Virus record (IMG/VR): IMGVR_UViG_3300036790_000178 | Span: 1 to 64,000 of that record | Length of the DNA: 64,000 nucleotides | Reading direction: 5' to 3' (one strand) | Source: a virus | In this document: in pieces, positions 1 through 64,000 of the stretch | Numbering within the stretch: position 1 is the stretch's first letter | Layout of the letters: each line of letters opens with the position of its first letter | The notes under the pieces: model-generated | What the model was told of the DNA's origin: nothing | What the model saw: only the letters and a program-made list of their open reading frames with translations | Database searches by the model: none | Position numbers and translations under genes: made by a program

Positions 1-750
1 GAGGTGTTGCCCTGGCGGGCGCTGCCCATCACGTATCTCGGAGCCTTCGCCTCCCTGACCGTCGTACTGCTTTGGCAACGCCAGCGCGACGTGCAGGGCC
101 GCTACCTCGACTACCGCGCGCTCGCCGAGGGTCTACGGGTTCAGTTCTACTGGCGACTGGCCGGGCTTCCCGACATCGCCGCCTCTTCCTACCTGCGCAA
201 GCAGCTCGATGAGCTGCGCTGGATCCGGGAGGCGCTGCGAGCCGCAGCCGCACTGCCACCGCCGCGGACCGCGCATCCCGAGCTCGCGGTACAGCACTGG
301 GTTGGCGGCCAGGCCACCTATTACGCCGATCGCACCCATTCGCAGCGCAAACGGCTGCACCTCTTCGAGAAGGGCTCGCAATTCTTCCTCATAGCGGGCC
401 TCCTCGCCACCATCACCCTGGTCGTGGCCTGGACTCGCCTGGAGACGCTGCCGATCTGGCACCGCTGGCTGGTCGTGCTGATGGGCTTTGCGCCGATCGG
501 GGCCGCTCTGTGGGAAACCTATGCCGAGCGCCTGGGTCTGCGGGCTCAGGTCAACCAGTACGCGCGCTTCGCCGGCATCTTCCGCCGCGCCAGGCGCTTC
601 GCGGAGCAACTCGAGCGCGGTGAGATGCGGCATGACAAGCGCCACGCGCTGAACGCTCTGCTGCGCGAGCTGGGTCGCGAGGCGTTGATGGAGAACGGCG
701 ACTGGGTCCTGCTGCTGCGCGAGCGGCCGATCGTCCTGCCGAAGGGATGA
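1..750 (+). CDS. Host membrane protein, 3' part; two SLATT/DUF4231-like 2TM units
   Basis: Motifs YLDYRALAEGLR and REALMENGDW with two hydrophobic segments; frame open at the window start; lies outside the att site. Confidence 0.55.
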   Translation, partial: EVLPWRALPITYLGAFASLTVVLLWQRQRDVQGRYLDYRALAEGLRVQFYWRLAGLPDIAASSYLRKQLDELRWIREALRAAAALPPPRTAHPELAVQHWVGGQATYYADRTHSQRKRLHLFEKGSQFFLIAGLLATITLVVAWTRLETLPIWHRWLVVLMGFAPIGAALWETYAERLGLRAQVNQYARFAGIFRRARRFAEQLERGEMRHDKRHALNALLRELGREALMENGDWVLLLRERPIVLPKG

Positions 751-808
751 AGCCAGGCCGCTCGACCTGGAACGCCAAGCTGCCGCGATGCCCGGGGAAG
801 GGAAGGAG

Positions 809-855
809 TGGTGGAGCCAGGCGGGATCGAACCGCCGACCTCTTGCATGCCATGC
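809..855 (-). mobile_element. Prophage att core: duplicated 3' half of tRNA-Ala(GGC)
   Basis: Reverse complement GCATGGCATGCAAGAGGTCGGCGGTTCGATCCCGCCTGGCTCCACCA gives anticodon loop, T-arm and CCA; the 5' half (D-arm) is absent. Confidence 0.92.
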
Positions 856-871
856 GACAAGTCCTTTTCAC

Positions 872-947
872 CTAACGCGCTGATTCGCCGGAAAAAACCA
901 TACCTCGAAACGTCCAGAATCAAGGTTATATTGGGGCCGCTAACGCG
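872..947. promoter_or_regulatory. Candidate att arm-type sites and IHF-like site
   Basis: CTAACGCG at 872 and 940 flanking AATCAAGGTTATA (918-930, near WATCAANNNNTTR), adjacent to the att core. Confidence 0.35.
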
Positions 948-1173
948 TTGTTCGGCCAAGGACCGGTACCTGAATTCTGGACGCCGCTTCCGCCACCCGA
1001 TCGAGCTTCCGCGCCAGCTCGTCGTAGGTCATCACCGAGTCCTCGAAAAGTCTCCGGCAAGACTCGAACGTCGGATCCTTCGCCTGCGCCTCGGCCTGGC
1101 GGGCGAGCAGCCGCACGCCCGTCGCGGCGTAGGCCAGCTCTTTGGCGGTGAGCGACAGGCGAGGATCGGGCAT
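940..1173 (-). CDS. Small hypothetical protein
   Basis: Internal ATG gives a 77-aa helical-looking ORF (MPDPRLSLTAKE...). Confidence 0.45.
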   Translation of the reverse strand: MPDPRLSLTAKELAYAATGVRLLARQAEAQAKDPTFESCRRLFEDSVMTYDELARKLDRVAEAASRIQVPVLGRTTR

Positions 1174-1374
1174 GGACGCGAATCTACCGCCGCGCCCCGC
1201 CCCACCAGCAAGCCCGATTGCGGCGCCCTGGATACGGCACAGCGGGTGCTTCCGCTCATCCCATGGCCGTCCCGGACATCCAGGCGATCTTCCGCGCCCA
1301 CCTCGGTCGCGACCTTTCCGGCCAACCCACCGAAACCGGCTGATCCGTCGTGCTATTTTTATCGCACTTTTCGC

Positions 1375-1403
1375 TTGAAACAGGACCATATTTCCGCTAT
1401 TAT
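1375..1403 (+). promoter_or_regulatory. Sigma70-type promoter for the accessory operon
   Basis: TTGAAA-17 bp-TATTAT with AT-rich upstream sequence. Confidence 0.65.
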
Positions 1404-1459
1404 TCTTCCCATGCCAGCCGAATATCCGGCGCGGCGCAGCCAGCAGAAAGCGAGGCACT

Positions 1460-1945
1460 ATGCAGACGATGTATGTAAAGAGCGGGGAGGCCTTCCGGGT
1501 CGCTACTGAGGCGGAGGTTGCCGAGGTCGCCGGCCACTACGCGTTGGAGTCCTTCAACCGCGAGCGCCCGATGCTCGATTCCCCGACGAATGCGGTGCGG
1601 GCACTCCAGCGGGTTTTCTCGGGCCGCGACTACGAGGCCTTCACCGTCCTCTTCCTGACGAGCCGCCACCAGTTGATCGAGTGCGTGGAGATGTTTCGCG
1701 GCACGATCGATGCCGCCTCGATCCACCCGCGCGAGGTTGTGAAGGAAGTGCTCTGGCGCGGCGCGGCCAACATCATCATCGCCCACAATCATCCGAGCGG
1801 TTCGAGCGACCCGAGCGCGGCGGATATCCAGATCACGCACCGCCTCGTCGAGGCCCTGGCGCTGATCGATGTCACCGTGGTGGATCATCTGATTATCGGA
1901 GGTACTGGCACATGGTCATCCCTGAGAAACGACGGCCTGATGTGA
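1460..1945 (+). CDS. radC: RadC-like JAB/MPN domain protein
   Basis: GTIDAASIHPREVVK, AHNHPSG..PS.AD and DHLIIG motifs. Confidence 0.93.
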   Translation: MQTMYVKSGEAFRVATEAEVAEVAGHYALESFNRERPMLDSPTNAVRALQRVFSGRDYEAFTVLFLTSRHQLIECVEMFRGTIDAASIHPREVVKEVLWRGAANIIIAHNHPSGSSDPSAADIQITHRLVEALALIDVTVVDHLIIGGTGTWSSLRNDGLM

Positions 1946-2217
1946 CCCGGGACGCGGACGCCAAGGAAGGCGTCTCCCGTCCGGCACGCAAAGAGGTTTC
2001 CTACTCCAACCCCAGCCCAGCGGATCGCGCGCGCGAACTGATACTTCGAACTGGATTGAGCCAGCGCGCGGTTGCGCGCGAGCTCGAGGTGGACGATCGG
2101 ACGCTGCGCTATTGGTGCTCCGGCGCCAAGCCGGTCCCGAGAATTGCCATTCTCGCGCTCGAGCGACTGGTGGAGCTGAAGCGGACGGTAACTGACAATG
2201 GATTCGAGCCACGATAA
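1942..2217 (+). CDS. HTH (Cro/XRE-like) DNA-binding protein
   Basis: GLSQRAVARELEVDDRTLRYW; GTGA coupling to radC. Confidence 0.75.
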   Translation: MTRDADAKEGVSRPARKEVSYSNPSPADRARELILRTGLSQRAVARELEVDDRTLRYWCSGAKPVPRIAILALERLVELKRTVTDNGFEPR

Positions 2218-2368
2218 GCCCATTCCGCATCGTGATGACTGCAAGTGTCGTCCGTGTCTGTATGCGCGAATCGAGCGGCTGCGCGCGGAGATCCTGCGAG
2301 CCCGGCGCAACGGCAGACCTCCTGAAGCGTATTGGCTCTCGGACAGCGCAAACGATGGACACACTTGA
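2198..2368 (+). CDS. Small hypothetical protein (CxCxxC)
   Basis: Manual translation MDSSHDKPIPHRDDCKCRPCLYARIERLR...; overlaps neighbours in operon style. Confidence 0.4.
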   Translation: MDSSHDKPIPHRDDCKCRPCLYARIERLRAEILRARRNGRPPEAYWLSDSANDGHT

Positions 2369-2516
2369 ATTGATCCGGAAAGGCTTAGCTTGTCCCCACT
2401 GCGGTGCAACGTGGGTACATCGCCATTTCCACCTACGCGCCCCGGCTGACGAAAAGCAAGCGATCGCGGGCCGGGACTTCTGGACTTGGAGGCCAAAGGA
2501 GCCTAACGATGAATGA
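2355..2516 (+). CDS. Small CxxC protein
   Basis: MDTLELIRKGLACPHCG... Confidence 0.45.
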   Translation: MDTLELIRKGLACPHCGATWVHRHFHLRAPADEKQAIAGRDFWTWRPKEPNDE

Positions 2517-2862
2517 ATGCAATGGTGACAAGAACGTGAATTATGCCGGTCGGCTACGCTCAACGAAGCCCACCATCGAGGAACTGCAAAGGCTGCTCGA
2601 TAGGGAAGCGGGCGCGCCGATCGAGATCACGCCGGCTGGCGAGGTCGTGCCGGGAGGGTTGACGGAGAAGATCCGCGCCGCGCTCAATAGCGTCAGCGCA
2701 GAGAACGGCAGCAATACCCCTGACTTCCTACTGGCCGAGTATTTGATCTCCTGCCTAGCGGCCTACGAACGTGCTGTGAACGCGCGGGAGCGCTGGTACG
2801 GGCGCGATGTCGGGCAACAGTGCATGCAGGCGGCTCCGCCAGCGGGAATCGTTGTGGAGTAA
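2509..2862 (+). CDS. Phage hypothetical protein
   Basis: AAGGAG RBS; ENGSNTPDFLLAEYL motif that I recall from phage ORFs. Confidence 0.65.
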   Translation: MNECNGDKNVNYAGRLRSTKPTIEELQRLLDREAGAPIEITPAGEVVPGGLTEKIRAALNSVSAENGSNTPDFLLAEYLISCLAAYERAVNARERWYGRDVGQQCMQAAPPAGIVVE

Positions 2863-2881
2863 CCGTGACAGGTGACCAAAC

Positions 2882-3076
2882 ATGAAATGCAGCGCAGGCT
2901 TCGACGGGTGTAGTTTTCAAGGTGAGCATCGCCACCTCATTGAGGCGGGGGGTACAACCTGGGAGGTATGTCCGGGATGCGGAGGCGCTTTGCACGGGCT
3001 ACACGCCTGCGGAATCATATTCCGAGATGAAGAAGGCAATTTCTTCAGGGGCGAAGAACAGCCGGATCAACCGTGA
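2882..3076 (+). CDS. Small Cys/His-rich hypothetical protein
   Basis: CPGCGG motif; co-oriented with neighbours. Confidence 0.4.
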   Translation: MKCSAGFDGCSFQGEHRHLIEAGGTTWEVCPGCGGALHGLHACGIIFRDEEGNFFRGEEQPDQP

Positions 3077-3227
3077 ACGCTGAGCCGTCGCGCGGATAAC
3101 TCAGACGCTGGGCGAATATTTGCCAAGCTGAGCCGGAAGTAGGATAGTTACCCCCAAGCGGTAGAGACCGCAAGGGTGGAAGAAGTCAAATAAATTGAGC
3201 GAGTCTCGCTCAGAGGGTTGGAGAAAA

Positions 3228-3443
3228 ATGAACAGATTCTCAGTCGGTGATCGCGTCGTGCTGAACAACGCTCCCGAAGATGCGCCAGCCGCGACCGTCA
3301 CAGAAATAACCGAGTCTGGATTTAAGTACCGCCTAGACCGGCCGGTGCCTTTCTACCGCGGTACGACCCAAGAAGGCGAGGCTACCGATCTCTCGCAGTG
3401 GCGGCTGGAAAGCCATGTCAGCGCACAAGCACAAAAGGCTTGA
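3228..3443 (+). CDS. Small SH3/KOW-like hypothetical protein
   Basis: GGAG RBS; MNRFSVGDRVV start. Confidence 0.55.
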   Translation: MNRFSVGDRVVLNNAPEDAPAATVTEITESGFKYRLDRPVPFYRGTTQEGEATDLSQWRLESHVSAQAQKA

Positions 3444-4500
3444 TTCGCTCCGTGGCGTAGCTGCATTTTCGGTTGGGGTTGGGCACGCCTTCCTCTGCGT
3501 GCAGTTCGTGAGCGGATCGGCATGGCGGTACACGGTCTTGGGTGTATTCAACGCCAACTATGCCGTTGACATGTTCTTCGTGTTGAGCGGCTTCGTGCTC
3601 ACGAACATGATCAGCGGGTTTTCGGTAGCCGATTATTCCGCCTACCTGGGACGGCGGCTGATCCGACTCTACCCGATGCTGTGGGCAGCGCTGCTCCTTG
3701 GACTGGTCGCATTCGAGGCAGTGTCATCGCCGTGCAGCATCTCCCCGTGGGTCTGTCACTTCATCAAAGGGCCGTCGTCGGCTCTCGATTTTGTGCGAGA
3801 TGCGATACCCGGGGGAAACTACGGGCCGGACCCGGTGATGTGGACTATCCGGATCGAGGTCGCGGCGTCGATTGCGTACCCCATCATGCTTTTCCTCTGG
3901 AGGTACGCGAACGGGGTCGGCAAGATCGCACTTTCGGTCGCGGCGCTGGCGCTGCCCTTCGTCTCCCCGAACGGCTTCTCACACTACGCGTTCCTTTTCC
4001 TCGCCGGGATCGCCTTGAACGATATCCGGACGCTGTGGCGCCCGTGGGTGCTGCTATCAGCCGGCGTGGCGCTGATGCTCGTTTCAGGCTTTCTCGTCCG
4101 CGGTCACTCAGCCCCTGCCGACTTGGTGGCCGGCGCCAGTGCCGCAATGCTGATTGCGGTGGTCGTCTACGCCTGCCCGCAATGGATCGGGACAGCATTG
4201 GACAATCGGGGTGCGTTGAAGCTCGGCGAGCTTTCCTACTCGTACTACCTGCTGAATCCGATAGTCCTGTGGGTGATCGCGCGCGTGGCCGACAGACCGC
4301 TCTCGGCGTTCCTGGCTGGCGGTGGGGACGGACGGGCTGCGCTGGTCGCTACAGGGCTCATGCTGAGCGCTGCGGCCCTTGGCGTGGCTCTCGCGCAGGC
4401 AGCGAACCTCGCAGTCGAGAAACCGTCGATCAGATTGAGCCGGCGGGCGGAAAAGTGGATCTTGCAGGCTTTGGGACGCCGTGAGGCGCAGCCGGCGTAA
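3415..4500 (+). CDS. Acyltransferase-3 (OafA/Oac-like) membrane O-acyltransferase
   Basis: [43 protein letters not shown] and VEKP motifs; multi-TM. Confidence 0.92.
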
Positions 4501-4531
4501 AGGGCGAGAATACGCCCGAAGGGTGGGTCAG

Positions 4532-5044
4532 ATGGGTATTGCGCAATGGCACGACTTCGTCGAAGTCCCCGGACTTGATCGGGAGAGAAAGCGGCGCTTC
4601 GAATGGGCGCCTTCACGCTCTCTGCTGGCCGCCATACGGTCCTACCAGCGACACCGCGCCAGACGAAACCCCGTGAGCCTCATCGCCTCAAAGCTCGCGG
4701 TATTGCGTCACCGGTTCTGGTCCGTCGTGACAGGTGCCGACATCCCGCTCAATTCGCACATCGGCGCCGGGTTACTGCTCCCGCACCCGAACGGCATCGT
4801 GATTCACGATCTCGCCGTGATCGGTGCGAACTGCCTCATCTTCCAGCAGGTGACCATCGGAACGGCATCGGGTCCCGGATGTCCGGTGATCGGCGATCAC
4901 GTCGATATCGGAGCGGGAGCCAAGATCCTGGGCGGGGTGAAAATCGGCGCCTACGCCAAGATCGGCGCGAATGCGGTCGTCATATCGGATGTGCCGGCTT
5001 ACGCGACTGCGGTGGGAATTCCGGCGCGGATCGTCAGAAGTTGA
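4532..5044 (+). CDS. Hexapeptide-repeat O-acetyltransferase (CysE/WcaB-like)
   Basis: [33 protein letters not shown] and VGIPAR. Confidence 0.9.
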
Positions 5045-7259
5045 CGTAGTTGTAGACGCCGAGCGCCTTGCCTGGAGCCGTAATAGCAGGAGCTGTCGGC
5101 TGCCAGACGTTCTCATACTGACCTGAATCGCCAAACAGCGCCCACTGGCTGTTGTTCGTCGCAGTCTCGATATCATTGAAGAGGTTGGGCGTGACGCCAG
5201 AACTCGCGATGTCATCCAAGTAGCCGGGATTCGATGAGAGGACGTGACCCGGATCGTGGTATAGGTACTGCATCCGAGGATCGTGGTAGGAGTTCTCGAG
5301 CATCTGAATTTCAGGCGTCGAGAGCGCGAATCCCCAATTGGACGTGGCTGTAACGGTATCCTCGCCCATCTCATAGGCTTGAATCGTGACGGTCGGCCCC
5401 CACGCGAAGCCGTTCCCTCGGATGTCGGCAATGATGGTTTGCAGGTTCGCAATGCTCGTGACGGTGCCGCGGACATAGCCGATAGTCGGCAGGCTCGTGT
5501 AGGTATTGCCGCTCACTCCCACGTTGGAGTATGAGAGGCTGAAGGTCTCCCCTACCGGATCAGCAAGAGCCGCAATCGTGCCGATATCAGTCTGATACTG
5601 TGCCGTCGTCGCGGCGCTCGCCTTGGAAAGAAGCTGCATGTACGGGGCGACATGGCAGTCCGTCACGTGATGGGTATAGGCGCGGCTCGTCCAGTCCAGA
5701 GTGTTCATCGACGCCGCAAGATATGCCGGACCGTTGCCGGTCACTGTTTGCGTGCCCATCGAGATCCGGATCCGGCTCGACATCGCTGAGCCAAAGGCCG
5801 AGGCGAAGGCGTCACCTATCCCGGCCACCCAGATCCCGTACTGCTCCATGGTGGCGAAGAACTGGTTGTAATTCCCTCCCGGCAGACCTATCCACTGCTG
5901 GCCCACCATCTCGGCGAAGCCTGATTGTCCATACCCGAAGGTGCCGAAGTTCCACACCTCGTTCCCGAGCTCCGGCCATGCCTTCTTCGCTGACGAGAGT
6001 CCGGGAAAGACGGTCACCGGCCCCGCGAGCGATGCCCCGGTACCATCGCGCACCAGGGCCGCCAGGCTCGGCGTAAAGGTCGGGTCGCAGTAGTTGGCTC
6101 CGACCGGGATGTTGAGCCATGCATCCGTTCGCAACTGGTTGCAGAGTAAAATCTGGACCTCGTACGGCACCCCCGGCTTGCTGCAAGTCTTGCCGGCGAG
6201 TCCCCACGAGAAATTGGACATCTGCGGCCGGCTCGCCCAGGTCGGGCATTTCACCCAGGAAGCCATCCAGCCGATGATGCTGGTTGCTGAAATGGCCGAG
6301 GTGAGAGCGTCCCCTACGGCCCAATTCGCCGCGGTCGAGTTATACGTGAGAGACACCGACGGGACGATCTGGCCGTTCGCGAAGACGAAAGTATAGGTGC
6401 CGGTGGGTCTCGTCCAAGCGGTGGCGAGAGTCCCGCTGGTCGCTCCATTCGCGAGAGTGGCCGAGAAATTAAGCCCATACTCCTGGAAGTTCGTCGCCAT
6501 CCAGTCCATGAACCGCAGGCGCGAATAGGGGGTGAGCTTGGCCAGGAACTGGGGATGGAAAATCTGCCCTGCGTCGTAGAGCGCGGTATATGCCGTGGGC
6601 ACCAGCGACAGATTCCGGATATAGTTGACGCCATCGTTCGGGAGCGACGTGACGCCCCAGGAGATACCGGCAGAGGTGGCCGAGGTGACCTGGACGGTGA
6701 TCGAGGCGGTCTGGCTATTGGTCAACGTGCTCGTGACCGAATTGCCGCTTATCGTCACCCCGGTAGGCGGAGTCTGTGCCGGGATCGTGCAGTCGAAACC
6801 GACGAAGAACGTTCCGGGCCCTGAGAACTGAAGGCGAAACGTACCAGTCTGGTAAAGCTGCGAGCAGTTGGGCGGCAGCGTCCCGCCGTTCACCGCGTTA
6901 TTGATGAAGCAGAAAATCTGAGTGTTGGTCGTTCCCTGGCTGTCGACCATGGAGGTGACGTAGCCATCGGAATCGAGCAGCAGGAACGGGCTATAGGAGG
7001 TTCCCTGGATGAACCAGTAGTCCTCCCCGCTATTGGCCGATGCTGACTTGAAGAGGTTGAGGAAGGGCTGCTCCGGCGTCCAGTACTTGAGCCCAGATAG
7101 ATTGACGCCGATGTATTTGCGTGCGGGCGCGAGAATGCCGCCGCTCGATATCACCCCGCCTCCGCCCACGACCACCTGTTGAGCCAGGGAGGTGCCGAGA
7201 GTGCCCACCGCGGCAAGCGATGCCCCGGCGCTCAATAGGAATTTCCGGCGGTTCGGCAT
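5034..7259 (-). CDS. Tat-signal glycoside-hydrolase-like protein (clan GH-A-like)
   Basis: MPNRRKFLL signal with A-x-A-like cleavage; [27 protein letters not shown] and AYE motifs; TAATG coupling. Confidence 0.75.
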
Positions 7260-7600
7260 TAGTCCTTCACTCCTCTGAAGTGCCCGCTCCCGCCGTCCTG
7301 TGACCACGCTACCTTGCCGGTAGAGAAGTCGATCCCCCACCAGCTATCGCGCTTGCCGGCATACCGGGTAGAGGACCAGTACCAGTTGTTTCGGCAGAGC
7401 GAGAATTCAGAATGGATCGCAGGCTCTACGCGGCACCGGTCTACCAGCGTGAAAAGCTCCTCGATGGTCGGTAGCCTCAAGCCTGCCCGCCGGCAAAGGA
7501 GTGCGGCGATGGCGTGTTCGACCCAGTCGCTTTCGCCCAGAGCCCATATGAGATTCGTCTGCGTGTCGAGCAGCATGTCCCCGCGCGGCTCGAATCTCAC
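7259..7600 (-). CDS. DUF1566/Lcl C-terminal (C-type-lectin-like fold) protein
   Basis: DTQTNLIW, RLPTIEEL, YWSST and W.IDF..G motifs. Confidence 0.85.
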   Translation of the reverse strand: MRFEPRGDMLLDTQTNLIWALGESDWVEHAIAALLCRRAGLRLPTIEELFTLVDRCRVEPAIHSEFSLCRNNWYWSSTRYAGKRDSWWGIDFSTGKVAWSQDGGSGHFRGVKD

Positions 7601-9639
7601 GCGAAGGCCCCTACTTGAACCACCGACTGACCGGCGCGCGGCACCGGATTCAGCATGTAGTCATAGGCAAAAATGATCGGCAAACCGGAATTTGATCCAG
7701 CGCCTAGGCATGGCGAGGAACTGGTCAGCTCAAAGTCCGTCCAGTCCGTCACGATGAGTGGATCGCCGTAACTGTTTCCGGTCCCAGAAAGCGGGCTGGT
7801 CTGATGCCCTTCCGGGTCGTAGCACCGGTTGTAATTCTGTGTGAATGTACCGCCCGCCCCCTGATCCCAAAACGGCGTTGAAGAGTTGACGCGCCCGGCT
7901 CCCAAGACGAGCAGATTATTCTGCACCACCATCAGCGAGCCAGTCCCCGGAGTGGAATTGTTGTACATCATCCCGTAAACGCTATTGGTTGCGTAAAGGG
8001 TATTGTTGTAGTTGTAGCAGTATGCTTTCTCTTCCGTGTTCCAGCCGAAGTTTGCGACTCCAGCATTGGCCAAGAGATTGTACGCAGCGACGTTCTCTGC
8101 CCCTACCGCGCCACCCGTCGCGTCGCTCCAGTAGATGCCGTACTTGTTCGTAGTATCGGCAGGTTTTCCGTCAATGCACATGTGATGCACGACGATGGCA
8201 CCGTTGCTCGTGTGTCCCTGAAGATCGGGACCTGAGCCGCCGTATCCTGCCGCGTAGGACTGGAACGATGAACCACCGAAGCAGTTGTACACGAACCCGA
8301 AGGCTACCTCCCAGTCCCAGCAGTACCCGGCCTCAGCATCGGCGTAGAAGCCATGCGTCATCGACGCGCCGCCGATATCGTGGATGTACGGCAGGAAGAT
8401 CCGCACGCCCACACCATCCCCAGCCGCGCCTCCTGCCCGCATGTCCGCCGTGAATGGCCACGTGCTCTCGCAATTGAATGACCTGAAATAGTGAGCGCTG
8501 TTGTCGATGTTGAACAGCCACGAGGCAATCGTATTTGTGCCGGGCGCGACCCTGATGTTGGAGAACTGCATGTAGTGATTCATGCCGGCAGAACCGTCAT
8601 AAGGGTTAGTTATCCCAGCAGACGATCCGCTCTCCCCGGCATCCGCAGAGTCCTGGCCGAAGTAGAAAGCGCTACCCGTGTACTCGGGAAGCTCAGGCGC
8701 ATTTCCGCCAATTGGTCCCGGATATCCGCATATCTTGAGCGATCCGACGTTGACGCCAGCAACACCACCAGGAGCGATGATGGTCGGAGCGCATCCCGTT
8801 ACCCTCTGTCCCTGAACCCATGCGGTCGAATTTGGTCCCGTTGTGGCATGCGCCCATGTGCCGCTATTTCTGACGACGCACATGATGCCGGCCTGAGCGC
8901 CACTACTCTTGCCGCCAGATACCGTGAGGTTGCTGGCTAGAACCCCGAGCATGTTGTTGCCGCTCGCGCCGCTTTGCGCGTACTGCTTAGGCGATGCGAA
9001 CGTGCCGGGATTCGACTCACTTCCGTTGTTCTCGTCTATGTAGACGATGGGCGCCTGAGTCAGGACGATCTGAATCGGATTCCCGCGAAGGTCATTGGTG
9101 TTCGACGCCACGCCATTGACCACGACACTCAGCGCGAGAGGTGTCCCAATGGCGAGCGCTTGCACGGCGGCAGAGCCGATCTGGACGCCCAATATCCAGA
9201 TATCGGGAAACGGCCAGCCCACTGCTCGCGCGGCGACGGCGCAAGGCGCTTGGATGAGGTAGCGATAGTTGGCGATTTCTACGCCGTCGATAAACATGCG
9301 CGCGCCCGCTGGCGTACCCATGTTTGCGACGGATCCGGGATTGGTGAGCGCAACCGCCAGATACCCGCCTGCCCCACCCTCCCCTTCGTAATTGGCCGCC
9401 GTCATCCCGGTCGGAATGAAGCTGCTAGACGGCGCTACACCCGTCGGAACGTCGAGGAAGTCCTGGGCTATGACCAGCGGCGCGCCAGAGCCGCCGCCGG
9501 AAACCTGGATGACCTGGCCGCCCTCAACCAATACCACGCCGCCGGGAGCAACAATCTGACCCCTGGCAGACGGGGGCAGTAAAAGACCCGCAAAGGTCGC
9601 CCCAACGCCAGCAAGAGCTGTTCTGCGCGTGACGATCAT
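7597..9639 (-). CDS. Tat-signal right-handed beta-helix (polysaccharide lyase/depolymerase-like) protein
   Basis: MIVTRRTALAG...ARG signal; GSESNPGTFASP, IHD..HGFY, YNNTLY, NNLL and DFELTSSSPCLGAG. Confidence 0.75.
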   Translation of the reverse strand: MIVTRRTALAGVGATFAGLLLPPSARGQIVAPGGVVLVEGGQVIQVSGGGSGAPLVIAQDFLDVPTGVAPSSSFIPTGMTAANYEGEGGAGGYLAVALTNPGSVANMGTPAGARMFIDGVEIANYRYLIQAPCAVAARAVGWPFPDIWILGVQIGSAAVQALAIGTPLALSVVVNGVASNTNDLRGNPIQIVLTQAPIVYIDENNGSESNPGTFASPKQYAQSGASGNNMLGVLASNLTVSGGKSSGAQAGIMCVVRNSGTWAHATTGPNSTAWVQGQRVTGCAPTIIAPGGVAGVNVGSLKICGYPGPIGGNAPELPEYTGSAFYFGQDSADAGESGSSAGITNPYDGSAGMNHYMQFSNIRVAPGTNTIASWLFNIDNSAHYFRSFNCESTWPFTADMRAGGAAGDGVGVRIFLPYIHDIGGASMTHGFYADAEAGYCWDWEVAFGFVYNCFGGSSFQSYAAGYGGSGPDLQGHTSNGAIVVHHMCIDGKPADTTNKYGIYWSDATGGAVGAENVAAYNLLANAGVANFGWNTEEKAYCYNYNNTLYATNSVYGMMYNNSTPGTGSLMVVQNNLLVLGAGRVNSSTPFWDQGAGGTFTQNYNRCYDPEGHQTSPLSGTGNSYGDPLIVTDWTDFELTSSSPCLGAGSNSGLPIIFAYDYMLNPVPRAGQSVVQVGAFA

Positions 9640-9640
9640 G

Positions 9641-10375
9641 TCAATTCACCGGGTGACCGTTGCTGATGAGTGGATGGCCGTTTGAGAGAACTGACGACAG
9701 GGTCGGAGCGCTCGGGGCTTGAACCGACAGCGCCGCATGGGAGCCAATCAATCCGCCGCTCTCAGTCCAGCCGATCGTCACCGTTGAAGCCCCTGCCGCG
9801 TATTGTCCTGCGCAGTAGATGTTTCCGTTTGTCGAGCTATTCGCGAGCGTGCCAGACGGTGTGTAAACAAAGTCGTAAGGACGGCTCCCGACGAAGTCAA
9901 CTACTAGATCGCCCGTTGCGCTCGTGACAGTGAGAGACGGGTTGACTGCGTTTGTCACTTGGGATGCGAACGTTCCGGTCCGCATGACCTGCGTAGTCGA
10001 GCCGCCCGTCACGCTGATGGAGACACCATTGGCGTAGCTGGCCGACCCGAGCGTGACCAGAACGGTCTGCGCGCCGGTTGCAGGATTCGCCAGCTCGTAG
10101 ACGTACATCACATCGCCGCTGGCGTTCGCTGCACTCTGCCCGTCGAGAGTCATGGTCACGCCGCCGTACTTGACGCTGGTCGGCGCGGCTAGCCCGTAGA
10201 CTCCCACGATGATTCCGGTAGGAGTTCCTACCGGGGTGTTCGTCCAGCTTCCGGTGGTGGCGTTATTGACGATCCCTTCGCCAGAAGCACTGTAAGCGAC
10301 GCTCGCGAACGCCAGAGGACAGGCAAGGAGAGCGGCGCAGAGAAGCGCCGCTATCAGTCTCAGTGATCGGAACAT
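9641..10375 (-). CDS. Sec-signal beta-rich fibre-associated protein
   Basis: MFRSLRLIAALLCAALLACPLAFA signal; NPATGAQTV motif; C-terminal SNGHP repeat. Confidence 0.75.
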   Translation of the reverse strand: MFRSLRLIAALLCAALLACPLAFASVAYSASGEGIVNNATTGSWTNTPVGTPTGIIVGVYGLAAPTSVKYGGVTMTLDGQSAANASGDVMYVYELANPATGAQTVLVTLGSASYANGVSISVTGGSTTQVMRTGTFASQVTNAVNPSLTVTSATGDLVVDFVGSRPYDFVYTPSGTLANSSTNGNIYCAGQYAAGASTVTIGWTESGGLIGSHAALSVQAPSAPTLSSVLSNGHPLISNGHPVN

Positions 10376-10378
10376 GCT

Positions 10379-13300
10379 TTAGCTCCCCATGCACGAGAAG
10401 CCGACGACATCTCCCGACGTGATGGTGCCGCCGAGCGTCGCGCTACTCGCCCCCCACGTGGTTTCGCTCACCGTGTTCGCGGGAGTGGTCTTGTCCACGG
10501 CCTTGCAGATCCATGTGCTATTGGGAGCCGTGGGCAGATTCACGACGATGCTGGAAGCGCCCGTCGTCCCGGAGCATACAAAGCTGCCAACCGTGGTTCC
10601 GCCGACCAGGGTTGTCGTCGTGGCGCATGCCCCGCTACCGCTGCTCAGGGTGAACGTCGTGCCCTCATCGAGCAGGTACGTGACCGTCGTGGCCGCCGTG
10701 AGCTGACCGCTGGAGTTGGTCGAGACCACAGCCGCACTCGTCGGCACCGCCCCGCCGTTCACCTTGACCACCGTAGTAGCCACGGTCCCGGATGTGGTGG
10801 TGACGTCGCCGGTGAGCGCCGGCATCTGAGCCGCCGCCAGAGTCCCGCTATTGACCTCCGTGGCGGCGATCGACTTATTCGTCAGGGTCTGGGTTGCGGC
10901 GAGCTCCACCACCGTGTCGGTCGCGGCCGGGAATGTGGCCGTGAAGTTCGACGTGCTGGCATTCGCGGTGGCAAGAGCGGTCGTCCCGGTCGAGGAGCCC
11001 TTGATGAGAATGTCGCTAGCGGGGAAGGTCTGCGCGGCCGACCAGGTATTCGGCACCGCAAGCGCCGCGAGAGACGCCGATGCCGGTATCGTGGTCCCGT
11101 TGACGCTGGTCACATTCGGGAGCGACGTCAGGCTCGACGCGACGGCATTGGCGGTGATCGTGCCCGTTCCCGTCGTCCCAAGGGTGGCTCCCGTCCCGAC
11201 CAGCATGGCGGCCGTCGTATTGGTCGCAGAGGTCAGCGCCGAGAACGCTGTAGCGCCAGTGCTGCTCGCCGTGATCGTGACACCGCTGCCAGAGTTCGCG
11301 AGCGTAATGTTCGTGCCGGCGATGAGATTGAGCGCGGTCTGGCTGGCATTGTTCGTGCCGTTGGTCTGAAGCGTGATCCCACCACCGCAATCAGCCCCGA
11401 AGCCCGATACCACTCCCGAGGTGCTGACGTGCAAGCACTGGGTCGAGCCGGTGATCCCGGAGAGAGTCAGGCCCGAGAGCGTCTGAGTCGCGCTGAAGGT
11501 CTGCGCGAGATTCAGTTCTGCCACCGTGCCGGTGTTCGCCGGGAACGTCCCGGTGAAATTGCTGGCTCCGGAATCCGAAGTGGTCAGCGTCACGAAGCCG
11601 GTCGAGGAGCCGAGGAGATCAAGATTCCCAGTCGTCGTGAGGCTCGCCCCGCTCCCAACCACCATCGCCGCCGATGTGTTCGTGGCCCCTGAGATCGCGC
11701 TGAACGCAAGAGTCCCAGTCGTGGTGCAGCCGATCAATTGTCCCGAGCTGTTGCTCGCGAGACAAGTCTGGCTGGCGGGCACGGTGGCGCCGTTCACCTC
11801 ATTCGAGTTGAGCGTGCCGGTGCCCGTGGGTCCCAAGCTCGCCCCGCTCCCGACAAGCATTGCGGCTGCGGTATTGGTGCCACCGGTGAGAGCGCTAAAT
11901 GCGGAACTGCCCCCGCCGCCGCATCCCGTGCAGCTCGCGACCGTGAGGTTTCCCGACGCATCGAGGGATGCGACGGAGGCGCCCCCGTTGACGTGGAAGT
12001 CAAGGAAATATCCCGCGAAGCCGCTGTTGCCGTTGAACCCCATGAAGGTCCCAGCCGTGTTCCACGTCGTGACATTGGTCCCCGCCGAGAACATGAAGAG
12101 GGGAACCGTGGTCGTGCCGGTGCCACCTGAGAAAGGCGTGCCGAGGAACGCCGTTGCCGTCGAGTTCGACGCGCCGTTCTTGGTATTGTTGAAGCCCTGC
12201 GAGAAGACCTGGCCGGCGCTGAACGTCTGCCCCAGATTGAGCTCGGCGATGGTGCCCGTGTTCGCCGGCAGGCTGGCCGTCACGGAACCAAGCGCACCGG
12301 TGACCGGCGCAATGGTCACCGTGCCCGAAGTCGCATTGCCGAGCGCAACCGAACCCGCGGTACCCGAGGCGCCGAGCGACAGCGCGCCCGCGGTGATCGA
12401 TGCATTCGTGGTGCCGGAGACCGCGGTGCCCGTGGAGCCGTAGAAGGCGAGCTGGCCCAGCGTGCCGGAGTTGACCGTGCCGGAGCCGGTAGTCGGTGTC
12501 TGCCAGGTCGCGGCCGTGGTGCTCGTGGCCGTGAGAACCTGGCCAGTCGTCGGGGCCGTGGCGGAGCTGACTGCAACCGTCGTCGTGGCGGATTTCAGCC
12601 CGTTCGCAACTGTGGCAGTGCCAGCGGTTAGGCTGGCGGCAGTGCCGGTGAGGTTCGTCGCAACGCCTGAGGCGGGCGTGCCGAGCGCGCCGCCATTCAC
12701 GGCGAATGAACCCGCAGTGCCTACGTTGACGGCGAGCGCCGTCGCGACACTCGTTCCAAGCCCACTGAGTCCTGAAAGCGGAGCGCTGGTGGCCGCGATG
12801 GTTCCAGAACCTGTGGCACCGAGGCTCGAGCCCGTGCCGACAAGCATCGCCGCAGTCGTGTTCGTTCCGCTCGTGAGAGCAGAAAATGCGCTGCTGCCGC
12901 CACCACTACAGGCGCCCCATGTTCCCAAGCCGGCCGTCGTCGTCGAGAGTTCGCACTGGCCGGCAGTCGTGGTCGTCGGGGAGGTCAGGATCGGCTGACC
13001 ATTCGCCTGCGTGTTCGCAGCCGAGCCGGCGACGATGTTCGTGACGCTCCCTGAATTCGTGCTGCCGTAGGTGGCGCTGACGGCCGCAGCCGAGGTCGTT
13101 CCTGTTACATGCTCGAACGTCGCGGCACTGGCACTTCCGCCGATCTGCCGATATGAATTGCCGTTGCGATCATCGCGACAGTCAAAGGGAAGCGAGAAAG
13201 ACGACCAGCCCGTGCAATGCGGCGGCGCGCCATCACTGGCGGCGGCCGTGCTCGTCGAGAAGAGGTTGTCCTCGTAGACGCCGCTCGTGAAACTGCTGGG

Positions 13301-14941
13301 GCCATGGAACTGCCAAACATACGAATTGGCGTTGGCCGTGGTCGCGGTGAAGCTCGCTCCAGCGCAGTCATCCGAGTCGGTGCAACTGAAATCGAAGTCG
13401 TTGTCGTTTTGGATGTAGGTCTGGACGGCCGACAGAAATTCGATTTGGCACGCCACATAGCCAGGGAAGCCCGCGACTCCGCAAGTGCCGGGATCGCTCG
13501 CGTCGCGCTGTACCTGTAGCCAATCCGTGGGGTTCGCTAAGGAATCATCCAGCATCGCTCCATGCAATGTGGTGACGCCGCTCGTGGTGGTGCTATAGAG
13601 CTTCCAGTTCTTCTGATTGGCTGCTGCGGAAGGGTCCGACAGCGAGAACGGCAAATCGACACCGATCACGGGATTGCCGGAGATCGCATTCGCCGTGACG
13701 GTGCCCGTGCCCGTGGGGCCGAGACTTGCCCCGGTACCGACAAGCATCGCGGCGGTGGTGTTTGTCGCTCCCGTGAGCGCGCTAAACGCGGTCGCGCCCG
13801 TCGAGCTCGCCGTGATCGTCTGATTCGGCCATGTCCCTGTGATCGTGACGTTCGTGCCGGCGACGAGGCCTGCGCCGGTTACCGCAGCTCCCAGGTTCGT
13901 GGCGGAGGGCGTTCCCAGGAAGGTGGCCACTCCGGTGCCCAGTCCGGACAAGCCACCCACCGGAAGGCCGGTGGCGTTGGTGAGTGTGCCGGAGGCGGGA
14001 GTGCCGAGCGCGATGCCGGACGAAAGAGCGTTGGCGGTAATCGTGCCGCTACCAGTCGGGCCGAGACTTGCGCCAGTGCCCACGAGCATGGCCGCTGTGG
14101 TGTTCGTGCTGCTCGTCAACGCGCTGAAGGCGGAACTGCCACCCGCGCCGCAGCCGGCTCCGGAGTCGACGAGATTCCCGGTCGTGGTGCTCCACTGCGC
14201 GCAGTGACCTGAGACGAGTGAGCCGCTGAAAGTCGTGAGAGTCGACGGCAGGTCGGACAGGGTGAGCGAGAGCGGCGCAAGGGTTCCGGCCGTACCAGTT
14301 CCGATGACCTGGTGGGCGGTGAGTCCCGTGGCGCCGGCGAGCGTGAGGGTGCCTGAGCTCGTGACCGGGGAGCCAGAGACGGTGAGCCAGGAGGGAGCCG
14401 AGAGGCCGACACTCGTGACCGAGCCGCCGCCGCTCAGGGAATGGCAGGCACCATCAGAGCCCAAGAGGATCGTATTGCCGCTGCAGCCGGAGAAGAGCGC
14501 GCCGATATCGCTCGCGGCCGCGGTGGTCAATCCCGAGCCGGTACCCTTGATGACGCCCGAGAGAGTCGTCGAAACGGTGAGCGCGCCGCTACTCGTGACA
14601 GGCGAGCCCGCAACCGTGAAGCCCGCCGGCATGACGAGGCCGACACTCGTGACGGTGCCAGCGCTCGAGCACGCCTGCCAGACGAGCGCGGTCCCGTTGT
14701 TCGCGAGGCAGTAGCCGTTGACGAGCGGTGAAGGCAGAAGCGAGAGGACCGCGTCCGAATCCACGAAGTACGTGACGATCTGCGCCGGCAGGATGTCGAC
14801 CGTGATGCCGCTCTGATCGGAGAGCATCCGCTCGCTGCCGGTCAGTGGAGATGCGGTCGGGTAGCCGCCCACTTCTTGGGTCGCGGCTCCCGCGGTCGAG
14901 AAGACGGCGACGAGCGCGAGGATCGCGAGGAGTCTTTTCAT
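10379..14941 (-). CDS. 1520-aa Sec-signal tail-fibre-like repeat protein
   Basis: MKRLLAILALVAVFSTAGA signal; GSVTSVGL..P, LGTPASGTLTNATGLP and TQTLTNK fibre motifs; S/T/G/A rich. Confidence 0.85.
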   Translation of the reverse strand: MKRLLAILALVAVFSTAGAATQEVGGYPTASPLTGSERMLSDQSGITVDILPAQIVTYFVDSDAVLSLLPSPLVNGYCLANNGTALVWQACSSAGTVTSVGLVMPAGFTVAGSPVTSSGALTVSTTLSGVIKGTGSGLTTAAASDIGALFSGCSGNTILLGSDGACHSLSGGGSVTSVGLSAPSWLTVSGSPVTSSGTLTLAGATGLTAHQVIGTGTAGTLAPLSLTLSDLPSTLTTFSGSLVSGHCAQWSTTTGNLVDSGAGCGAGGSSAFSALTSSTNTTAAMLVGTGASLGPTGSGTITANALSSGIALGTPASGTLTNATGLPVGGLSGLGTGVATFLGTPSATNLGAAVTGAGLVAGTNVTITGTWPNQTITASSTGATAFSALTGATNTTAAMLVGTGASLGPTGTGTVTANAISGNPVIGVDLPFSLSDPSAAANQKNWKLYSTTTSGVTTLHGAMLDDSLANPTDWLQVQRDASDPGTCGVAGFPGYVACQIEFLSAVQTYIQNDNDFDFSCTDSDDCAGASFTATTANANSYVWQFHGPSSFTSGVYEDNLFSTSTAAASDGAPPHCTGWSSFSLPFDCRDDRNGNSYRQIGGSASAATFEHVTGTTSAAAVSATYGSTNSGSVTNIVAGSAANTQANGQPILTSPTTTTAGQCELSTTTAGLGTWGACSGGGSSAFSALTSGTNTTAAMLVGTGSSLGATGSGTIAATSAPLSGLSGLGTSVATALAVNVGTAGSFAVNGGALGTPASGVATNLTGTAASLTAGTATVANGLKSATTTVAVSSATAPTTGQVLTATSTTAATWQTPTTGSGTVNSGTLGQLAFYGSTGTAVSGTTNASITAGALSLGASGTAGSVALGNATSGTVTIAPVTGALGSVTASLPANTGTIAELNLGQTFSAGQVFSQGFNNTKNGASNSTATAFLGTPFSGGTGTTTVPLFMFSAGTNVTTWNTAGTFMGFNGNSGFAGYFLDFHVNGGASVASLDASGNLTVASCTGCGGGGSSAFSALTGGTNTAAAMLVGSGASLGPTGTGTLNSNEVNGATVPASQTCLASNSSGQLIGCTTTGTLAFSAISGATNTSAAMVVGSGASLTTTGNLDLLGSSTGFVTLTTSDSGASNFTGTFPANTGTVAELNLAQTFSATQTLSGLTLSGITGSTQCLHVSTSGVVSGFGADCGGGITLQTNGTNNASQTALNLIAGTNITLANSGSGVTITASSTGATAFSALTSATNTTAAMLVGTGATLGTTGTGTITANAVASSLTSLPNVTSVNGTTIPASASLAALAVPNTWSAAQTFPASDILIKGSSTGTTALATANASTSNFTATFPAATDTVVELAATQTLTNKSIAATEVNSGTLAAAQMPALTGDVTTTSGTVATTVVKVNGGAVPTSAAVVSTNSSGQLTAATTVTYLLDEGTTFTLSSGSGACATTTTLVGGTTVGSFVCSGTTGASSIVVNLPTAPNSTWICKAVDKTTPANTVSETTWGASSATLGGTITSGDVVGFSCMGS
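11150..14140 (-). repeat. Six dispersed ~35-aa repeats (AFSALTxxTNTTAAMLVGTGASLGPTGxG) within the fibre gene
   Basis: Six copies visible in the translation; boundaries approximate. Confidence 0.85.
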
Positions 14942-15018
14942 TTCAGGCTACCTGCATGAAGGCAAAGGGAATCCCTGCGGCTTGGCGCCGCATGTCTGAT
15001 TCGCGCGAGGGAATGGGT

Positions 15019-15053
15019 TTGCTAACCGCTCGGCATTAAGCCGCAGTTAGCAA
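15019..15053. promoter_or_regulatory. Stem-loop upstream of the exported-fibre cassette
   Basis: TTGCTAACC...AGTTAGCAA inverted repeat with inner GGC/GCC pairing. Confidence 0.5.
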
Positions 15054-15082
15054 TTGACAATCTGAAGGACGTTAAAAGGTCG

Positions 15083-15691
15083 CTATGACGCGGACGCTCT
15101 GTATTCGCGGGCGCGGCTCGCATTGCTGTATCTGCAAAGAGCGCATCGACATCCTTGGTCATAACGTCTGCGCGTGCCGCATGGCGCTGGGCCCTTAGTT
15201 CCTTTCCTTGCTCTGTTCATCGCCGCGCTCACTGTCGGACGCTGATCTGGCGCCAGCAGCGCTGACTTGGCATCCATTCCCTTTTTCATGCGCCTAAATA
15301 CGGTAGACGTGTTCAGCTGCAAAACTCGGATCCATTCGGTGATCGGCCGAGAGACGCCATCAATCTCGACACGGCGTGATGTTTGTTTATTATTGCTCTG
15401 CTCTTTTTTCGTTGCCCAGCGGCAGTTCTCCGGCTCGTAGTCACCGTCGTTGTCCTTTCGGTCCAGCGACATTCCCGGCGGCGGCTGTCCCATGTCCGCG
15501 AGGAAGTTAGCAAAGTCCCCCCATCGAGCGCAGACGCGGATGCCGCGGCCGCCGTATTGGGCGTACCGGTCGATCTTTGGATCAGTACAACGGCGCCACA
15601 TATTGTTCCAAACTAGATAGGCTCGAGTTCCAGCGCCGCCGTGTCGCCAGTTACCGTTTAGCTCTCCCATCCCAGAGGTGCTGCTGCGCAT
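15083..15691 (-). CDS. HNH homing endonuclease-like protein
   Basis: YGGRGIRVCARW, SLDRKDNDGDYEPENCRWAT. Confidence 0.9.
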   Translation of the reverse strand: MRSSTSGMGELNGNWRHGGAGTRAYLVWNNMWRRCTDPKIDRYAQYGGRGIRVCARWGDFANFLADMGQPPPGMSLDRKDNDGDYEPENCRWATKKEQSNNKQTSRRVEIDGVSRPITEWIRVLQLNTSTVFRRMKKGMDAKSALLAPDQRPTVSAAMNRARKGTKGPAPCGTRRRYDQGCRCALCRYSNASRAREYRASAS

Positions 15692-15712
15692 GACGGCAAA
15701 TTATCGATCAAA

Positions 15713-16249
15713 TTACCCGCGACTGGCCACCAATTTGGCGCCTGCTCCGAGCCACAGATTGAGTGCCGCGCCGGGGGTCTGCCGGTATGGCAGGAAGTTT
15801 TCCGGCAACTTCAGGTACCCACAGCCGCGCCACGCCATGAACAGGGATAGCTCATCGCAGAACCATGCTTTGCTCTTGGCCGGATTCTGGGGCGCGTACT
15901 CGCGATCCTTGAAGCTGCCGCTGAGAAGCCCGCTGACGAAGCCCATGATTCCGCGGCTATCGTAGGGCTTCCCTATCTGCCCCAGGCCGGCCTGGAGCCA
16001 CGGCTCATACATCTCAGGCGTCCCGAACTCGAAAACCGCCCAGCGGGGCTGAGAATCGAGGTAATGGGCAGGACGGAGTTGGACGCCAGGAGAATATTTC
16101 TTGCCCTGGTAGGTCACATGATCGAAGCGCGCATCCAGCGCCGTCCCATCGTCCAGCAGATTCGCCATGTGCGACCATTGGCCGAAGTCTTCAATGAGAC
16201 GGGAACTCCAAGAGCTCGCGCCCACCACCATGATGCGTGGAAGTGTCAT
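15713..16249 (-). CDS. Permuted papain-like amidase (YaeF/YiiX, NlpC/P60 superfamily)
   Basis: WSH...GKPYD...WFCDEL...TP order. Confidence 0.75.
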   Translation of the reverse strand: MTLPRIMVVGASSWSSRLIEDFGQWSHMANLLDDGTALDARFDHVTYQGKKYSPGVQLRPAHYLDSQPRWAVFEFGTPEMYEPWLQAGLGQIGKPYDSRGIMGFVSGLLSGSFKDREYAPQNPAKSKAWFCDELSLFMAWRGCGYLKLPENFLPYRQTPGAALNLWLGAGAKLVASRG

Positions 16250-16252
16250 GGC

Positions 16253-16576
16253 CTAGTTCCCGAAAACGACCCAGCGAAGCGTGGCGAGGAAGCCGCGCCT
16301 CTTCTTCGGGGCGCGCAACGGGATCGGCTCGCTCGGCGCCGGCTCCGCTACAATCTGCGTCGGAGCCGGTTGATCCGTGCCCCCCGTGGCTAAACCGGCA
16401 GCCGCATGCGGGGGGACTTCGCTCACCTTGAGAGACTCGAGCTGCTCGGAGTTGCTGCGCAGGATCTCGCGCGCTTCGGGTGTCAGCTCCTCCCCGACGA
16501 CGAGGCTCACGCCCTCTTCCGCCGGCCTCGCGACCTTGGGCCGCCGCGGCTTGCTCGACTTGCGTTTGGCGGTCAT
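16253..16576 (-). CDS. Hypothetical protein
   Basis: ATGA coupling, GGAGG RBS. Confidence 0.55.
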   Translation of the reverse strand: MTAKRKSSKPRRPKVARPAEEGVSLVVGEELTPEAREILRSNSEQLESLKVSEVPPHAAAGLATGGTDQPAPTQIVAEPAPSEPIPLRAPKKRRGFLATLRWVVFGN

Positions 16577-17355
16577 GCGGCCTCCTGCACTTCGATCTGC
16601 TGTGCCGCGGCGAGGAGGCCCTGCAGGTCGAAGCCGTTCGGCGCCGTGCCGCCGGCGCGCACGAAGTCTGGCCACGCCTCGCAGTGAGCCTCCTGGAGGA
16701 AGTCGCTATTGCCGATGAGGGACCAGGAGACCGGCTGCAGCTTTCCCCAGGTCACGACGTACGCGAAGTCGGCGTCGTACTTGACGATCGGGACGTCGTG
16801 GCCGCCCTCGACGTTGCCAGCGACGCTCGTCCAGGGCTGGCCGGCGCCGAAGGTCTGCATCATCTGGTCCGTAACGACGATGCCGAGCCGGCATGACCCG
16901 AAGAGCTGCACCGCCCACTTGAGATGCGCGAGGTTGGTCGGGTCTACGGGGCCGCTGGCTGCTGACTTCTGGCCGCACAGTCCCGTAGTAGTGAGGTACT
17001 GGCACATGCCGGTCTCATCGCATCCCTGGTCCGTCGATGAGTTGCCGGGCACGTAGCCGCCCACCGCTTCATAGAGCGCGAGGATGTCCTGCTGCGTCGG
17101 GATGAGGATCGCGCCGGCGTTGGCCGTGCGCAGCATGAGGCCGTGCCCACTGTCCTCGCAGACGCAGTCCCCGAGCTGATCGTTCAGCCAGCAGATCCAG
17201 CCCGCGGCGCTCTGCTTCATCACTGCCGACACATAGTCGTCGCTCGCGGCGGGCGGGGCGCCGAGCGTGGCGAGCGCCTGATGCATGGCGATGCCGAGGC
17301 GCATCGTGCGCCGGGTATGGACCGCCGGCCGGCGGCCGGTGCGCAGCGCCATCAT
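16573..17355 (-). CDS. Papain-like cysteine peptidase
   Basis: NDQLGDC...GGH..IVKYD...VTWG. Confidence 0.7.
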   Translation of the reverse strand: MMALRTGRRPAVHTRRTMRLGIAMHQALATLGAPPAASDDYVSAVMKQSAAGWICWLNDQLGDCVCEDSGHGLMLRTANAGAILIPTQQDILALYEAVGGYVPGNSSTDQGCDETGMCQYLTTTGLCGQKSAASGPVDPTNLAHLKWAVQLFGSCRLGIVVTDQMMQTFGAGQPWTSVAGNVEGGHDVPIVKYDADFAYVVTWGKLQPVSWSLIGNSDFLQEAHCEAWPDFVRAGGTAPNGFDLQGLLAAAQQIEVQEAA

Positions 17356-17576
17356 TTGCGCTTCCCGTGATCATGCCCATCACCCTGGACGCACTCCCCG
17401 CCGCCACCAGTGGGGTTGCCCTGCGCGTCGTATGTGGTGACGGACTTCCAGTGTCCGCCGCCTGACTCGCACTGCTCCTGCGGTGTGGGCGCCGGGATGG
17501 CGTCGAGGATCGCGCCGACGGTCGCGCACGCGCTCAGCAACGCTGCGGCCGCCACACAGGCAAGTCTTGCTTTCAT
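17352..17576 (-). CDS. Small lipoprotein (possible spanin-like or lysis accessory)
   Basis: Lipobox LSAC after MKARLACVAAAAL; two further Cys. Confidence 0.7.
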   Translation of the reverse strand: MKARLACVAAAALLSACATVGAILDAIPAPTPQEQCESGGGHWKSVTTYDAQGNPTGGGGECVQGDGHDHGKRK

Positions 17577-17593
17577 GGACGCTCCAAATGCAG

Positions 17594-17620
17594 CGCGCCC
17601 CGCCAAAGGCGCGGGGCGCG
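17594..17620. terminator. GC-rich hairpin
   Basis: CGCGCCCCGC-7 nt-GCGGGGCGCG; no clear U tract. Confidence 0.35.
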
Positions 17621-17645
17621 GCATATCCGGGACGGTGGGGACGGG

Positions 17646-18038
17646 TTACTTCTGGGCGGCAGCCTTCTTCGCCGCGCCGCTCGTCAGGTAGGCGCCCGCC
17701 GAGGACGCCATTCCGCTTCCGACGTCAGCGAGTGCCTGCTGAAGCGAGCCGCCGAGCACGGGCGTGTTCTCCACGACATTGAGTTCGACCTGAAGATACG
17801 GCTGGCCGGTCGACCAGAGATCCTCGGCAACCTTCTGCAGGCCCGGATCCTTGATGCCGGCGATCGCCGAGGCGACCTGCGCGTTCGCCCCGGTGATATC
17901 ACCCTTGCCGGCGGCGCTGAAGAAGGCCGCGACCTGCGAGGCCGTGGTGGCGCGGGCCTGCTTGTCCGCATCGGACGAACCCTGGCTGATGACGGCCGCG
18001 GTGACAGCTTCGGCGGCGAGGTAGGGAATGGAGCTCAT
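17646..18038 (-). CDS. Hypothetical helical protein in the lysis region
   Basis: Coupled ORF with phage-like codon usage. Confidence 0.65.
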   Translation of the reverse strand: MSSIPYLAAEAVTAAVISQGSSDADKQARATTASQVAAFFSAAGKGDITGANAQVASAIAGIKDPGLQKVAEDLWSTGQPYLQVELNVVENTPVLGGSLQQALADVGSGMASSAGAYLTSGAAKKAAAQK

Positions 18039-18265
18039 GGTTTCACCTGTTGCGCCGGGGTGGCCGGCTGGGTAGGGTTTACGGGGCTGGGGATGTGGAA
18101 CACGGAAGTGACGACGTGCATCAGGATGGTCCCCAAGCCGCCCAACACCATCTCGATGATGGCGCGGGCATCCTGGGAGAGCGTCACGGGATGCAGGATG
18201 AGGAGGTAGATGAGGCCGCCCATCACCGCCGTCAGGAAAAAGCAGTACGCGACACGGGCGTTCAT
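18035..18265 (-). CDS. Two-TM holin-like protein
   Basis: 76 aa, two hydrophobic helices, near the endolysin. Confidence 0.55.
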   Translation of the reverse strand: MNARVAYCFFLTAVMGGLIYLLILHPVTLSQDARAIIEMVLGGLGTILMHVVTSVFHIPSPVNPTQPATPAQQVKP

Positions 18266-18639
18266 AGGTTCACCTTGAGAGTGAGGTTCGTGGGCGCGCC
18301 CGGAACTTCCGAGAAGGTCCCGCAGGCTTCCGGCGAATGAGGCGATTCGAATCCGTTGACGACAGACGTCACGAAGCCGCAGACGGTCTCGCCCGCGGTG
18401 TATCCAGAGGTGATTGCGCTCGTGAAGCGGATCCCGGTCTGTACTGGCGCCGCGGCCTCACTTCCCGGGCCGGCAGTGCCGACGTACAGGTTGTAGGTGA
18501 TCGTCGCGGTGCTTGGGATAGCTGTACCGTCGGTGAACTGTGTCGGCGCGCTGTAGGCCCAATTGACCGTTCCGCTGGTCTGTGCGGAAGCGACGCCCAC
18601 GACGAGCATCGCGGCGAGCGCGATGAGATAGCGAATCAT
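18262..18639 (-). CDS. Sec-signal FN3/Ig-like protein
   Basis: MIRYLIALAAMLVVGVASA signal; YNLYVG, CGFVT..NG.ES..S.EAC and PGAPTNL. Confidence 0.75.
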   Translation of the reverse strand: MIRYLIALAAMLVVGVASAQTSGTVNWAYSAPTQFTDGTAIPSTATITYNLYVGTAGPGSEAAAPVQTGIRFTSAITSGYTAGETVCGFVTSVVNGFESPHSPEACGTFSEVPGAPTNLTLKVNL

Positions 18640-18719
18640 GGGGAAGGTCCTCTTCGGGAAATTATGGCGACCGGTTGGCATGATCCCGGCTCCGCTGCTG
18701 GCGCGGCGAGCGAGCTGCA

Positions 18720-19076
18720 TCAGAATGGCTCCAGCTGCACGGTCTTGCCCGTGAGTTGGTGAGTGCAGTCGGAAAGGAACTGAATCTGGCCGCCGGTCAC
18801 GAATGAATGGCAGCGAGTGTCGGCCGCAGGAAACGTAGGCGCCGGCTTCGGGCAACCTTCCGCGTGCCACGCATCGAACTGGCGCCTACCGTCTTCGGTG
18901 AAATCGCGCCCGGTGACAAGCACGCTCGGCGTGAAGCTCGGTCGGTCATAGTCGCCATTGAAGCCCCACGGCTCGGGAGCGGGCGCCACGCGCACGGCAT
19001 GCATCTGCCTGCAGCCCGGGCACCAGAAACCCAGCTTGCCGCCCTCGATGGTTCGGAGGACGCCGCGCGCGCTCAC
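18720..19076 (-). CDS. DUF6527-like Cys/His protein
   Basis: FWCPGC...H, FNGD.DRPSFTPSV, CHSFVT.G.IQFL.DCTH. Confidence 0.8.
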   Translation of the reverse strand: MSARGVLRTIEGGKLGFWCPGCRQMHAVRVAPAPEPWGFNGDYDRPSFTPSVLVTGRDFTEDGRRQFDAWHAEGCPKPAPTFPAADTRCHSFVTGGQIQFLSDCTHQLTGKTVQLEPF

Positions 19077-19561
19077 GACAGCGCCGCGAGCGACGCGGCC
19101 ATCTGCCGCCGCTCCCAGCCGGTGCCGTCACGCGACCAGGTTGCGGACTGATGGAGCCGATCCATGCAGGCTCCGAAGTACCACTCGAGGAGCGCTGCCG
19201 GCGTGGGGAGCGTCGCGGCATGAATGGTCTGCGGCCCGATGCCGCCATCGACGTGCACGCCGAGCGCGCGCTGTAGCGCCATCACCGCCTGCACTGGCCC
19301 GTCGAGCACGGAGAACGCGAGCAATGGCATGGCGAGATAGGACGGCAGATCCGACGCCCCCTTCGGCCAGTACTGTTCCGCGAGCATCTGAGCGGCTGCG
19401 GCCTGCGTGAGCGCCTGTAGCTTCCCGGCAAGCTCGGGGTGATAGCGCACAGCCAGACCCCATGCGGTCTCCCCGCCCGGATCCTTGGGATCGAAGTGGT
19501 ACGGCCCCTCACGGCCCGTCACCCAAAGCGAGGCCTCCTGGAGAGCGTCTGCTGAGATCAT
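19073..19561 (-). CDS. Endolysin, glycoside hydrolase family 108
   Basis: EG.Y..DPKDPGGET.WG; LQRALGV.VDG.IGP.T; GW.RR. Confidence 0.85.
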   Translation of the reverse strand: MISADALQEASLWVTGREGPYHFDPKDPGGETAWGLAVRYHPELAGKLQALTQAAAAQMLAEQYWPKGASDLPSYLAMPLLAFSVLDGPVQAVMALQRALGVHVDGGIGPQTIHAATLPTPAALLEWYFGACMDRLHQSATWSRDGTGWERRQMAASLAALS

Positions 19562-19986
19562 TGGGGCGAGCGCTCCTGCCCGCAGTTGATCGCCTGCGGA
19601 TACGGATGGCCCGCCGTGTTCTCGTAGCGCTCGAGCAGCTGCGAGAGCGACGCCTCGTAGAGACCGCGGGACTCGGAGTTCTGCGTCTCGCTACAGCGGC
19701 CGGCGTCCTGCAGGATCTGGGAGCTCAAGTCCTCGAGGTAGTGGCGGCCCTCGTTCTTCTCATCAGCTCGCATCTGCGCCGTGATCGGCGCCACGGCCGC
19801 TATGATCGAGGGGCCCATCTGGGCCTTGAGGGCCTGCACATCGCTTTCCTTCGCGAAGTTGTGCGTGCTGTAGTAGATCCAGCCCGTGAGTCCCATGAGA
19901 GCCGTGCAGGAGACGATGCGCACGCGGTATCGCTCCGGAAGGAGCTTGTCCAGCTGCGCGAAAATCACGCCAAGCATGTCGCTCAT
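19558..19986 (-). CDS. Single-TM protein upstream of the endolysin (holin/antiholin candidate)
   Basis: N-terminal TM, C-terminal Cys pair, position. Confidence 0.5.
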   Translation of the reverse strand: MSDMLGVIFAQLDKLLPERYRVRIVSCTALMGLTGWIYYSTHNFAKESDVQALKAQMGPSIIAAVAPITAQMRADEKNEGRHYLEDLSSQILQDAGRCSETQNSESRGLYEASLSQLLERYENTAGHPYPQAINCGQERSPQ

Positions 19987-21068
19987 GCCGTCCTCCGCCA
20001 CATCCGCACGACCCGATAGGGCTGCAAGTTGTTGTGAGGCGTAGCGGGTTCAGTCCCAGTGAGCCCTTCCCCGCTAAGCGTCGTCTTGTTCGCGTAGAGG
20101 CAGGCATCATTGTCGTTGTCGGTGGTGTTCGATCCGACGTTGTTATTGAGTGCTCCGATCCCTACGTACTGGGTCGCGCCACGCTGCGCCAAGATGCTGG
20201 ACTTCTCTGGATAGTAGAAATCCTGATAGTTGAGCGGCGGCACCTCGGCCGCGACGAGCTGGTGCGTATCCTCGCCTCCGGTCTGCCCGGTAGACTCGAA
20301 GTTCGGATCGCTCGGCAGCCGGCCGACGAGCACGACGCCTTGAACTTCGACCCAGGTCTGCCAAGTGAACACGGCCCCGGGGCTCGTCGTGTCGGTCTCC
20401 CACAGCACATACGCGCCGATGGGATAGATGAGATTGGTGAGCGCCTGCTCGATCCCGGTGATGTTCGTCGGCAGTTCCGTGATCTGAAATTCGGTGCCGT
20501 CCCAGACGAATGCAGCGATGCCACCGGCGAGAAGCGCCCCCACCGCAGGTGCAGCGCCGCCAGGCAGGACTGCCGATGCCGCGCCGGCACCATCATTGAA
20601 CGTGACGGTGCCTGAAGTATTGGTATGCGCGATCTTGACGCGAAGCGGCGCTCCGACCTTGTGCGCGGTCAGCGCGGGCGTGAAGTTCGCGACATAGGCA
20701 TTCGCCGAGCCGGTATCAGCGGCATAGTTGCCAGCCTGCGCCTGCACATCGTCCGCTTGCGCCGCGGCACCGAGATCAGCCGCGGTCGGCAGGAGGTTGA
20801 GAAAGTCCCCCGCCGCCCATGCCAACGCGCTCGTTCCCTCCTGAGCGCGCGTGATGGTCATCGTATCCGTCGAGCGCGCGGTAACGAGCACGACCTCTCG
20901 AATATTCGAATTCGAGGCCGCCTGGAACGTTGCCGTGAACGTCTGGACCCCGGTGAGCGTCGGGAATAGCGCGCCCTCGCCCGCATTCACCGAAACGCTG
21001 GTTGCGCTATTGCTGATCGATGCCGCGAGAGTTGCGGTCGCGTTGTTCGAATACTGGCGTACAGCCAT
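19983..21068 (-). CDS. Tail fibre/short fibre with collar-like and needle-tip C-terminus
   Basis: SNNATATLA, RAQEGT.A.AW, YAADTGSANAY, IYPIG, TGGE..H.L, HNNLQPY.VV.MWRRTA. Confidence 0.8.
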   Translation of the reverse strand: MAVRQYSNNATATLAASISNSATSVSVNAGEGALFPTLTGVQTFTATFQAASNSNIREVVLVTARSTDTMTITRAQEGTSALAWAAGDFLNLLPTAADLGAAAQADDVQAQAGNYAADTGSANAYVANFTPALTAHKVGAPLRVKIAHTNTSGTVTFNDGAGAASAVLPGGAAPAVGALLAGGIAAFVWDGTEFQITELPTNITGIEQALTNLIYPIGAYVLWETDTTSPGAVFTWQTWVEVQGVVLVGRLPSDPNFESTGQTGGEDTHQLVAAEVPPLNYQDFYYPEKSSILAQRGATQYVGIGALNNNVGSNTTDNDNDACLYANKTTLSGEGLTGTEPATPHNNLQPYRVVRMWRRTA

Positions 21069-21071
21069 TGC

Positions 21072-21404
21072 CTACTCCGGTCTCCAAGTGAGCAATTCCC
21101 GCCAATCGGCAGGGCGCACGTACATGCGATTGAAAATCACGGTGTTATCTTCCATGGCGGTGATGCGGTGCGGCAGAAGACTATTGAACTCGGGCTCTTC
21201 CGCTTGCGAGTTAGCATCGAGAATCAGCCACTGCGGCTCCTGCTCGCCTGCCGGGCAGATCTCGACCAGGACTTGTCCTTTCAGGCAGAGACAGGCGTGG
21301 CGACGCTCGATCGAATGCGCGTGCACGCCGAACCCCTCGCCTGCTTTCTCCAGCACGTACTCGCAGCCGAACTCGCCTTCGAGCTCGGTGTATCGTTCGC
21401 GCAT
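21072..21404 (-). CDS. Cupin-like protein
   Basis: HAH...H...KG.V and H.ITAMEDNTV. Confidence 0.65.
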   Translation of the reverse strand: MRERYTELEGEFGCEYVLEKAGEGFGVHAHSIERRHACLCLKGQVLVEICPAGEQEPQWLILDANSQAEEPEFNSLLPHRITAMEDNTVIFNRMYVRPADWRELLTWRPE

Positions 21405-23551
21405 CAGGTGAAGCGGATCGAGACGAGGCCTGCGCCGCCGTTCTGGCCGGGCTGGCTCCCCTGGAAGCCGGCCTCACCGCCGTACCCGTTCGCGTTGCCG
21501 CCCGTGTTGGAGTAGACGCCGTGCTGAGTGACTCCACCCGCGCCGGTGGTGCGAAATGGCGCTCCCGTGCCACCAGTGACGTTGGCTTGGTTGCCGCCCG
21601 AGGCCGTGCCGCCAGTACCGCCCGCCGAGTTGTTCCCCGGCTGGCCGCCGTTCGCCGTGAGCGTGACGCCGGCGACGACTACGACCGTGGCGGTGCCCGC
21701 CGTACCGACGCCACCATTGCCGAAGCCTTCCGCTCCGGCCGCGCCCACCGCGCTGATGGTGATGGACTCGCCACCGGTCACGGCGACCTGGTGCCTGACA
21801 TAGCCGGCACCGCCGCCGCCGGCCCCTGGCTGGGCGGTGCAGAGTGAGCCCGTACCGCCCTGGCCACCGCCGCCCCCGCCCCACTCCTCGATGACGGCGT
21901 TCGAATATCCGTTCGGGACGGTGACGGTCTGTGCCGTGGCGTAAGTGAAGGTCTCAGGCGGCAGGTAGGTAAAGGAAACGCTGACGGTGACCTGGGCCTG
22001 CTGCCCCAAGGCATCGGTAACGGTGCACTGCGCGTTGCCGGTATCGGTGTTCCCGGCCGTCATGCCGGAGGCGGTGAGGTTCGTCGTGGCCGAGGTCGGC
22101 GATCCGATGGCGTAGCTGGCGCCATCCGTGTGCGAGGTCCAGGTGAACGTCCAGTTGTAGGTATACGGGGCCTCCCCGCCCGAGACGGTGACCGTCGTCG
22201 ATGCGGTGGTCATCGGGATCGTGCTCGAGGAGACCGGAAGCGACATCGGGCTTGCCGAGGCGCTTGGCGCCGTCGCGCGCGCCACCGATACCGCGCAAGT
22301 TGCCGTGGCCTGCTGACCGAAGGAATCCGTGACGGTGCAGAGGAGTGTCCCGGATTCCGTGGCGCCCGGTGAGAGTCCAGAACCCGTGATTGTGGTCGAA
22401 GAGCCGGCGGGCGAATTGATCGTAAGCCCCGTACCGCCCGACTGCCACGTATTGGCGTAGATGAAGGGTCCGGCACCGCCCGTCACGGTGGCCGTGGTCG
22501 CGCCCGTCGTCTCGGTCGCAGTCGATCCCGTCACCGAGAGCGTGGTCGGGGAAAGCGCGACGCTCGGCGCCGAGACGTTGCTGATGGTCACGATGACAAA
22601 GGCGTACGCGGTATGCGTGCCGTCGGAAACCGTGCATTTCGCCGTGCCGGTAAGCGTGGTGCCGCGCGTCATCCCGGTCGCGGTGAAGGCCGTATCGGCC
22701 GCGGAAGGCGAGTCGATCGTGATCCCGGTGCCGCCTGAATCCCACGTCCAGGTGTAAGTGAGAGCACCTGAACCACCTACGGCCGAGACGCTCGCCGTGC
22801 CGGTCGAGAGGGTCGTCGCGATGCCCGTAACCGATTCGGTCGGCGGGCTCGCGGTCGCGACCAGCATCGTCACGATGTTGAACGCGTAGGTGTACTGGAC
22901 CGGAAGATCAAGCACCCCGCCCAAGAAGGCGGACTGCAGGATCGGCAGTATGTTCGGTGCCAACTGCACGAGCGAAGAAATGGCGGCGCCGTTGACCGTC
23001 ACGGTGAGGACGTCACTTGATACGGTGACACTCACCGCCTGGGTGTTCTCAGGGCCTATGACGAAGTCTGGCGAGAGCGGATTGGGATCGAGGCCGTCCG
23101 TTCCGATGAGGAAGCGCATGATCCTTCGCTTCAGCCACTTCATGCAGAAGCGCTTGCCGTCACCCTTGTAGTAATTCCAGGTGAGGATGCGCTTCAGCAC
23201 ATCATCGGATATCGAGTAGTACGTGACCGACGGGGCGACGAAAGAGTTGAGCGTTGCGGTGTTCAGCTCCTGCGTATTGAGCGGGCCCGCCGCAGCGCTC
23301 GCCGACTGCACCAAGCTCGTCCGCTGCGTGCCGTAAAGACCGTTCAGCACCCAATCAAGGAGCGGTCCGGAAAGGCCGGGATAGAACGGCAGATTGGCCG
23401 AGTTGAACCAATCTACATACGTCTGCGTCGCTGCGTTATAGGCGGCGAAGAACGCCTGAATATCATCATCGTCGGCGTACTGTTTGTAGGGATATGCCGG
23501 GATCGTCGCAGTCAGGGTCGGCTGCGGCGAAAGAAGCTGAGAATCGCTCAT
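21404..23551 (-). CDS. Baseplate wedge-like protein fused to three Ig-like repeats and a glycine-rich domain
   Basis: N-terminal DD..KRILTWN.YKGDG; repeats YTW..GG.G.TI.SP....T...CTVTD; C-terminal TVP...WGGGGGG domain. Confidence 0.75.
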   Translation of the reverse strand: MSDSQLLSPQPTLTATIPAYPYKQYADDDDIQAFFAAYNAATQTYVDWFNSANLPFYPGLSGPLLDWVLNGLYGTQRTSLVQSASAAAGPLNTQELNTATLNSFVAPSVTYYSISDDVLKRILTWNYYKGDGKRFCMKWLKRRIMRFLIGTDGLDPNPLSPDFVIGPENTQAVSVTVSSDVLTVTVNGAAISSLVQLAPNILPILQSAFLGGVLDLPVQYTYAFNIVTMLVATASPPTESVTGIATTLSTGTASVSAVGGSGALTYTWTWDSGGTGITIDSPSAADTAFTATGMTRGTTLTGTAKCTVSDGTHTAYAFVIVTISNVSAPSVALSPTTLSVTGSTATETTGATTATVTGGAGPFIYANTWQSGGTGLTINSPAGSSTTITGSGLSPGATESGTLLCTVTDSFGQQATATCAVSVARATAPSASASPMSLPVSSSTIPMTTASTTVTVSGGEAPYTYNWTFTWTSHTDGASYAIGSPTSATTNLTASGMTAGNTDTGNAQCTVTDALGQQAQVTVSVSFTYLPPETFTYATAQTVTVPNGYSNAVIEEWGGGGGGQGGTGSLCTAQPGAGGGGAGYVRHQVAVTGGESITISAVGAAGAEGFGNGGVGTAGTATVVVVAGVTLTANGGQPGNNSAGGTGGTASGGNQANVTGGTGAPFRTTGAGGVTQHGVYSNTGGNANGYGGEAGFQGSQPGQNGGAGLVSIRFT

Positions 23552-24768
23552 CCCTGCGTGACCGTGATCCCACTTGCGACACAGGTAAAGTAGCTCTCGG
23601 AATCACCCGGGATGTCCTGGTAGCCGGTGGGCGGGCTCACCCCTGAGCCATTGATCGACACCGTGAACACGAGGCGCGTCAGCAGGTTCGGGTCGAGCGT
23701 GCTCGCAATCGCCGACTGCACGATGTTCGTCATCTCGAGCAGGTTGATCGGCTGCCCGACGATGAGCTGGTTGATGTATGCCGCGATGACCGGCTGAATC
23801 AGCGACGGGAATGCCGCACCGCCCGTGAAGCTCGAAAGCGAGGTGTTCCAGGTGATCGTCATCGTCACGGTCTGAACGCCGGGCGACACGTAGACCACGG
23901 TGTAGGGATCGGGATAGTCGTTCAGGCTCACCGTGACGTTCGTGCCGCCACCGGACTTGCCGATGAGGTCGCTCGGGTCGCCCACGGACTGAAGGATGGC
24001 GTTGGCGATCTGGTACGGATCACCGGAGCCGCCGACTAGGACCTTGATCCCGGGCGAACCCTGCTGCACGCCGATGAGGCGCCGCACCACGCCGAGCGGT
24101 ACCAACTGCCCGACCAGCGTCTTGATGAACCGTGCGGTGCCGACTGAGGCCGCGAGGTTCGCTTGCAGCACCGCGACACGATAGGACTCGAAGCTCTCCG
24201 GCGCCTGCGCCGGCGTGCCGGCCGACGGATTCGTGACGTTGAGCGCGATACCAGGCGGAATCGAGGTCCTGCTCTGCGTCACCGTATTCGCCGCAGGAGC
24301 CACTGTCTGTGCGGTATTGAGAGCGATCGCCGTCCCAAATCCGGTACCGTCGGTCGCGATCGCAATGGTGGACTGCAGCGCGTAGGAGTTCGTACCGTCT
24401 GAGAAGATCCAGCCTTGTGATACGAGGAAGCCCGCGGTGGATCCCGAGAACGCCAGCGCGACACTCACTGCGCTCGCGCCCCCCTGTGGAACGCCGACGA
24501 CCTGGCCGATCTGAATGAGGAGCGGCTCGTTCGCGCCGTTCGGCGTCAAGGAATTGACGAGGTCGACCTTGGCCTGGTCGCAGAGCGCGATCGCCCCGAC
24601 ATCGGTGCTGGCGACATCTTCGATCAGCGAGCCAGGAAGATTGTTGGTGTATCCGGGATTCGTCAGTGCCACGTTGCTCGTCAACTGCGAGAGCAGGCTT
24701 GCTGGCGTCTGCGGCTGAAGTCCCTGCGCCGTGATGATGACGGGAAAGTTGTACGAATACGTGGCCAT
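23548..24768 (-). CDS. Baseplate J/gp47-like protein
   Basis: PGYT.NLPGSLIED..ST, ES.ESYR; position in the tail operon. Confidence 0.8.
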   Translation of the reverse strand: MATYSYNFPVIITAQGLQPQTPASLLSQLTSNVALTNPGYTNNLPGSLIEDVASTDVGAIALCDQAKVDLVNSLTPNGANEPLLIQIGQVVGVPQGGASAVSVALAFSGSTAGFLVSQGWIFSDGTNSYALQSTIAIATDGTGFGTAIALNTAQTVAPAANTVTQSRTSIPPGIALNVTNPSAGTPAQAPESFESYRVAVLQANLAASVGTARFIKTLVGQLVPLGVVRRLIGVQQGSPGIKVLVGGSGDPYQIANAILQSVGDPSDLIGKSGGGTNVTVSLNDYPDPYTVVYVSPGVQTVTMTITWNTSLSSFTGGAAFPSLIQPVIAAYINQLIVGQPINLLEMTNIVQSAIASTLDPNLLTRLVFTVSINGSGVSPPTGYQDIPGDSESYFTCVASGITVTQG

Positions 24769-25113
24769 TTAAGTTGCGACCTGAGCGCCGAGGACAACGC
24801 CTGAATTGGTAATGACGTTCACGGCGTAGGTTGGTGGCGAAGGCGTGGTTTTCGTGATGGTGAGAGAGGCGAAGAACGGCGCGAAGCTCTGCTGCGTGAC
24901 TGACATGTCGTAGTCGGGGGCGACCTGCTGCACGATGGATTGTCGTGAGGACAAGCCAGACGAAGCGTAGAAAGGGCTCTCGTTCTTGGAGAGTTGAAGC
25001 GTCTGGCACAAAGTCGTCAGCATTACTAGACTGTTGTCGCCTGACGATGATGTTTGCACCACAACCCATGTGCGTGAGCCGTCTGGGTTGGTGATCCTGC
25101 CGAAGGTCCTGAT
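24769..25113 (-). CDS. Baseplate protein (gp25/gp46-like), apparent ATC start
   Basis: L.QTL.L...ESPFYA..G; in-frame upstream IRTFGR..W behind AGGAG. Confidence 0.7.
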   Translation of the reverse strand: MRTFGRITNPDGSRTWVVVQTSSSGDNSLVMLTTLCQTLQLSKNESPFYASSGLSSRQSIVQQVAPDYDMSVTQQSFAPFFASLTITKTTPSPPTYAVNVITNSGVVLGAQVAT

Positions 25114-25122
25114 GACGCTCTC

Positions 25123-25707
25123 CTAAACGACGGTCCCGCTGTCGCCTGTGACTGGCGTCGAGCCGGCCACGTAGGTTCCTGGACCATGATCGTGATTCAG
25201 GAACACGCGCCCATTGATCAGGACCTCGCCTGAAGTATTGATCTGAAAGAGCACGGTCCCGTTGTGCGCCATCGTGATGCCGATATCGGCCACATCGACG
25301 GTGAAATCTCCGTTCGCCGACTCGAGGTGCTGCGATGTCGAGTCGATCTCTGACCAGTCCTTATTTCCGACCGGCACCCACACGAGCGCCGAGAGGTTCC
25401 CGCGCTGCGTGAGGTCGGCCGTTCCGCCGCCCAAGCCCGTGACGCCACCGAGATATGCATCGGCCGTGGTCGCGAAGCCGAGGTCACCGATCTGAATCGG
25501 TGAGCGGCAGTAGCGCGACCCAGCCGCCGCCATGCTCATCTGCTGCAGCGGGACACCGACGTCGAATTGCACCGTGACGATGGGGCCAGAGACGGCGACG
25601 ACGTGGCCAGGAAGTCTTAGACCGAGAAGGCCGATCTGGTCTTGCGCATTCTTCGTCGCGAAAGCTGGCAGCGTGCGCGAGAACGGTGTTTTTTGGGCAT
25701 CCGTCAT
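25123..25707 (-). CDS. Baseplate spike (gp138/gpV-like)
   Basis: LPGHVVAV.G.IVTV OB-fold; FLNHDH metal-tip motif. Confidence 0.8.
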   Translation of the reverse strand: MTDAQKTPFSRTLPAFATKNAQDQIGLLGLRLPGHVVAVSGPIVTVQFDVGVPLQQMSMAAAGSRYCRSPIQIGDLGFATTADAYLGGVTGLGGGTADLTQRGNLSALVWVPVGNKDWSEIDSTSQHLESANGDFTVDVADIGITMAHNGTVLFQINTSGEVLINGRVFLNHDHGPGTYVAGSTPVTGDSGTVV

Positions 25708-25713
25708 AGCGGC

Positions 25714-26808
25714 TCAACCACTCAGCGTGCTCGGCGCACCGACGAACGTGGTTACCCACGCGTCTGCGGACGGCTGCCTGAACTGACCAAAATGATGAAT
25801 TTCCGTGAGTTTCCAAGTGCCGCCGAAAGCGATGCGACTTGCGGCCGGCGTTCCCGGCAATGATTGGACGCCAGCAGCGTCTGAAATCTGCGCGTACGGA
25901 GGCAATACGCCTTGCGGGAATATGATGTAGCTAGTCAAATCCAGATCCGCGCGCAGCACAGTGGAAAACTGGATCGTCGCTGGAGTGATCCACGTCGGCT
26001 GCCCAACGAGGTCCGAAAACAGTAGCTTCTTCGGGAGAGCTGATCCGACGGTTCCGGGAGCGTCCTCTTGCGCGACAATGGTGTCGCCCGAGAAGAAGAT
26101 ATCTACGCCACGATAACCACTTACGATCTGAGAGCCGACACTGATTGTCAGGCCCTTGAGGTATGCGGCGAATTGATTGATGTTCTCGTAGTAACCGCTC
26201 TCGTCATTCGTCAACACGATATCGGTCGTAATCGAAATCTGCTGCTTGAAGTTCGGGAACACCGCGTTGAACACTTGGGAGAGAGCCGAGTTAAGCGTGG
26301 TGCCGGCTGCCCAGTTGAAGATCACCGGGATGTCAAACTGAAAGTTGATGTTCCCGGCGTTCGCGGCCGAGAACTTCGCTATAGGTCCAGGAGTGATGAC
26401 TAGGTCAAGCGTCTGATTCACGCCCTGCCAGTTTCCGTATGACGTGAGCACCTTTCCCTGTGCAATAAGCCCCGGTGGGGGCGAAGTGTTCGCAAGGGGC
26501 AGGCCATACGACATTCCCGCCTTCAGAGCGAAATTCATCCCGGAAAGGTTCGCGGCTTGACTTATCATCCTCAGGCCGACGCCGAAAACCTTGATGAGCG
26601 GATTCCCCTGCGGCGTAGCCATCGGAATAACCGGCACGTCGATGGTGATATCTAGCGCCCCGGGATCGGGACTCATCCGGCCGGTGAAAGGATTTTTCGC
26701 GAGGCTCGTAAACGTCGGCCCCGATCCTCTCGTAAATCCACCCTTGCCGTCCTGAACGATCGACTGTCCGGTATTAGGATCAGAAATTGTCAGGCTGTAA
26801 TACCGCAT
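25714..26808 (-). CDS. Baseplate hub protein
   Basis: MRYYSLTI start, GNWQG.NQTL, DLVGQPTW, H.G.FRQP. Confidence 0.75.
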   Translation of the reverse strand: MRYYSLTISDPNTGQSIVQDGKGGFTRGSGPTFTSLAKNPFTGRMSPDPGALDITIDVPVIPMATPQGNPLIKVFGVGLRMISQAANLSGMNFALKAGMSYGLPLANTSPPPGLIAQGKVLTSYGNWQGVNQTLDLVITPGPIAKFSAANAGNINFQFDIPVIFNWAAGTTLNSALSQVFNAVFPNFKQQISITTDIVLTNDESGYYENINQFAAYLKGLTISVGSQIVSGYRGVDIFFSGDTIVAQEDAPGTVGSALPKKLLFSDLVGQPTWITPATIQFSTVLRADLDLTSYIIFPQGVLPPYAQISDAAGVQSLPGTPAASRIAFGGTWKLTEIHHFGQFRQPSADAWVTTFVGAPSTLSG

Positions 26809-27299
26809 TACGGCGTCACTTCGAACTGACCGGTGCCCGGCCGATAGATCAGCGTCGATGTCTTGAAGTAGCCGCCGACGAGATTGACGTCCTGGCTGAT
26901 GTTCCCGGTCACGCCCGACTGTCCCGGATCGGTCGAGAGCGGGAACGTCAACGTCATCGGATCGACCGCCAGCACCTGCTGCGCGCCGTCGTATGCGAGC
27001 CCGGTATCCGACACATCGACGTTCGCGACAGCGCCGACGGGTATGTTGTGCGGTGACTGTAGAGCCGCCGTCGCGGTCCAATCCGCCCAGGAGAGGACGC
27101 TTTGAATCTTGGCTCCGGAGCCCGTCATCGGCCGGAAGAGCACGAGATTCCCGGAGAGGTCGTAGATGCCGATGTACCAGCGCTGGCCGTACACGTTCCA
27201 TGTCACAGAGACGTTGTACGTAGCCCCATCGAGCTGCGCCTGAAACTGAAATGGCGGCGCCGCCGTCGCGGACGGCGCGAAGGCCGTGACCGTGGTCAT
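26808..27299 (-). CDS. Baseplate plug-like protein with inserted beta domain
   Basis: PFQFQ.QLDG..Y...WN..GQRWY; NLVGGYF.TSTL. Confidence 0.7.
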   Translation of the reverse strand: MTTVTAFAPSATAAPPFQFQAQLDGATYNVSVTWNVYGQRWYIGIYDLSGNLVLFRPMTGSGAKIQSVLSWADWTATAALQSPHNIPVGAVANVDVSDTGLAYDGAQQVLAVDPMTLTFPLSTDPGQSGVTGNISQDVNLVGGYFKTSTLIYRPGTGQFEVTP

Positions 27300-27976
27300 T
27301 GCAGCGGATTCGCGGGAACGAAGGCCGAGAGGAGTGCCGTGGGATTGCCTACCGGCAGTCCTCCCGACCAGGACGGCTGGCCTGCGATCTGCGAGCCATT
27401 GGTCAACTGGCTCATGAGATTGTTCTGCGCCTGCTGCGCCGCGGCGAGTGAGACCAGCGGCTGCACGAAGTCCAAGCGATACGTGTGCTGCTGCTGAGTG
27501 TCGTCCTCGCCCGTGTCCTGCATGACAGTCAGCAGGCAATCGGTGTAGACATACGCGGGCGTGATGATCGAATAGGTACCGCCGGAGAGTGAGTGCTGCT
27601 GCAGCGCCTTGGTGAGCGCCGTCATCGTCGCGAGCTTCACCGCGAAGCCCCAGTTACCCTTGGCCGGAACCCGCATGATCACCGACACCGAAAGCGGCTG
27701 CGCGATGATGGCATTTGCCGCCACGGCCTGATTCGCTAACGGGTACATGCCGACTTCGTTCGCCTGCAACGTGCTGCCGGGCTGCACGATGTAATTGGCG
27801 AAGAGGTTATTGATGTCGGTGGGATTGCCGCCGGAGAGTGCGGTCGCGAGGAAGTTGGCGCCCTCGGTCAACGCGATGATCGGGAGCGCGCCGCCGATGT
27901 TTGAGGCAATGCCGCGCGTGAGGATGATGGGCGAGCCCTGGAGCGAGAGCTGCGACAGGGTTTGACCGACGCTCAC
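27296..27976 (-). CDS. Tail tube initiator/Dit-like protein
   Basis: YP.ANQ.VAANA.I.QP, H...GGTY...TP...Y..CLL; follows the tape measure. Confidence 0.65.
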   Translation of the reverse strand: MSVGQTLSQLSLQGSPIILTRGIASNIGGALPIIALTEGANFLATALSGGNPTDINNLFANYIVQPGSTLQANEVGMYPLANQAVAANAIIAQPLSVSVIMRVPAKGNWGFAVKLATMTALTKALQQHSLSGGTYSIITPAYVYTDCLLTVMQDTGEDDTQQQHTYRLDFVQPLVSLAAAQQAQNNLMSQLTNGSQIAGQPSWSGGLPVGNPTALLSAFVPANPLQ

Positions 27977-29556
27977 GGGCCGGCTCCGAGGCCCTGCGCG
28001 GCGAGGACAGGGTTCGCGCCGGTCTTGTGCGTGACACGCACGATGACGCCAGAATCTGGCGCTGAGGCGCCCACCACGTAATGCTTCATGCGCCGCGGCA
28101 TGTTGGCCCGAGTCTCGCCGACGTGAACGCCACTGAAGCCGCCGTACGCAGCGAGCGCCGCATCCAGATTGCCGAATTGCGCGCGAAGCTGAGAGAGGTA
28201 CTTCCCCGCATCATTTCCTACGGCGAACACATCGAACGGATCAACGCCGCGAGATTTCGCGGTGGACGGGATATATTGAAATGGTCCGGCGGCACCAGTC
28301 TTTGAGTTGAGCGCGTTGTAATCTCCGCTCGACTCAACCATCATAAGCCGCTCAAGCGTTCCAGTTGGAAGCTTGTACTTGCTGTCAATACCCTCAAGAT
28401 ATCCTGCGTAGGTATTCTTACTAGGACCTGTTAGGTTGAGGGCGAATTCATGGAACGATTCCCCGGCGGCGCGCGGAGATCCGGGTATGGGATTGCCTGT
28501 GACTCCAAGGCCGACATCGCGCATCACGGTCGCCAAAGAATGGAGCCCGCTCGCAATGGTCCCCGTGTCTGATACGAGCGAATCTACAGCCGCTTGGAAT
28601 TTCTTCGAAGTCATTTGCGCCGAGAAGTTGTTCAGCAAGTCCGCCAGATTGTCGATTCCTTCCTTGACCAACGGGCCGGAGAGTAGCTTCGACAGAAAGC
28701 TACCGAAGGCTTGGGAGAGTTTCGCCAGCGGATCGGCTAGGGGAACCAAACCTTTCACGAAGATCGTGAAGATTTGATTCCCGGCAGTCTCCAGTTGCGT
28801 GGTGAATTTCTGCCACTTCAACGCGGTGGCGTCATCCAAGCCGAAGAGAGATTTGCCATTCTGCTCGCCGCTCAGCAGACCGGAGAACTCCTTATTCCCC
28901 ATGGCCTTCAGGATCATGAGCTTTTCGAGGCCGCCGAATGCCCCGAGTTGATAGGCGTCGCTCGTTGTCCCGAGAAGACCACGAGGAGTCTCCTGCGCGA
29001 GCTTACGCATCGCCTTCAGCATGGCGATGGAGACTTGCTCTGTGCTGCCGTGCGGGTCCACGCCCAGCGCGTACAACGGACTCTGAAGCGCGGGATTGCT
29101 GATCGCCTGGTTGATCGCCGAGAGGAATCCTCCGGGATTGCCAAGTCTCTCCATGTTGACATCGAACGACCGCATGGAGCCAATGCTCATACCGAGGCCC
29201 ATGGCGGAGCGGCGGTATCCAGAAACATCGCCAGCCATCCGAGTGATCCCAAAGAGCGAGCCGCCGAGCAGGCCGCTGCCGATGATGGTGCCCCACTTCA
29301 GCAGCTCGCCGGTGATCTTGAGCGTGTTGGAGAGAATCCCGGCACTGAATCCGGCGATCCCTTTCCAGGACTTCTCGACGCCGAAAATGGGCGAGGACGA
29401 TCCCGAGCCGAATACCTTGGACTGCGCCTCTCCGACCTTGCCCCATAGACTAGGGGTGTCCGAGAGGCCCTTTTCGAAGGCCGAGAACTTGGCGGCGAAC
29501 GCGGAGAACTTGGAGTCATCGATGGGGATTTCTAAAATCGGCATTTTCAGGGCCAA
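27973..29556 (-). CDS. Tape measure protein with C-terminal lytic transglycosylase (SLT) domain
   Basis: VESSG...A.....GAAGPFQ, ALAAY; position. Confidence 0.8.
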   Translation of the reverse strand: MALKMPILEIPIDDSKFSAFAAKFSAFEKGLSDTPSLWGKVGEAQSKVFGSGSSSPIFGVEKSWKGIAGFSAGILSNTLKITGELLKWGTIIGSGLLGGSLFGITRMAGDVSGYRRSAMGLGMSIGSMRSFDVNMERLGNPGGFLSAINQAISNPALQSPLYALGVDPHGSTEQVSIAMLKAMRKLAQETPRGLLGTTSDAYQLGAFGGLEKLMILKAMGNKEFSGLLSGEQNGKSLFGLDDATALKWQKFTTQLETAGNQIFTIFVKGLVPLADPLAKLSQAFGSFLSKLLSGPLVKEGIDNLADLLNNFSAQMTSKKFQAAVDSLVSDTGTIASGLHSLATVMRDVGLGVTGNPIPGSPRAAGESFHEFALNLTGPSKNTYAGYLEGIDSKYKLPTGTLERLMMVESSGDYNALNSKTGAAGPFQYIPSTAKSRGVDPFDVFAVGNDAGKYLSQLRAQFGNLDAALAAYGGFSGVHVGETRANMPRRMKHYVVGASAPDSGVIVRVTHKTGANPVLAAQGLGAGP

Positions 29557-29568
29557 CTTACGATCTCC

Positions 29569-29877
29569 TCACAAACTCGGTTTCTTGCGAATCGCGTCAA
29601 CTACCCAGCGGGAACGAAACTCCTCCGCCTCGGCCCATTTGGACTTTGGATCAAATAGCTTTAGGACTTCGCCGAATCGGCTGCCGGCGCAGCAGGACTC
29701 GAGAATGTGTCCCACCACGCCGCGACCTTCGCGCCAGAACTCGCGTCTCCGGTCCACGTCGGCAAGGAAGGAAGGAACTCCGCACAGGCCAAGAACGAGA
29801 CGTGCGCACCTATCCGACTGGAGCACATCTGTAGGAATTGCTTCAGATTCTGCCTCGGGAAGTTCCGCGAGGCACAT
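29569..29877 (-). CDS. -1 frame extension of the tail assembly chaperone (gpGT-like)
   Basis: ORF lies in the -1 frame immediately after T TTT TTT and ends just before the tape measure. Confidence 0.55.
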   Translation of the reverse strand: MCLAELPEAESEAIPTDVLQSDRCARLVLGLCGVPSFLADVDRRREFWREGRGVVGHILESCCAGSRFGEVLKLFDPKSKWAEAEEFRSRWVVDAIRKKPSL

Positions 29878-30290
29878 GTAAAAAAAACTGCCGCGGCCTG
29901 CACCTCTCTGGCCTCCCGAGCCGAGAGGATGTCATGCCCAACACAATCATCCAGCGGCACCATTTCCCACGACTTCGTGGATGGTGCAAACACATTGGTT
30001 AGGCGACGGACCTCGGCGAGCAGCCCGCGCTCTACGCCAATGCGCTTCTCCTTGGGATCGTCTGCCCATAATCCGATGCGTGTGGCTACGTCCTTGAGAA
30101 CTAGGTCGGCATTGCGGATGCCCCCATTTCCGACGAGTCCATCCGCAGACAGTTGCGCGTACGTAATGCTGAGCGGCCGGTGGAAGGCGATGAAGATATC
30201 TTCGTTGATCGGGGTCGAGTGGGCGAAGAGAATAACGCCATCGTCCCGCTCAATGGGCAGGATGAGGTTCAGGTCCTTGTCGATTCTCAT
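29661..30290 (-). CDS. Tail assembly chaperone
   Basis: Between tube and tape measure; E.RRLTNV; VFFT slippery codons. Confidence 0.7.
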   Translation of the reverse strand: MRIDKDLNLILPIERDDGVILFAHSTPINEDIFIAFHRPLSITYAQLSADGLVGNGGIRNADLVLKDVATRIGLWADDPKEKRIGVERGLLAEVRRLTNVFAPSTKSWEMVPLDDCVGHDILSAREAREVQAAAVFFTCASRNFPRQNLKQFLQMCSSRIGAHVSFLACAEFLPSLPTWTGDASSGAKVAAWWDTFSSPAAPAADSAKS

Positions 30291-30293
30291 GTG

Positions 30294-30731
30294 CTAAGGC
30301 CAGAGACTCAGGTTGATGTTATATTGCCCACTCAGCACGACAAACAAATCAGGCTCTTCGCCGTTGAAGGCCATATCGCCCACGCTCTTAATTCCTACCT
30401 GCACAAGATCGAACGGAGACAGAACGGTCGTGTCCGGGCGCACGGTGATCGCGCCGAGGATCGAATTGCTTTCCCACTGCTTTTTGTAGAGGTCGGCTAG
30501 GCCCTGAGACTTGATGAGATTGATGCGCACCTCGGCCATAAGGTACTGCTGCGGAGACTTCACGACGCCGACGGCGACGGGCAGGTCCTTGGTGGCATCG
30601 CCAGAAAGTGCGAGGTGGACCATCTGCTTGCCCAGGTACGGCGGCGTGACGTTGAGCGATGGGAAGGCGGGAATTGTGACGCTGGTATTGAGGAGCTGGA
30701 GAATTCCGGGAGAGATATTGGGGTTAGCCAC
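30294..30731 (-). CDS. Tail tube protein
   Basis: 145 aa directly after the sheath; MANP...G.L. Confidence 0.7.
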   Translation of the reverse strand: MANPNISPGILQLLNTSVTIPAFPSLNVTPPYLGKQMVHLALSGDATKDLPVAVGVVKSPQQYLMAEVRINLIKSQGLADLYKKQWESNSILGAITVRPDTTVLSPFDLVQVGIKSVGDMAFNGEEPDLFVVLSGQYNINLSLWP

Positions 30732-30741
30732 GGTCTATACC

Positions 30742-32106
30742 TCAGCCCTGAACCAGAATGTTGATGATGATGTGCTTGAAGAGATGCGGCGCCCAGAATG
30801 CGATGGTCAGACCGCCATAGGTGTCGGCGGCGTACTGGGTCGGGTTCTCCTCGATGTAGTCGACGAACGGCACGGCGTTCACGACGTTCTGGCCGACGTA
30901 GTCGTCCGCGTCCAGATTGTCGATAAAGGCCTGCTGGTCGAGGTTCGCCCGCGCCGGCGTCGCCTGTGTGAGCGCGTACGCACCCATGTTCGAGAGCAGC
31001 TGGAACAGCGCGTCCTGCAGGCGATTGATACCGTCCTGGCTGTACCAGAGAGGATTGACCGAATTGTTCGATCCTTCGATGACCACGTTGGACGTGGTCT
31101 GGTCTGCGTTGATCTGCAGGTAGTCCACCGAGTACCACCAGGACGCGTCCTCACCGTCTTGCATGGCGCCGGAGGAGATCATCGCATTCGAAAGGCCGCC
31201 CTCGGCAGCGGAGGCAACGTAGTTCACGTTGGCAGCGTCGAGCGCGGCGAGCAGTGCAGAGTTCCCGAGCGCCGGGTACACCGTCGCATCGTTGAGAAAC
31301 GTATACGCATGCGGCGTCATGCGATTCACGGACGAAGGCGCGTAGGCCAGGAAGCTCTGGAAGTCCCCCGCTGCATCGAACTCAGTGGTCGAAACGCCAG
31401 GGGCCTCTATCCAGGGTCCGCAAATCGACTTCACGCCCGCGTACTGTTGATAGGTCCCGGTGGTCGTCGTGACGAAGAAGTACGTCATCGACGTATCGGC
31501 CTTGAACGTCTTGGCAAGCGGCAGGAAGGTCGAGGAGCCGTCCCAGTTCTTCGGCACGAGGTAGGCGTAGAACACGCCAGGATTGGCCGTGATGAACGTA
31601 CCGAGCGCGGTGGGCCCGGTGTTGAGGTCCGTTGCCCCGAGCTCGAGCACGTAGACCGCGCGGCGAGTCCCATGCGCGAAGAAATCCGTGATGGCGAGGC
31701 TGAGCATCACCTGCGACGGAGGCGCGTACGTGCCGCGTGCGCTCTCAGAGCCGGGGTTGCCGGCCAGCGGATAGGTGAAGGCGCTCGTTCCCGTCACGGT
31801 CGCGGTAACCGTGCCGTTGTAGCCGATCGGCGTGGCGCCGGCGACGGTGGTGAGGAAGGTGTCGCCCGTGGCGAGACCTGGGATCGGATTGGTCGTGGTT
31901 GCGGTGACGGTACCGCCCGACCAGGCCAAGCTCGAAATGGCGAGCGGGGCGGCGAGGATCGCCGTGAGGTCCGACGACTGCGTGATGAGCGCATAAGACC
32001 CGGCGGCGAGCGTGGTCGCGCCCTGGGAGAGGATGGCGCCTGTCTGCTGGCGCGTATTGGGTTTGGCTCCAATCAGCGTCGAGACGTTCAGTTGGACGAT
32101 GGACAT
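30742..32106 (-). CDS. Tail sheath protein (DUF3383-like)
   Basis: SQG.TTL, VYVLELG, WYSVD..QIN, NPL.Y.QDGINRLQ. Confidence 0.8.
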   Translation of the reverse strand: MSIVQLNVSTLIGAKPNTRQQTGAILSQGATTLAAGSYALITQSSDLTAILAAPLAISSLAWSGGTVTATTTNPIPGLATGDTFLTTVAGATPIGYNGTVTATVTGTSAFTYPLAGNPGSESARGTYAPPSQVMLSLAITDFFAHGTRRAVYVLELGATDLNTGPTALGTFITANPGVFYAYLVPKNWDGSSTFLPLAKTFKADTSMTYFFVTTTTGTYQQYAGVKSICGPWIEAPGVSTTEFDAAGDFQSFLAYAPSSVNRMTPHAYTFLNDATVYPALGNSALLAALDAANVNYVASAAEGGLSNAMISSGAMQDGEDASWWYSVDYLQINADQTTSNVVIEGSNNSVNPLWYSQDGINRLQDALFQLLSNMGAYALTQATPARANLDQQAFIDNLDADDYVGQNVVNAVPFVDYIEENPTQYAADTYGGLTIAFWAPHLFKHIIINILVQG

Positions 32107-32152
32107 GAGCGGCTCCGTGAGAGGAAGCGAAGGGCGCTTGATGCGCTCGGGA

Positions 32153-32461
32153 TCAGACGAAGGAAACGGCGAGCGTCTGCCCGGTGCCGGGAACGACGAC
32201 GATGCCGGTGCCGCAGGGCCAGTTGAACTCGTACGTCCCGACGGTGTTCGGGATCGTCCCGAACTGGTTCGTGACGGCGGCGCTGCCCGTGGTGCTGGCA
32301 TCGTTCACAGTGCCGGCAGCACTCCCGGCCACGAGCACGCTCACCTTGCAGCAGATCCCCGGCGCGTTCTTGACGACGATTGCCGCGGTGATGTCGAGCT
32401 CTGCACGGGTCCCCCCGGGAAGTCCCGGCGAGACATCCACCGGGCCGACTGGCGTGGCCAT
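32153..32461 (-). CDS. Small virion structural protein
   Basis: Beta-rich; GIVVVPGTGQTLAVS; coupled in the late operon. Confidence 0.65.
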   Translation of the reverse strand: MATPVGPVDVSPGLPGGTRAELDITAAIVVKNAPGICCKVSVLVAGSAAGTVNDASTTGSAAVTNQFGTIPNTVGTYEFNWPCGTGIVVVPGTGQTLAVSFV

Positions 32462-32898
32462 TACTGGCTCGTCCCGTTGCTGCCGACGTCCTGGAAGGAA
32501 ACGGCGGTGAGGCTTGTGATCTTCACCATGTACTCGCGCCAGCCGTTCTGCGCGACGCTGGTGGCGCCTGTGATCGTGACGCCCGTACCGCCCGCAATCG
32601 TCCAGGCGAAGGCGCCCGTCGACTCATTGATGATGCGCAGCTTGTAGGTGAAGCCCACATAGCGCTGCGCCTGCGGGATCGCCGCAATGATGTTCGCCGC
32701 GGTGTCGGTCGTCGCCGTCGCTCCGGCCGCCAGCACGCCCGTCATCGCGAGATGGACCTCTACGGCACCACCGGTCAGGGCGTTGGGCGCAGAAAGCGCG
32801 GTGTTGCCGGTTGCGGTGCTGGTGTTGTAATCGATGTTCGGCTGAGCCGACTCACGGAGCGCCGCGGGGTTGTTCCAGGGGAAAGCATTCTGGGGCAT
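32461..32898 (-). CDS. Virion decoration/fibre-like protein
   Basis: TDTAANIIAA, TIAGGTGVT. Confidence 0.6.
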   Translation of the reverse strand: MPQNAFPWNNPAALRESAQPNIDYNTSTATGNTALSAPNALTGGAVEVHLAMTGVLAAGATATTDTAANIIAAIPQAQRYVGFTYKLRIINESTGAFAWTIAGGTGVTITGATSVAQNGWREYMVKITSLTAVSFQDVGSNGTSQ

Positions 32899-32910
32899 GA
32901 CTGCTCCGAT

Positions 32911-33840
32911 TTATGAGTTGACGATCACCGTCGGAATCGCCGACAGGATGAGCTTTTGAGCCACAGTATTGACACGGCTCTGCGTGTAGCTGACGCGGAA
33001 ATCAATCGTTTTCTTCATCGCAATGGCCTGAAGTTCCGTCTGGGTACGCCGCTCGTCCGATATGGTCGGCATCGACATCAGGCCAAAGTTCTGCGTATCG
33101 CGGCTGTACTGAATGATGGCGTTCAAGTAGTCGATCGCCTCATTGCTCTGGAGCCCGTAGAGCACGAGCCGCACACGATCCGCCACCGGCTGCATGCTCG
33201 AGGAGCTCGCATCAAGATACGGAATCGCGGCCAGCGGATCGGTACGGTCGATGATCACGGCCCCGTAGGGCGGCGCCAAATTCGGATCGACGATGTCGGC
33301 CGGGAACAACTCCACCTTCGGCGCGTAGCCGTAAATGGGCTTGTAGGAATTGAGCGCGATCCACAGCGCCAGCGAGTTCGAGGTGACCGCACGCTTCGGG
33401 TCGATTGCTCCTGGGATATCCAGAAGCTGCGACGCCAGTGCCGGATATATCGAGCGGCCGGCATAGTGCCACTGGCCCGCCTCCTCGTATCGTCCATTCT
33501 GCTGCGCGAAGGCGAAGCGAAACTCTCCGATGGTCGCGACAAAGATGGTTTGCGGCGGCGCGTCCGCGAATTCGGTGATGCGCGTCGAGGTGGTGAAGAC
33601 CACGTGCGCGAGCCCCACCGTCTCATCCTCGTTCTGCTCGATGTCCTGAGAGACGTGCAGCGAGCCCGGAACCGGATCCGTCTTTACGGTCGGCTGCCAA
33701 TAGACGTATTTGTCGATGGGCAATACGACGCGCGAGTACGCCTGGAATGCAATCGACTGATCGCCGCTTAGTACCCGGCGCGATTCATTGAGGAGGCCGG
33801 CAATCTGCGAGGCATCTCCAGACTCATCGATGAGACCCAT
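32911..33840 (-). CDS. Head-closure/tail-terminator-like protein
   Basis: Y.R.VLP.D.YV.W; E...IAMKK.I.F.VSY; neck position. Confidence 0.6.
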   Translation of the reverse strand: MGLIDESGDASQIAGLLNESRRVLSGDQSIAFQAYSRVVLPIDKYVYWQPTVKTDPVPGSLHVSQDIEQNEDETVGLAHVVFTTSTRITEFADAPPQTIFVATIGEFRFAFAQQNGRYEEAGQWHYAGRSIYPALASQLLDIPGAIDPKRAVTSNSLALWIALNSYKPIYGYAPKVELFPADIVDPNLAPPYGAVIIDRTDPLAAIPYLDASSSSMQPVADRVRLVLYGLQSNEAIDYLNAIIQYSRDTQNFGLMSMPTISDERRTQTELQAIAMKKTIDFRVSYTQSRVNTVAQKLILSAIPTVIVNS

Positions 33841-33843
33841 CTG

Positions 33844-34383
33844 CTACGACATCCAAGCGGCAAAGCTGTTGGCATAGGTGTGGGAATCGTAGAAGCTCGG
33901 CCGGCGAGGATTAGATTTCGCGTACGGATGCTTGCGGCGATGGTTCACGCCACGCGACGCCGCGCCGGTGGGCGTCCCCGGAATCCCGACCCGCTCGGCC
34001 TCAGAGCTCGAGATGAACTGCTTGAAGCGAGACTGGATCACCTGCATGCCGCGGCCGAAGGGATCCACGCGCCGGCCCATGACAAGCGCCTCGAGGGAGT
34101 TCTGCATGGAGATTCGGATCGAGCTTTCGATCGCGGTCCAGTGAACCCGCGCGAAGACCTGCATGATCCCGTACTCATTCTCGAGCCACTTCGCGACATC
34201 GGCGGTGGTGACGGGGCGGCTCTTCGCATCCTCGGCGCGATAGGGCTGCACGATGACGCCGAGGTTCAGTGTCGGCCTTCGGTTCGTCCCCAACGTCGGG
34301 ACGTTCGGCGGAAAGACCGTGGGAATGTCCGGCGGGAAAACCGTCGGTATGACCCGGCTCGTGTCGTCGAGAATCGGGCTCAT
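33844..34383 (-). CDS. Neck/tail completion protein
   Basis: VA..LE..YG.M, PG.PT.A...G, RPSF.D; N-terminal PTVFPP repeat. Confidence 0.65.
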   Translation of the reverse strand: MSPILDDTSRVIPTVFPPDIPTVFPPNVPTLGTNRRPTLNLGVIVQPYRAEDAKSRPVTTADVAKWLENEYGIMQVFARVHWTAIESSIRISMQNSLEALVMGRRVDPFGRGMQVIQSRFKQFISSSEAERVGIPGTPTGAASRGVNHRRKHPYAKSNPRRPSFYDSHTYANSFAAWMS

Positions 34384-35144
34384 GAGATGCCAAAGAGCGT
34401 CGGCCCATAGGCCTGCGCGATCGAGATATAGGCCCGGCCAAAGGGCGTCTTCATCAGCTGCAGATCGCTCATCGTGAAGGTCTGCATCTGCTGCGGAATC
34501 ACGTACGACCCGGACGTTCCCTGATCCGAGGCGGAATTGACGATCCCGACGTTCAGCGCGACGAGGTCGAACTTCTTGCGCGCATCGGCAAGCAGCGTCT
34601 GTCCGGGAACATCGACACCGAAATTGATGAGCCGATCGGCCGCCAGGTTGTAGACCGCCTTGGTGTAGAGGAGCGGCGATGCCAGATTGATGAGCTCGTT
34701 CACCTCGGCGAGCGCCACGGCCAGGCTCTCAGAGAGGCTCGGCTGCACGATCAAGTACTGATCCCCGGGCGCCGGCGTCAGTCCCTGCGAGTTCCCCGTC
34801 GCCGTGATTTCGTTCCCGCCGGAATCGGTGACGAATGCTCCGGAGCTATCGATGAGCTGGACACCTCCGGAGGCCGTGATGAAGCTCGCGACGGTGAGCG
34901 TGTTCGAGACGACGAGGCCGCCCCAGCGCTGCGTAACATCGAAGAGGACACAGCCAGCCCACTCGTTATCAGGCCATTTCGCGGCCAGGTCCGTGAGCGT
35001 CGCCGTCGTGCCGGCGCTCACCGTTCCCGCCGCATAGGGGAAGGCGGGATATGGATAAGGAGGCGTCGCCGCTGGCAGTACGAGCCCGTACACGAACGTC
35101 CGATAATTGGCTAGGTTCGGGCAGAGCGGATTGACCAGGGCCAA
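34380..35144 (-). CDS. Head-tail adaptor (DUF4054-like) with internal insertion
   Basis: TTG start with GGAGG RBS; Y..AVYNLA, SASDQGTS, KTPFGR.Y. Confidence 0.7.
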   Translation of the reverse strand: MALVNPLCPNLANYRTFVYGLVLPAATPPYPYPAFPYAAGTVSAGTTATLTDLAAKWPDNEWAGCVLFDVTQRWGGLVVSNTLTVASFITASGGVQLIDSSGAFVTDSGGNEITATGNSQGLTPAPGDQYLIVQPSLSESLAVALAEVNELINLASPLLYTKAVYNLAADRLINFGVDVPGQTLLADARKKFDLVALNVGIVNSASDQGTSGSYVIPQQMQTFTMSDLQLMKTPFGRAYISIAQAYGPTLFGIS

Positions 35145-35406
35145 AGCGAGCCTCCAGCGATTGAAGAAATTGACCCCTCACCGGCACGCACGCTGGCTTT
35201 TCAGGAGGAGCCACAGAAGCCGCGGCGCACGCTATCCGCCCCGCCGTAGGTCGCGGGTTAGGCGACTCGCTCATCACGCACGGGAAAGACAAGGGTCCGC
35301 ATGCTCAGGGCCGCCAGACGCACCGCAGGGGCAGTCGGGGTTACTTCCGGCCGTGAGGCCGTAACGAGTCCGCCACTGGCCGACTGGGCGGGAGCCACCA
35401 GCACCG
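35145..35406 (-). ncRNA. Candidate structured RNA in the head operon
   Basis: 262-nt gap without a credible ORF; several potential helices; family not recognised. Confidence 0.3.
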
Positions 35407-35973
35407 CTAGAGATGAGTTACGCCGCTCTCTCGGCCGCCGCGCGTCGACCGGTTGCGGGGAGTGACGCCCGACTGGACGGCTTCGGAGCCCTTGCCGGCC
35501 ACATCGACGTCCTTCGACCTATCGGCTGCGACCTCGAGCTCGACGCGCTGCGGAATCGGGGTGCCGGCCTCCTGCGCGCGTTCGCTCTGCTTGTCGAGCA
35601 GCGCCGCCGCGGTCGCATCGAGCATCTGGTCGCTGCGCGCCTCGGCCGCGGCCTTGTTCTGTTCGAGAGCATCCTCGATTCGACCGAGCTTGATCGGCTT
35701 GTCGCTCCAGATCATGCCGATGAAGCCGCGGGCGCGCTCGCCGTCGCGACGCGCACCGTAGTGTCCGGCCTGATGCTCGAAAATGTGCTTGAACTGATCG
35801 TCCGTGAATTCCTTGCCGCCGGCGAGTGCGACCTGGCCGCCGGCCGGGATCTTCTCGACGAAGAGCTTCTGGCTCCACATCATGCGCCCGCTCTTCGCAT
35901 TCGCTTCCTCGGGCAGGCGATAGTTGAGCAGCGCGTTCTGTACGGTGGTGTTGGCGACGTAGATCTTGGGCAT
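35407..35973 (-). CDS. Head-associated hypothetical protein
   Basis: M..IYVAN.T.Q, IPAGGQ; directly after the capsid gene. Confidence 0.7.
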   Translation of the reverse strand: MPKIYVANTTVQNALLNYRLPEEANAKSGRMMWSQKLFVEKIPAGGQVALAGGKEFTDDQFKHIFEHQAGHYGARRDGERARGFIGMIWSDKPIKLGRIEDALEQNKAAAEARSDQMLDATAAALLDKQSERAQEAGTPIPQRVELEVAADRSKDVDVAGKGSEAVQSGVTPRNRSTRGGRESGVTHL

Positions 35974-35986
35974 TTCAGACTCCTCA

Positions 35987-36029
35987 GTGCTGAGGCGGCC
36001 CGCGCCACAATGGGCGGGCCGCCAGCACG
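35987..36029 (-). terminator. Strong hairpin after the major capsid gene
   Basis: GTGCTGAGGCGGCCCGC...GCGGGCCGCCAGCAC. Confidence 0.5.
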
Positions 36030-36052
36030 ATTTGACTCAGTGAGAGATCGAC

Positions 36053-37072
36053 TCAGTGAGGCATCGACAGCAGGAACACGGTCTCCGGACGGACCGGCCA
36101 GCCGCAGGTCGCACGGATCTCGTAGAGCGTATCCACGGCGCCCAGCGCGAGGGGTACCGTGATCTCGAGGGGCGCCGCCATGTCGGCGTACTGGAAGGAG
36201 CAGCCCGCGAGATTCGGTTGCAGCTTCGCGAAAGCGTTGGTGTCCCACTCCGGCCCGTTCGGCTGCTCCACTTCCGGCATGTGGAGGATCACCATGTCCG
36301 CCCCGCCAGCACCCTGACCGATCAGGGTGTCGTCATAGCAGAACTCGATGACGTCACCCTCGCAGGTCTTCGCCACTTCCTGCACGACCTGCGCTGTAGT
36401 GGCGCTGCCAGCGCCGATGCGCTGGTAGGAAGTGACTTGCACGATGTTGACGAGCTCGAGCTGGCCGAGGATCCGCTGAGGTCCGAGGAAGACGAGCCGA
36501 TGCGGCTTGCCCAACTGGTATGTCGCAGTCTTGAGGTTCAGGATCTGCTGCAGCAGCCATATCGACATCTGGCCGTTGTCGTAGTTCGAAACGGTGGTTG
36601 CCCCGAACGTATCTGGCGGCAGCGTCACGGCCGTCCCGCCACCATTCAGAAACCCCTCGCCGTTGCCGGCATTGACGCCGTAGAGCTCGAGATTGCGCAG
36701 CGTCTGGAATATGCCCTCATGGTTCGCGAGGCGGTAGCCTTCCGCGATGTTGACGCCCCAGCGGCTCATGTTCGCCGCGTCGTGATGATCCCACTCCGCA
36801 TGCGAGCGGATCCGGTAAGTCGGCGTCGAGATGTATTTCGGGACGAGCGTGGCGCCCGGGAGCAGGTTGCCCGCGCCCTGGTTCACGTTCGTGCGGGCTC
36901 GGAAGCCGAGTGTGCGCATGTAGACGTACAGGTCCTCCGGATCCAGCATGATCCGCGGCTTGCCGTCCGCGACCAACCGCAGCGCCTGGGACGCCTGGTT
37001 GATCTGCATGAGCACCCCGGGCTCGATGCGCGAGGGGTGGACCTGTGCCCAGGAAGTACCGAGAGTTGCCAT
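36053..37072 (-). CDS. Major capsid protein (DUF2184-like)
   Basis: 339 aa; YDNGQM, LGPQR, VQ.TSYQR.GAG, R.T.GW..RPE; position. Confidence 0.8.
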   Translation of the reverse strand: MATLGTSWAQVHPSRIEPGVLMQINQASQALRLVADGKPRIMLDPEDLYVYMRTLGFRARTNVNQGAGNLLPGATLVPKYISTPTYRIRSHAEWDHHDAANMSRWGVNIAEGYRLANHEGIFQTLRNLELYGVNAGNGEGFLNGGGTAVTLPPDTFGATTVSNYDNGQMSIWLLQQILNLKTATYQLGKPHRLVFLGPQRILGQLELVNIVQVTSYQRIGAGSATTAQVVQEVAKTCEGDVIEFCYDDTLIGQGAGGADMVILHMPEVEQPNGPEWDTNAFAKLQPNLAGCSFQYADMAAPLEITVPLALGAVDTLYEIRATCGWPVRPETVFLLSMPH

Positions 37073-37090
37073 GTTGCTGTAGCTCCGAAA

Positions 37091-37723
37091 TTAGATCTGA
37101 AGGACCACGACGGAGCCGGCCTGATTCCAGGTGGCTTGTCCTGCCCCGGGGTTGTTCGGCACCACAATCCAGGAGTTGCCGATCTGCACGTCGATGATCT
37201 TCGCGTTGCCGTTGCTGGGACCGGGGATCGCGCCCGCATTGGCGCCCGAGTTGGTGAAGGGGATCACCACCTGGTTGGTGTAGTCCCAGGACAACTGCAC
37301 GTTGTCGAGGCCGTTGAGCAGCGCGGCGGCATTGGCAGAGGAGATCGGAAGGGCGATGCAGGCCCCGGAGCCGAACTCGTAGAAGCTCATCCCCATGCCG
37401 GGCGAGGCCAGCGGGACGGGCGACTGCGGGGTCTGCACGGGGGCGGCCGACTGGTCCCACACGGCGAAACCGGTGAGATTCGCAATGGCCGTTGCGATCG
37501 CGAGCTGCGGGCCGAGCATCGGCGAGGCTGCCGCCTGCACGCTCGCGCTGACGCCGATGCCGCCGTAGACGAGGCCGGTGACGGCCGCGGCGATGAAGCC
37601 TGCGCGCAGCTTGTAGCGGGAGGCGGGATCGGGGTACGCGGCGCCCGCGATGTAGCCGTCGGTCGAGACGCCGAAAGTCCCGCTGGCGAAAGTGGTCGGC
37701 AGCGGGTTCAAGGTGATGGACAT
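37091..37723 (-). CDS. Capsid decoration/cement protein
   Basis: TPQSPVP, GSGA.I, SWD...Q; upstream of the capsid gene. Confidence 0.7.
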   Translation of the reverse strand: MSITLNPLPTTFASGTFGVSTDGYIAGAAYPDPASRYKLRAGFIAAAVTGLVYGGIGVSASVQAAASPMLGPQLAIATAIANLTGFAVWDQSAAPVQTPQSPVPLASPGMGMSFYEFGSGACIALPISSANAAALLNGLDNVQLSWDYTNQVVIPFTNSGANAGAIPGPSNGNAKIIDVQIGNSWIVVPNNPGAGQATWNQAGSVVVLQI

Positions 37724-37753
37724 GTGATTCTGGCTCCTGGGGTGGGGGTGAGA

Positions 37754-38536
37754 TCAGTGCGAGCGGAAGTCGCGGTTGATCTTCCCAAACTTGGTTGCGC
37801 CGCCCATAAACCGGCTCCACGTGACGGCCGGATCGCCGAACCATTTGGTAATGGTGTGACCGGACTCACTTCGCGTGACCTGCTTGCGAAGCGGGCCGCC
37901 GACCGTGATGTTGGCGCTCGAGGCCTCGACCGCATCGTTGACGATCGTCTCCTCGATGACCGAGAACGCCGCGGAGTCGTTGACCAACACGCCCAGGTTC
38001 GATTCCTTGTAGACCTTGCTGTGCGGCTTGATCTTGCCGAGCAGGCGCACGCGGTAGTCGCTCAGCGTCTCCCCATTCAGTGCGTGCGGCGCCGGCCCGT
38101 AGTTCCAGGCGTGATACGCCGCATCGGCTCGCATCTGCACCTCGGCGAAGCGGCCCTTGTCCTCATCCGACAAAGAGGCGGGACGGGTGCGCTCGAGCTC
38201 GGAGATGCGCTGCAGTACCTCGGCGGGAATGGCGCGGGAAGCAGCATCGGCCTTCTCCTTCTCCTTGCGCGCCTCCTCTTCGGCATCCGCGCGAGCCTTG
38301 TCCGCTTTCTCCTTCTCGGCCTTCTCCGACGCCTCGGCATCGGCGCGGGCCTTGTCGGCCCGATCCTTCTCCTCCTTCTCCTTGCGCTCATCCGCATCTT
38401 TGCGGACGGAGTCAACGCACGCCTTCATGTCGGCGGCGTCGGCGCGATCCTTCTTGTGCTCGGTCTCGATCGAATCGATGCGAGCGTTGATGCTATCGAG
38501 CTTCGTCAGGACCTTGTCCAGCTTGTCTTCGTCCAC
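37754..38536 (-). CDS. Scaffold protein
   Basis: Charged coiled-coil with KADKARADAE repeats; GET...YR.RL. Confidence 0.7.
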   Translation of the reverse strand: MDEDKLDKVLTKLDSINARIDSIETEHKKDRADAADMKACVDSVRKDADERKEKEEKDRADKARADAEASEKAEKEKADKARADAEEEARKEKEKADAASRAIPAEVLQRISELERTRPASLSDEDKGRFAEVQMRADAAYHAWNYGPAPHALNGETLSDYRVRLLGKIKPHSKVYKESNLGVLVNDSAAFSVIEETIVNDAVEASSANITVGGPLRKQVTRSESGHTITKWFGDPAVTWSRFMGGATKFGKINRDFRSH

Positions 38537-38623
38537 AGGTTGTTACCTTTGGGTGATACGCGGCAATGCCGCACCGATGGCGCACGCCGCGCGGTGTGCG
38601 TCAGAATTGGGAGGAGAGAGAAT

Positions 38624-39787
38624 TTAAGCGCAGCGCGCGTTGATTTCGCGCGTGTAGAGTCTGTCGAGAATGACATCGAGCGGGTCGAGTTGCTGAGAGT
38701 CGATCACGGCATCGACGCCGTAGGGCTCGAGCCCCTTATCCCATACGCCCGCCCCTCCCGGGGGGATCAGGGCAATGTGATCCAACAGCCGCGGCTTCCC
38801 CTCGATGAGAAGATGCGAGCCATCGTCGAGCTTCTTCGAGATGCTGGTATGGAGCCGCACGCCGGGCGAAGTCGACCAGAGCTTGTCATTCGCCAAAGAC
38901 TCCGCCGTTTCCTGATCGTAGATCTTGGCGACGCCCCAGACCTCGTCATCCCTGATGAACGGCAGCATCACGCTGCCCACCGTGCGGCTGCTGAACTCCT
39001 TGGAGTTGAGCATCCGACCTTTCGGGTGCTCCCAGATCACGATGAGACCCTGGCAGCGCTGCAGGAACTCATCGTTCAAATAAATCGAGGCATCGCGCCA
39101 GACGTACTCGTCGAGTCCGGACCGATAGGCCGCGCCGGTGCCGGTGATCCGGATCGCGACGAGCAGCACGTTGTCGTACTGCTGCGGGCTCACGAGATCG
39201 CCGGTCACGATCGCCTTGGCGATGCCGAGCTCGTCCATGGCGAAACGCTTCAGCGCCACAGCTGCGCCGGGATGCAACGGCAGGCTCGAGAGCGCGACGG
39301 TGATCGGCGCCCAGGTGAAAAGGTCGTGCTCGGCGTTGAGCTTCGGAATGAACTTCTCCGCCCGCGCGACGAAGTTGGTGAAGTCGACGCCGTCTTTGAT
39401 GCGGCGCGTCCATACCGTCAGAGGCCCGCTGTAGTCCATCGCGGTCTCTTCGATCGTCTCGCGACGCGCGCACTCCTCGGCCGACTCGTCTCCCTCGAGG
39501 CCGCCGCCTGGGAAGGCCCACTCGCCGGCATGGTCTCGTCCGGTGCGGCGCATCAGCAGGACCTGGCCGTCCTCAGCGACGAAGAGAATCCCCGCGGCGC
39601 GCAGCGGCTCACCATCCGCCGGCGGCGCCGAAGGCGAGAGGTCGCCAGGCTGACCGGCATCGGTCTCGTCCCCGCGTTGCTTCGCGTACGCGATCGCGAC
39701 TGCCTGCTCCTGCGGCTTGCCGGCCTCGATCTCGGTTTTCACGTTCTGCTCAAACGCGGCGCGCGATTTCCCAGACTCAAGCGGCAT
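38624..39787 (-). CDS. NUDIX hydrolase fused to DUF2213-like prohead protease
   Basis: Nudix box GGGLEGDESAEECARRETIEE; IRITGTG..YR, EHP, STSP.V, LLDHIA...GVWDK. Confidence 0.85.
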   Translation of the reverse strand: MPLESGKSRAAFEQNVKTEIEAGKPQEQAVAIAYAKQRGDETDAGQPGDLSPSAPPADGEPLRAAGILFVAEDGQVLLMRRTGRDHAGEWAFPGGGLEGDESAEECARRETIEETAMDYSGPLTVWTRRIKDGVDFTNFVARAEKFIPKLNAEHDLFTWAPITVALSSLPLHPGAAVALKRFAMDELGIAKAIVTGDLVSPQQYDNVLLVAIRITGTGAAYRSGLDEYVWRDASIYLNDEFLQRCQGLIVIWEHPKGRMLNSKEFSSRTVGSVMLPFIRDDEVWGVAKIYDQETAESLANDKLWSTSPGVRLHTSISKKLDDGSHLLIEGKPRLLDHIALIPPGGAGVWDKGLEPYGVDAVIDSQQLDPLDVILDRLYTREINARCA

Positions 39788-40622
39788 ACGCCGGGCTCCT
39801 CAAGTGTTTGCGCGCCTCGAGGAGCGCTTCTTTACCTTTCGCAGTGATCATCTCTGCGGGCAGGTCACGCAGCGAATAACCGTATTCGTAGTAGCAGGAG
39901 CAGAACACCGGGCCGCCCGGCGCATCGACCTGGTCGGTGTACTTGTGTCCGGCCAGCTTGATCAGGTCCTTGCGCAGCGCCCAGTTGTCGCGGATCACGA
40001 AGATCTCGCCGTCCATTGCGAGATGTTCCGGACGGGACTGGTAGCCCGCGCTCGGATGGATGTGCCGCCAGGTGCCGACGATGGCGCCGCCGTCGACGGC
40101 GATGATGTCGTTCAAGGAGCTCGCGAGCTTTCCGCCCTGGTCGATCACGACGCGTCGCTCCTCGAACGGAAGGCCGGCGATTGATCGGCGCACCTTCTGC
40201 GCCTCCTCGCCCCTCTTCACGACATCACTGCCGCCCGCGGGGATCGAGGTCGCCCAGCCCGAGAAGCGCTGCAGCGTTCGCTGAATCGAGGCCTCGCGGT
40301 TCAACTTGATCAGGTTCGCCGAGGCGAGGATGCGTCGATCGAGTTCGGCCCGAAGTTTCGGCGTCAGCATCTGCACCGTGAAATTGCTGACGCCTGGCTG
40401 CACCTTGGCGAGCCGGCCCGTGGCGAGTGTGCGGGAATAGGTGCGTTCCAGCACGTCCCGCAGATTTCGCTCCAGCACCGATGCCGGCACCAGGCATTCC
40501 ACCGCCGCGGCGCGCAGCTCGCGCATCCACCGCTCGACGCGCTCCTGGCTGTCGAAGCCGTGCTCAGAGAGGTCGGCGATCGCGGCGGAGATGACCTCGT
40601 AGAAGCGGGCTCGATTAGCCAT
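39777..40622 (-). CDS. Minor head protein (SPP1 gp7/MuF-like)
   Basis: IDQG.KL, W.H, Y..R.EH...DG, PG..VFC.C. Confidence 0.8.
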   Translation of the reverse strand: MANRARFYEVISAAIADLSEHGFDSQERVERWMRELRAAAVECLVPASVLERNLRDVLERTYSRTLATGRLAKVQPGVSNFTVQMLTPKLRAELDRRILASANLIKLNREASIQRTLQRFSGWATSIPAGGSDVVKRGEEAQKVRRSIAGLPFEERRVVIDQGGKLASSLNDIIAVDGGAIVGTWRHIHPSAGYQSRPEHLAMDGEIFVIRDNWALRKDLIKLAGHKYTDQVDAPGGPVFCSCYYEYGYSLRDLPAEMITAKGKEALLEARKHLRSPAYAA

Positions 40623-42150
40623 GTGCCGCGGCCGAGAGGAGCGCTACGGCACCGCGCATCCTTTCGCGCGAACGGCCGCCGGCGCTGTCGATCTTGGCCA
40701 TGCGATGCACCTCGCCATTGGCCTCGAAATCCCGGTCCTGATCCGCCTCGTTGCGCGTCGCCCGCTTCTCGAGGTGTGCCTGCAGCTCCTCCGGATCCAC
40801 CGCGAACGAGTACGGGAAGAGCCGCTTGTTCTCGCTGATATTGTCGAGCGCCGCGGTGAGCACGATCATCTGGTTCGCGGGATCCAGCTTGTCGAAAATG
40901 GTTTCGATCAGATAGATCGAGGCCTCGAACTTCACCGAGTCGACCTTGACCTGCTCGCTCTCAGGCTCGACGAGGAGCGACGGCCACTGCGCAGAGAAAG
41001 CGCGGCACCATTCGGTGAAGGCGAGTTCGTGCGACTTCGTGCCGTACTGATCCGGATAGTTCGTCTGGATCAGCTTGTAGAAGTCGGGGCGCATCCAGGC
41101 GCGGTAGCGGACGATGTCGTCGTGCCACTCGTAATCCGGTTGCATCTCGAGCCGGACGCCATCGATGTAATTCGCGATGTTCTTGGCGTCCTCGGTGCCC
41201 TCCGCCATCCCGCCAATCATGGTCTCGTTCTCGAGGAGCTTGGCGGGCATGTCGCCTGCGGTCGCGGCGTTCTTGAGGATGTTGTTCCTGGCGAAGGTGC
41301 CGGCGCCGTCGACGTTCTGCATGTTGAGCGTGGCGACATCCTCGCTCACATCGATCTGCATGACCTGGCCGACACGGGCCGACTTCAAGAGGACCCGCTT
41401 GATGGCCGCAATCGCCGTCATGACCTTGTTGACGACCGAGCCGGGCGACTTCATCTTGGCGACGAGAAGGCCGTTCTTCGTCGCGATCATATCGTCCGCG
41501 ATCATCGTCTTGATGAACGACTTCAGCGGGAAGAGCGCGCGCTGGTACACGGAGCGGCCGGTGAACCCGAAGCCCGAATCGGTGTACGCGATGTAGATCG
41601 GCTCCTCGTTCTGCGCGACGCGGTAACGGGAGCGGTGATAGGTCTTGCCGGCGGCGGTGACCTGCGTGACCTGGTTGAAGTCAGGCGTGTTCGGCACCTG
41701 ATTCATGATCACGGAGCCCGAAATATTCAACGGGTCGAAGACGTTGAAGTAGATCGGCAGATCCCAGAGCTGGCGCATATCGAGCGGCTGGTCGGTCGGC
41801 TTATCCTTGCAGCCCAAGACCAGGGCGGAGACACCGTAGACGCGGGCCAGGCGCTTCAAGTTGAGGATGTTGGTGTCGCATTTGAGCTCGCCCCATACCC
41901 GCAGGAATTCCTGCGCGACCTCGGGAGGTGCGCCCTGCACGGTGATCGTGCGCGGCTTCCACTGCGCCATCCTGATCGGGGCCTCGGCCATCTTGGCGCC
42001 GAGCGGATGATAGAGCAGGATCAGCTTGCAGAGATCGTAGCTCGGATTCGTCCCCGGCACGATGTCATCGGCCATGAGGATCCGCATCAGCGCGGACTTC
42101 GTCGTCTCGTCGTCCGAGGCGCCGAGCTGCTCTATCGTGGCGGTCGCCAT
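40615..42150 (-). CDS. Portal protein (DUF1073-like)
   Basis: ARVYG, FDPLN, FGFTGRSVYQR, EGTEDA; follows the terminase. Confidence 0.8.
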   Translation of the reverse strand: MATATIEQLGASDDETTKSALMRILMADDIVPGTNPSYDLCKLILLYHPLGAKMAEAPIRMAQWKPRTITVQGAPPEVAQEFLRVWGELKCDTNILNLKRLARVYGVSALVLGCKDKPTDQPLDMRQLWDLPIYFNVFDPLNISGSVIMNQVPNTPDFNQVTQVTAAGKTYHRSRYRVAQNEEPIYIAYTDSGFGFTGRSVYQRALFPLKSFIKTMIADDMIATKNGLLVAKMKSPGSVVNKVMTAIAAIKRVLLKSARVGQVMQIDVSEDVATLNMQNVDGAGTFARNNILKNAATAGDMPAKLLENETMIGGMAEGTEDAKNIANYIDGVRLEMQPDYEWHDDIVRYRAWMRPDFYKLIQTNYPDQYGTKSHELAFTEWCRAFSAQWPSLLVEPESEQVKVDSVKFEASIYLIETIFDKLDPANQMIVLTAALDNISENKRLFPYSFAVDPEELQAHLEKRATRNEADQDRDFEANGEVHRMAKIDSAGGRSRERMRGAVALLSAAAHG

Positions 42151-42157
42151 GAGGCCT

Positions 42158-42535
42158 TCAGTTCAGTCCCGCGGCCCGAACGATGTCGAATTTCACGCGG
42201 GCGTAAAACACAGCCCCGTTCTGATCCGTCACCTGAAAGAGCGCCTGGTGCGTCTCGGACTGGCGTGACGCATTCACCATGGCGTTCTGAGCGGAGCTCA
42301 CCGTCACGGTATTGACCGCCGCGGGAGTGAGCGAGGTCCACGCAAGGATGTTCTCCAGGCTCTCGATGTCATCGAGCCGGTAGTTCAGGAACTTCGGAAC
42401 ATAGGAATTGCCCGCCGCATCGAACCAGGATGCCTGCAGCATGCACGCCGACTCTTCGGTAAAGGCCTCTTCCGCGGCCTGCGCGCCCGATTGCGAGATC
42501 GCGATGACTTCGGCGTATCCGTATGAGGTGGCCAT
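42158..42535 (-). CDS. Small beta-rich protein between terminase and portal
   Basis: 125-aa ORF filling the gap. Confidence 0.6.
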   Translation of the reverse strand: MATSYGYAEVIAISQSGAQAAEEAFTEESACMLQASWFDAAGNSYVPKFLNYRLDDIESLENILAWTSLTPAAVNTVTVSSAQNAMVNASRQSETHQALFQVTDQNGAVFYARVKFDIVRAAGLN

Positions 42536-42543
42536 TGCGGAAC

Positions 42544-44121
42544 TCAGAAGCCCTCGGGGTTGCCCAGTGACATCGCGATACCGTAGCTCCAAGCATCCAA
42601 ACAGTCGTCCGCCTTCATGTCCTTGTCGCCTGGGACGAAGGCGAGGATCTGCGACAGCAGGTGGTTACGATTCGAATCCTTGTAGACCACGGTCTTGTCG
42701 TGCGCCTCCTGGCATATCACCACCTGGCCGGCATACACGTAGCTCTCGATCGAGAGGCAGCGCTCCGACTTGCCCATCTGCGTGAGCTTGGATTCGATGG
42801 CATGGGCGTCCCAGTTGCTATTCCTCGCATGCTGCAGCGCGATCGTCCCGGACGCGCGGTCTTCGATGAAGACGCCGATCGATCCCTCGATGGCGCCGCA
42901 TTCTCGAGAGAGTTGCTCCAGCCGCTCGTAAACGCTCGGCAACCACTGCGGCAACATCACGCCCTCCAGCTGCGTTAGATGCCAGTCGAGGATGCAGAGC
43001 GAGACCCCATCCTGCCCGGTGTGCGGCACGAAATGGCGCGTATATCCCCAGTACACAACGGCAAGTCCGTCGTGCTCCTTGCCGGTCTTGTTCGCGGAAT
43101 CGATGGTCGCGAACACGCAGGAGACGTGCTTTGGTCGATCGACGGGCCGTCCCTCGTGGAGCAACATCTCGAGCTTGAAGTGCGCGCCCTCAACGGCGCG
43201 GGGGCGCTGCTGGTAAAGCGAGTTCCACGTCCGTGGGATCCGTTCGTGAGCGCGCCAATGCTCGCGATCGAACCAATCCGCCCAGAGATATTCTCCGAGC
43301 TGCCGCTTCAGCGGATCGGTGGTCGTTTCGCACTTCGCCTGCAGGCAGAGCACTTCCCACTGCCTGCCGTCGCGGCATTCGAAAATTCCGCTGTCGCCGT
43401 TCCAGTCCTCGGGAAGGATTCGCCCGGCGATGTCATCATGCGCCCATCGCGTCATGATGAGCACGAGCCAGCCCCCGGGCACGAGACGCGTCGAGATATC
43501 GTCCGTGTAGGCTTCCCAGGTCGTCAGCTGGACGTTCTCGCTCTGGGCTTCCTTGCGTCCCTTCACCGGGTCATCGATCACGGCACCATCCGCTCGGTAG
43601 CTCGTGACAGATCCCAGGATGCTGGTCGCGAGGTACTCGCCGCCGTTGCTGAGTGAGAACTGCTCCGCGGCGCTTGATTCCTGAGAGAGATCGGCGCCGA
43701 AGATCCGTCGATACCGCGCCTGGCGGATGATGGAGCGCGTCCTTCGTCCCATGCGCTTCGCCGGCAGATCGCCGTAGCTTGCGAGCAGCAACCGCCTACC
43801 AGGTACGGCACCGAGGTAGTGGCTGGGGAACACCACCGAGGCGTAGCTCGTCTTGGCCGAGCCCGGCGGCGCGAAGATCAGTAACCGGCCGTAGCGCCTC
43901 GCCGCAGTGCGGGCCATCGCCTCGAGGATGATGACGTGGTGCGGCGCGAGGTTCGTCTCGACCGGCGCGAATAGTTCGCAATCGGGGTCGTCGGGATCAT
44001 CCGATAGCGGACGGCCCGGGACTTCGATGATCCCGGCATAGGTGACGACGTCAGTTCGGGCCCGCCGGCGGTTTAGCAGGTGCTGGGCGGCCGCCTGCGG
44101 CGATAGCTGCAAGCTCTTCAT
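42544..44121 (-). CDS. terL: Terminase large subunit
   Basis: APPGSAKT Walker A, VIDDP, MTRW..DD, LYQQRP, IED.ASG, DD.LDA. Confidence 0.93.
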   Translation of the reverse strand: MKSLQLSPQAAAQHLLNRRRARTDVVTYAGIIEVPGRPLSDDPDDPDCELFAPVETNLAPHHVIILEAMARTAARRYGRLLIFAPPGSAKTSYASVVFPSHYLGAVPGRRLLLASYGDLPAKRMGRRTRSIIRQARYRRIFGADLSQESSAAEQFSLSNGGEYLATSILGSVTSYRADGAVIDDPVKGRKEAQSENVQLTTWEAYTDDISTRLVPGGWLVLIMTRWAHDDIAGRILPEDWNGDSGIFECRDGRQWEVLCLQAKCETTTDPLKRQLGEYLWADWFDREHWRAHERIPRTWNSLYQQRPRAVEGAHFKLEMLLHEGRPVDRPKHVSCVFATIDSANKTGKEHDGLAVVYWGYTRHFVPHTGQDGVSLCILDWHLTQLEGVMLPQWLPSVYERLEQLSRECGAIEGSIGVFIEDRASGTIALQHARNSNWDAHAIESKLTQMGKSERCLSIESYVYAGQVVICQEAHDKTVVYKDSNRNHLLSQILAFVPGDKDMKADDCLDAWSYGIAMSLGNPEGF

Positions 44122-44560
44122 CAGTGAGATCGTCGACGCCTCGCGGCAGGAGTGGGGTGCCGTTCTTGCCTGTCAGCTCAACCCTCTCCGTACCTACGAC
44201 TCCGCATGCCTTCGCCAGCAGCTCGTTCGCGCGGTTCGCGCCCGCAGAGTCGAATTGATATTCGCCGGTGGGTTTGCCGTCGCGATCGCGCACGGGTTCG
44301 GCGGTCATGCAGCGAAGCTTGATTTCCTTCGCATCGAGGAGGACCTGCAGCCGGGTGATGCCAGCCTCCTCTGCGGTCAGTTGCTCGAGTTCACGGATCG
44401 CCGCGCCCACCTGCGGGATCTGCTTCCATCGCCAGCCCTGCTGTTTCGGGCAGCGCGCGCGGGGCCGCACCAGCCTCACGGCTTCCGCGGCGGTGCGGCC
44501 CTCCGCGATCGCCTCCGCAAAGCGTTTCAGGCGCGCCGGAAGCTTGAGATAGTTCTCCAT
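44051..44560 (-). CDS. terS: Terminase small subunit
   Basis: N-terminal HTH; FDSAGANRA.ELL; VELTGKNG. Confidence 0.85.
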   Translation of the reverse strand: MENYLKLPARLKRFAEAIAEGRTAAEAVRLVRPRARCPKQQGWRWKQIPQVGAAIRELEQLTAEEAGITRLQVLLDAKEIKLRCMTAEPVRDRDGKPTGEYQFDSAGANRANELLAKACGVVGTERVELTGKNGTPLLPRGVDDLTDEELAAIAAGGRPAPAKPPAGPN

Positions 44561-44572
44561 CTTGGAGCCAGA

Positions 44573-44764
44573 TCAGCCCGCGTGTCCGAACCGCGGTGTC
44601 CGCACCATGCCGCTCGTCGACTGGCCGGACTGTGACGGCCAGAGCGTGCGGACCTGGTGGCGCATGGCTGCGCGCTGGATGGCTGCCTGCGCGACGGCGC
44701 GCGCATAAGCCGGCGTTTCCCGGTAGGGGACGTTTTCGAGGTCGCGGTACATGGTGGGGGCCAC
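44573..44764 (-). CDS. Small hypothetical protein
   Basis: Co-oriented 63-aa ORF. Confidence 0.35.
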   Translation of the reverse strand: MAPTMYRDLENVPYRETPAYARAVAQAAIQRAAMRHQVRTLWPSQSGQSTSGMVRTPRFGHAG

Positions 44765-44841
44765 GGCAAAAGGCGCCCGTCGCCCTGGTGGGCGCGAGCG
44801 GAGGTCTGGGTAGAAGGCGTCAACAGACGCGGAAGCGCGGC

Positions 44842-45201
44842 CTACGCGGCACGTACGGCGCTACACCTGAGAATTCTGGTTCTGGGAACGGTGATCTCGA
44901 CGTTCACGCGCGCGACGCTTCTTCGGCCGAGAGAGTCGGTAATTTCACATTGAGCTACGCCAGATGCCCTGCGGGAGTCGAGCATGGCAAATGCTGTTTC
45001 GGCTTCAAATGGAGAAACAATCGCGAGTCCCGATCCGCCGGAAACCCAGGACCACTGGTAGGTGTATGGGTTGAAACCGAACGGCAGTGTTGCTGCCTTC
45101 CGTGTCGGCGGCACAATCACCGGATCGATCAGGCCGCGCCATGGTACGAGTGGCGCTCCGGCTGCGCCGGCAAGCGGGCTAATGAAGCCGCGGCGGTTCA
45201 A
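44842..45201 (-). CDS. Twin-arginine-motif protein with one Ig-like repeat
   Basis: TTG start with TTGA overlap and GGAG RBS gives MNRRGFIS; domain resembles the repeats of 21404-23551. Confidence 0.65.
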   Translation of the reverse strand: MNRRGFISPLAGAAGAPLVPWRGLIDPVIVPPTRKAATLPFGFNPYTYQWSWVSGGSGLAIVSPFEAETAFAMLDSRRASGVAQCEITDSLGRRSVARVNVEITVPRTRILRCSAVRAA

Positions 45202-45449
45202 TCGTTGCTCCACGTATCGACGTGCCGATGACGGCACTCGACGTAGGTGTCTTTGTCGTTGCTGCCGGCGTAGTAGATACGGCCGGCGCTCGTGAGCGGC
45301 ATCATGCCGGCGGCGCCATACTCAAGCTGCATCTGGTGCTGGCAGTCCGCGAGCGACGCATAGACCGGTGGAGGCGGGTCACTCGGTAGGTACGTGCCGG
45401 CCGGTTGGCACTGGCCGTAGACGCACATGAAGATCGCCCAGATGGTCAT
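45198..45449 (-). CDS. Small Cys-rich protein
   Basis: W...MC...QC...YASLADC...YVEC. Confidence 0.55.
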   Translation of the reverse strand: MTIWAIFMCVYGQCQPAGTYLPSDPPPPVYASLADCQHQMQLEYGAAGMMPLTSAGRIYYAGSNDKDTYVECRHRHVDTWSND

Positions 45450-45559
45450 CGCGTTTCTTCGACGCACACGTTTCCTACGTAGGTCGCCGAGCTTTATGGG
45501 CCTGGCTGTTCGTATTGTGGGATCGCGGAGCAAAGCTCCCGGTCCATGGGGAGGCGATC

Positions 45560-46258
45560 CTAGGCCGCGTTCTCGCTTTCGTCAACTCCGCCCACCGCCT
45601 CGGCCTCGAGCTCCTCGCGCGTCGAACGCTCGACATAGGCCCTTGCGATGCCCTGCCAGCGCTCGTAACGCGACAGCGCCTCGGTGTAGTAGCGCATCAG
45701 CCGTTCCCGCCAGACATCGTCCGTGACCCCGAGCATGATGCCGTAGAGACCTGGAATCTTGGCGAACATCGGCGCGCACCAGTCGTGCGCCAGGACGACC
45801 TCGCAGAGCTCGTCCCCGAAGAACACTTGCCGGCCGGTGAAGCCGTCGACCTTGAGCGGCCATCTGTCGCGCTCCGCGATCTCCGCCACCGCCTTGCGAA
45901 GTGCACGGCAGAGATCCTCGTACACCTGGTCATCGAGGCCGAAGGAGAACATCGCGGTGAGGTACGGCGCTCCCGTGAGTCCCGAGAGCGCATGTCCCAA
46001 CTCCACGTGCGAATAGAGCTTAGGTTTCGCAACGCGCGTCTGTGTCCCCCGCACGGTCTGCGTGACGGTCTTCGCGCTCTCGAGCATCGTCCCCTTGATT
46101 GCCTTCTCATCGATCGGCCGCCCGCCGGCCAGGCGCTCCATGAGGTTGCGTCGTCGCGGTGATCCCGGGCCGTAGAGCTTGGCGCACTCCCCCGCCGCTT
46201 GGCGAAGGTCGATGCCGTGGGCGGAGGCGCAGGAAAACAGGCGTTCGATGGCTTGCAT
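45560..46258 (-). CDS. Putative late regulator (Q-like by position)
   Basis: Last large gene before the late region; no diagnostic motif confirmed. Confidence 0.45.
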   Translation of the reverse strand: MQAIERLFSCASAHGIDLRQAAGECAKLYGPGSPRRRNLMERLAGGRPIDEKAIKGTMLESAKTVTQTVRGTQTRVAKPKLYSHVELGHALSGLTGAPYLTAMFSFGLDDQVYEDLCRALRKAVAEIAERDRWPLKVDGFTGRQVFFGDELCEVVLAHDWCAPMFAKIPGLYGIMLGVTDDVWRERLMRYYTEALSRYERWQGIARAYVERSTREELEAEAVGGVDESENAA

Positions 46259-46262
46259 GGAT

Positions 46263-46622
46263 TCAAGATCCTTTCGCTGGGCATATCTCGAGCGGGGAGG
46301 TCCATACGTTCCCCTCCCATGAGATGACTGTGATGTCTTTGCCGCAATGCCGACACCGATACTGCAACGTAGTATCGCCAGGGCAAGCGGCGGCGGCCAA
46401 CTCCCACTGATGGAATCGCTGTTTCGACGGCAATGGCGCGGCGCGAAATATCGGCATCGCCTCGACATCGAGAGGTCCCATCACGAATTCCAACTTCAGC
46501 GTCATGCCACTTCCGTCGAAGTGTGTATCGACGGAAATCAGGGCGGCCTTGTCCTTATCAATCAATGCCGCGAGTTCACGCAACCGTTTGGCGTGTTCAG
46601 TCGAAAATTTTATAGTTTGCAT
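46263..46622 (-). CDS. Hypothetical protein with CxxC
   Basis: TAATG coupling; YRCRHCG. Confidence 0.55.
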   Translation of the reverse strand: MQTIKFSTEHAKRLRELAALIDKDKAALISVDTHFDGSGMTLKLEFVMGPLDVEAMPIFRAAPLPSKQRFHQWELAAAACPGDTTLQYRCRHCGKDITVISWEGNVWTSPLEICPAKGS

Positions 46623-46867
46623 TACGTTCCTTTGTGCCCGGGGGCGGCGGAGAATTTCCACGTCGGGTCTAGGGCCTTCATGCATTCATCGAGTGCGTTG
46701 CCTTGGGCCTGCAGGGCATCGCGGGCATTCGCGAGTGTGGAACTGTCGGAAGCCAAAGCGCTCATGAGTTGCTGTCTGGTATGCGTGAGCTGCAGATGCT
46801 CCTGCGCGAGGAGTGCGATGAGACAGAGTTGCATCACGACGATGATTATGATCGAAGTAGTTTTCAT
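46622..46867 (-). CDS. Small N-anchored membrane/coiled-coil protein
   Basis: MKTTSIIIIVV... hydrophobic N-terminus. Confidence 0.5.
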   Translation of the reverse strand: MKTTSIIIIVVMQLCLIALLAQEHLQLTHTRQQLMSALASDSSTLANARDALQAQGNALDECMKALDPTWKFSAAPGHKGT

Positions 46868-46895
46868 TGTGTGTGACCCCGCGTTGGGATTTCTG

Positions 46896-47246
46896 CTAGC
46901 GCATTGTGCTTTCAAATATGCGGCGGACTTCCTCCTCCTCGCGGGCGCGCTCCTGTCTGTACACCAGGACCCCATGCCGCTTCGCCTCAAGCTCACGAAG
47001 CTCATTGGCAGCATCAGATACACCGCGCCAGTCCCCGGTTGCGACCCTTGCCTCCAAGTGCGCGATGAGGCGGCCCCGGATTTCGTCGTACGGCATCGCG
47101 GCAGCTTTCGGCTTCGTCTCGCGCGAGGAGCTAACATGGTGTTGCGGGCCTTCGATGCGCTCGTCGTCCAGGAGCCAGAAGCGAAAGGGTGCCTCGCTGT
47201 TGACGAACACGCAATCGATCCAGGCGTATGGCAGGCGCAAGGTCAT
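46896..47246 (-). CDS. Hypothetical protein
   Basis: ATGA coupling; DWRGVSDAANELRELEA. Confidence 0.55.
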   Translation of the reverse strand: MTLRLPYAWIDCVFVNSEAPFRFWLLDDERIEGPQHHVSSSRETKPKAAAMPYDEIRGRLIAHLEARVATGDWRGVSDAANELRELEAKRHGVLVYRQERAREEEEVRRIFESTMR

Positions 47247-47425
47247 GTTTTCTGCGCCTTCTGGCGCCGATTCAGATCCTGAACACGTTGCTGCGCGCAC
47301 GGACGGAGGAAGTGTGTACCTTGCTCGCGGCTCGCCCATATCAGGCGCCCGCGCTTCCGCCAGAGATCCCTGGGTGTGTACCGTACTGCCAGCCAGACCT
47401 TGCGGTTGGGATAGTCAAGACTCAT
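47243..47425 (-). CDS. Small hypothetical protein
   Basis: Coupled on both sides. Confidence 0.5.
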   Translation of the reverse strand: MSLDYPNRKVWLAVRYTPRDLWRKRGRLIWASREQGTHFLRPCAQQRVQDLNRRQKAQKT

Positions 47426-47922
47426 TACGCCGCCCTCCCATCAAACATGTCAGCCGGCGAGCGATGCGCGTTCAACTCCGCAATCGTATCGAGTGACGTG
47501 ATCTCGATCCGCGCTCCTGGCGCCTCGAGCGCTTCCGGGTCTTCGTTCGGAAACACCTTGGCGGCACGCAGGTATTCAACAATTCGAGCATCATCGACGA
47601 TCAAGCCTGCCTCGACCAGGGCGTCCTCTGTGCTGCGGACCAACTTCGAGACGTCGGGCTTTCGCATCGGGAATGTGCGCCGTCGTTTCGGTGCGCTGGC
47701 CGGCTTTGGCACCGTGAAGACCATGCGAACCGCGAGCGGGCCATCGAGTGGCGGCGCACCGGCGCGGACCTTCAGCGCCTCGGCGCGGACATCCTGCCTC
47801 CATGGTTTAACCTTGCTCGACGACTCGACCATGATTCCGCGCCCGGCTTTGGACGTGCCAACAAAGCGTTTACTGCCGGCTGGTGCGGGTGAACCATAAA
47901 CCACGAGACTGATCCTGGTCAT
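47425..47922 (-). CDS. rusA: RusA-family Holliday junction resolvase
   Basis: G.PAP.GSK, KPDVSKL.RST.DAL, DDARIV. Confidence 0.9.
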   Translation of the reverse strand: MTRISLVVYGSPAPAGSKRFVGTSKAGRGIMVESSSKVKPWRQDVRAEALKVRAGAPPLDGPLAVRMVFTVPKPASAPKRRRTFPMRKPDVSKLVRSTEDALVEAGLIVDDARIVEYLRAAKVFPNEDPEALEAPGARIEITSLDTIAELNAHRSPADMFDGRAA

Positions 47923-48386
47923 ACGCGTCGCTCCTGGCGCCAACGGCGGCAATATTCGATTTTTTGTTCTCTGCGCGCGGCCTCGTATTCTGCCAAGCAA
48001 ACCGGGCAACGCCGCTGGTGCTTCATCTGCACGAGCACGTGGCCTTTTGCGCATAGCACGGCGCCAGCCGTCGTCAGCGGGGAACGCCTGAGATTTATCA
48101 GCCCCGTGACCGGCTCAAGGTGATCTGGATTGACGCAGTGGCGAACGCGACAGAGGTGATCGAGCTGCAGGTCGCCTGGATCGCTACGAAGCAATGTCCA
48201 GATCAATCGGTGGGCCTGGTACGTCCGATTGTCGAGGCTTGCCCAGCCGTAGCCGTCCGGACTGCGCGATCTTGTCCATAACCAACAGCCATGCTCGCCA
48301 AGGCGGATATTCCTCCGGATGTGCAACGGAAGACCCGGGGGTAAGTTTTGCGCTTGCCACGGCGTCAACGGTTTTGGCGCTGTCAC
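47919..48386 (-). CDS. HNH endonuclease
   Basis: CWLW, AHR, LDHLCRVRHCVNPDHLE. Confidence 0.9.
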   Translation of the reverse strand: MTAPKPLTPWQAQNLPPGLPLHIRRNIRLGEHGCWLWTRSRSPDGYGWASLDNRTYQAHRLIWTLLRSDPGDLQLDHLCRVRHCVNPDHLEPVTGLINLRRSPLTTAGAVLCAKGHVLVQMKHQRRCPVCLAEYEAARREQKIEYCRRWRQERRV

Positions 48387-48426
48387 GATGCGATCTCCAA
48401 CGGCGAGCCGTAGACGACGAGCTTGA

Positions 48427-48654
48427 TCATGTCGGAGGCCTCGCGGACGGTTGACGAATCTCGGTGACGGAGGAAACGGCCGGCTCATTGGCCGCGCGAA
48501 GTCGTCCCTCCTCGATCCACTCATCGCGCCGGTAGCCGCAATCCCTGCCTTCCACCAAGAATTGCGTCGAGCCGTGCAGCGACTCCGTGCGCCTGGTCGC
48601 GATTCCTTCGAAGCCTGTGACCGCGTCTTTGACGGACTGGCCGAGCTTGATCAC
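48427..48654 (-). CDS. Small SH3-like phage protein
   Basis: LGQ.VKD.VTGFEGI. Confidence 0.7.
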   Translation of the reverse strand: MIKLGQSVKDAVTGFEGIATRRTESLHGSTQFLVEGRDCGYRRDEWIEEGRLRAANEPAVSSVTEIRQPSARPPT

Positions 48655-48655
48655 C

Positions 48656-49456
48656 TCAGTGCGCTCCCCGGTTGCCGTTGCGCTGCCGGTCCTGATGCTT
48701 CACCCGTTCCGAGCGACCATCGAGCGCAGCGCCGCCCTTCTGCGCCTTGAACGCCTCGACCTGCTTGCGGGCTGCCTCCTCGAAACTGCCGGCCTCGGCT
48801 TGTGTCGGATCTGCGCTCGGCTTCGCCGCCTCGCCCATCACCGGCGTATCAGGATGCTCCGCGCGCATCTTGGCGTCGGTCTCGGACGATGGCGTCGACT
48901 GCGTGAAGCCGCCGCTCACCTGACGCTGGCCTTCACCGTTTGCCGGTGCCGGCCCGAACGGCACGAAGTCGAAGTACAACTGCTGCGTCTGCTCGATCAA
49001 CTGCTTGGCCTGCAACACCTCCATGCTGTGCTCGCCGTGCCGTGCCGCGACCCCATCGAACCAGCCGTACTGGTGATCGTGGCGGCGCATCCGGAGCTTC
49101 GGGCGGCCCAGCGTGTCGTATTTGGGCTTCTGCGTCTCCTCATCGATGACGCGATCCAAGTGTTCCAACTCGTGATCTACCAGGGCGTCGCGGGACTCGG
49201 CGCTGAGCGTCAACCAGGTGAAGCGGTCGACCACGATCACGGCATCTGCCATGCCGAGCGCGCGGTCGCGCAGCGGTGAGATTCGGACCACGGCGGCGGC
49301 CGAGTAGCCCTGATGCTTGAGGCACGGCAGCGTGGTCTCGTCATCGAACACGAAGAGCGCGCCGACTCTCACCCTCGAGAGGTCAGGATGGTAGGCGTGC
49401 TGCATGCGTTCGATGGCGGTCTCGAGGTCGGAGCTGGCGTCGGAGTAGGTTTTCAT
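48656..49456 (-). CDS. Putative phage metallopeptidase
   Basis: ALVDHELEH, R.HD. Confidence 0.8.
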   Translation of the reverse strand: MKTYSDASSDLETAIERMQHAYHPDLSRVRVGALFVFDDETTLPCLKHQGYSAAAVVRISPLRDRALGMADAVIVVDRFTWLTLSAESRDALVDHELEHLDRVIDEETQKPKYDTLGRPKLRMRRHDHQYGWFDGVAARHGEHSMEVLQAKQLIEQTQQLYFDFVPFGPAPANGEGQRQVSGGFTQSTPSSETDAKMRAEHPDTPVMGEAAKPSADPTQAEAGSFEEAARKQVEAFKAQKGGAALDGRSERVKHQDRQRNGNRGAH

Positions 49457-49770
49457 GCCTTGACCTTGCGTTGGTTGTTTGTTTCACGTGGAACGTAAAG
49501 CGGCTCTCCGAAGAGTCGCTCAAAAGCATCCTGGAACGTCTCGGGCTTCGTGCCCAGCTTGCCCGCGATGACGGGCCCGTACCCTTCGCGCAGGATCACG
49601 AAGCGAATCCGATCCTTGAGCGAATCAAACGGCCGATCGACATACAGCGGGCAACTGAGCTGGTGCAGGCGATTCCACATCCAGTCCTCGGCATCCGTGC
49701 GGTCGAAGAGGCCCGGCGCCGGCGTCTGCGGTTGGGGCGTGCCAGGCGGCTCGGGGTTACGCGTCATCAT
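49453..49770 (-). CDS. Hypothetical protein
   Basis: ATGA-coupled ORF. Confidence 0.6.
   Translation of the reverse strand: MMTRNPEPPGTPQPQTPAPGLFDRTDAEDWMWNRLHQLSCPLYVDRPFDSLKDRIRFVILREGYGPVIAGKLGTKPETFQDAFERLFGEPLYVPRETNNQRKVKA
49480..49495. promoter_or_regulatory. parS-like site
   Basis: TGTTTCACGTGGAACG; 14/16 to TGTTTCACGTGAAACA, reverse complement CGTTCCACGTGAAACA. Confidence 0.65.
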
Positions 49771-49782
49771 GGTGTAGTTTCG

Positions 49783-50340
49783 TCAGGCTCTGCGCTGCTC
49801 GACCAGGTCGCGACGAGCATCCCGCAGCCTTCGGTCCTCGCGCATAGCCTCGGCGTATTGCGGCGAGTCGAGCCGCTCCGCTGCGAGCAGCCTTCCCCAC
49901 TGCGATATCAGATACTCGATACTCGCAAGCTCGGGATCGGCGGCCTTGAACTCGCACCAATTGCCCCGGTTGACTTCGAACACGCCAGGCAGATGTCCGC
50001 AGCGTCCCGGCTCGAGACGCGCGCTTTCCATCATCGCGAGGTGCGAGGAGCGCGCAGCGCTTGCGCTCAACGCCAACCGGTCCCCCGCATCATCCTTTGG
50101 GCGCAGTTGGAACGGCCGCGGAAACCACTTCCCGCGCTTTAGGTGCGATTCGACGCAGCGCCTGAACATCTCCAGCGGCAGATCGCGCAGCGCGCTCCAG
50201 TAGGCCTCGACGACATCGTCCGGCGGCTTGTCGAGCTTCGTCTTCGTCTGCGGGTCCTTCCAGTCGCCGGGCCCCAGGATGAGCGCGAGGCGATCAAGAA
50301 GCGCGCGGAACTCGGCGAAGTCAGGCTTGTGCACGGTCAT
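49783..50340 (-). CDS. Replication accessory protein (helicase-loader position)
   Basis: YW.AL.DL...KWFPRP; follows the replication initiator. Confidence 0.55.
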   Translation of the reverse strand: MTVHKPDFAEFRALLDRLALILGPGDWKDPQTKTKLDKPPDDVVEAYWSALRDLPLEMFRRCVESHLKRGKWFPRPFQLRPKDDAGDRLALSASAARSSHLAMMESARLEPGRCGHLPGVFEVNRGNWCEFKAADPELASIEYLISQWGRLLAAERLDSPQYAEAMREDRRLRDARRDLVEQRRA

Positions 50341-51238
50341 CCTCCTCGTCGGGCGGTTCCCAGCTGCGCTCGGGCTCGGTCGTCTTGCCATGGCCATTCG
50401 GTGTCGCGAGTCGCGCCGCATCGGCCCGCCGGCCACCGACAATCCCCAGCGCATAGCCGAATCCCTTGCCGCGGCCGACGGCTTCCTTCGCGGCCTGAGC
50501 GAACTCGCCGACCTCAGCGCCCTGCTCGAGGAGCTTGAGCAACGTCGCGTGGCTCGGGTTCACGGCCATGAGCCCTTCGGCTCGCATGGCGATGCAGGCG
50601 GCAGTGGCGCGAGTGGGCCCGGGTGCCGGATCAGGATCGCCGGGCGATTCGCCGGGAGGTCTACTTTCGTCTCGTTCCGCTCTCGCTTTCTCACCCCGTT
50701 CCGGAGGGGTCGCGCCCGCACGCGCGTTCTGAGCGAGTGCGTCTTCGCACGAGTCTGGATCTGGTTTCTGGATCTGGACTCTGGATTCTGGCTCTGGAGC
50801 TGGAGAGCCATTTTTCCCGCTATCATTACCCCATCGTTTTTTGTGGGGTACCCTATGGCCAACCCCATCAGATTCGCCATAGCCGTCGCCATGGCCAGCG
50901 CTATTCTTTCCCCATCGCTTTTCGGCGCCCCTACGCCCTGATTCTGATGCCTCCGCCGAGATCGCCTCCCACTTCGCAATTTCATCATCCGCCCGCGGGT
51001 TGTGCCTGAGGCCGTCCGGCGCGATAGGGAAGAATTCATCTGCAACCGCTGAGACTGCCGCCTGCTCAAGCTTCGATGTCGCCCGGCAGAGCCGCCACAA
51101 CGCCTCCCTGCTCTCAGGCAGCGGCTTTCGACGTGAGTAGTAGTGATCGAGCAGGACCGTGTAAGCGCCATGCTCGGCCAGCGACAGGTGGCTCGTGTCC
51201 CGCTGGTAGTCGCCCATGTAGCGCTTGTAGTAATCCAT
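50321..51238 (-). CDS. YdaU/DUF1376 replication initiator
   Basis: YY..Y.GDY..DT.HLS..EHGAY..LLD.YY; G..GA.KRW. Confidence 0.88.
   Translation of the reverse strand: MDYYKRYMGDYQRDTSHLSLAEHGAYTVLLDHYYSRRKPLPESREALWRLCRATSKLEQAAVSAVADEFFPIAPDGLRHNPRADDEIAKWEAISAEASESGRRGAEKRWGKNSAGHGDGYGESDGVGHRVPHKKRWGNDSGKNGSPAPEPESRVQIQKPDPDSCEDALAQNARAGATPPERGEKARAERDESRPPGESPGDPDPAPGPTRATAACIAMRAEGLMAVNPSHATLLKLLEQGAEVGEFAQAAKEAVGRGKGFGYALGIVGGRRADAARLATPNGHGKTTEPERSWEPPDEEDDRAQA
50750..50925. repeat. Candidate origin iterons within the initiator gene
   Basis: TCTGGA-like hexamer run at 50752-50805 and degenerate CCCCATCG/CGCCATRG repeats at 50829-50918. Confidence 0.4.
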
Positions 51239-51924
51239 CAGCCCCGACTCCCGTCCGTCGCCATCCGCACGATCTCCTCGACGTCCGCGAGCTCCTGCTG
51301 AACCATGGTCACCATTGCGAGCAGCGTCTGAAGCGTCATCGCCTTGGAGCGCTGCAGCTCGACCAGGCGGACGATGAGGTCCGGTGAGAACGTGATGCGC
51401 CGGGGCTCGATGTCTATTTTCGGGACCTCGACTGGAGGTGCCGGCGCTTGGACGGGCACGACGATCGGCGCCGACGGCCCGGTATGCTCCACGCGCTCCC
51501 GACCGCTCCCCACCGGACGACCAGCCCTCGCGACGATGCCCAACTTGGCGCGGGCAGCAGAGAGGTGTTGCGAGACGGAATTCACGGAAGAGCCGAGTCG
51601 TTGCGCGACCTCGGCATGCGTGAGGCCGCTCTTAATCAGCTCGAAAACCTGCGATTCGCGCGGCGTCAGACCGTTACTTACGACGAGTTGGCGGTGTGGT
51701 GTTAATGGTGCCGGCGCCTGCGGGACAGGCTGCCGCAGTGGATGCTCGTGCCCGTTGATCCTCTGGTAGCACCCAAGCTCGAAGCTCACGGCGCCGCGTT
51801 TCAGCAGCATGCTGAGTTCGCCATCGATGCTCGCCGCCTGATCGCCTTTGAGCAGCCCGTAGATCGCGTTTCGTGGTACTGCCTTCTCGCCCAGCGCCTC
51901 TTGGATGCGTTCCTGAAGGGTCAT
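51238..51924 (-). CDS. LuxR-type HTH-containing protein
   Basis: LTPRE.QV..LI..GLT..EVA.RLG.S..SV..HL....KLG. Confidence 0.8.
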   Translation of the reverse strand: MTLQERIQEALGEKAVPRNAIYGLLKGDQAASIDGELSMLLKRGAVSFELGCYQRINGHEHPLRQPVPQAPAPLTPHRQLVVSNGLTPRESQVFELIKSGLTHAEVAQRLGSSVNSVSQHLSAARAKLGIVARAGRPVGSGRERVEHTGPSAPIVVPVQAPAPPVEVPKIDIEPRRITFSPDLIVRLVELQRSKAMTLQTLLAMVTMVQQELADVEEIVRMATDGSRG

Positions 51925-52040
51925 CCGTGCTGGTCCAGGTGGGCTGAAATCCAAACCACGCCGACGACCAAGATCGTCATGATCACCGCGCACATCACGC
52001 GCTGGAAGAGCGGCAGATCCGATTCCTTGCGCTCGCTCAT
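51921..52040 (-). CDS. 39-aa single-TM protein
   Basis: Manual translation MSERKESDLPLFQRVMCAVIMTILVVGVVWIS...; ATGA coupling. Confidence 0.5.
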   Translation of the reverse strand: MSERKESDLPLFQRVMCAVIMTILVVGVVWISAHLDQHG

Positions 52041-52270
52041 CGCGCCGCCACCGCAATCAGCGCGACAGACATCGCGAGCCCCCAGATGACGACGATGACG
52101 AGCGCAAATAGCGCCGCCGTCAGGACGTCCCAGAAGAGCTCCTGCAGGTGATCGAATAAAATACCCGCGCGCGCCGGAAGTGCGGAATGAGTGCGCTCGG
52201 GGTGCGCCAGGCGCTTACCGTCGGGGGTTGGTGACGGGGCGTCGGATTGGCGCGAAACTGGTTTGGATAG

Positions 52271-52306
52271 AGAAAGAGCCGAGGCGACTGGCATCGCGCT
52301 CGGCCC
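52271..52306 (-). terminator. Possible early terminator (tR-like)
   Basis: GGCCGAG...CTCGGCT hairpin followed by CTTTCT. Confidence 0.35.
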
Positions 52307-52496
52307 TGAAGTCGCAGGCGTAGGGTGAAATGACGCGCCCGCGGGGACAGAGCCGGCAGCAAGCGGCGTGCCGCGTGCCGGGAACACAAGAATATTAGCC
52401 CCACCCATCTGCTCACCCTTGCCGGCGTATGCGAAGCCGGAACCGTCTCGCGCTCACCGTCCTGCCAGGGATCGGGGCGCTTCAAAAATAGAATTC

Positions 52497-52901
52497 CTAG
52501 CGGCCTCCCCGCTTGCCCGGCGCGCCGACGCCCGCTGCCGCGAGCTTCCCAGGCAGCGCCGAGAGCATCTGATGGACCTCTGTTAGCGCGTGGTCGCGCA
52601 TCGCGCATTCATCGCCCAGGTACTTGGCGACGAGGTAGTAAATCCAGGTCTTGTCCCCGGTCACCCGCGTGTACTTCTCCGCCTCATCGAGCCCGAACTT
52701 GCGCGTTGGGTCGTCCGAGAGCGCAACCGAGAGATTGCCGGGCGATACGTCGAGGTCGGACGCGATCTTCCCGAGACCTCGCTTATAGACGCCCGCAGCG
52801 ACGCACTCACGCGCCCACCGGTAGACATCCGGCAGGCTCGGATCCAACGCGAGCGTCATCTGTCTGTGAGAATCAGTGAGAAGTCGTGATGACATCTGCA
52901 A
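52497..52901 (-). CDS. CII-like regulatory protein
   Basis: HTH IA.DLD.SP..LS..L, IYYL; follows cro. Confidence 0.7.
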   Translation of the reverse strand: MQMSSRLLTDSHRQMTLALDPSLPDVYRWARECVAAGVYKRGLGKIASDLDVSPGNLSVALSDDPTRKFGLDEAEKYTRVTGDKTWIYYLVAKYLGDECAMRDHALTEVHQMLSALPGKLAAAGVGAPGKRGGR

Positions 52902-52957
52902 TCACCGGTTATCGCTGCTTTTCACTGGCCGTCGTGACAATGCGTGCCATGCGAAGC

Positions 52958-53209
52958 TCACGCTCGATCGCGACAGGCGCGCCGTTCCGGCTGACGAGTG
53001 CTCGATTTGAGCGCCGTCAACCTGGCGTGCAAAGCCTGGACGCGACTGACCGCAGGGTCGGGTGTCTTCCCGTCCTCAACATCGCGGACGAATCGCTTCA
53101 GCCATTCATAGGGAACGTCGGGCTCGGAAGCGATGGACCGGACGGAGAGGTCGCCGTTCTTGTCGCGGACGCTCTTGAGCAGTCCAATGGTGTCGTCGAG
53201 GAGGTTCAC
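52958..53209 (-). CDS. cro: Cro-like repressor
   Basis: IA....VPY.WL.R...G...DP.VSRVQ.L; divergent from cI. Confidence 0.7.
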   Translation of the reverse strand: MNLLDDTIGLLKSVRDKNGDLSVRSIASEPDVPYEWLKRFVRDVEDGKTPDPAVSRVQALHARLTALKSSTRQPERRACRDRA

Positions 53210-53216
53210 GTGCCCA

Positions 53217-53277
53217 ATAATGGGGAATCTTTTCCTCATTTGTCAAGGAGCACATTCCCCAAGCGAGTCCGCATGCT
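53217..53277. promoter_or_regulatory. OR region: divergent promoters and two operators
   Basis: - strand TTGACA-18-CATTAT; + strand -10 CATGCT; operators GGGGAATCTTTTCCTC (53222) and AAGGAGCACATTCCCC (53245). Confidence 0.75.
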
Positions 53278-53284
53278 CACTCGC

Positions 53285-53764
53285 ATGCCTCGATCGCGCG
53301 AATCAAGCCGACTAGCAAAGCTGCTCGGGATGAATCTCGACAAGCTGATGAGCTATCGCAAGCTATCCGGACACGGCATCGCGACGTCCGCGAAGCGCAT
53401 CGGGCATTCGATTGATCCGAAGACCGTGAACAACGCCCGTAATGCCGCAAAAGAAGGCCACGGCAAGGGCGATCTCACGCTCTCAACGCTCGAAGGCATT
53501 TCGGCTGGCGCGTCCGTCGACGCCTGGCAGCTGCTCGCTCCGCGCTTCGATCCGCAACGCCTGCCGGAGCTACGCAAGCGCTGGGGAGAATCGACGCGAG
53601 CGACACCCAGCGACGGCTATCTCGATGAACTCATCGGCCTCTGGTCGAAGATGAAGCCCGGGCGCCGCGCGACCCTATTGCACCTCGCCCAAGAATGGTC
53701 TTCAGAAAGTGGGGAGGCGGCCGATCCCCCGGACCCTCCACGCGCATCGCAGAGGACCCGCTGA
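53285..53764 (+). CDS. CI-like repressor without S24 peptidase domain
   Basis: NL..LM, KTVNN, TLSTLE.I....V.AWQLL.P; divergent from cro. Confidence 0.7.
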   Translation: MPRSRESSRLAKLLGMNLDKLMSYRKLSGHGIATSAKRIGHSIDPKTVNNARNAAKEGHGKGDLTLSTLEGISAGASVDAWQLLAPRFDPQRLPELRKRWGESTRATPSDGYLDELIGLWSKMKPGRRATLLHLAQEWSSESGEAADPPDPPRASQRTR

Positions 53765-53961
53765 CGGATACTGCGGTGCTAAGAATGCTAGAAAAGTTCA
53801 GTAAAAAACAAAACAACAACTGACATGAATCCCGGCGCCAGCGACGATCTGACGCCCCTCCCATGATATTGCCGAGAGCGAACGCGTTGCTCCGGCGGCA
53901 GGCTTCTTTCCCCGTTCCGATTCGGGCCCGATAAGCCTCGATTGCTGCCTTCGTGCGGCGT

Positions 53962-54010
53962 GGGGAATATATTCCTTGACTTCGCGATCTACGTGGGGAA
54001 TACTTTCCCC
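53962..54010 (+). promoter_or_regulatory. OL/PL region: promoter with two operators
   Basis: TTGACT-17-AATACT overlapped by GGGGAATATATTCCTT (53962) and GGGGAATACTTTCCCC (53995). Confidence 0.8.
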
Positions 54011-54028
54011 ATGCACTCGGGAGGTCAC

Positions 54029-54319
54029 ATGCAGTCCCAAGCCGAACAGGCCGCCAGAAGCCCGGCCAGCGTCGATACCGAGACATTCCGTCGCGGCTCG
54101 CAGATCTTCTCGATCTTCGGACAGATCGAAGCGGTGGCCGCTGATCTGATGGTCCAGCGCGGCCTCGGTCAACGGATCGAGGTGAGCGACTTCCCTGATG
54201 CCGCCACCTGCCCCGACGTGCATGTGAATGAGCGCGGCGAGCAGGCGCGCTTCGCCCTTCTGCTGCCACTCCAGCACGTCCAGCAGTTCGAGAACCTGAT
54301 CCGGGAGTTGCGCTCATGA
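54029..54319 (+). CDS. First PL-operon gene, hypothetical
   Basis: GGAGG RBS, ATGA coupling. Confidence 0.65.
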   Translation: MQSQAEQAARSPASVDTETFRRGSQIFSIFGQIEAVAADLMVQRGLGQRIEVSDFPDAATCPDVHVNERGEQARFALLLPLQHVQQFENLIRELRS

Positions 54320-54765
54320 GCAACGCCCACGTCCACCCGATCTTCCAGCCGATTGTCGAAGCGCTCGCGACCGGCCCGATGGAGTCCGAGCCCGTCGCTG
54401 ACTGCTTCTACTGTGCCGGCAACGGAGTAGAGCAGAACGGCGAGCCGTGCCCGCGAGGGTGCTCGGTCCCGAGTGCTCCTCCCCAGGTCGAGTTCAAAGC
54501 CACCGCGAAGATGCCTCGGCGCCTGCTCGTCGATCTGAGCGTCGGCCGCAGGCTCTACGTTCGAGCCTACGCGCCGGGTAAGGCTGTCGTGCCCCTCGCC
54601 TCCGCAGACGCTTGGATGGCCGATGTCACGCTCAGCTATCGCGACTTCGGGCGCTTCCTCCATGTCGGCACCGCGCTCTTCCACCTCACCGAATCCGAAG
54701 CGACCGAGATCGAGCAGGTCTTCGGTCCTCTCGGTCTCAAGGTCCGCCGCGAGGTGCAGTCATGA
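54316..54765 (+). CDS. Hypothetical protein with DnaJ-like CxxCxGxG zinc motif
   Basis: CFYCAGNG...CPRGC. Confidence 0.65.
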   Translation: MSNAHVHPIFQPIVEALATGPMESEPVADCFYCAGNGVEQNGEPCPRGCSVPSAPPQVEFKATAKMPRRLLVDLSVGRRLYVRAYAPGKAVVPLASADAWMADVTLSYRDFGRFLHVGTALFHLTESEATEIEQVFGPLGLKVRREVQS

Positions 54766-54893
54766 ACGACTACACCGACGACGACTATCACCCCGAAGTT
54801 GTCGGCGCCTTCGTCGGCGTCGTGCTGCTCGCGGGCGCGCTCGGTGCCGCCATCACCGTCCTCGTGCTCTGCGCGCGGTTCCTCGGAGCCTGA
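54762..54893 (+). CDS. Small single-TM protein
   Basis: MNDYTDDD followed by a hydrophobic helix; GAGG RBS. Confidence 0.55.
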   Translation: MNDYTDDDYHPEVVGAFVGVVLLAGALGAAITVLVLCARFLGA

Positions 54894-54894
54894 C

Positions 54895-55284
54895 ATGCCA
54901 ACCAGTCCCGAAGCCGGCGCCTATCGGCACATGATCGCCCACATCTGCGACCAGGAGCCTCGCCTCGGTTGGTTGCGCGCCGAGGAGCTGCCCGAACTCA
55001 CCACCGATGACGTCGCGCTGATCTGCCGCATGCGCGAAGACGAGGTCACGGAGTACATGACCGAGCACGTCGGCTTCGAGCGTTCCATCCGCATGACGGG
55101 CGCGACGGGCATGCTCATCGTGCCGTCCGAAGAGGCGCTGCGCTCGATGCTGCGCACGGCCTGCCAGCACGCGATCTTCGATGACGTCCAGACTGAATGT
55201 ACGCGCCGTGACGATCCGGATGATGGCCCGCTCGACTCTCAGGTGGCGTTGCTCGAATGCTGCCCGTCGGGGTTGTTGTCATGA
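54895..55284 (+). CDS. Hypothetical protein
   Basis: GGAG RBS; coupled ORF. Confidence 0.55.
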   Translation: MPTSPEAGAYRHMIAHICDQEPRLGWLRAEELPELTTDDVALICRMREDEVTEYMTEHVGFERSIRMTGATGMLIVPSEEALRSMLRTACQHAIFDDVQTECTRRDDPDDGPLDSQVALLECCPSGLLS

Positions 55285-55583
55285 GCGCGCCGCATACGCC
55301 GGGGCCGTGGGAGCCAAAGCGGATAGACCGCCATCACTGGGTAATTGGCGATGGGGTCGCGCGTACACAGGTTCCCCCAGAAGGCGGCGAGGAAATGATC
55401 GAGGCCAATGCTCGCCTGATAGCCGCCGCTCCCGACCTTCTGGAACTCGCCCACCAGATGGCGCGGGAATGCTGCGACTGCAATTACGGCGGGGGTGCGA
55501 CGGGCCTCGGCTCTGAAGGCGCGCCGTGCGAATCGTGCGGCCACATCCGCGCGCTCATCGAGAAGGCCGAGGGTCGGGCATGA
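55281..55583 (+). CDS. Phage HTPGPW/ANARLIAAAP family protein
   Basis: HTPGPW...ANARLIAAAPDLL...KAEG. Confidence 0.85.
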   Translation: MSAPHTPGPWEPKRIDRHHWVIGDGVARTQVPPEGGEEMIEANARLIAAAPDLLELAHQMARECCDCNYGGGATGLGSEGAPCESCGHIRALIEKAEGRA

Positions 55584-55758
55584 GACGTTTGCCGCCCGAC
55601 CAGTTGTTTCGAATCGGCCGCGAGGGCCTCGAAGACATCAGCGACGCCACTCTCGAAGTGAGAGTCACGGAAAGCGAGCGAGCTACTTTGCGCCGGCAGG
55701 CCGACGAAGGCTACCAAGCCGCAACTGTCGACGAAATGCTTCAACTTCCGGAGTCCAC

Positions 55759-56343
55759 ATGAACGAGTTCAAAGACGGCTGGATTGAGGACGAGAACGGC
55801 AACCGCTGTTCCGTCGACTATTTTGGCTCCGAGGAGGCGGCGCGCGAGGCGCTGGCATCGCTCAAGAATTGCAAGCGATGTATCAACTGCTCGGGCTGCT
55901 CGGACTGCTCGGACTGCTCGGGCTGCTCGGGCTGCTCGGACTGCTCGGGCTGCTCGCGCTGCTCGCATACCGCCTTTCTCTACGATAAGAAAGACCTGCA
56001 TGCGGACCCGGCGGCGGCCGTCCGCGGCTCGCCGCCCATACCACGCATCGAGAGCATTCACCAGGCGGTATACGCCGCGGTATCACAACCCAACGCGCTG
56101 GACATGGGTTCGTGGCATGTATGCGATACGACGCACTGCCGCGCGGGATGGGTGATCGCACTGGCGGGCGAGGCCGGAAAGGCGCTAGAGGACTTCCACA
56201 ACACTCCTTTGGCGGCGCAACTGATCTATCGAGAGAGCGGCTACGAAATCAACCCGTGCCGGTTCTACGACACGAACGAGGCGGCCATGGAGGATATGCG
56301 GCGCCTGGCGGATGGGAGCGCGATGCCCGAGGCCCAGCCATGA
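55759..56343 (+). CDS. CxxCxxC tandem-repeat protein
   Basis: (CS[G/D])n tract and LDM..WH.C.TTHCRAGW domain. Confidence 0.8.
   Translation: MNEFKDGWIEDENGNRCSVDYFGSEEAAREALASLKNCKRCINCSGCSDCSDCSGCSGCSDCSGCSRCSHTAFLYDKKDLHADPAAAVRGSPPIPRIESIHQAVYAAVSQPNALDMGSWHVCDTTHCRAGWVIALAGEAGKALEDFHNTPLAAQLIYRESGYEINPCRFYDTNEAAMEDMRRLADGSAMPEAQP
55888..55968 (+). repeat. 9 x 9-bp tandem repeat TGCTCGNNN
   Basis: Read directly from the sequence. Confidence 0.95.
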
Positions 56344-56666
56344 CCGAATGCGCCGACTCCTTGAGCAAGCAGCACGACTTCGAGACGCGCCCCGATTGGA
56401 TGGGCGATCCGAGCATCCCCAACGGCACGACGAGCTGGGATGTGAAGCGCTGCCGTCACTGCGGGCACGAGCAGATCCAGTGCGATTGCGGTGCCTGGTT
56501 CGATCCGGTGGGCGATGACGGCGAGGATCTCACGCGCTGTGCCAACTGCGAGCAGAACCGGGCCGAGGCCGAGTATGACCGCCAGCAGGAGGAAGGATTT
56601 CGGGGCGGCGAATGGGCGGCAGCGCAGGCCGCTGAGCAGGATCGGATCCGGAGGGAGCTGAAATGA
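56340..56666 (+). CDS. Zinc-ribbon hypothetical protein
   Basis: GDPSIPNG, CRHCG, CDCG, CANC. Confidence 0.6.
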   Translation: MTECADSLSKQHDFETRPDWMGDPSIPNGTTSWDVKRCRHCGHEQIQCDCGAWFDPVGDDGEDLTRCANCEQNRAEAEYDRQQEEGFRGGEWAAAQAAEQDRIRRELK

Positions 56667-57430
56667 GCCCAGCGCCTGCAAAGTTAGCTGGGCGACGTTT
56701 CAACAAGCTCACGGCAATTGAGTTCGTTGGCCGACGAGAGCCATCGAACGGCAACCGCATCTGGCGCTTTCGATGCGACTGCGGGAAAGAAATAGAAACC
56801 ATAGCGACAAGGGTGGTTAGGGGACTCCGCATATCTTGCGGCTGCGCAAACAACCATGCCCATACCACAGAGCACCGCGCCAACATAAGCCGTGGTCTCA
56901 AAAAATATAATGACAAGCATCCAGAGGCTCCGAATTCGGCGCGGAGAAAGAAGATAAGCGATGCCGTGAAGAAGGCTTACGGTGAAGGGCGACTATCAAA
57001 AGATATTTCGCTCAGGAACCTCTCAAGAGCGCGTCAGAAGCTAAAAGCTAATCCGGAACTTTTGGCATTAGGCGGACAGCGCGGCGGTTCAGCGAAACGC
57101 GGACTCCCGCAGCGCAAGGGATCGCTAAACGAAATGGGGCCGCTCAACCATAACGGAAAACGCTACGGGCTGATCTCTCCGGACGGGGTCAGATATCACG
57201 CGCTCAACTTGAATGACTTTATCCGGACACACCATCACCTGTTTGACCCTCGCGACGTTGACTGGAAGATTCTTCCGAAACATCCCGCGAAGGGGCTGTA
57301 TTGCAGGGCACAAGGTGGGCTGCGGTCGCTGTTTGTGAGCAATCCTGAGAAGCAAAACAGTGCTTGGAAGAATTGGCAAGCGTTTTATGGTCCTAACATC
57401 GTGCGGCGCAAACCGGAGGGCTCGCAATGA
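56663..57430 (+). CDS. Homing-endonuclease-type DNA-binding protein (NUMOD3-like)
   Basis: G.RF.KLT, W...CDCG, SCGC, H..EHR.NIS; lower GC than neighbours. Confidence 0.7.
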   Translation: MSPAPAKLAGRRFNKLTAIEFVGRREPSNGNRIWRFRCDCGKEIETIATRVVRGLRISCGCANNHAHTTEHRANISRGLKKYNDKHPEAPNSARRKKISDAVKKAYGEGRLSKDISLRNLSRARQKLKANPELLALGGQRGGSAKRGLPQRKGSLNEMGPLNHNGKRYGLISPDGVRYHALNLNDFIRTHHHLFDPRDVDWKILPKHPAKGLYCRAQGGLRSLFVSNPEKQNSAWKNWQAFYGPNIVRRKPEGSQ

Positions 57431-57669
57431 TTTCGACCTGGTGGGCCAGCCTCTCCTGGTCTCACGCCACATTTGTGCTCGTCGCGATCCTGCTCGCGAT
57501 CGTCGTGCTCTGGTACGCGTTCGCCTCGCTCATCGAGTCGGCGACGAACGACCCGCGGCCGCGCGCGTACCCGCTCGCCGACTACTCCGCCGCATATCAG
57601 CGGCAACGGGACTGGCTCGGTGACAGATGGCTCCTGGCTCGGCCGGTCAACCGGAGGTTGGCGCGATGA
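57427..57669 (+). CDS. Small membrane protein
   Basis: One TM; WLGDRWLLARP. Confidence 0.6.
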   Translation: MISTWWASLSWSHATFVLVAILLAIVVLWYAFASLIESATNDPRPRAYPLADYSAAYQRQRDWLGDRWLLARPVNRRLAR

Positions 57670-58556
57670 GTCTCACGACAGAACAGGTCGCGGCGCGCGC
57701 CAACGGTATTGGCGGGAGCGACGCCGCCGCCGCCCTCGGCCTCTCCAAGCGCAAGACGGTGCGTCAGCTCTATCACGAGAAGCGGGGGGAAATTCCACCC
57801 GATGTCTTCGACGCCGAAGTTATCTGGTGGGGCAATGCGCTCGAGCCGGTTGTGCGGCAGAAGTACGCCGAGAAAACCGGGCATACCGTGCTGCTGCCGA
57901 AAGAGACGCTCTGGCATCCGGCGCACGCCTTCATGTGTGCGCACATCGACGGCTACGTCGACGCTCCGCGCCGCGGATACGAGGGTAAGACCGCATTCCT
58001 CTCAACCGGCTGGGGCGAGGAAGGCACAGACCAGGTTCCTTCTGACTGTCTGATGCAGGTCCACCATTACATGATCGTCACGGACCTGCCCGTGTTCGAC
58101 GTCGCGTGCCTCATCGGGCGCCGGTTTGCCTATTACGAAGTGCCGGCTGATCCCGAACTCCATCAGATGATCATCGAGGGCGAGCGAGAGTTCGCCCGGC
58201 GCGTGAAGGATGGCGATCCGCCGCCGCTCGATTACGAGCATCCGACCGCGCTCGATGTCATGAAGAGGTTGCACCGCGGCACGAACGGCGTGCGCCTCAT
58301 CGCGTCCGAGGGAGCCTGCGGGTGGCGTCGCAAGATCGAGCGCGCGCAGCGCATCGAGAAAGCGGCGAAGGCCCGCATCGATGCCTACAAGAGCCGGCTC
58401 CTCGAGGAGATGGGAGATGCCGCGCTCCTCGCCTTCCCCGACGGCAAATGTTACCGCCGCCAGGTCACCCCGCGCGCCGCCTACTCCGTCGATGCGACCG
58501 AGTATGTAGACGCCAGGTTCATCAACGATCCGCTGATCAAAGGTAAAAAGCGATGA
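57666..58556 (+). CDS. YqaJ-like (lambda-exo family) exonuclease
   Basis: GIGGSDAAA.LG, WG..LE, A.IDG, E.KT, Q..HY. Confidence 0.92.
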   Translation: MSLTTEQVAARANGIGGSDAAAALGLSKRKTVRQLYHEKRGEIPPDVFDAEVIWWGNALEPVVRQKYAEKTGHTVLLPKETLWHPAHAFMCAHIDGYVDAPRRGYEGKTAFLSTGWGEEGTDQVPSDCLMQVHHYMIVTDLPVFDVACLIGRRFAYYEVPADPELHQMIIEGEREFARRVKDGDPPPLDYEHPTALDVMKRLHRGTNGVRLIASEGACGWRRKIERAQRIEKAAKARIDAYKSRLLEEMGDAALLAFPDGKCYRRQVTPRAAYSVDATEYVDARFINDPLIKGKKR

Positions 58557-59632
58557 GTACCGTACCCGAGAAGGCTCTCAATCCGTTCGGCAGCGTCGCT
58601 GTCGTCGCCTCGCCAACCGGTGGAGGCGCCTCCGCCGCTGCTCTCGCTTCCCGCGAAGCGCAGGACATCATGATGCAGATGATGTGCGCGAGACAGTTCC
58701 CGCGAGATCCCATCCGTGCGACCGACCGCGCGCTCAATGCCTTCACACGCCCGGAACTCTGCGAGGAGGCGATGTACGCCTACAGTCGCGGCGGGTCTGA
58801 CGTGTCGGGCCTTTCCATCCGTGCGGCGGAAGTGCTGGCACAGTGCTGGGGCAACATTCGCACCGGCGTCGCCGAGTTGGTCCGCGGCGCCGGCCAGTCG
58901 GAGCTGCTTTCCTTTGCCCAGGATCTCGAGACGGGCTTCTCCGATGAGAAGCGCTTCTTCGTGCAGCACTGGCGCGATACGAAGCAGGGCGGCAAGGCGG
59001 TCACCGGGGAGCGCGACGTCTACGAACTCGGCGCCAACATGGGCGCGCGCCGCAAACGTGCCTGCATCCTCGCCGTGATCCCGAAGGACGTACAGGCGGC
59101 GTGCGAGCGGCAGATCGAGATCACCCTGAAGCAAAAGGCCGAAGTCACGCCAGACTCGATCAAGGCATTGCTACAGGCCTTCGAGAAATACGGCGTCACG
59201 AAAGAGCAGATCGAGAAGCGCATTCAGCGCCATATCGACGCAATGCTACCCGCGCAGCTCGTGCAGATGCGCCGCATCTTCGCCTCGCTCAAGGACGGCA
59301 TGAGCAGTGCCGAGGAATGGTTCGAGATGGGCGCCGCTCCGGCGCCTGAGCAGGCATCGACGTCGCAGACCGAGGCGGCGAAGCAGGCGCTCAAGGGCAA
59401 GCAGCCGAAAACTCAAGCATCCAAGGACGAAGGCAACATTCCGCACTTCGACGATGCGACGGCCGAAGCGGAACTCAAGAAACACCAGACCTCGGCAGCG
59501 CACGACAAAGCATGGAACGAGATCCTGAAGGATTACGAGGCCACGAACCGCAAGCTCCCGGATGGTTTGGAGCCGCTCTATAAGGATCGCCTCGAGGCGC
59601 TCAAGGAAAAAGAGAGCAAAAAGGATCTCTGA
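58553..59632 (+). CDS. Putative single-strand annealing recombinase
   Basis: FPRD, G.SIR.AE...WGN, GARR.R.CIL; coupled to the exonuclease. Confidence 0.7.
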   Translation: MSTVPEKALNPFGSVAVVASPTGGGASAAALASREAQDIMMQMMCARQFPRDPIRATDRALNAFTRPELCEEAMYAYSRGGSDVSGLSIRAAEVLAQCWGNIRTGVAELVRGAGQSELLSFAQDLETGFSDEKRFFVQHWRDTKQGGKAVTGERDVYELGANMGARRKRACILAVIPKDVQAACERQIEITLKQKAEVTPDSIKALLQAFEKYGVTKEQIEKRIQRHIDAMLPAQLVQMRRIFASLKDGMSSAEEWFEMGAAPAPEQASTSQTEAAKQALKGKQPKTQASKDEGNIPHFDDATAEAELKKHQTSAAHDKAWNEILKDYEATNRKLPDGLEPLYKDRLEALKEKESKKDL

Positions 59633-59744
59633 CACGAACCGGCGCGCCGGCGCCTGACTGTCCCGATCGGTCCTTTGTAGGGTTGACTAGATCGGGTGAG
59701 GCGTCGGCGGCCTTTCCTCTCCATCTCATCAGGACAAACGCAAA

Positions 59745-61187
59745 ATGACACGCCTGCACGAGCTCGAAGTCGAGGGCTTTAAAAAGATCCGGGTCGTCCG
59801 GTTTCAGCTGCGCAAGGGGATCACCGAAATCTCCGGGCGCAACGGGGCCGGCAAGAGCAGCATCCTCGATTCGATTGCCGTCTGGCTCGACGGCATGAAG
59901 GTCGCCCCCGAGAAGCCGATCCGCACCGGCTGCGAGCGGGCGCGAATCCGCGGCCGACTGGGGGAGATGATCGTCTCTCGCGAGATCCGCCAGGGCAAAA
60001 ACGGCAAGTACACGACCTCGATTACGTTCCAGCCAGTCGAGGGCAAGCCTTATCCGGCCACGCAACGACAGCTCGAGGACCTGATCGGCGCTCACCATCT
60101 CGATCCGCTCGATTTTCTGACGCTCGACAAGAGAGGCAAGTGGGACGCTCTCAAGGCCTTCGTCCCCGGCTTCGACTTCCAGCGCTGCGCGAACGATCAG
60201 GCAGCCGACTTCGCCCGACGCACCGATGTCAATCGCATTGCGAAGGAGGCGCGCGCCGCGGCGAGCCTGATCCTCGTGCCCGAGGGCACGCCCGAAGAGC
60301 CGGTCGACGAGCAGGCCCTGGTTCAGCAGCTGCAGGCCGCCGGCGATGCGAACGCGGAACTCGAGGCACGCAAGGGTCGGCGCGAGCAAGCAGTGCGAGA
60401 CGTCGCGGCGCTCCGCCAGAAGGCGGCGGACGCGCTCAATGAGATTGAGCCGACGGTCGGTCATATCCAGATTCGCACGGCCGACCAGGTCGGAGAGATC
60501 GATCGGCGTATCCGCGAACTCGAACAGCAGATCGCGTCGCTGAGGGAGCGCTCGAATAGTCTCCAGGCCGAGGCGTTGGAGGAGATCAAAGCCGAGGAGC
60601 AGCGGCTTCGGGAGACCTCGGCTGCCCATGCCGCTGCGGCCGACGCGCTGCAGAAGCGGCTGGATGAGGCTCCGGAGCTGCCGGCGCCGGTCGATACCGT
60701 GGCGCTCGCTCAGAGGATCGAGGCCGCGCGCCTGGTCAACCAGGCCGTCACCCGTGCGCAGGAACGCGTAAAGCACGCCGCAACAGCCGAGAAGTACGAG
60801 GCCGAGAGCGAGCAGCTCACCGAGCAGATGAAGGCGCGCGAGGCCGCGAAGCGCAACGCCATCGCGAGCGCGAAGCTCCCGATCCCCGGCATCGACTTCG
60901 GCGACGGGGAGATCCTCTACCAGGGCGAGCCGCTCGAGCAGGCCTCTACCGCGCAGAAATTCCGCGTCGCGATCGCGCGGATCGTCGCGTTGAATCCAGA
61001 GTTGCGACTCGCCTGGATCCGGGACGCGTCGCTTCTCGATGATGAGTCGTATCAGGAGCTCGCGAAGCTCGCCGAGGAATTCGACGTAGACATCCTGCTG
61101 GAGACGGTCAGGCCGATCGGTGGAGATGCCGTAGTCCTTGAGGACGGGCGCATCAAGGCCGAGGGCGCCGCGGAGAGCGCGGCATGA
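59745..61187 (+). CDS. SMC/RecN-like AAA ATPase
   Basis: GRNGAGKSS Walker A, long coiled coil, AS.A, D.SLLD. Confidence 0.85.
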   Translation: MTRLHELEVEGFKKIRVVRFQLRKGITEISGRNGAGKSSILDSIAVWLDGMKVAPEKPIRTGCERARIRGRLGEMIVSREIRQGKNGKYTTSITFQPVEGKPYPATQRQLEDLIGAHHLDPLDFLTLDKRGKWDALKAFVPGFDFQRCANDQAADFARRTDVNRIAKEARAAASLILVPEGTPEEPVDEQALVQQLQAAGDANAELEARKGRREQAVRDVAALRQKAADALNEIEPTVGHIQIRTADQVGEIDRRIRELEQQIASLRERSNSLQAEALEEIKAEEQRLRETSAAHAAAADALQKRLDEAPELPAPVDTVALAQRIEAARLVNQAVTRAQERVKHAATAEKYEAESEQLTEQMKAREAAKRNAIASAKLPIPGIDFGDGEILYQGEPLEQASTAQKFRVAIARIVALNPELRLAWIRDASLLDDESYQELAKLAEEFDVDILLETVRPIGGDAVVLEDGRIKAEGAAESAA

Positions 61188-61936
61188 CTGTGCTCATCCT
61201 TGACACAGAGGCGACCGACAAAGAGCCCGGCCGCGAGCTGATCGAAGCCGCCTGGGTCTCGATACGACCTGTCGAGGATCTCGGCGGCGTCAATCCCGAC
61301 ATCATCGCGGTGCCGATCGTCCTCGACGGCGAGTTCTGCCAGCGCTACAAGCCGCAGCAGCCCTCGAAATTCGGCGCCCTGGCCGTTCATCACATCCTGC
61401 CCGAGGAGTTGGAATACATGCCGCCGGCGAGTTCGTTCGAGCTTCCCGCGGGCGTCACCTACCTGATCGGCCACTCAATCGATTCGGATTGGGAGACGAT
61501 CGGCAAGCCCGACATCAAGCGGATCTGCACGCTCGCAATGGCGCGATCGCTCTGGCCGAAGGCCGACAGCCACTCGCAAAGCGCGATGCTCTACATGTTG
61601 AACGGGGCGACGGTCGAGACGCGCCGCATGTTGAAGGACGCGCACAGCGCCGCGGCGGATGTCCGCAATAACCTGATCCTGCTCGAATACATCCTCGCCG
61701 CGAAGCCTGAGATCCGCACCTGGTCGGCGCTCTGGGCGTTCAGCGAGGAAGCGCGCATCCCGACCGTCATGTTCATGGGGCGCAACAAGGGCGAGCCGAT
61801 ATCGAGCCTCGATAGCGGGGAAGCTCGCTGGTACCTAGAACGTGATTTTATAGACGAGTATCAGCGCAAGGCGCTCACCCGTGAGTTAGATAGAAGGCGC
61901 TCGGAATCATTTGCAGAGGACGTCGACTGTGCGTGA
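61184..61936 (+). CDS. DEDDh 3'-5' exonuclease (ExoX-like)
   Basis: LDTE, GH..D.D, CTL, HSA..D. Confidence 0.88.
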   Translation: MTVLILDTEATDKEPGRELIEAAWVSIRPVEDLGGVNPDIIAVPIVLDGEFCQRYKPQQPSKFGALAVHHILPEELEYMPPASSFELPAGVTYLIGHSIDSDWETIGKPDIKRICTLAMARSLWPKADSHSQSAMLYMLNGATVETRRMLKDAHSAAADVRNNLILLEYILAAKPEIRTWSALWAFSEEARIPTVMFMGRNKGEPISSLDSGEARWYLERDFIDEYQRKALTRELDRRRSESFAEDVDCA

Positions 61937-62465
61937 GACCTGGCGGCCGATCATTGGATTTGAAGGGCTCTATGAGGTGTCCGATCTGGGGCGCCTCAGA
62001 AGTCTGGACAAATTCATCAAGAGTTCAAACGGTGGCGTTCAGCTTTGCCGCGGCAGGGTGCTGAAATTGCAGCACAGGGGCAGATATCCGCATATCACCC
62101 TCCACCGTGGGCGCGAGTACAAAAATACCCATGTCCATACCGCGGTGCTGGAGGCGTTTATCGGTCCGCGTCCTCCCGGGATGGAGGCATGCCACGGACC
62201 AGATCCGAACCCGGATAATTGCGCGCTCTCGAACCTCCGCTGGGACACCAAGAGCAACAATCAGAAAGACCGGCTCACGCAAGGAGGCAGAGATTACCGA
62301 GGTTCAAAACATCCCGGTTCGCTGCTGACTGACGTGGACGTGGAACGAATGCGGGACCTGCATCGAACCGGCCTTCGAGCAAAAGCGATCAGCAAGTGGC
62401 TGGGCACGAGAAATTCCAACACGTGGCTGATCATCAAAGGCAAAGCATGGAGGCATGTCCTGTGA
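61929..62465 (+). CDS. NUMOD4-HNH endonuclease
   Basis: WRPI.GFEGLYEVS..GR, VH..V..AF.G, CH....N...NLRW.T...N. Confidence 0.9.
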   Translation: MRETWRPIIGFEGLYEVSDLGRLRSLDKFIKSSNGGVQLCRGRVLKLQHRGRYPHITLHRGREYKNTHVHTAVLEAFIGPRPPGMEACHGPDPNPDNCALSNLRWDTKSNNQKDRLTQGGRDYRGSKHPGSLLTDVDVERMRDLHRTGLRAKAISKWLGTRNSNTWLIIKGKAWRHVL

Positions 62466-62686
62466 ACGCAGTCCTTCGCCGCACCCGAACCGCAGCCGTG
62501 ACGCAACGTCGCATCAACCGGTTCCTGCGCCGCAAATGCTACGGCCATGTGAGCGGCTCTCTCGTGCAGTGCGACTGCTGCCCGAAGTTTGAGCGGATCG
62601 GAGAGTTGTCGGAGCGCGGATGGTGCGGGAAGTGTGAGCGGGAGTTCGGGTGCGTCGTGCGTGCGTTACGAGGTCGCGCAGCATGA
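62462..62686 (+). CDS. Small zinc-binding protein
   Basis: CDCC...WCGKC; coupled. Confidence 0.5.
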   Translation: MNAVLRRTRTAAVTQRRINRFLRRKCYGHVSGSLVQCDCCPKFERIGELSERGWCGKCEREFGCVVRALRGRAA

Positions 62687-64000
62687 GCGATTACCTGGCA
62701 TTCCTCGAACGCAAGGTCGCGCTGGCCCAGGCCTTCGGCTTCGAGATCGACCCGGCCGAGGTCAATCCCCTGCTATTCCCGCAGCAGCGCGACGCGGTCG
62801 TATGGGCCGTGGCGGGCGGCCGGCGCGCCCTCTTCGAGAGCTTCGGGCTCGGCAAGACCGTGCAGCAGTCCGAGATCGTGAGGATCGTGCGCGCGCGCGT
62901 CGGCGGCGCTGCGCTGATCTCTCTGCCGCTCGGGGTGCGCCATGAGTTCATCCGGGACGGCGCTCGCCTCGGCATCGACTTCCAGTTCATCCGCTCGCAC
63001 GATGAGATGCGGGCAGGCCACGAGTTCTACCTCACGAACCACGACAGCGTGCGGCTCGGCAAGGTCGATCCGGCGCGCTTCTCTGTGGCGAGCTTGGATG
63101 AGGCCGCGGTGCTGCGCTCCTACGGTTCTGACACGTTCCAGGAGTTCGTGCCGCTCTTTGCCAGCGTGCCGTATCGCTTCGTCGCGACGGCTACGCCTGA
63201 TCCGAACCGGCACAAGGAACTCATCCACTATTCGCACTTCTTGGGCGTGCTCGACTCCGGGCAGGCCCTGACGCGTTTCTTCCAGCGCAACAGCGAGAAA
63301 GCCGGGGATCTCACGCTCTATCCGCATAAGCGGCAAGAGTTCTTCCTGTGGCTCGCCTCTTGGTCGCTCTGGCTGCAGAAGCCGTCCGACCTCGGGTATA
63401 GCGACGAAGGCTATGACCTGCCGCCGCTCGACGTGCAGTTCCATGAGGTGGCCGTCGACCATTCGGCGGCGGCAGCGGATCGCGACGGCCAGGGGCAGAT
63501 GTTTCGCAACGCGGCTCTATCTGCTGCCACGGCGGCGAAGGAGAAGCGCGCGACGCTCGCGGATCGGATCGGGAAGGTCCGCGAGCTGCTCAGTACGATC
63601 GGGCCAGCGGAGCAGGTCGTCATCTGGGCGGACCTCAATGACGAGCAGTCCGCGATCGAGCAGGTCCTGGACGATGCCGGAATCAGCTATTCGTCGCTCT
63701 ACGGCTCGCAGGACATCGATCACCGCGAGAAGCTGCTCACCGACTGGCTCGAACGGCGCACGCGGGCCTTCGTGTCAAAACCCGTCATGTATGGCGCCGG
63801 CGTCAACCTGCAGCAGTGCAGCCGGATGATGTTTGCTGGCGTCACGTATAAGTTCTACGACGCCATCCAGGCGATTCACCGCATCTACCGCTTCCTGCAG
63901 ATGAAGGCCTGCAGGGTGGATTTCGTGCACGCCGAGAGCGAGCGCGAGGTCGTCACCAACTTCCGCGAGAAGTGGACTCAGCACAACGAGCAGACTGCGG
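62683..64000 (+). CDS. SNF2-like helicase, truncated by the window end (this family is often fused to a DNA methylase)
   Basis: Manual translation MSDYLAFLERK, GLGKT, LDEA, ATATP.PN, G.GVNLQ, QAIHRIYRF; no stop in the window. Confidence 0.85.
   Translation, partial: MSDYLAFLERKVALAQAFGFEIDPAEVNPLLFPQQRDAVVWAVAGGRRALFESFGLGKTVQQSEIVRIVRARVGGAALISLPLGVRHEFIRDGARLGIDFQFIRSHDEMRAGHEFYLTNHDSVRLGKVDPARFSVASLDEAAVLRSYGSDTFQEFVPLFASVPYRFVATATPDPNRHKELIHYSHFLGVLDSGQALTRFFQRNSEKAGDLTLYPHKRQEFFLWLASWSLWLQKPSDLGYSDEGYDLPPLDVQFHEVAVDHSAAAADRDGQGQMFRNAALSAATAAKEKRATLADRIGKVRELLSTIGPAEQVVIWADLNDEQSAIEQVLDDAGISYSSLYGSQDIDHREKLLTDWLERRTRAFVSKPVMYGAGVNLQQCSRMMFAGVTYKFYDAIQAIHRIYRFLQMKACRVDFVHAESEREVVTNFREKWTQHNEQTA

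Follow-up and report, generated by a model that had tools for sequence, protein, structure and literature searches.

The stretch of DNA analysed, hereafter called the window, comprises the first 64,000 nucleotides of the 72,342-bp IMG/VR record IMGVR_UViG_3300036790_000178. Its minus strand carries a block of five tightly coupled genes (14941-5034) in the order A, B, C, D, E. Gene A (10379..14941) encodes a fibre-like protein of 1520 aa with a predicted Sec signal at residues 1-19, and gene B (9641..10375) a small protein of 244 aa, also with a predicted Sec signal. They are followed by gene C (7597..9639), whose 680-aa product combines a Tat-like signal motif with a parallel beta-helix profile, gene D (7259..7600), coding for a signal-less, C-type-lectin-like protein of the Lcl_C/DUF1566 kind with the length of 113 aa, and gene E (5034..7259), coding for a 741-aa protein with a Tat motif and glycoside-hydrolase-like motifs. 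Spacers of 3 nt and 1 nt separate A from B and B from C, the C/D junction is a GTGA overlap and the D/E junction a TAATG overlap, and D is, judging by these junctions, translationally coupled to both C and E. The open frame of E extends to 7340, with a ribosome site (GAGGAG/AAGGA) found only before the ATG at 7259. The claim of the earlier note that five tightly coupled genes lie here, four of them with Sec- or Tat-type signals, is thus borne out by the ORFs, the junctions, the signal motifs and a signal heuristic.

Upstream of A there is a 141-bp gap on the minus strand (14942..15082), the only sizeable non-coding stretch adjoining the cassette, and this gap features an inverted repeat of 8 bp (TTGCTAAC ... 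GTTAGCAA) together with a GC hairpin; a consensus scan called no promoter or terminator in the gap or at the cassette borders. Further upstream, all on the minus strand, are an HNH endonuclease gene (15083..15691; phrog_3377, E 2e-51) placed between the lysis block and the cassette, three genes encoding proteins of 202, 130 and 260 aa after the endolysin (16573..18870), the GH108 endolysin gene itself (19073..19561) and the gene for the phage's own tail fibre, which is signal-less and possesses a Gp10_C domain (19983..21068). The cassette has the same orientation as the tail fibre, endolysin and HNH genes and is distal to them, so the gene positions agree with what had been noted before about its placement behind the tail and lysis genes. 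On the other side, plus-strand genes coding for an Acyl_transf_3 acyltransferase and a hexapeptide acetyltransferase (3415..5044) converge on E, with the ends of the ORFs overlapping by 11 bp.

A sequence of 45 bp corresponding to the 3' end of tRNA-Ala(GGC) occurs at 811..855 (attL) and again at 72044-72088 of the record, where the tRNA-Ala and the neighbouring integrase gene (70845-71990) mark the right prophage end. The two copies bracket the cassette, which is phage DNA located inside the prophage, about 4 kb from its left end. An independent contig in Logan, 16,303 nt long, matches positions 6826-20000 with zero differences, so the link between the cassette and the lysis genes does not stem from chimeric assembly; seven short pieces, all identical, come from a second soil study. 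These data bear on the suggestion that the block is not a phage feature at all but host DNA beside a prophage, or a chimera, its signals being those of ordinary secreted bacterial proteins. Relatives of C and E do occur in bacterial MAGs named Steroidobacteraceae, many relatives of C are ordinary secreted proteins or lipoproteins, and host flanks can occur in IMG/VR records. Nevertheless, the att repeat, the contig bridging the cassette and the lysis genes, and a similar cassette in a circular 64-kb phage genome (see below) led us to reject this explanation as very improbable. With respect to the host, the relatives of A come from Acidobacteriota or Acidiferrum according to the source names, and a flanking host protein of 248 aa has matches in two of the 151 sampled genomes of the Acidobacteriota-MAG phylum, the best with 42% identity.

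All signal calls were made from motifs and with custom strict and loose heuristics. For a Sec signal we required positive charge in the n-region, some 10-15 uncharged hydrophobic residues in the h-region, and small residues at positions -3/-1; in Tat signals a twin-arginine motif, S/T-R-R-x-F-L-K, precedes an h-region of mild hydrophobicity, and cleavage is of the AxA type. The N-termini of A (MKRLLAILALVAVFSTAGA, followed by ATQEV after the predicted cleavage site) and B (MFRSLRLIAALLCAALLACPLAFA, followed by SVAYS) are of the Sec type by motif and strict heuristic, with a loose lipobox, LLAC, also fitting B. Protein C begins with MIVTRRTALAGVGATFAGLLLPPSARG followed by QIVAP and is Tat-like, with a TRRTAL motif and predicted cleavage between ARG and Q, E has a canonical Tat motif, NRRKFL, and a predicted cleavage site between SLA and QQ, and D has no signal. 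The full 72-kb record has 79 ORFs that reach 80 aa, and only seven were positive with the strict heuristic; A, B and C are among these, and the remaining four are a membrane protein of the host, a holin-like protein and two ORFs with weak calls. E is missed since Tat h-regions are weakly hydrophobic. The match of E to the Pfam TAT signal family PF10399 is weak (E 0.016, 15 bits, below the cut-off of 24), and its Tat signal gave no NCBIfam match at E <= 0.1.

The signal-like N-termini are conserved in relatives. Among the 120 listed homologues of A, 102 carry a signal according to the loose heuristic, a count to be taken as an upper bound because this heuristic tries alternative starts and over-calls (TerL, for example, was flagged). 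Five of the nine E homologues examined have Sec or lipoprotein signals as judged by eye, and the RR motifs are retained in two relatives of the C family (P0150 and P0183) and in the E-like protein of another phage, G002. The public gene call for C itself, P0143, starts 34 codons later and lacks the signal, but the homologue P0150 aligns from residue 3-4 and begins with MPTRREFISKVG, which counters that late start. Ordinary tail fibres were confirmed to be signal-less, with none of the 15 IMG/VR relatives of the phage's own fibre N-domain having a signal.

Protein A contains six copies of the repeat AFSALTxxTNTxAAMxVGxGxSL and ends with a conserved Cys-containing globular domain of 110 aa. Its 24 cysteines form 12 short-range pairs with the members 3-38 residues apart; for comparison, the signal-less fibre has one cysteine in 361 aa and the tape-measure-like protein none. 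No hydrophobic segment beyond the signal and no Pfam or PHROG domain were detected, NCBIfam yielded nothing of use, and neither tblastn against 50,697 GenBank phage records nor a PDB sequence search at E <= 1 returned any match. The idea that A is built from tail-fibre-type motifs holds inasmuch as one repeat stretch is also found in L005, a signal-less viral fibre, but no PHROG tail-fibre family was matched, and A has no clear N-terminal virion-docking domain by which it could be counted among virion tail fibres; the similarity of its mature N-terminus to that of a fibre-like protein of the phage G002 is marginal (pairwise E 0.009). The previously asserted lack of an autotransporter barrel or a transmembrane anchor is upheld, with no Pfam autotransporter domain, no C-terminal beta-barrel translocator and no second hydrophobic segment, and the name "fibronectin-binding autotransporter adhesin" given to a homologue by one source is not borne out in A. 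Homologues of A swap their N-terminal domains while keeping the remainder, and six of the 120 listed ones contain an S74 domain, which is absent from A itself. The C-terminal domain was found in 21 IMG/VR loci, mostly behind signal peptides, in 42 JGI metagenome loci and in one locus among 185,579 GTDB species genomes, the latter rarity being weak evidence because MAGs often lose prophages. The same domain also ends the signal-less fibre-like proteins L015, L018 and L041.

Neither B nor C gave anything useful in Pfam, PHROGs or NCBIfam. The nearest ESM Atlas clusters of the B family are 92-100% viral, and the C-terminal tail of B, LSNGHPLISNGHP, is also present in two proteins of the G002 cassette. 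The profile of the C family, made from 30 relatives, matches PDB entry 9rx2_A, 'Parallel beta-helix repeat protein', at positions 385-583 with E 3.5e-10, and we agree with the earlier assignment of C, at the profile level, as a probable parallel beta-helix protein; no Pfam beta-helix family was matched and the PDB sequence search was empty or not significant. The N-domain of C is IPT/TIG-like by motif, with no Pfam match. Protein D matches Lcl_C/DUF1566 (PF07603, E 1e-15, 58.5 bits against a cut-off of 34.9) over profile positions 2-116 of 117 and, at its C-terminus, phrog_4245; no relative of D was present in any of the relative loci examined. Clan GH-A is characterised by a (beta/alpha)8 barrel in which the acid/base residue belongs to an Asn-Glu pair and another Glu is also catalytic. 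E contains the motifs GNEVWN and YEMGE, with N433-E434 and E630 invariant across 12 aligned relatives, and at the level of these motifs it is a putative glycoside hydrolase. The earlier proposal that E is GH-like thus stands at the motif level, but domain databases do not add to it, with nothing in Pfam, PHROGs or NCBIfam beyond the weak PF10399 match and nothing in PDB by sequence or family profile; the structural neighbours in the Atlas are unnamed 'putative cellulose-binding protein' clusters with TM values of 0.60-0.64. C, E and their G002 counterparts have in common a Gly/Val-rich stretch directly after the cleavage site. No close IMG/VR relatives of E and C were obtained with single-protein queries.

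Similar blocks recur in unrelated soil phages, and the module appears to be mobile. The clearest case is G002, a podovirus-like record of 64,034 bp with a CheckV completeness of 100%, whose last 126 nt repeat nt 5-130, as in a circular genome. Its cassette encodes an A-like protein (Sec), a C-like protein (31% identity, Sec), a B-like protein (Sec, with the same C-terminal tail) and an E-like protein (Tat), the last being related to E with an hhalign value of 98.4% (E 9e-15), and the G002 genome has no match to the window's TerL. The G002 module is located between the ejection proteins and the lysis genes (holin, endolysin), and the latter are followed by the same three genes that come after the endolysin in the window. 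In G003, whose portal protein is 53% identical to the window's, the module lies between TerL and portal, and in the window it comes after the lysis genes and the HNH gene. A similar signal-bearing cassette is thus present in an unrelated complete phage genome, and the position of the module varies between genomes.

Further loci possess an exported fibre gene among the tail genes. In G158 it comes after baseplate and fibre-like genes and has a 16-nt overlap with the preceding fibre-like gene, and in L008 it occupies the tail-fibre position. The L008 homologue of the phage's own fibre N-domain (45% identity, 96 aa) has a 26-aa signal-like extension, which is avoidable through a TTG start where the homology begins. 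G159, a 33-kb record with terminal repeats, encodes an 851-aa signal-bearing protein matching a PHROG 'virion structural protein' (E 6e-8); nine of ten proteins from it have no PHROG match and the gene calls look unreliable, so we use this record for that single match alone. In Pfam, ten proteins of the G002, L003 and L009 cassettes remained without a match apart from one sub-threshold RGI_lyase. Four of the five tested records with A-type proteins that are at least 98% complete contain neither a tyrosine nor a serine recombinase, which favours a lytic-cycle role. Given the recurrence in unrelated soil phages, it seems that fibre-like and sugar-cutting proteins are exported from the cytoplasm by some phages.

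Our tentative reading, held with somewhat less than even confidence, is that the block is an accessory module, horizontally mobile among tailed soil phages, which is expressed late, matures in the periplasm and acts on the host envelope or exopolysaccharide; we rank such an exported late non-virion module slightly above virion appendages or a lysogen adhesin. Translation of the five genes would be coupled, the block being the last in the direction in which the late (tail and lysis) genes are transcribed. Sec would carry A and B across the inner membrane and Tat would carry E and probably C, with A folding in the oxidising periplasm with about 12 disulfides. The fibre A, the lectin-like proteins B and D and the putative enzymes C and E might then attack the surface glycan of the host itself, whether capsule, exopolysaccharide or LPS, by binding and cleaving it; before lysis this would take place in the periplasm or at the cell surface, and after lysis the proteins would act in free form. 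The likely benefit would be that the receptor glycan is masked or removed, so that progeny are neither trapped on debris or matrix nor lost to infected cells. This interpretation is in line with the variable position of the module in the window, G002 and G003, with its occurrence mostly on viral contigs (including the viral Atlas clusters of B), inside a prophage in our case, with gene coupling and conserved signals, also in G002, with the lack of a recombinase in most of the near-complete records tested, with the contrast in cysteine content between A and the signal-less fibre, and with the presence of an ordinary fibre without a signal, and of a baseplate, in the same phage. Against it, the search for RNA runs holding the stretch found none, so the late timing is read from orientation alone, and the gap with the inverted repeat before A could hold a promoter of its own. 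The passage of a 1500-aa fibre through the outer membrane before lysis would need an explanation, and the hydrolase character of E comes from motifs.

Two other readings compete with the accessory module for the same observations. The cassette could be a lysogenic-conversion moron, expressed from its own promoter in the lysogen and providing a surface adhesive fibre, like the Bdellovibrio MAT fibres, with exported glycanases, which together might serve in attachment or in foraging on polysaccharide, or might alter receptor glycans so as to exclude other phages. We consider this possible though unlikely. It fits the location at the prophage end near attL beside the opposite-strand acyltransferase and acetyltransferase genes, which are typical of serotype conversion and which also count against the accessory module; it is also compatible with the palindrome-containing gap upstream of A, with a position as variable among related phages as that of morons and with the published existence of signal-bearing prophage CAZymes and fibre-like MAT surface proteins, some MAT proteins having the S74 domain seen in a few A homologues. 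On the other hand, A-type proteins occur in near-complete viral records mostly devoid of recombinases, their genes are co-oriented with late genes and even overlap them in G158, the promoter scan upstream of A was negative, and the C-terminal domain is far rarer in species genomes than in IMG/VR, a weak point for the reason given above.

Alternatively, the fibre and the enzymes might be exported, folded with disulfides in the periplasm and docked on finished particles at lysis, a reading that we find doubtful. It would imply a two-compartment assembly pathway for Caudoviricetes, in which Sec- or Tat-routed receptor-binding fibres and depolymerases join cytoplasm-built particles at lysis; such a pathway seems improbable to us. 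The Gly/Val-rich peptides left after cleavage on C, E and their G002 counterparts and the tail shared by B would then be docking elements, and the signal-less lectin D might leave the cell together with a Tat substrate. The exported fibre gene in the very tail-fibre slot of G002, G158 and L008 suits virion appendages at least as well as the accessory module, and the signal-like extension in L008, the fibre-like exchange of N-terminal domains among A homologues, the G159 match to a virion structural protein and the presence of the C-terminal domain of A in signal-less fibre-like proteins point the same way. Nevertheless, an ordinary fibre without a signal and a baseplate are already encoded by the phage, the 15 IMG/VR relatives of that fibre's N-domain are uniformly signal-less, the L008 extension could be bypassed by the TTG start, the N-terminal similarity between A and the G002 protein is marginal, and the module is positioned beyond the lysis and HNH genes in the window and, in G003, between TerL and portal. 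Because the same module is found in phages with different tails, namely the podovirus-like G002 and the baseplate-bearing window phage, their particles are unlikely to offer a common docking site, and our literature searches found no precedent in tailed phages for virion fibres matured outside the cytoplasm.

The fibres and depolymerases of tailed phages are regarded as products of the cytoplasm, and the block described here joins fibre-, lectin- and glycan-cutting-type proteins to conserved export signals and disulfide-type cysteines. If it acts on the host surface, it would represent a new phage tool to escape or remodel exopolysaccharide-rich soil hosts and would provide secreted proteins, probably very stable, that bind or cut glycans and belong to no Pfam family. 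If the proteins are on virions, the one-compartment rule for the assembly of tailed-phage particles would need revision. Either way, predictors of receptor-binding proteins and 'auxiliary metabolic gene' surveys that sort by signal peptide would misfile this class.

The impression in the earlier note that no described system has this arrangement agrees with our literature search, which found no description of an exported fibre-and-glycanase arrangement, but several known systems share parts of it. Phage proteins such as the T5 lipoprotein Llp and O-antigen acetylases are exported and block or modify receptors, which protects the progeny or keeps rival phages out. Like them, the cassette would act on the infected cell's own surface, and an Acyl_transf_3 gene adjoins it; unlike the cassette, they are small single proteins and not 1500-aa fibres with glycanases. 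Another group are the tailspike and tail-fibre depolymerases, among them the branched multi-enzyme receptor-binding complexes of the CBA120, G7C and K64-1 type. Adjacent genes for beta-helix enzymes and fibres, mosaic N-termini and short shared terminal peptides with a possible docking role are common to these depolymerases and the cassette, but the known ones are signal-less, cytoplasm-folded parts of the virion, a location that is one possible reading for the cassette proteins. Morons of the lambda Lom/Bor type are signal-bearing prophage cargo. As proposed for the block, their products are exported, and the genes lie in the late or tail-fibre region or at one end of a prophage; signal peptides have been reported for 5% of prophage CAZymes (3,261 of 64,678; PMC13507307). 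Such cargo consists of single genes seen as benefiting the host, whereas the block is a coupled, fibre-centred unit of five genes found repeatedly in unrelated phages, some of them with complete genomes and no integrase detected.

The MAT proteins of Bdellovibrio are signal-bearing, phage-fibre-like and displayed on the cell surface, and their superfamily combines a conserved beta-rich N-domain of about 130 aa with a trimeric beta-helical fibre and, in some members, S74 (PMC10769870). They are encoded by chromosomal genes of a predator and are not described as a cassette with Tat-exported enzymes. Protein A has a predicted signal and no S74. By description, what the two share is that a signal peptide precedes a long protein resembling phage tail fibres, with tips that vary, displayed (in the case of A, presumably) outside the cytoplasm, with the S74 chaperone-protease domain occurring in a subset of the MAT proteins as it does in the few listed homologues of A mentioned above.

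The cassette consists of five minus-strand genes, namely A (14941-10379, 1520 aa, fibre-like), B (10375-9641, 244 aa), C (9639-7597, 680 aa, beta-helix-type), D (7600-7259, 113 aa) and E (7259-5034, 741 aa, GH-like). Their tight coupling, proposed in the earlier note, is borne out by spacers of 3 and 1 nt at the A/B and B/C junctions and by GTGA and TAATG overlaps at the C/D and D/E junctions. The ATG of E at 7259 is preceded by GAGGAG/AAGGA, and no such site is found at the upstream GTG 7340. In the 141-bp gap upstream of A (14942-15082), the two arms of a perfect 8-bp inverted repeat (TTGCTAAC and GTTAGCAA) lie 19 nt apart, accompanied by a GC hairpin; this palindromic gap may act as an operator or terminator. 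Antisense to A (10389-14714, plus strand) run long ORFs of high GC3, the largest of 305 aa, and another, of 1263 aa, lies opposite the head genes (36056-39847, plus strand); they scored above A in a simple GC3 filter and can almost certainly be regarded as shadows of the real genes.

Export signals had been claimed for four of the five proteins, and at the level of motifs this holds. A and B begin with classical Sec-type signals, C with TRRTAL followed by ARG|Q, and E with NRRKFL, a mild h-region and SLA|QQ. Two self-written heuristics, strict and loose, were used, and the strict one was positive for seven of the record's 79 ORFs with a length of 80 aa or more, including A, B and C and missing E. 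The putative Tat signal of E agrees with the NRRKFL motif; the match to the Pfam TAT-signal model was sub-threshold (E 0.016) and the NCBIfam search with E gave none. The public gene call for C (P0143) begins 34 codons downstream; a 685-aa relative of C (P0150, aligned from residue 3-4) opens with MPTRREFISKVG, which argues for the signal region of C being translated. D, at whose N-terminus no signal was found, is coupled to both putative Tat substrates, C and E, and might travel with a Tat substrate as a hitchhiker or serve as a chaperone.

For A, no family was found in Pfam, PHROG or NCBIfam, and neither the PDB nor GenBank phages yielded a relative. Thr, Gly, Ala and Ser make up 59% of the protein, the motif AFSALTxxTNTxAAMxVGxGxSL occurs in six copies, and the stated lack of a TM anchor was upheld, with no hydrophobic segment beyond the signal. 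All 24 Cys residues fall into 12 neighbouring pairs spaced by 3-38 residues, compared with one Cys in the 361 aa of the phage's signal-less fibre and none in the tape-measure-like protein. Such paired cysteines are expected for a protein folding in an oxidising compartment. A word-index search with A, in which 8,000 candidates were scored, yielded 232 relatives at E <= 0.001. Among the best 120 of these, 102 have a signal by the loose rule, which over-calls; most of the negative ones start with V or L, being truncated calls, a few have phage-like N-termini, and an S74 chaperone-protease domain was seen in six of the 120.

No family was found for B, the nearest ESM Atlas clusters of which (scores 0.95-0.96, structural TM 0.72-0.76) are 92-100% viral. 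The beta-helix assignment of C is supported at the profile level, as a 30-sequence profile matches PDB 9rx2_A, 'Parallel beta-helix repeat protein', with E 3.5e-10. Its 65 relatives among 1.84 billion cluster representatives form a mixed family, some with Tat, Sec or lipoprotein signals and many with signal-less, phage-like or Fn3-type N-termini. D, a lectin-like protein, is made up of a single Lcl_C/DUF1566 domain (E 1e-15, which passes the cut-off) and has no relatives in any other fetched locus. For E, 21 relatives were found, and five of the nine fetched have Sec or lipoprotein signals by eye. All 12 sequences compared have N433-E434 and E630 in common, the pattern of clan GH-A hydrolases. 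The GH-like character proposed for E agrees with its motifs and is without a match in Pfam or the PDB; in the Atlas it neighbours unnamed 'cellulose-binding protein' clusters, of which some are half viral.

A 45-bp direct repeat (811-855 and 72044-72088 of the full 72,342-bp IMG/VR record, whose bases 1-64000 form the window) marks the integration of the prophage into tRNA-Ala(GGC). Its right copy makes up the 3' end of this intact gene (record 72044-72117; 12044-12117 of fetched locus L002) and lies next to a tyrosine integrase (70845-71990), which places the prophage at about 811-72088 and the cassette about 4 kb inside its left end. IMG/VR labels this record 'linear' and 81% complete, yet both prophage ends appear to be present. 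The late genes on the minus strand begin with TerL (44121-42544) and continue with the portal, a head-protease-like gene, a tape-measure or transglycosylase gene, the hub and wedge of the baseplate, a 715-aa protein of the same region, a tail fibre with Gp10_C and no signal (21068-19983), the GH108 endolysin, a trio of small genes and one gene of 178 aa; the cassette, as had been stated, is thus co-oriented with and distal to the tail and lysis genes. Between the lysis block and the cassette is an HNH endonuclease gene (15691-15083, minus strand), about 27 kb from TerL; in cos phages, HNH genes usually adjoin the terminase. On the other side, Acyl_transf_3 and hexapeptide acetyltransferase genes (3415-5044, plus strand), which look like surface-polysaccharide acylation cargo, converge on E with an 11-bp overlap of ORF ends, and RadC and HTH genes lie to their left.

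An independent 16,303-nt Logan contig from the probable source run covers 6826-20000 with 0 differences, and a run of a second study gave seven identical short pieces over 3649-19392, so the joining of cassette and lysis genes is no chimera. A reading of the cassette as host genes or a chimera is excluded by the att boundary, these bridging contigs and the presence of the module in other phages.

A scan with A's C-terminal domain (110 aa, alignment A4) gave one locus in GTDB species genomes, in an Acidobacteriota MAG, 21 loci in IMG/VR and 42 in JGI metagenomes, several of the latter being the same contigs as the IMG/VR matches. A signal was found in 13 of the 21 IMG/VR proteins by the strict rule on crude gene calls (20 by the over-calling loose rule) and in 19 of the 27 metagenome proteins with the N-terminus on the contig, again by the strict rule. 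The same tip occurs on signal-less fibre-type proteins at L015, L018 and L041, and co-oriented neighbours are often signal-bearing too (L003, L007-L011, L016, L022, L026, L027).

The best counterpart is found in G002, a 64,034-bp viral record with 100% completeness by CheckV, which is circular judging from its last 126 nt being identical to nt 5-130; the record (L073-L076) is labelled 'linear'. G002, which encodes a 1327-aa DNA-ejection-type protein besides a portal and a major head protein, is podovirus-like, and the window TerL has no match in it. Its module, located between the ejection proteins and the holin/endolysin block, comprises a 1306-aa A-like fibre (segments up to 74% identity to A), a C-like protein (31% identity over 617 aa) and a 291-aa B-like protein, all with Sec signals, a signal-bearing glycine-rich protein, and a remote 693-aa relative of E starting with MVTRRQML (hhalign 98.4%, E 8.9e-15, 362 columns). 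The post-endolysin genes of the window (202, 130 and 260 aa; 16573-18870, minus strand) accompany the cassette in G002 (10427-12431), and the 260-aa gene, phrog_19005, is found again in the Acidobacteriota MAG (L006 19062-19814), at a distance of 9 kb from its A-type gene. In G003 (52 kb, 100% complete), the portal of which is 53% identical to that of the window phage, an insert of about 8 kb (L009, 6490-14010) with mostly signal-bearing genes, including an A-type one, is located between TerL and portal, an unusual site for cargo. G158, a 100% complete record of 49.3 kb with terminal repeats, has its A-type gene behind baseplate and fibre-like genes, the last of which it overlaps by 16 nt. Judging from these varied sites, the module is conserved in content, mobile in position and common to phages with different heads and tails.

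Directly after the predicted cleavage site, C and E have in common a Gly/Val-rich segment some 20 aa long (residues ~27-50), which recurs in the G002 proteins encoded at 18218-20131 and 14152-16233 (both minus strand), the four exported enzymes being otherwise unrelated, and a C-terminal LSNGHP-type tail is common to B, the B-like protein and the glycine-rich protein of G002. These stretches and tails may be docking peptides. Taken together, signals in about 100 relatives, the cysteine pairs and the signals of all four partners in two unrelated phages strongly suggest export of the cassette proteins, which is predicted rather than demonstrated.

The reading tentatively ranked first is a late accessory module whose exported products would act on the host surface glycan, since a normal fibre is already present in the phage, the position of the module is unfixed, and the enzymes and lectin-like parts fit a glycan-targeting set. 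The module also crosses tail types and sits in genomes where no integrase was found: PF00589 tyrosine integrases were detected in one of ten viral records carrying the A-type domain, the six that are at least 98% complete having none, and PF00239 serine recombinases in one of the five such complete records searched, leaving four of five with neither family. Integrases are present in G002 and in the window prophage. Expression in the lysogen as a moron, which we consider rather unlikely, would agree with the position at the prophage end, the adjoining acyltransferases and the palindromic gap upstream of A, and has precedents in signal-bearing prophage CAZymes and surface-displayed fibres. For none of these readings is there a timing from RNA, since none of the RNA runs searched contains the cassette stretch.

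Still less probable appear virion fibres matured in the periplasm, the other possibility raised in the earlier note. This reading fits the shared terminal peptides and the occupation of the tail-fibre slot by the exported fibre gene in G002, G158 and L008. It also fits the case of L008: at L008 (5793-6776), a homologue of the window tail-fibre N-domain has a 26-aa signal-like N-terminal extension, which a TTG start exactly at the homology start could bypass, so that both exported and cytoplasmic isoforms are conceivable. Against this, none of the 15 other relatives of that N-domain has a signal, and a single docking site is unlikely for both podovirus-like and baseplate-bearing particles.

The earlier statement that no described system has this arrangement agrees with the full-text literature searched on signal-bearing fibres, Acidobacteria phages, and Tat and depolymerases, where no signal-bearing fibre/glycanase cassette of a tailed phage is described. 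The nearest published items are the signal peptides on 5% of prophage CAZymes (PMC13507307) and the MAT fibres, the mosaic adhesive trimers of Bdellovibrio displayed on the cell surface (PMC10769870). The cassette is akin to known exported phage accessory proteins and to phage-fibre-like secreted adhesins.
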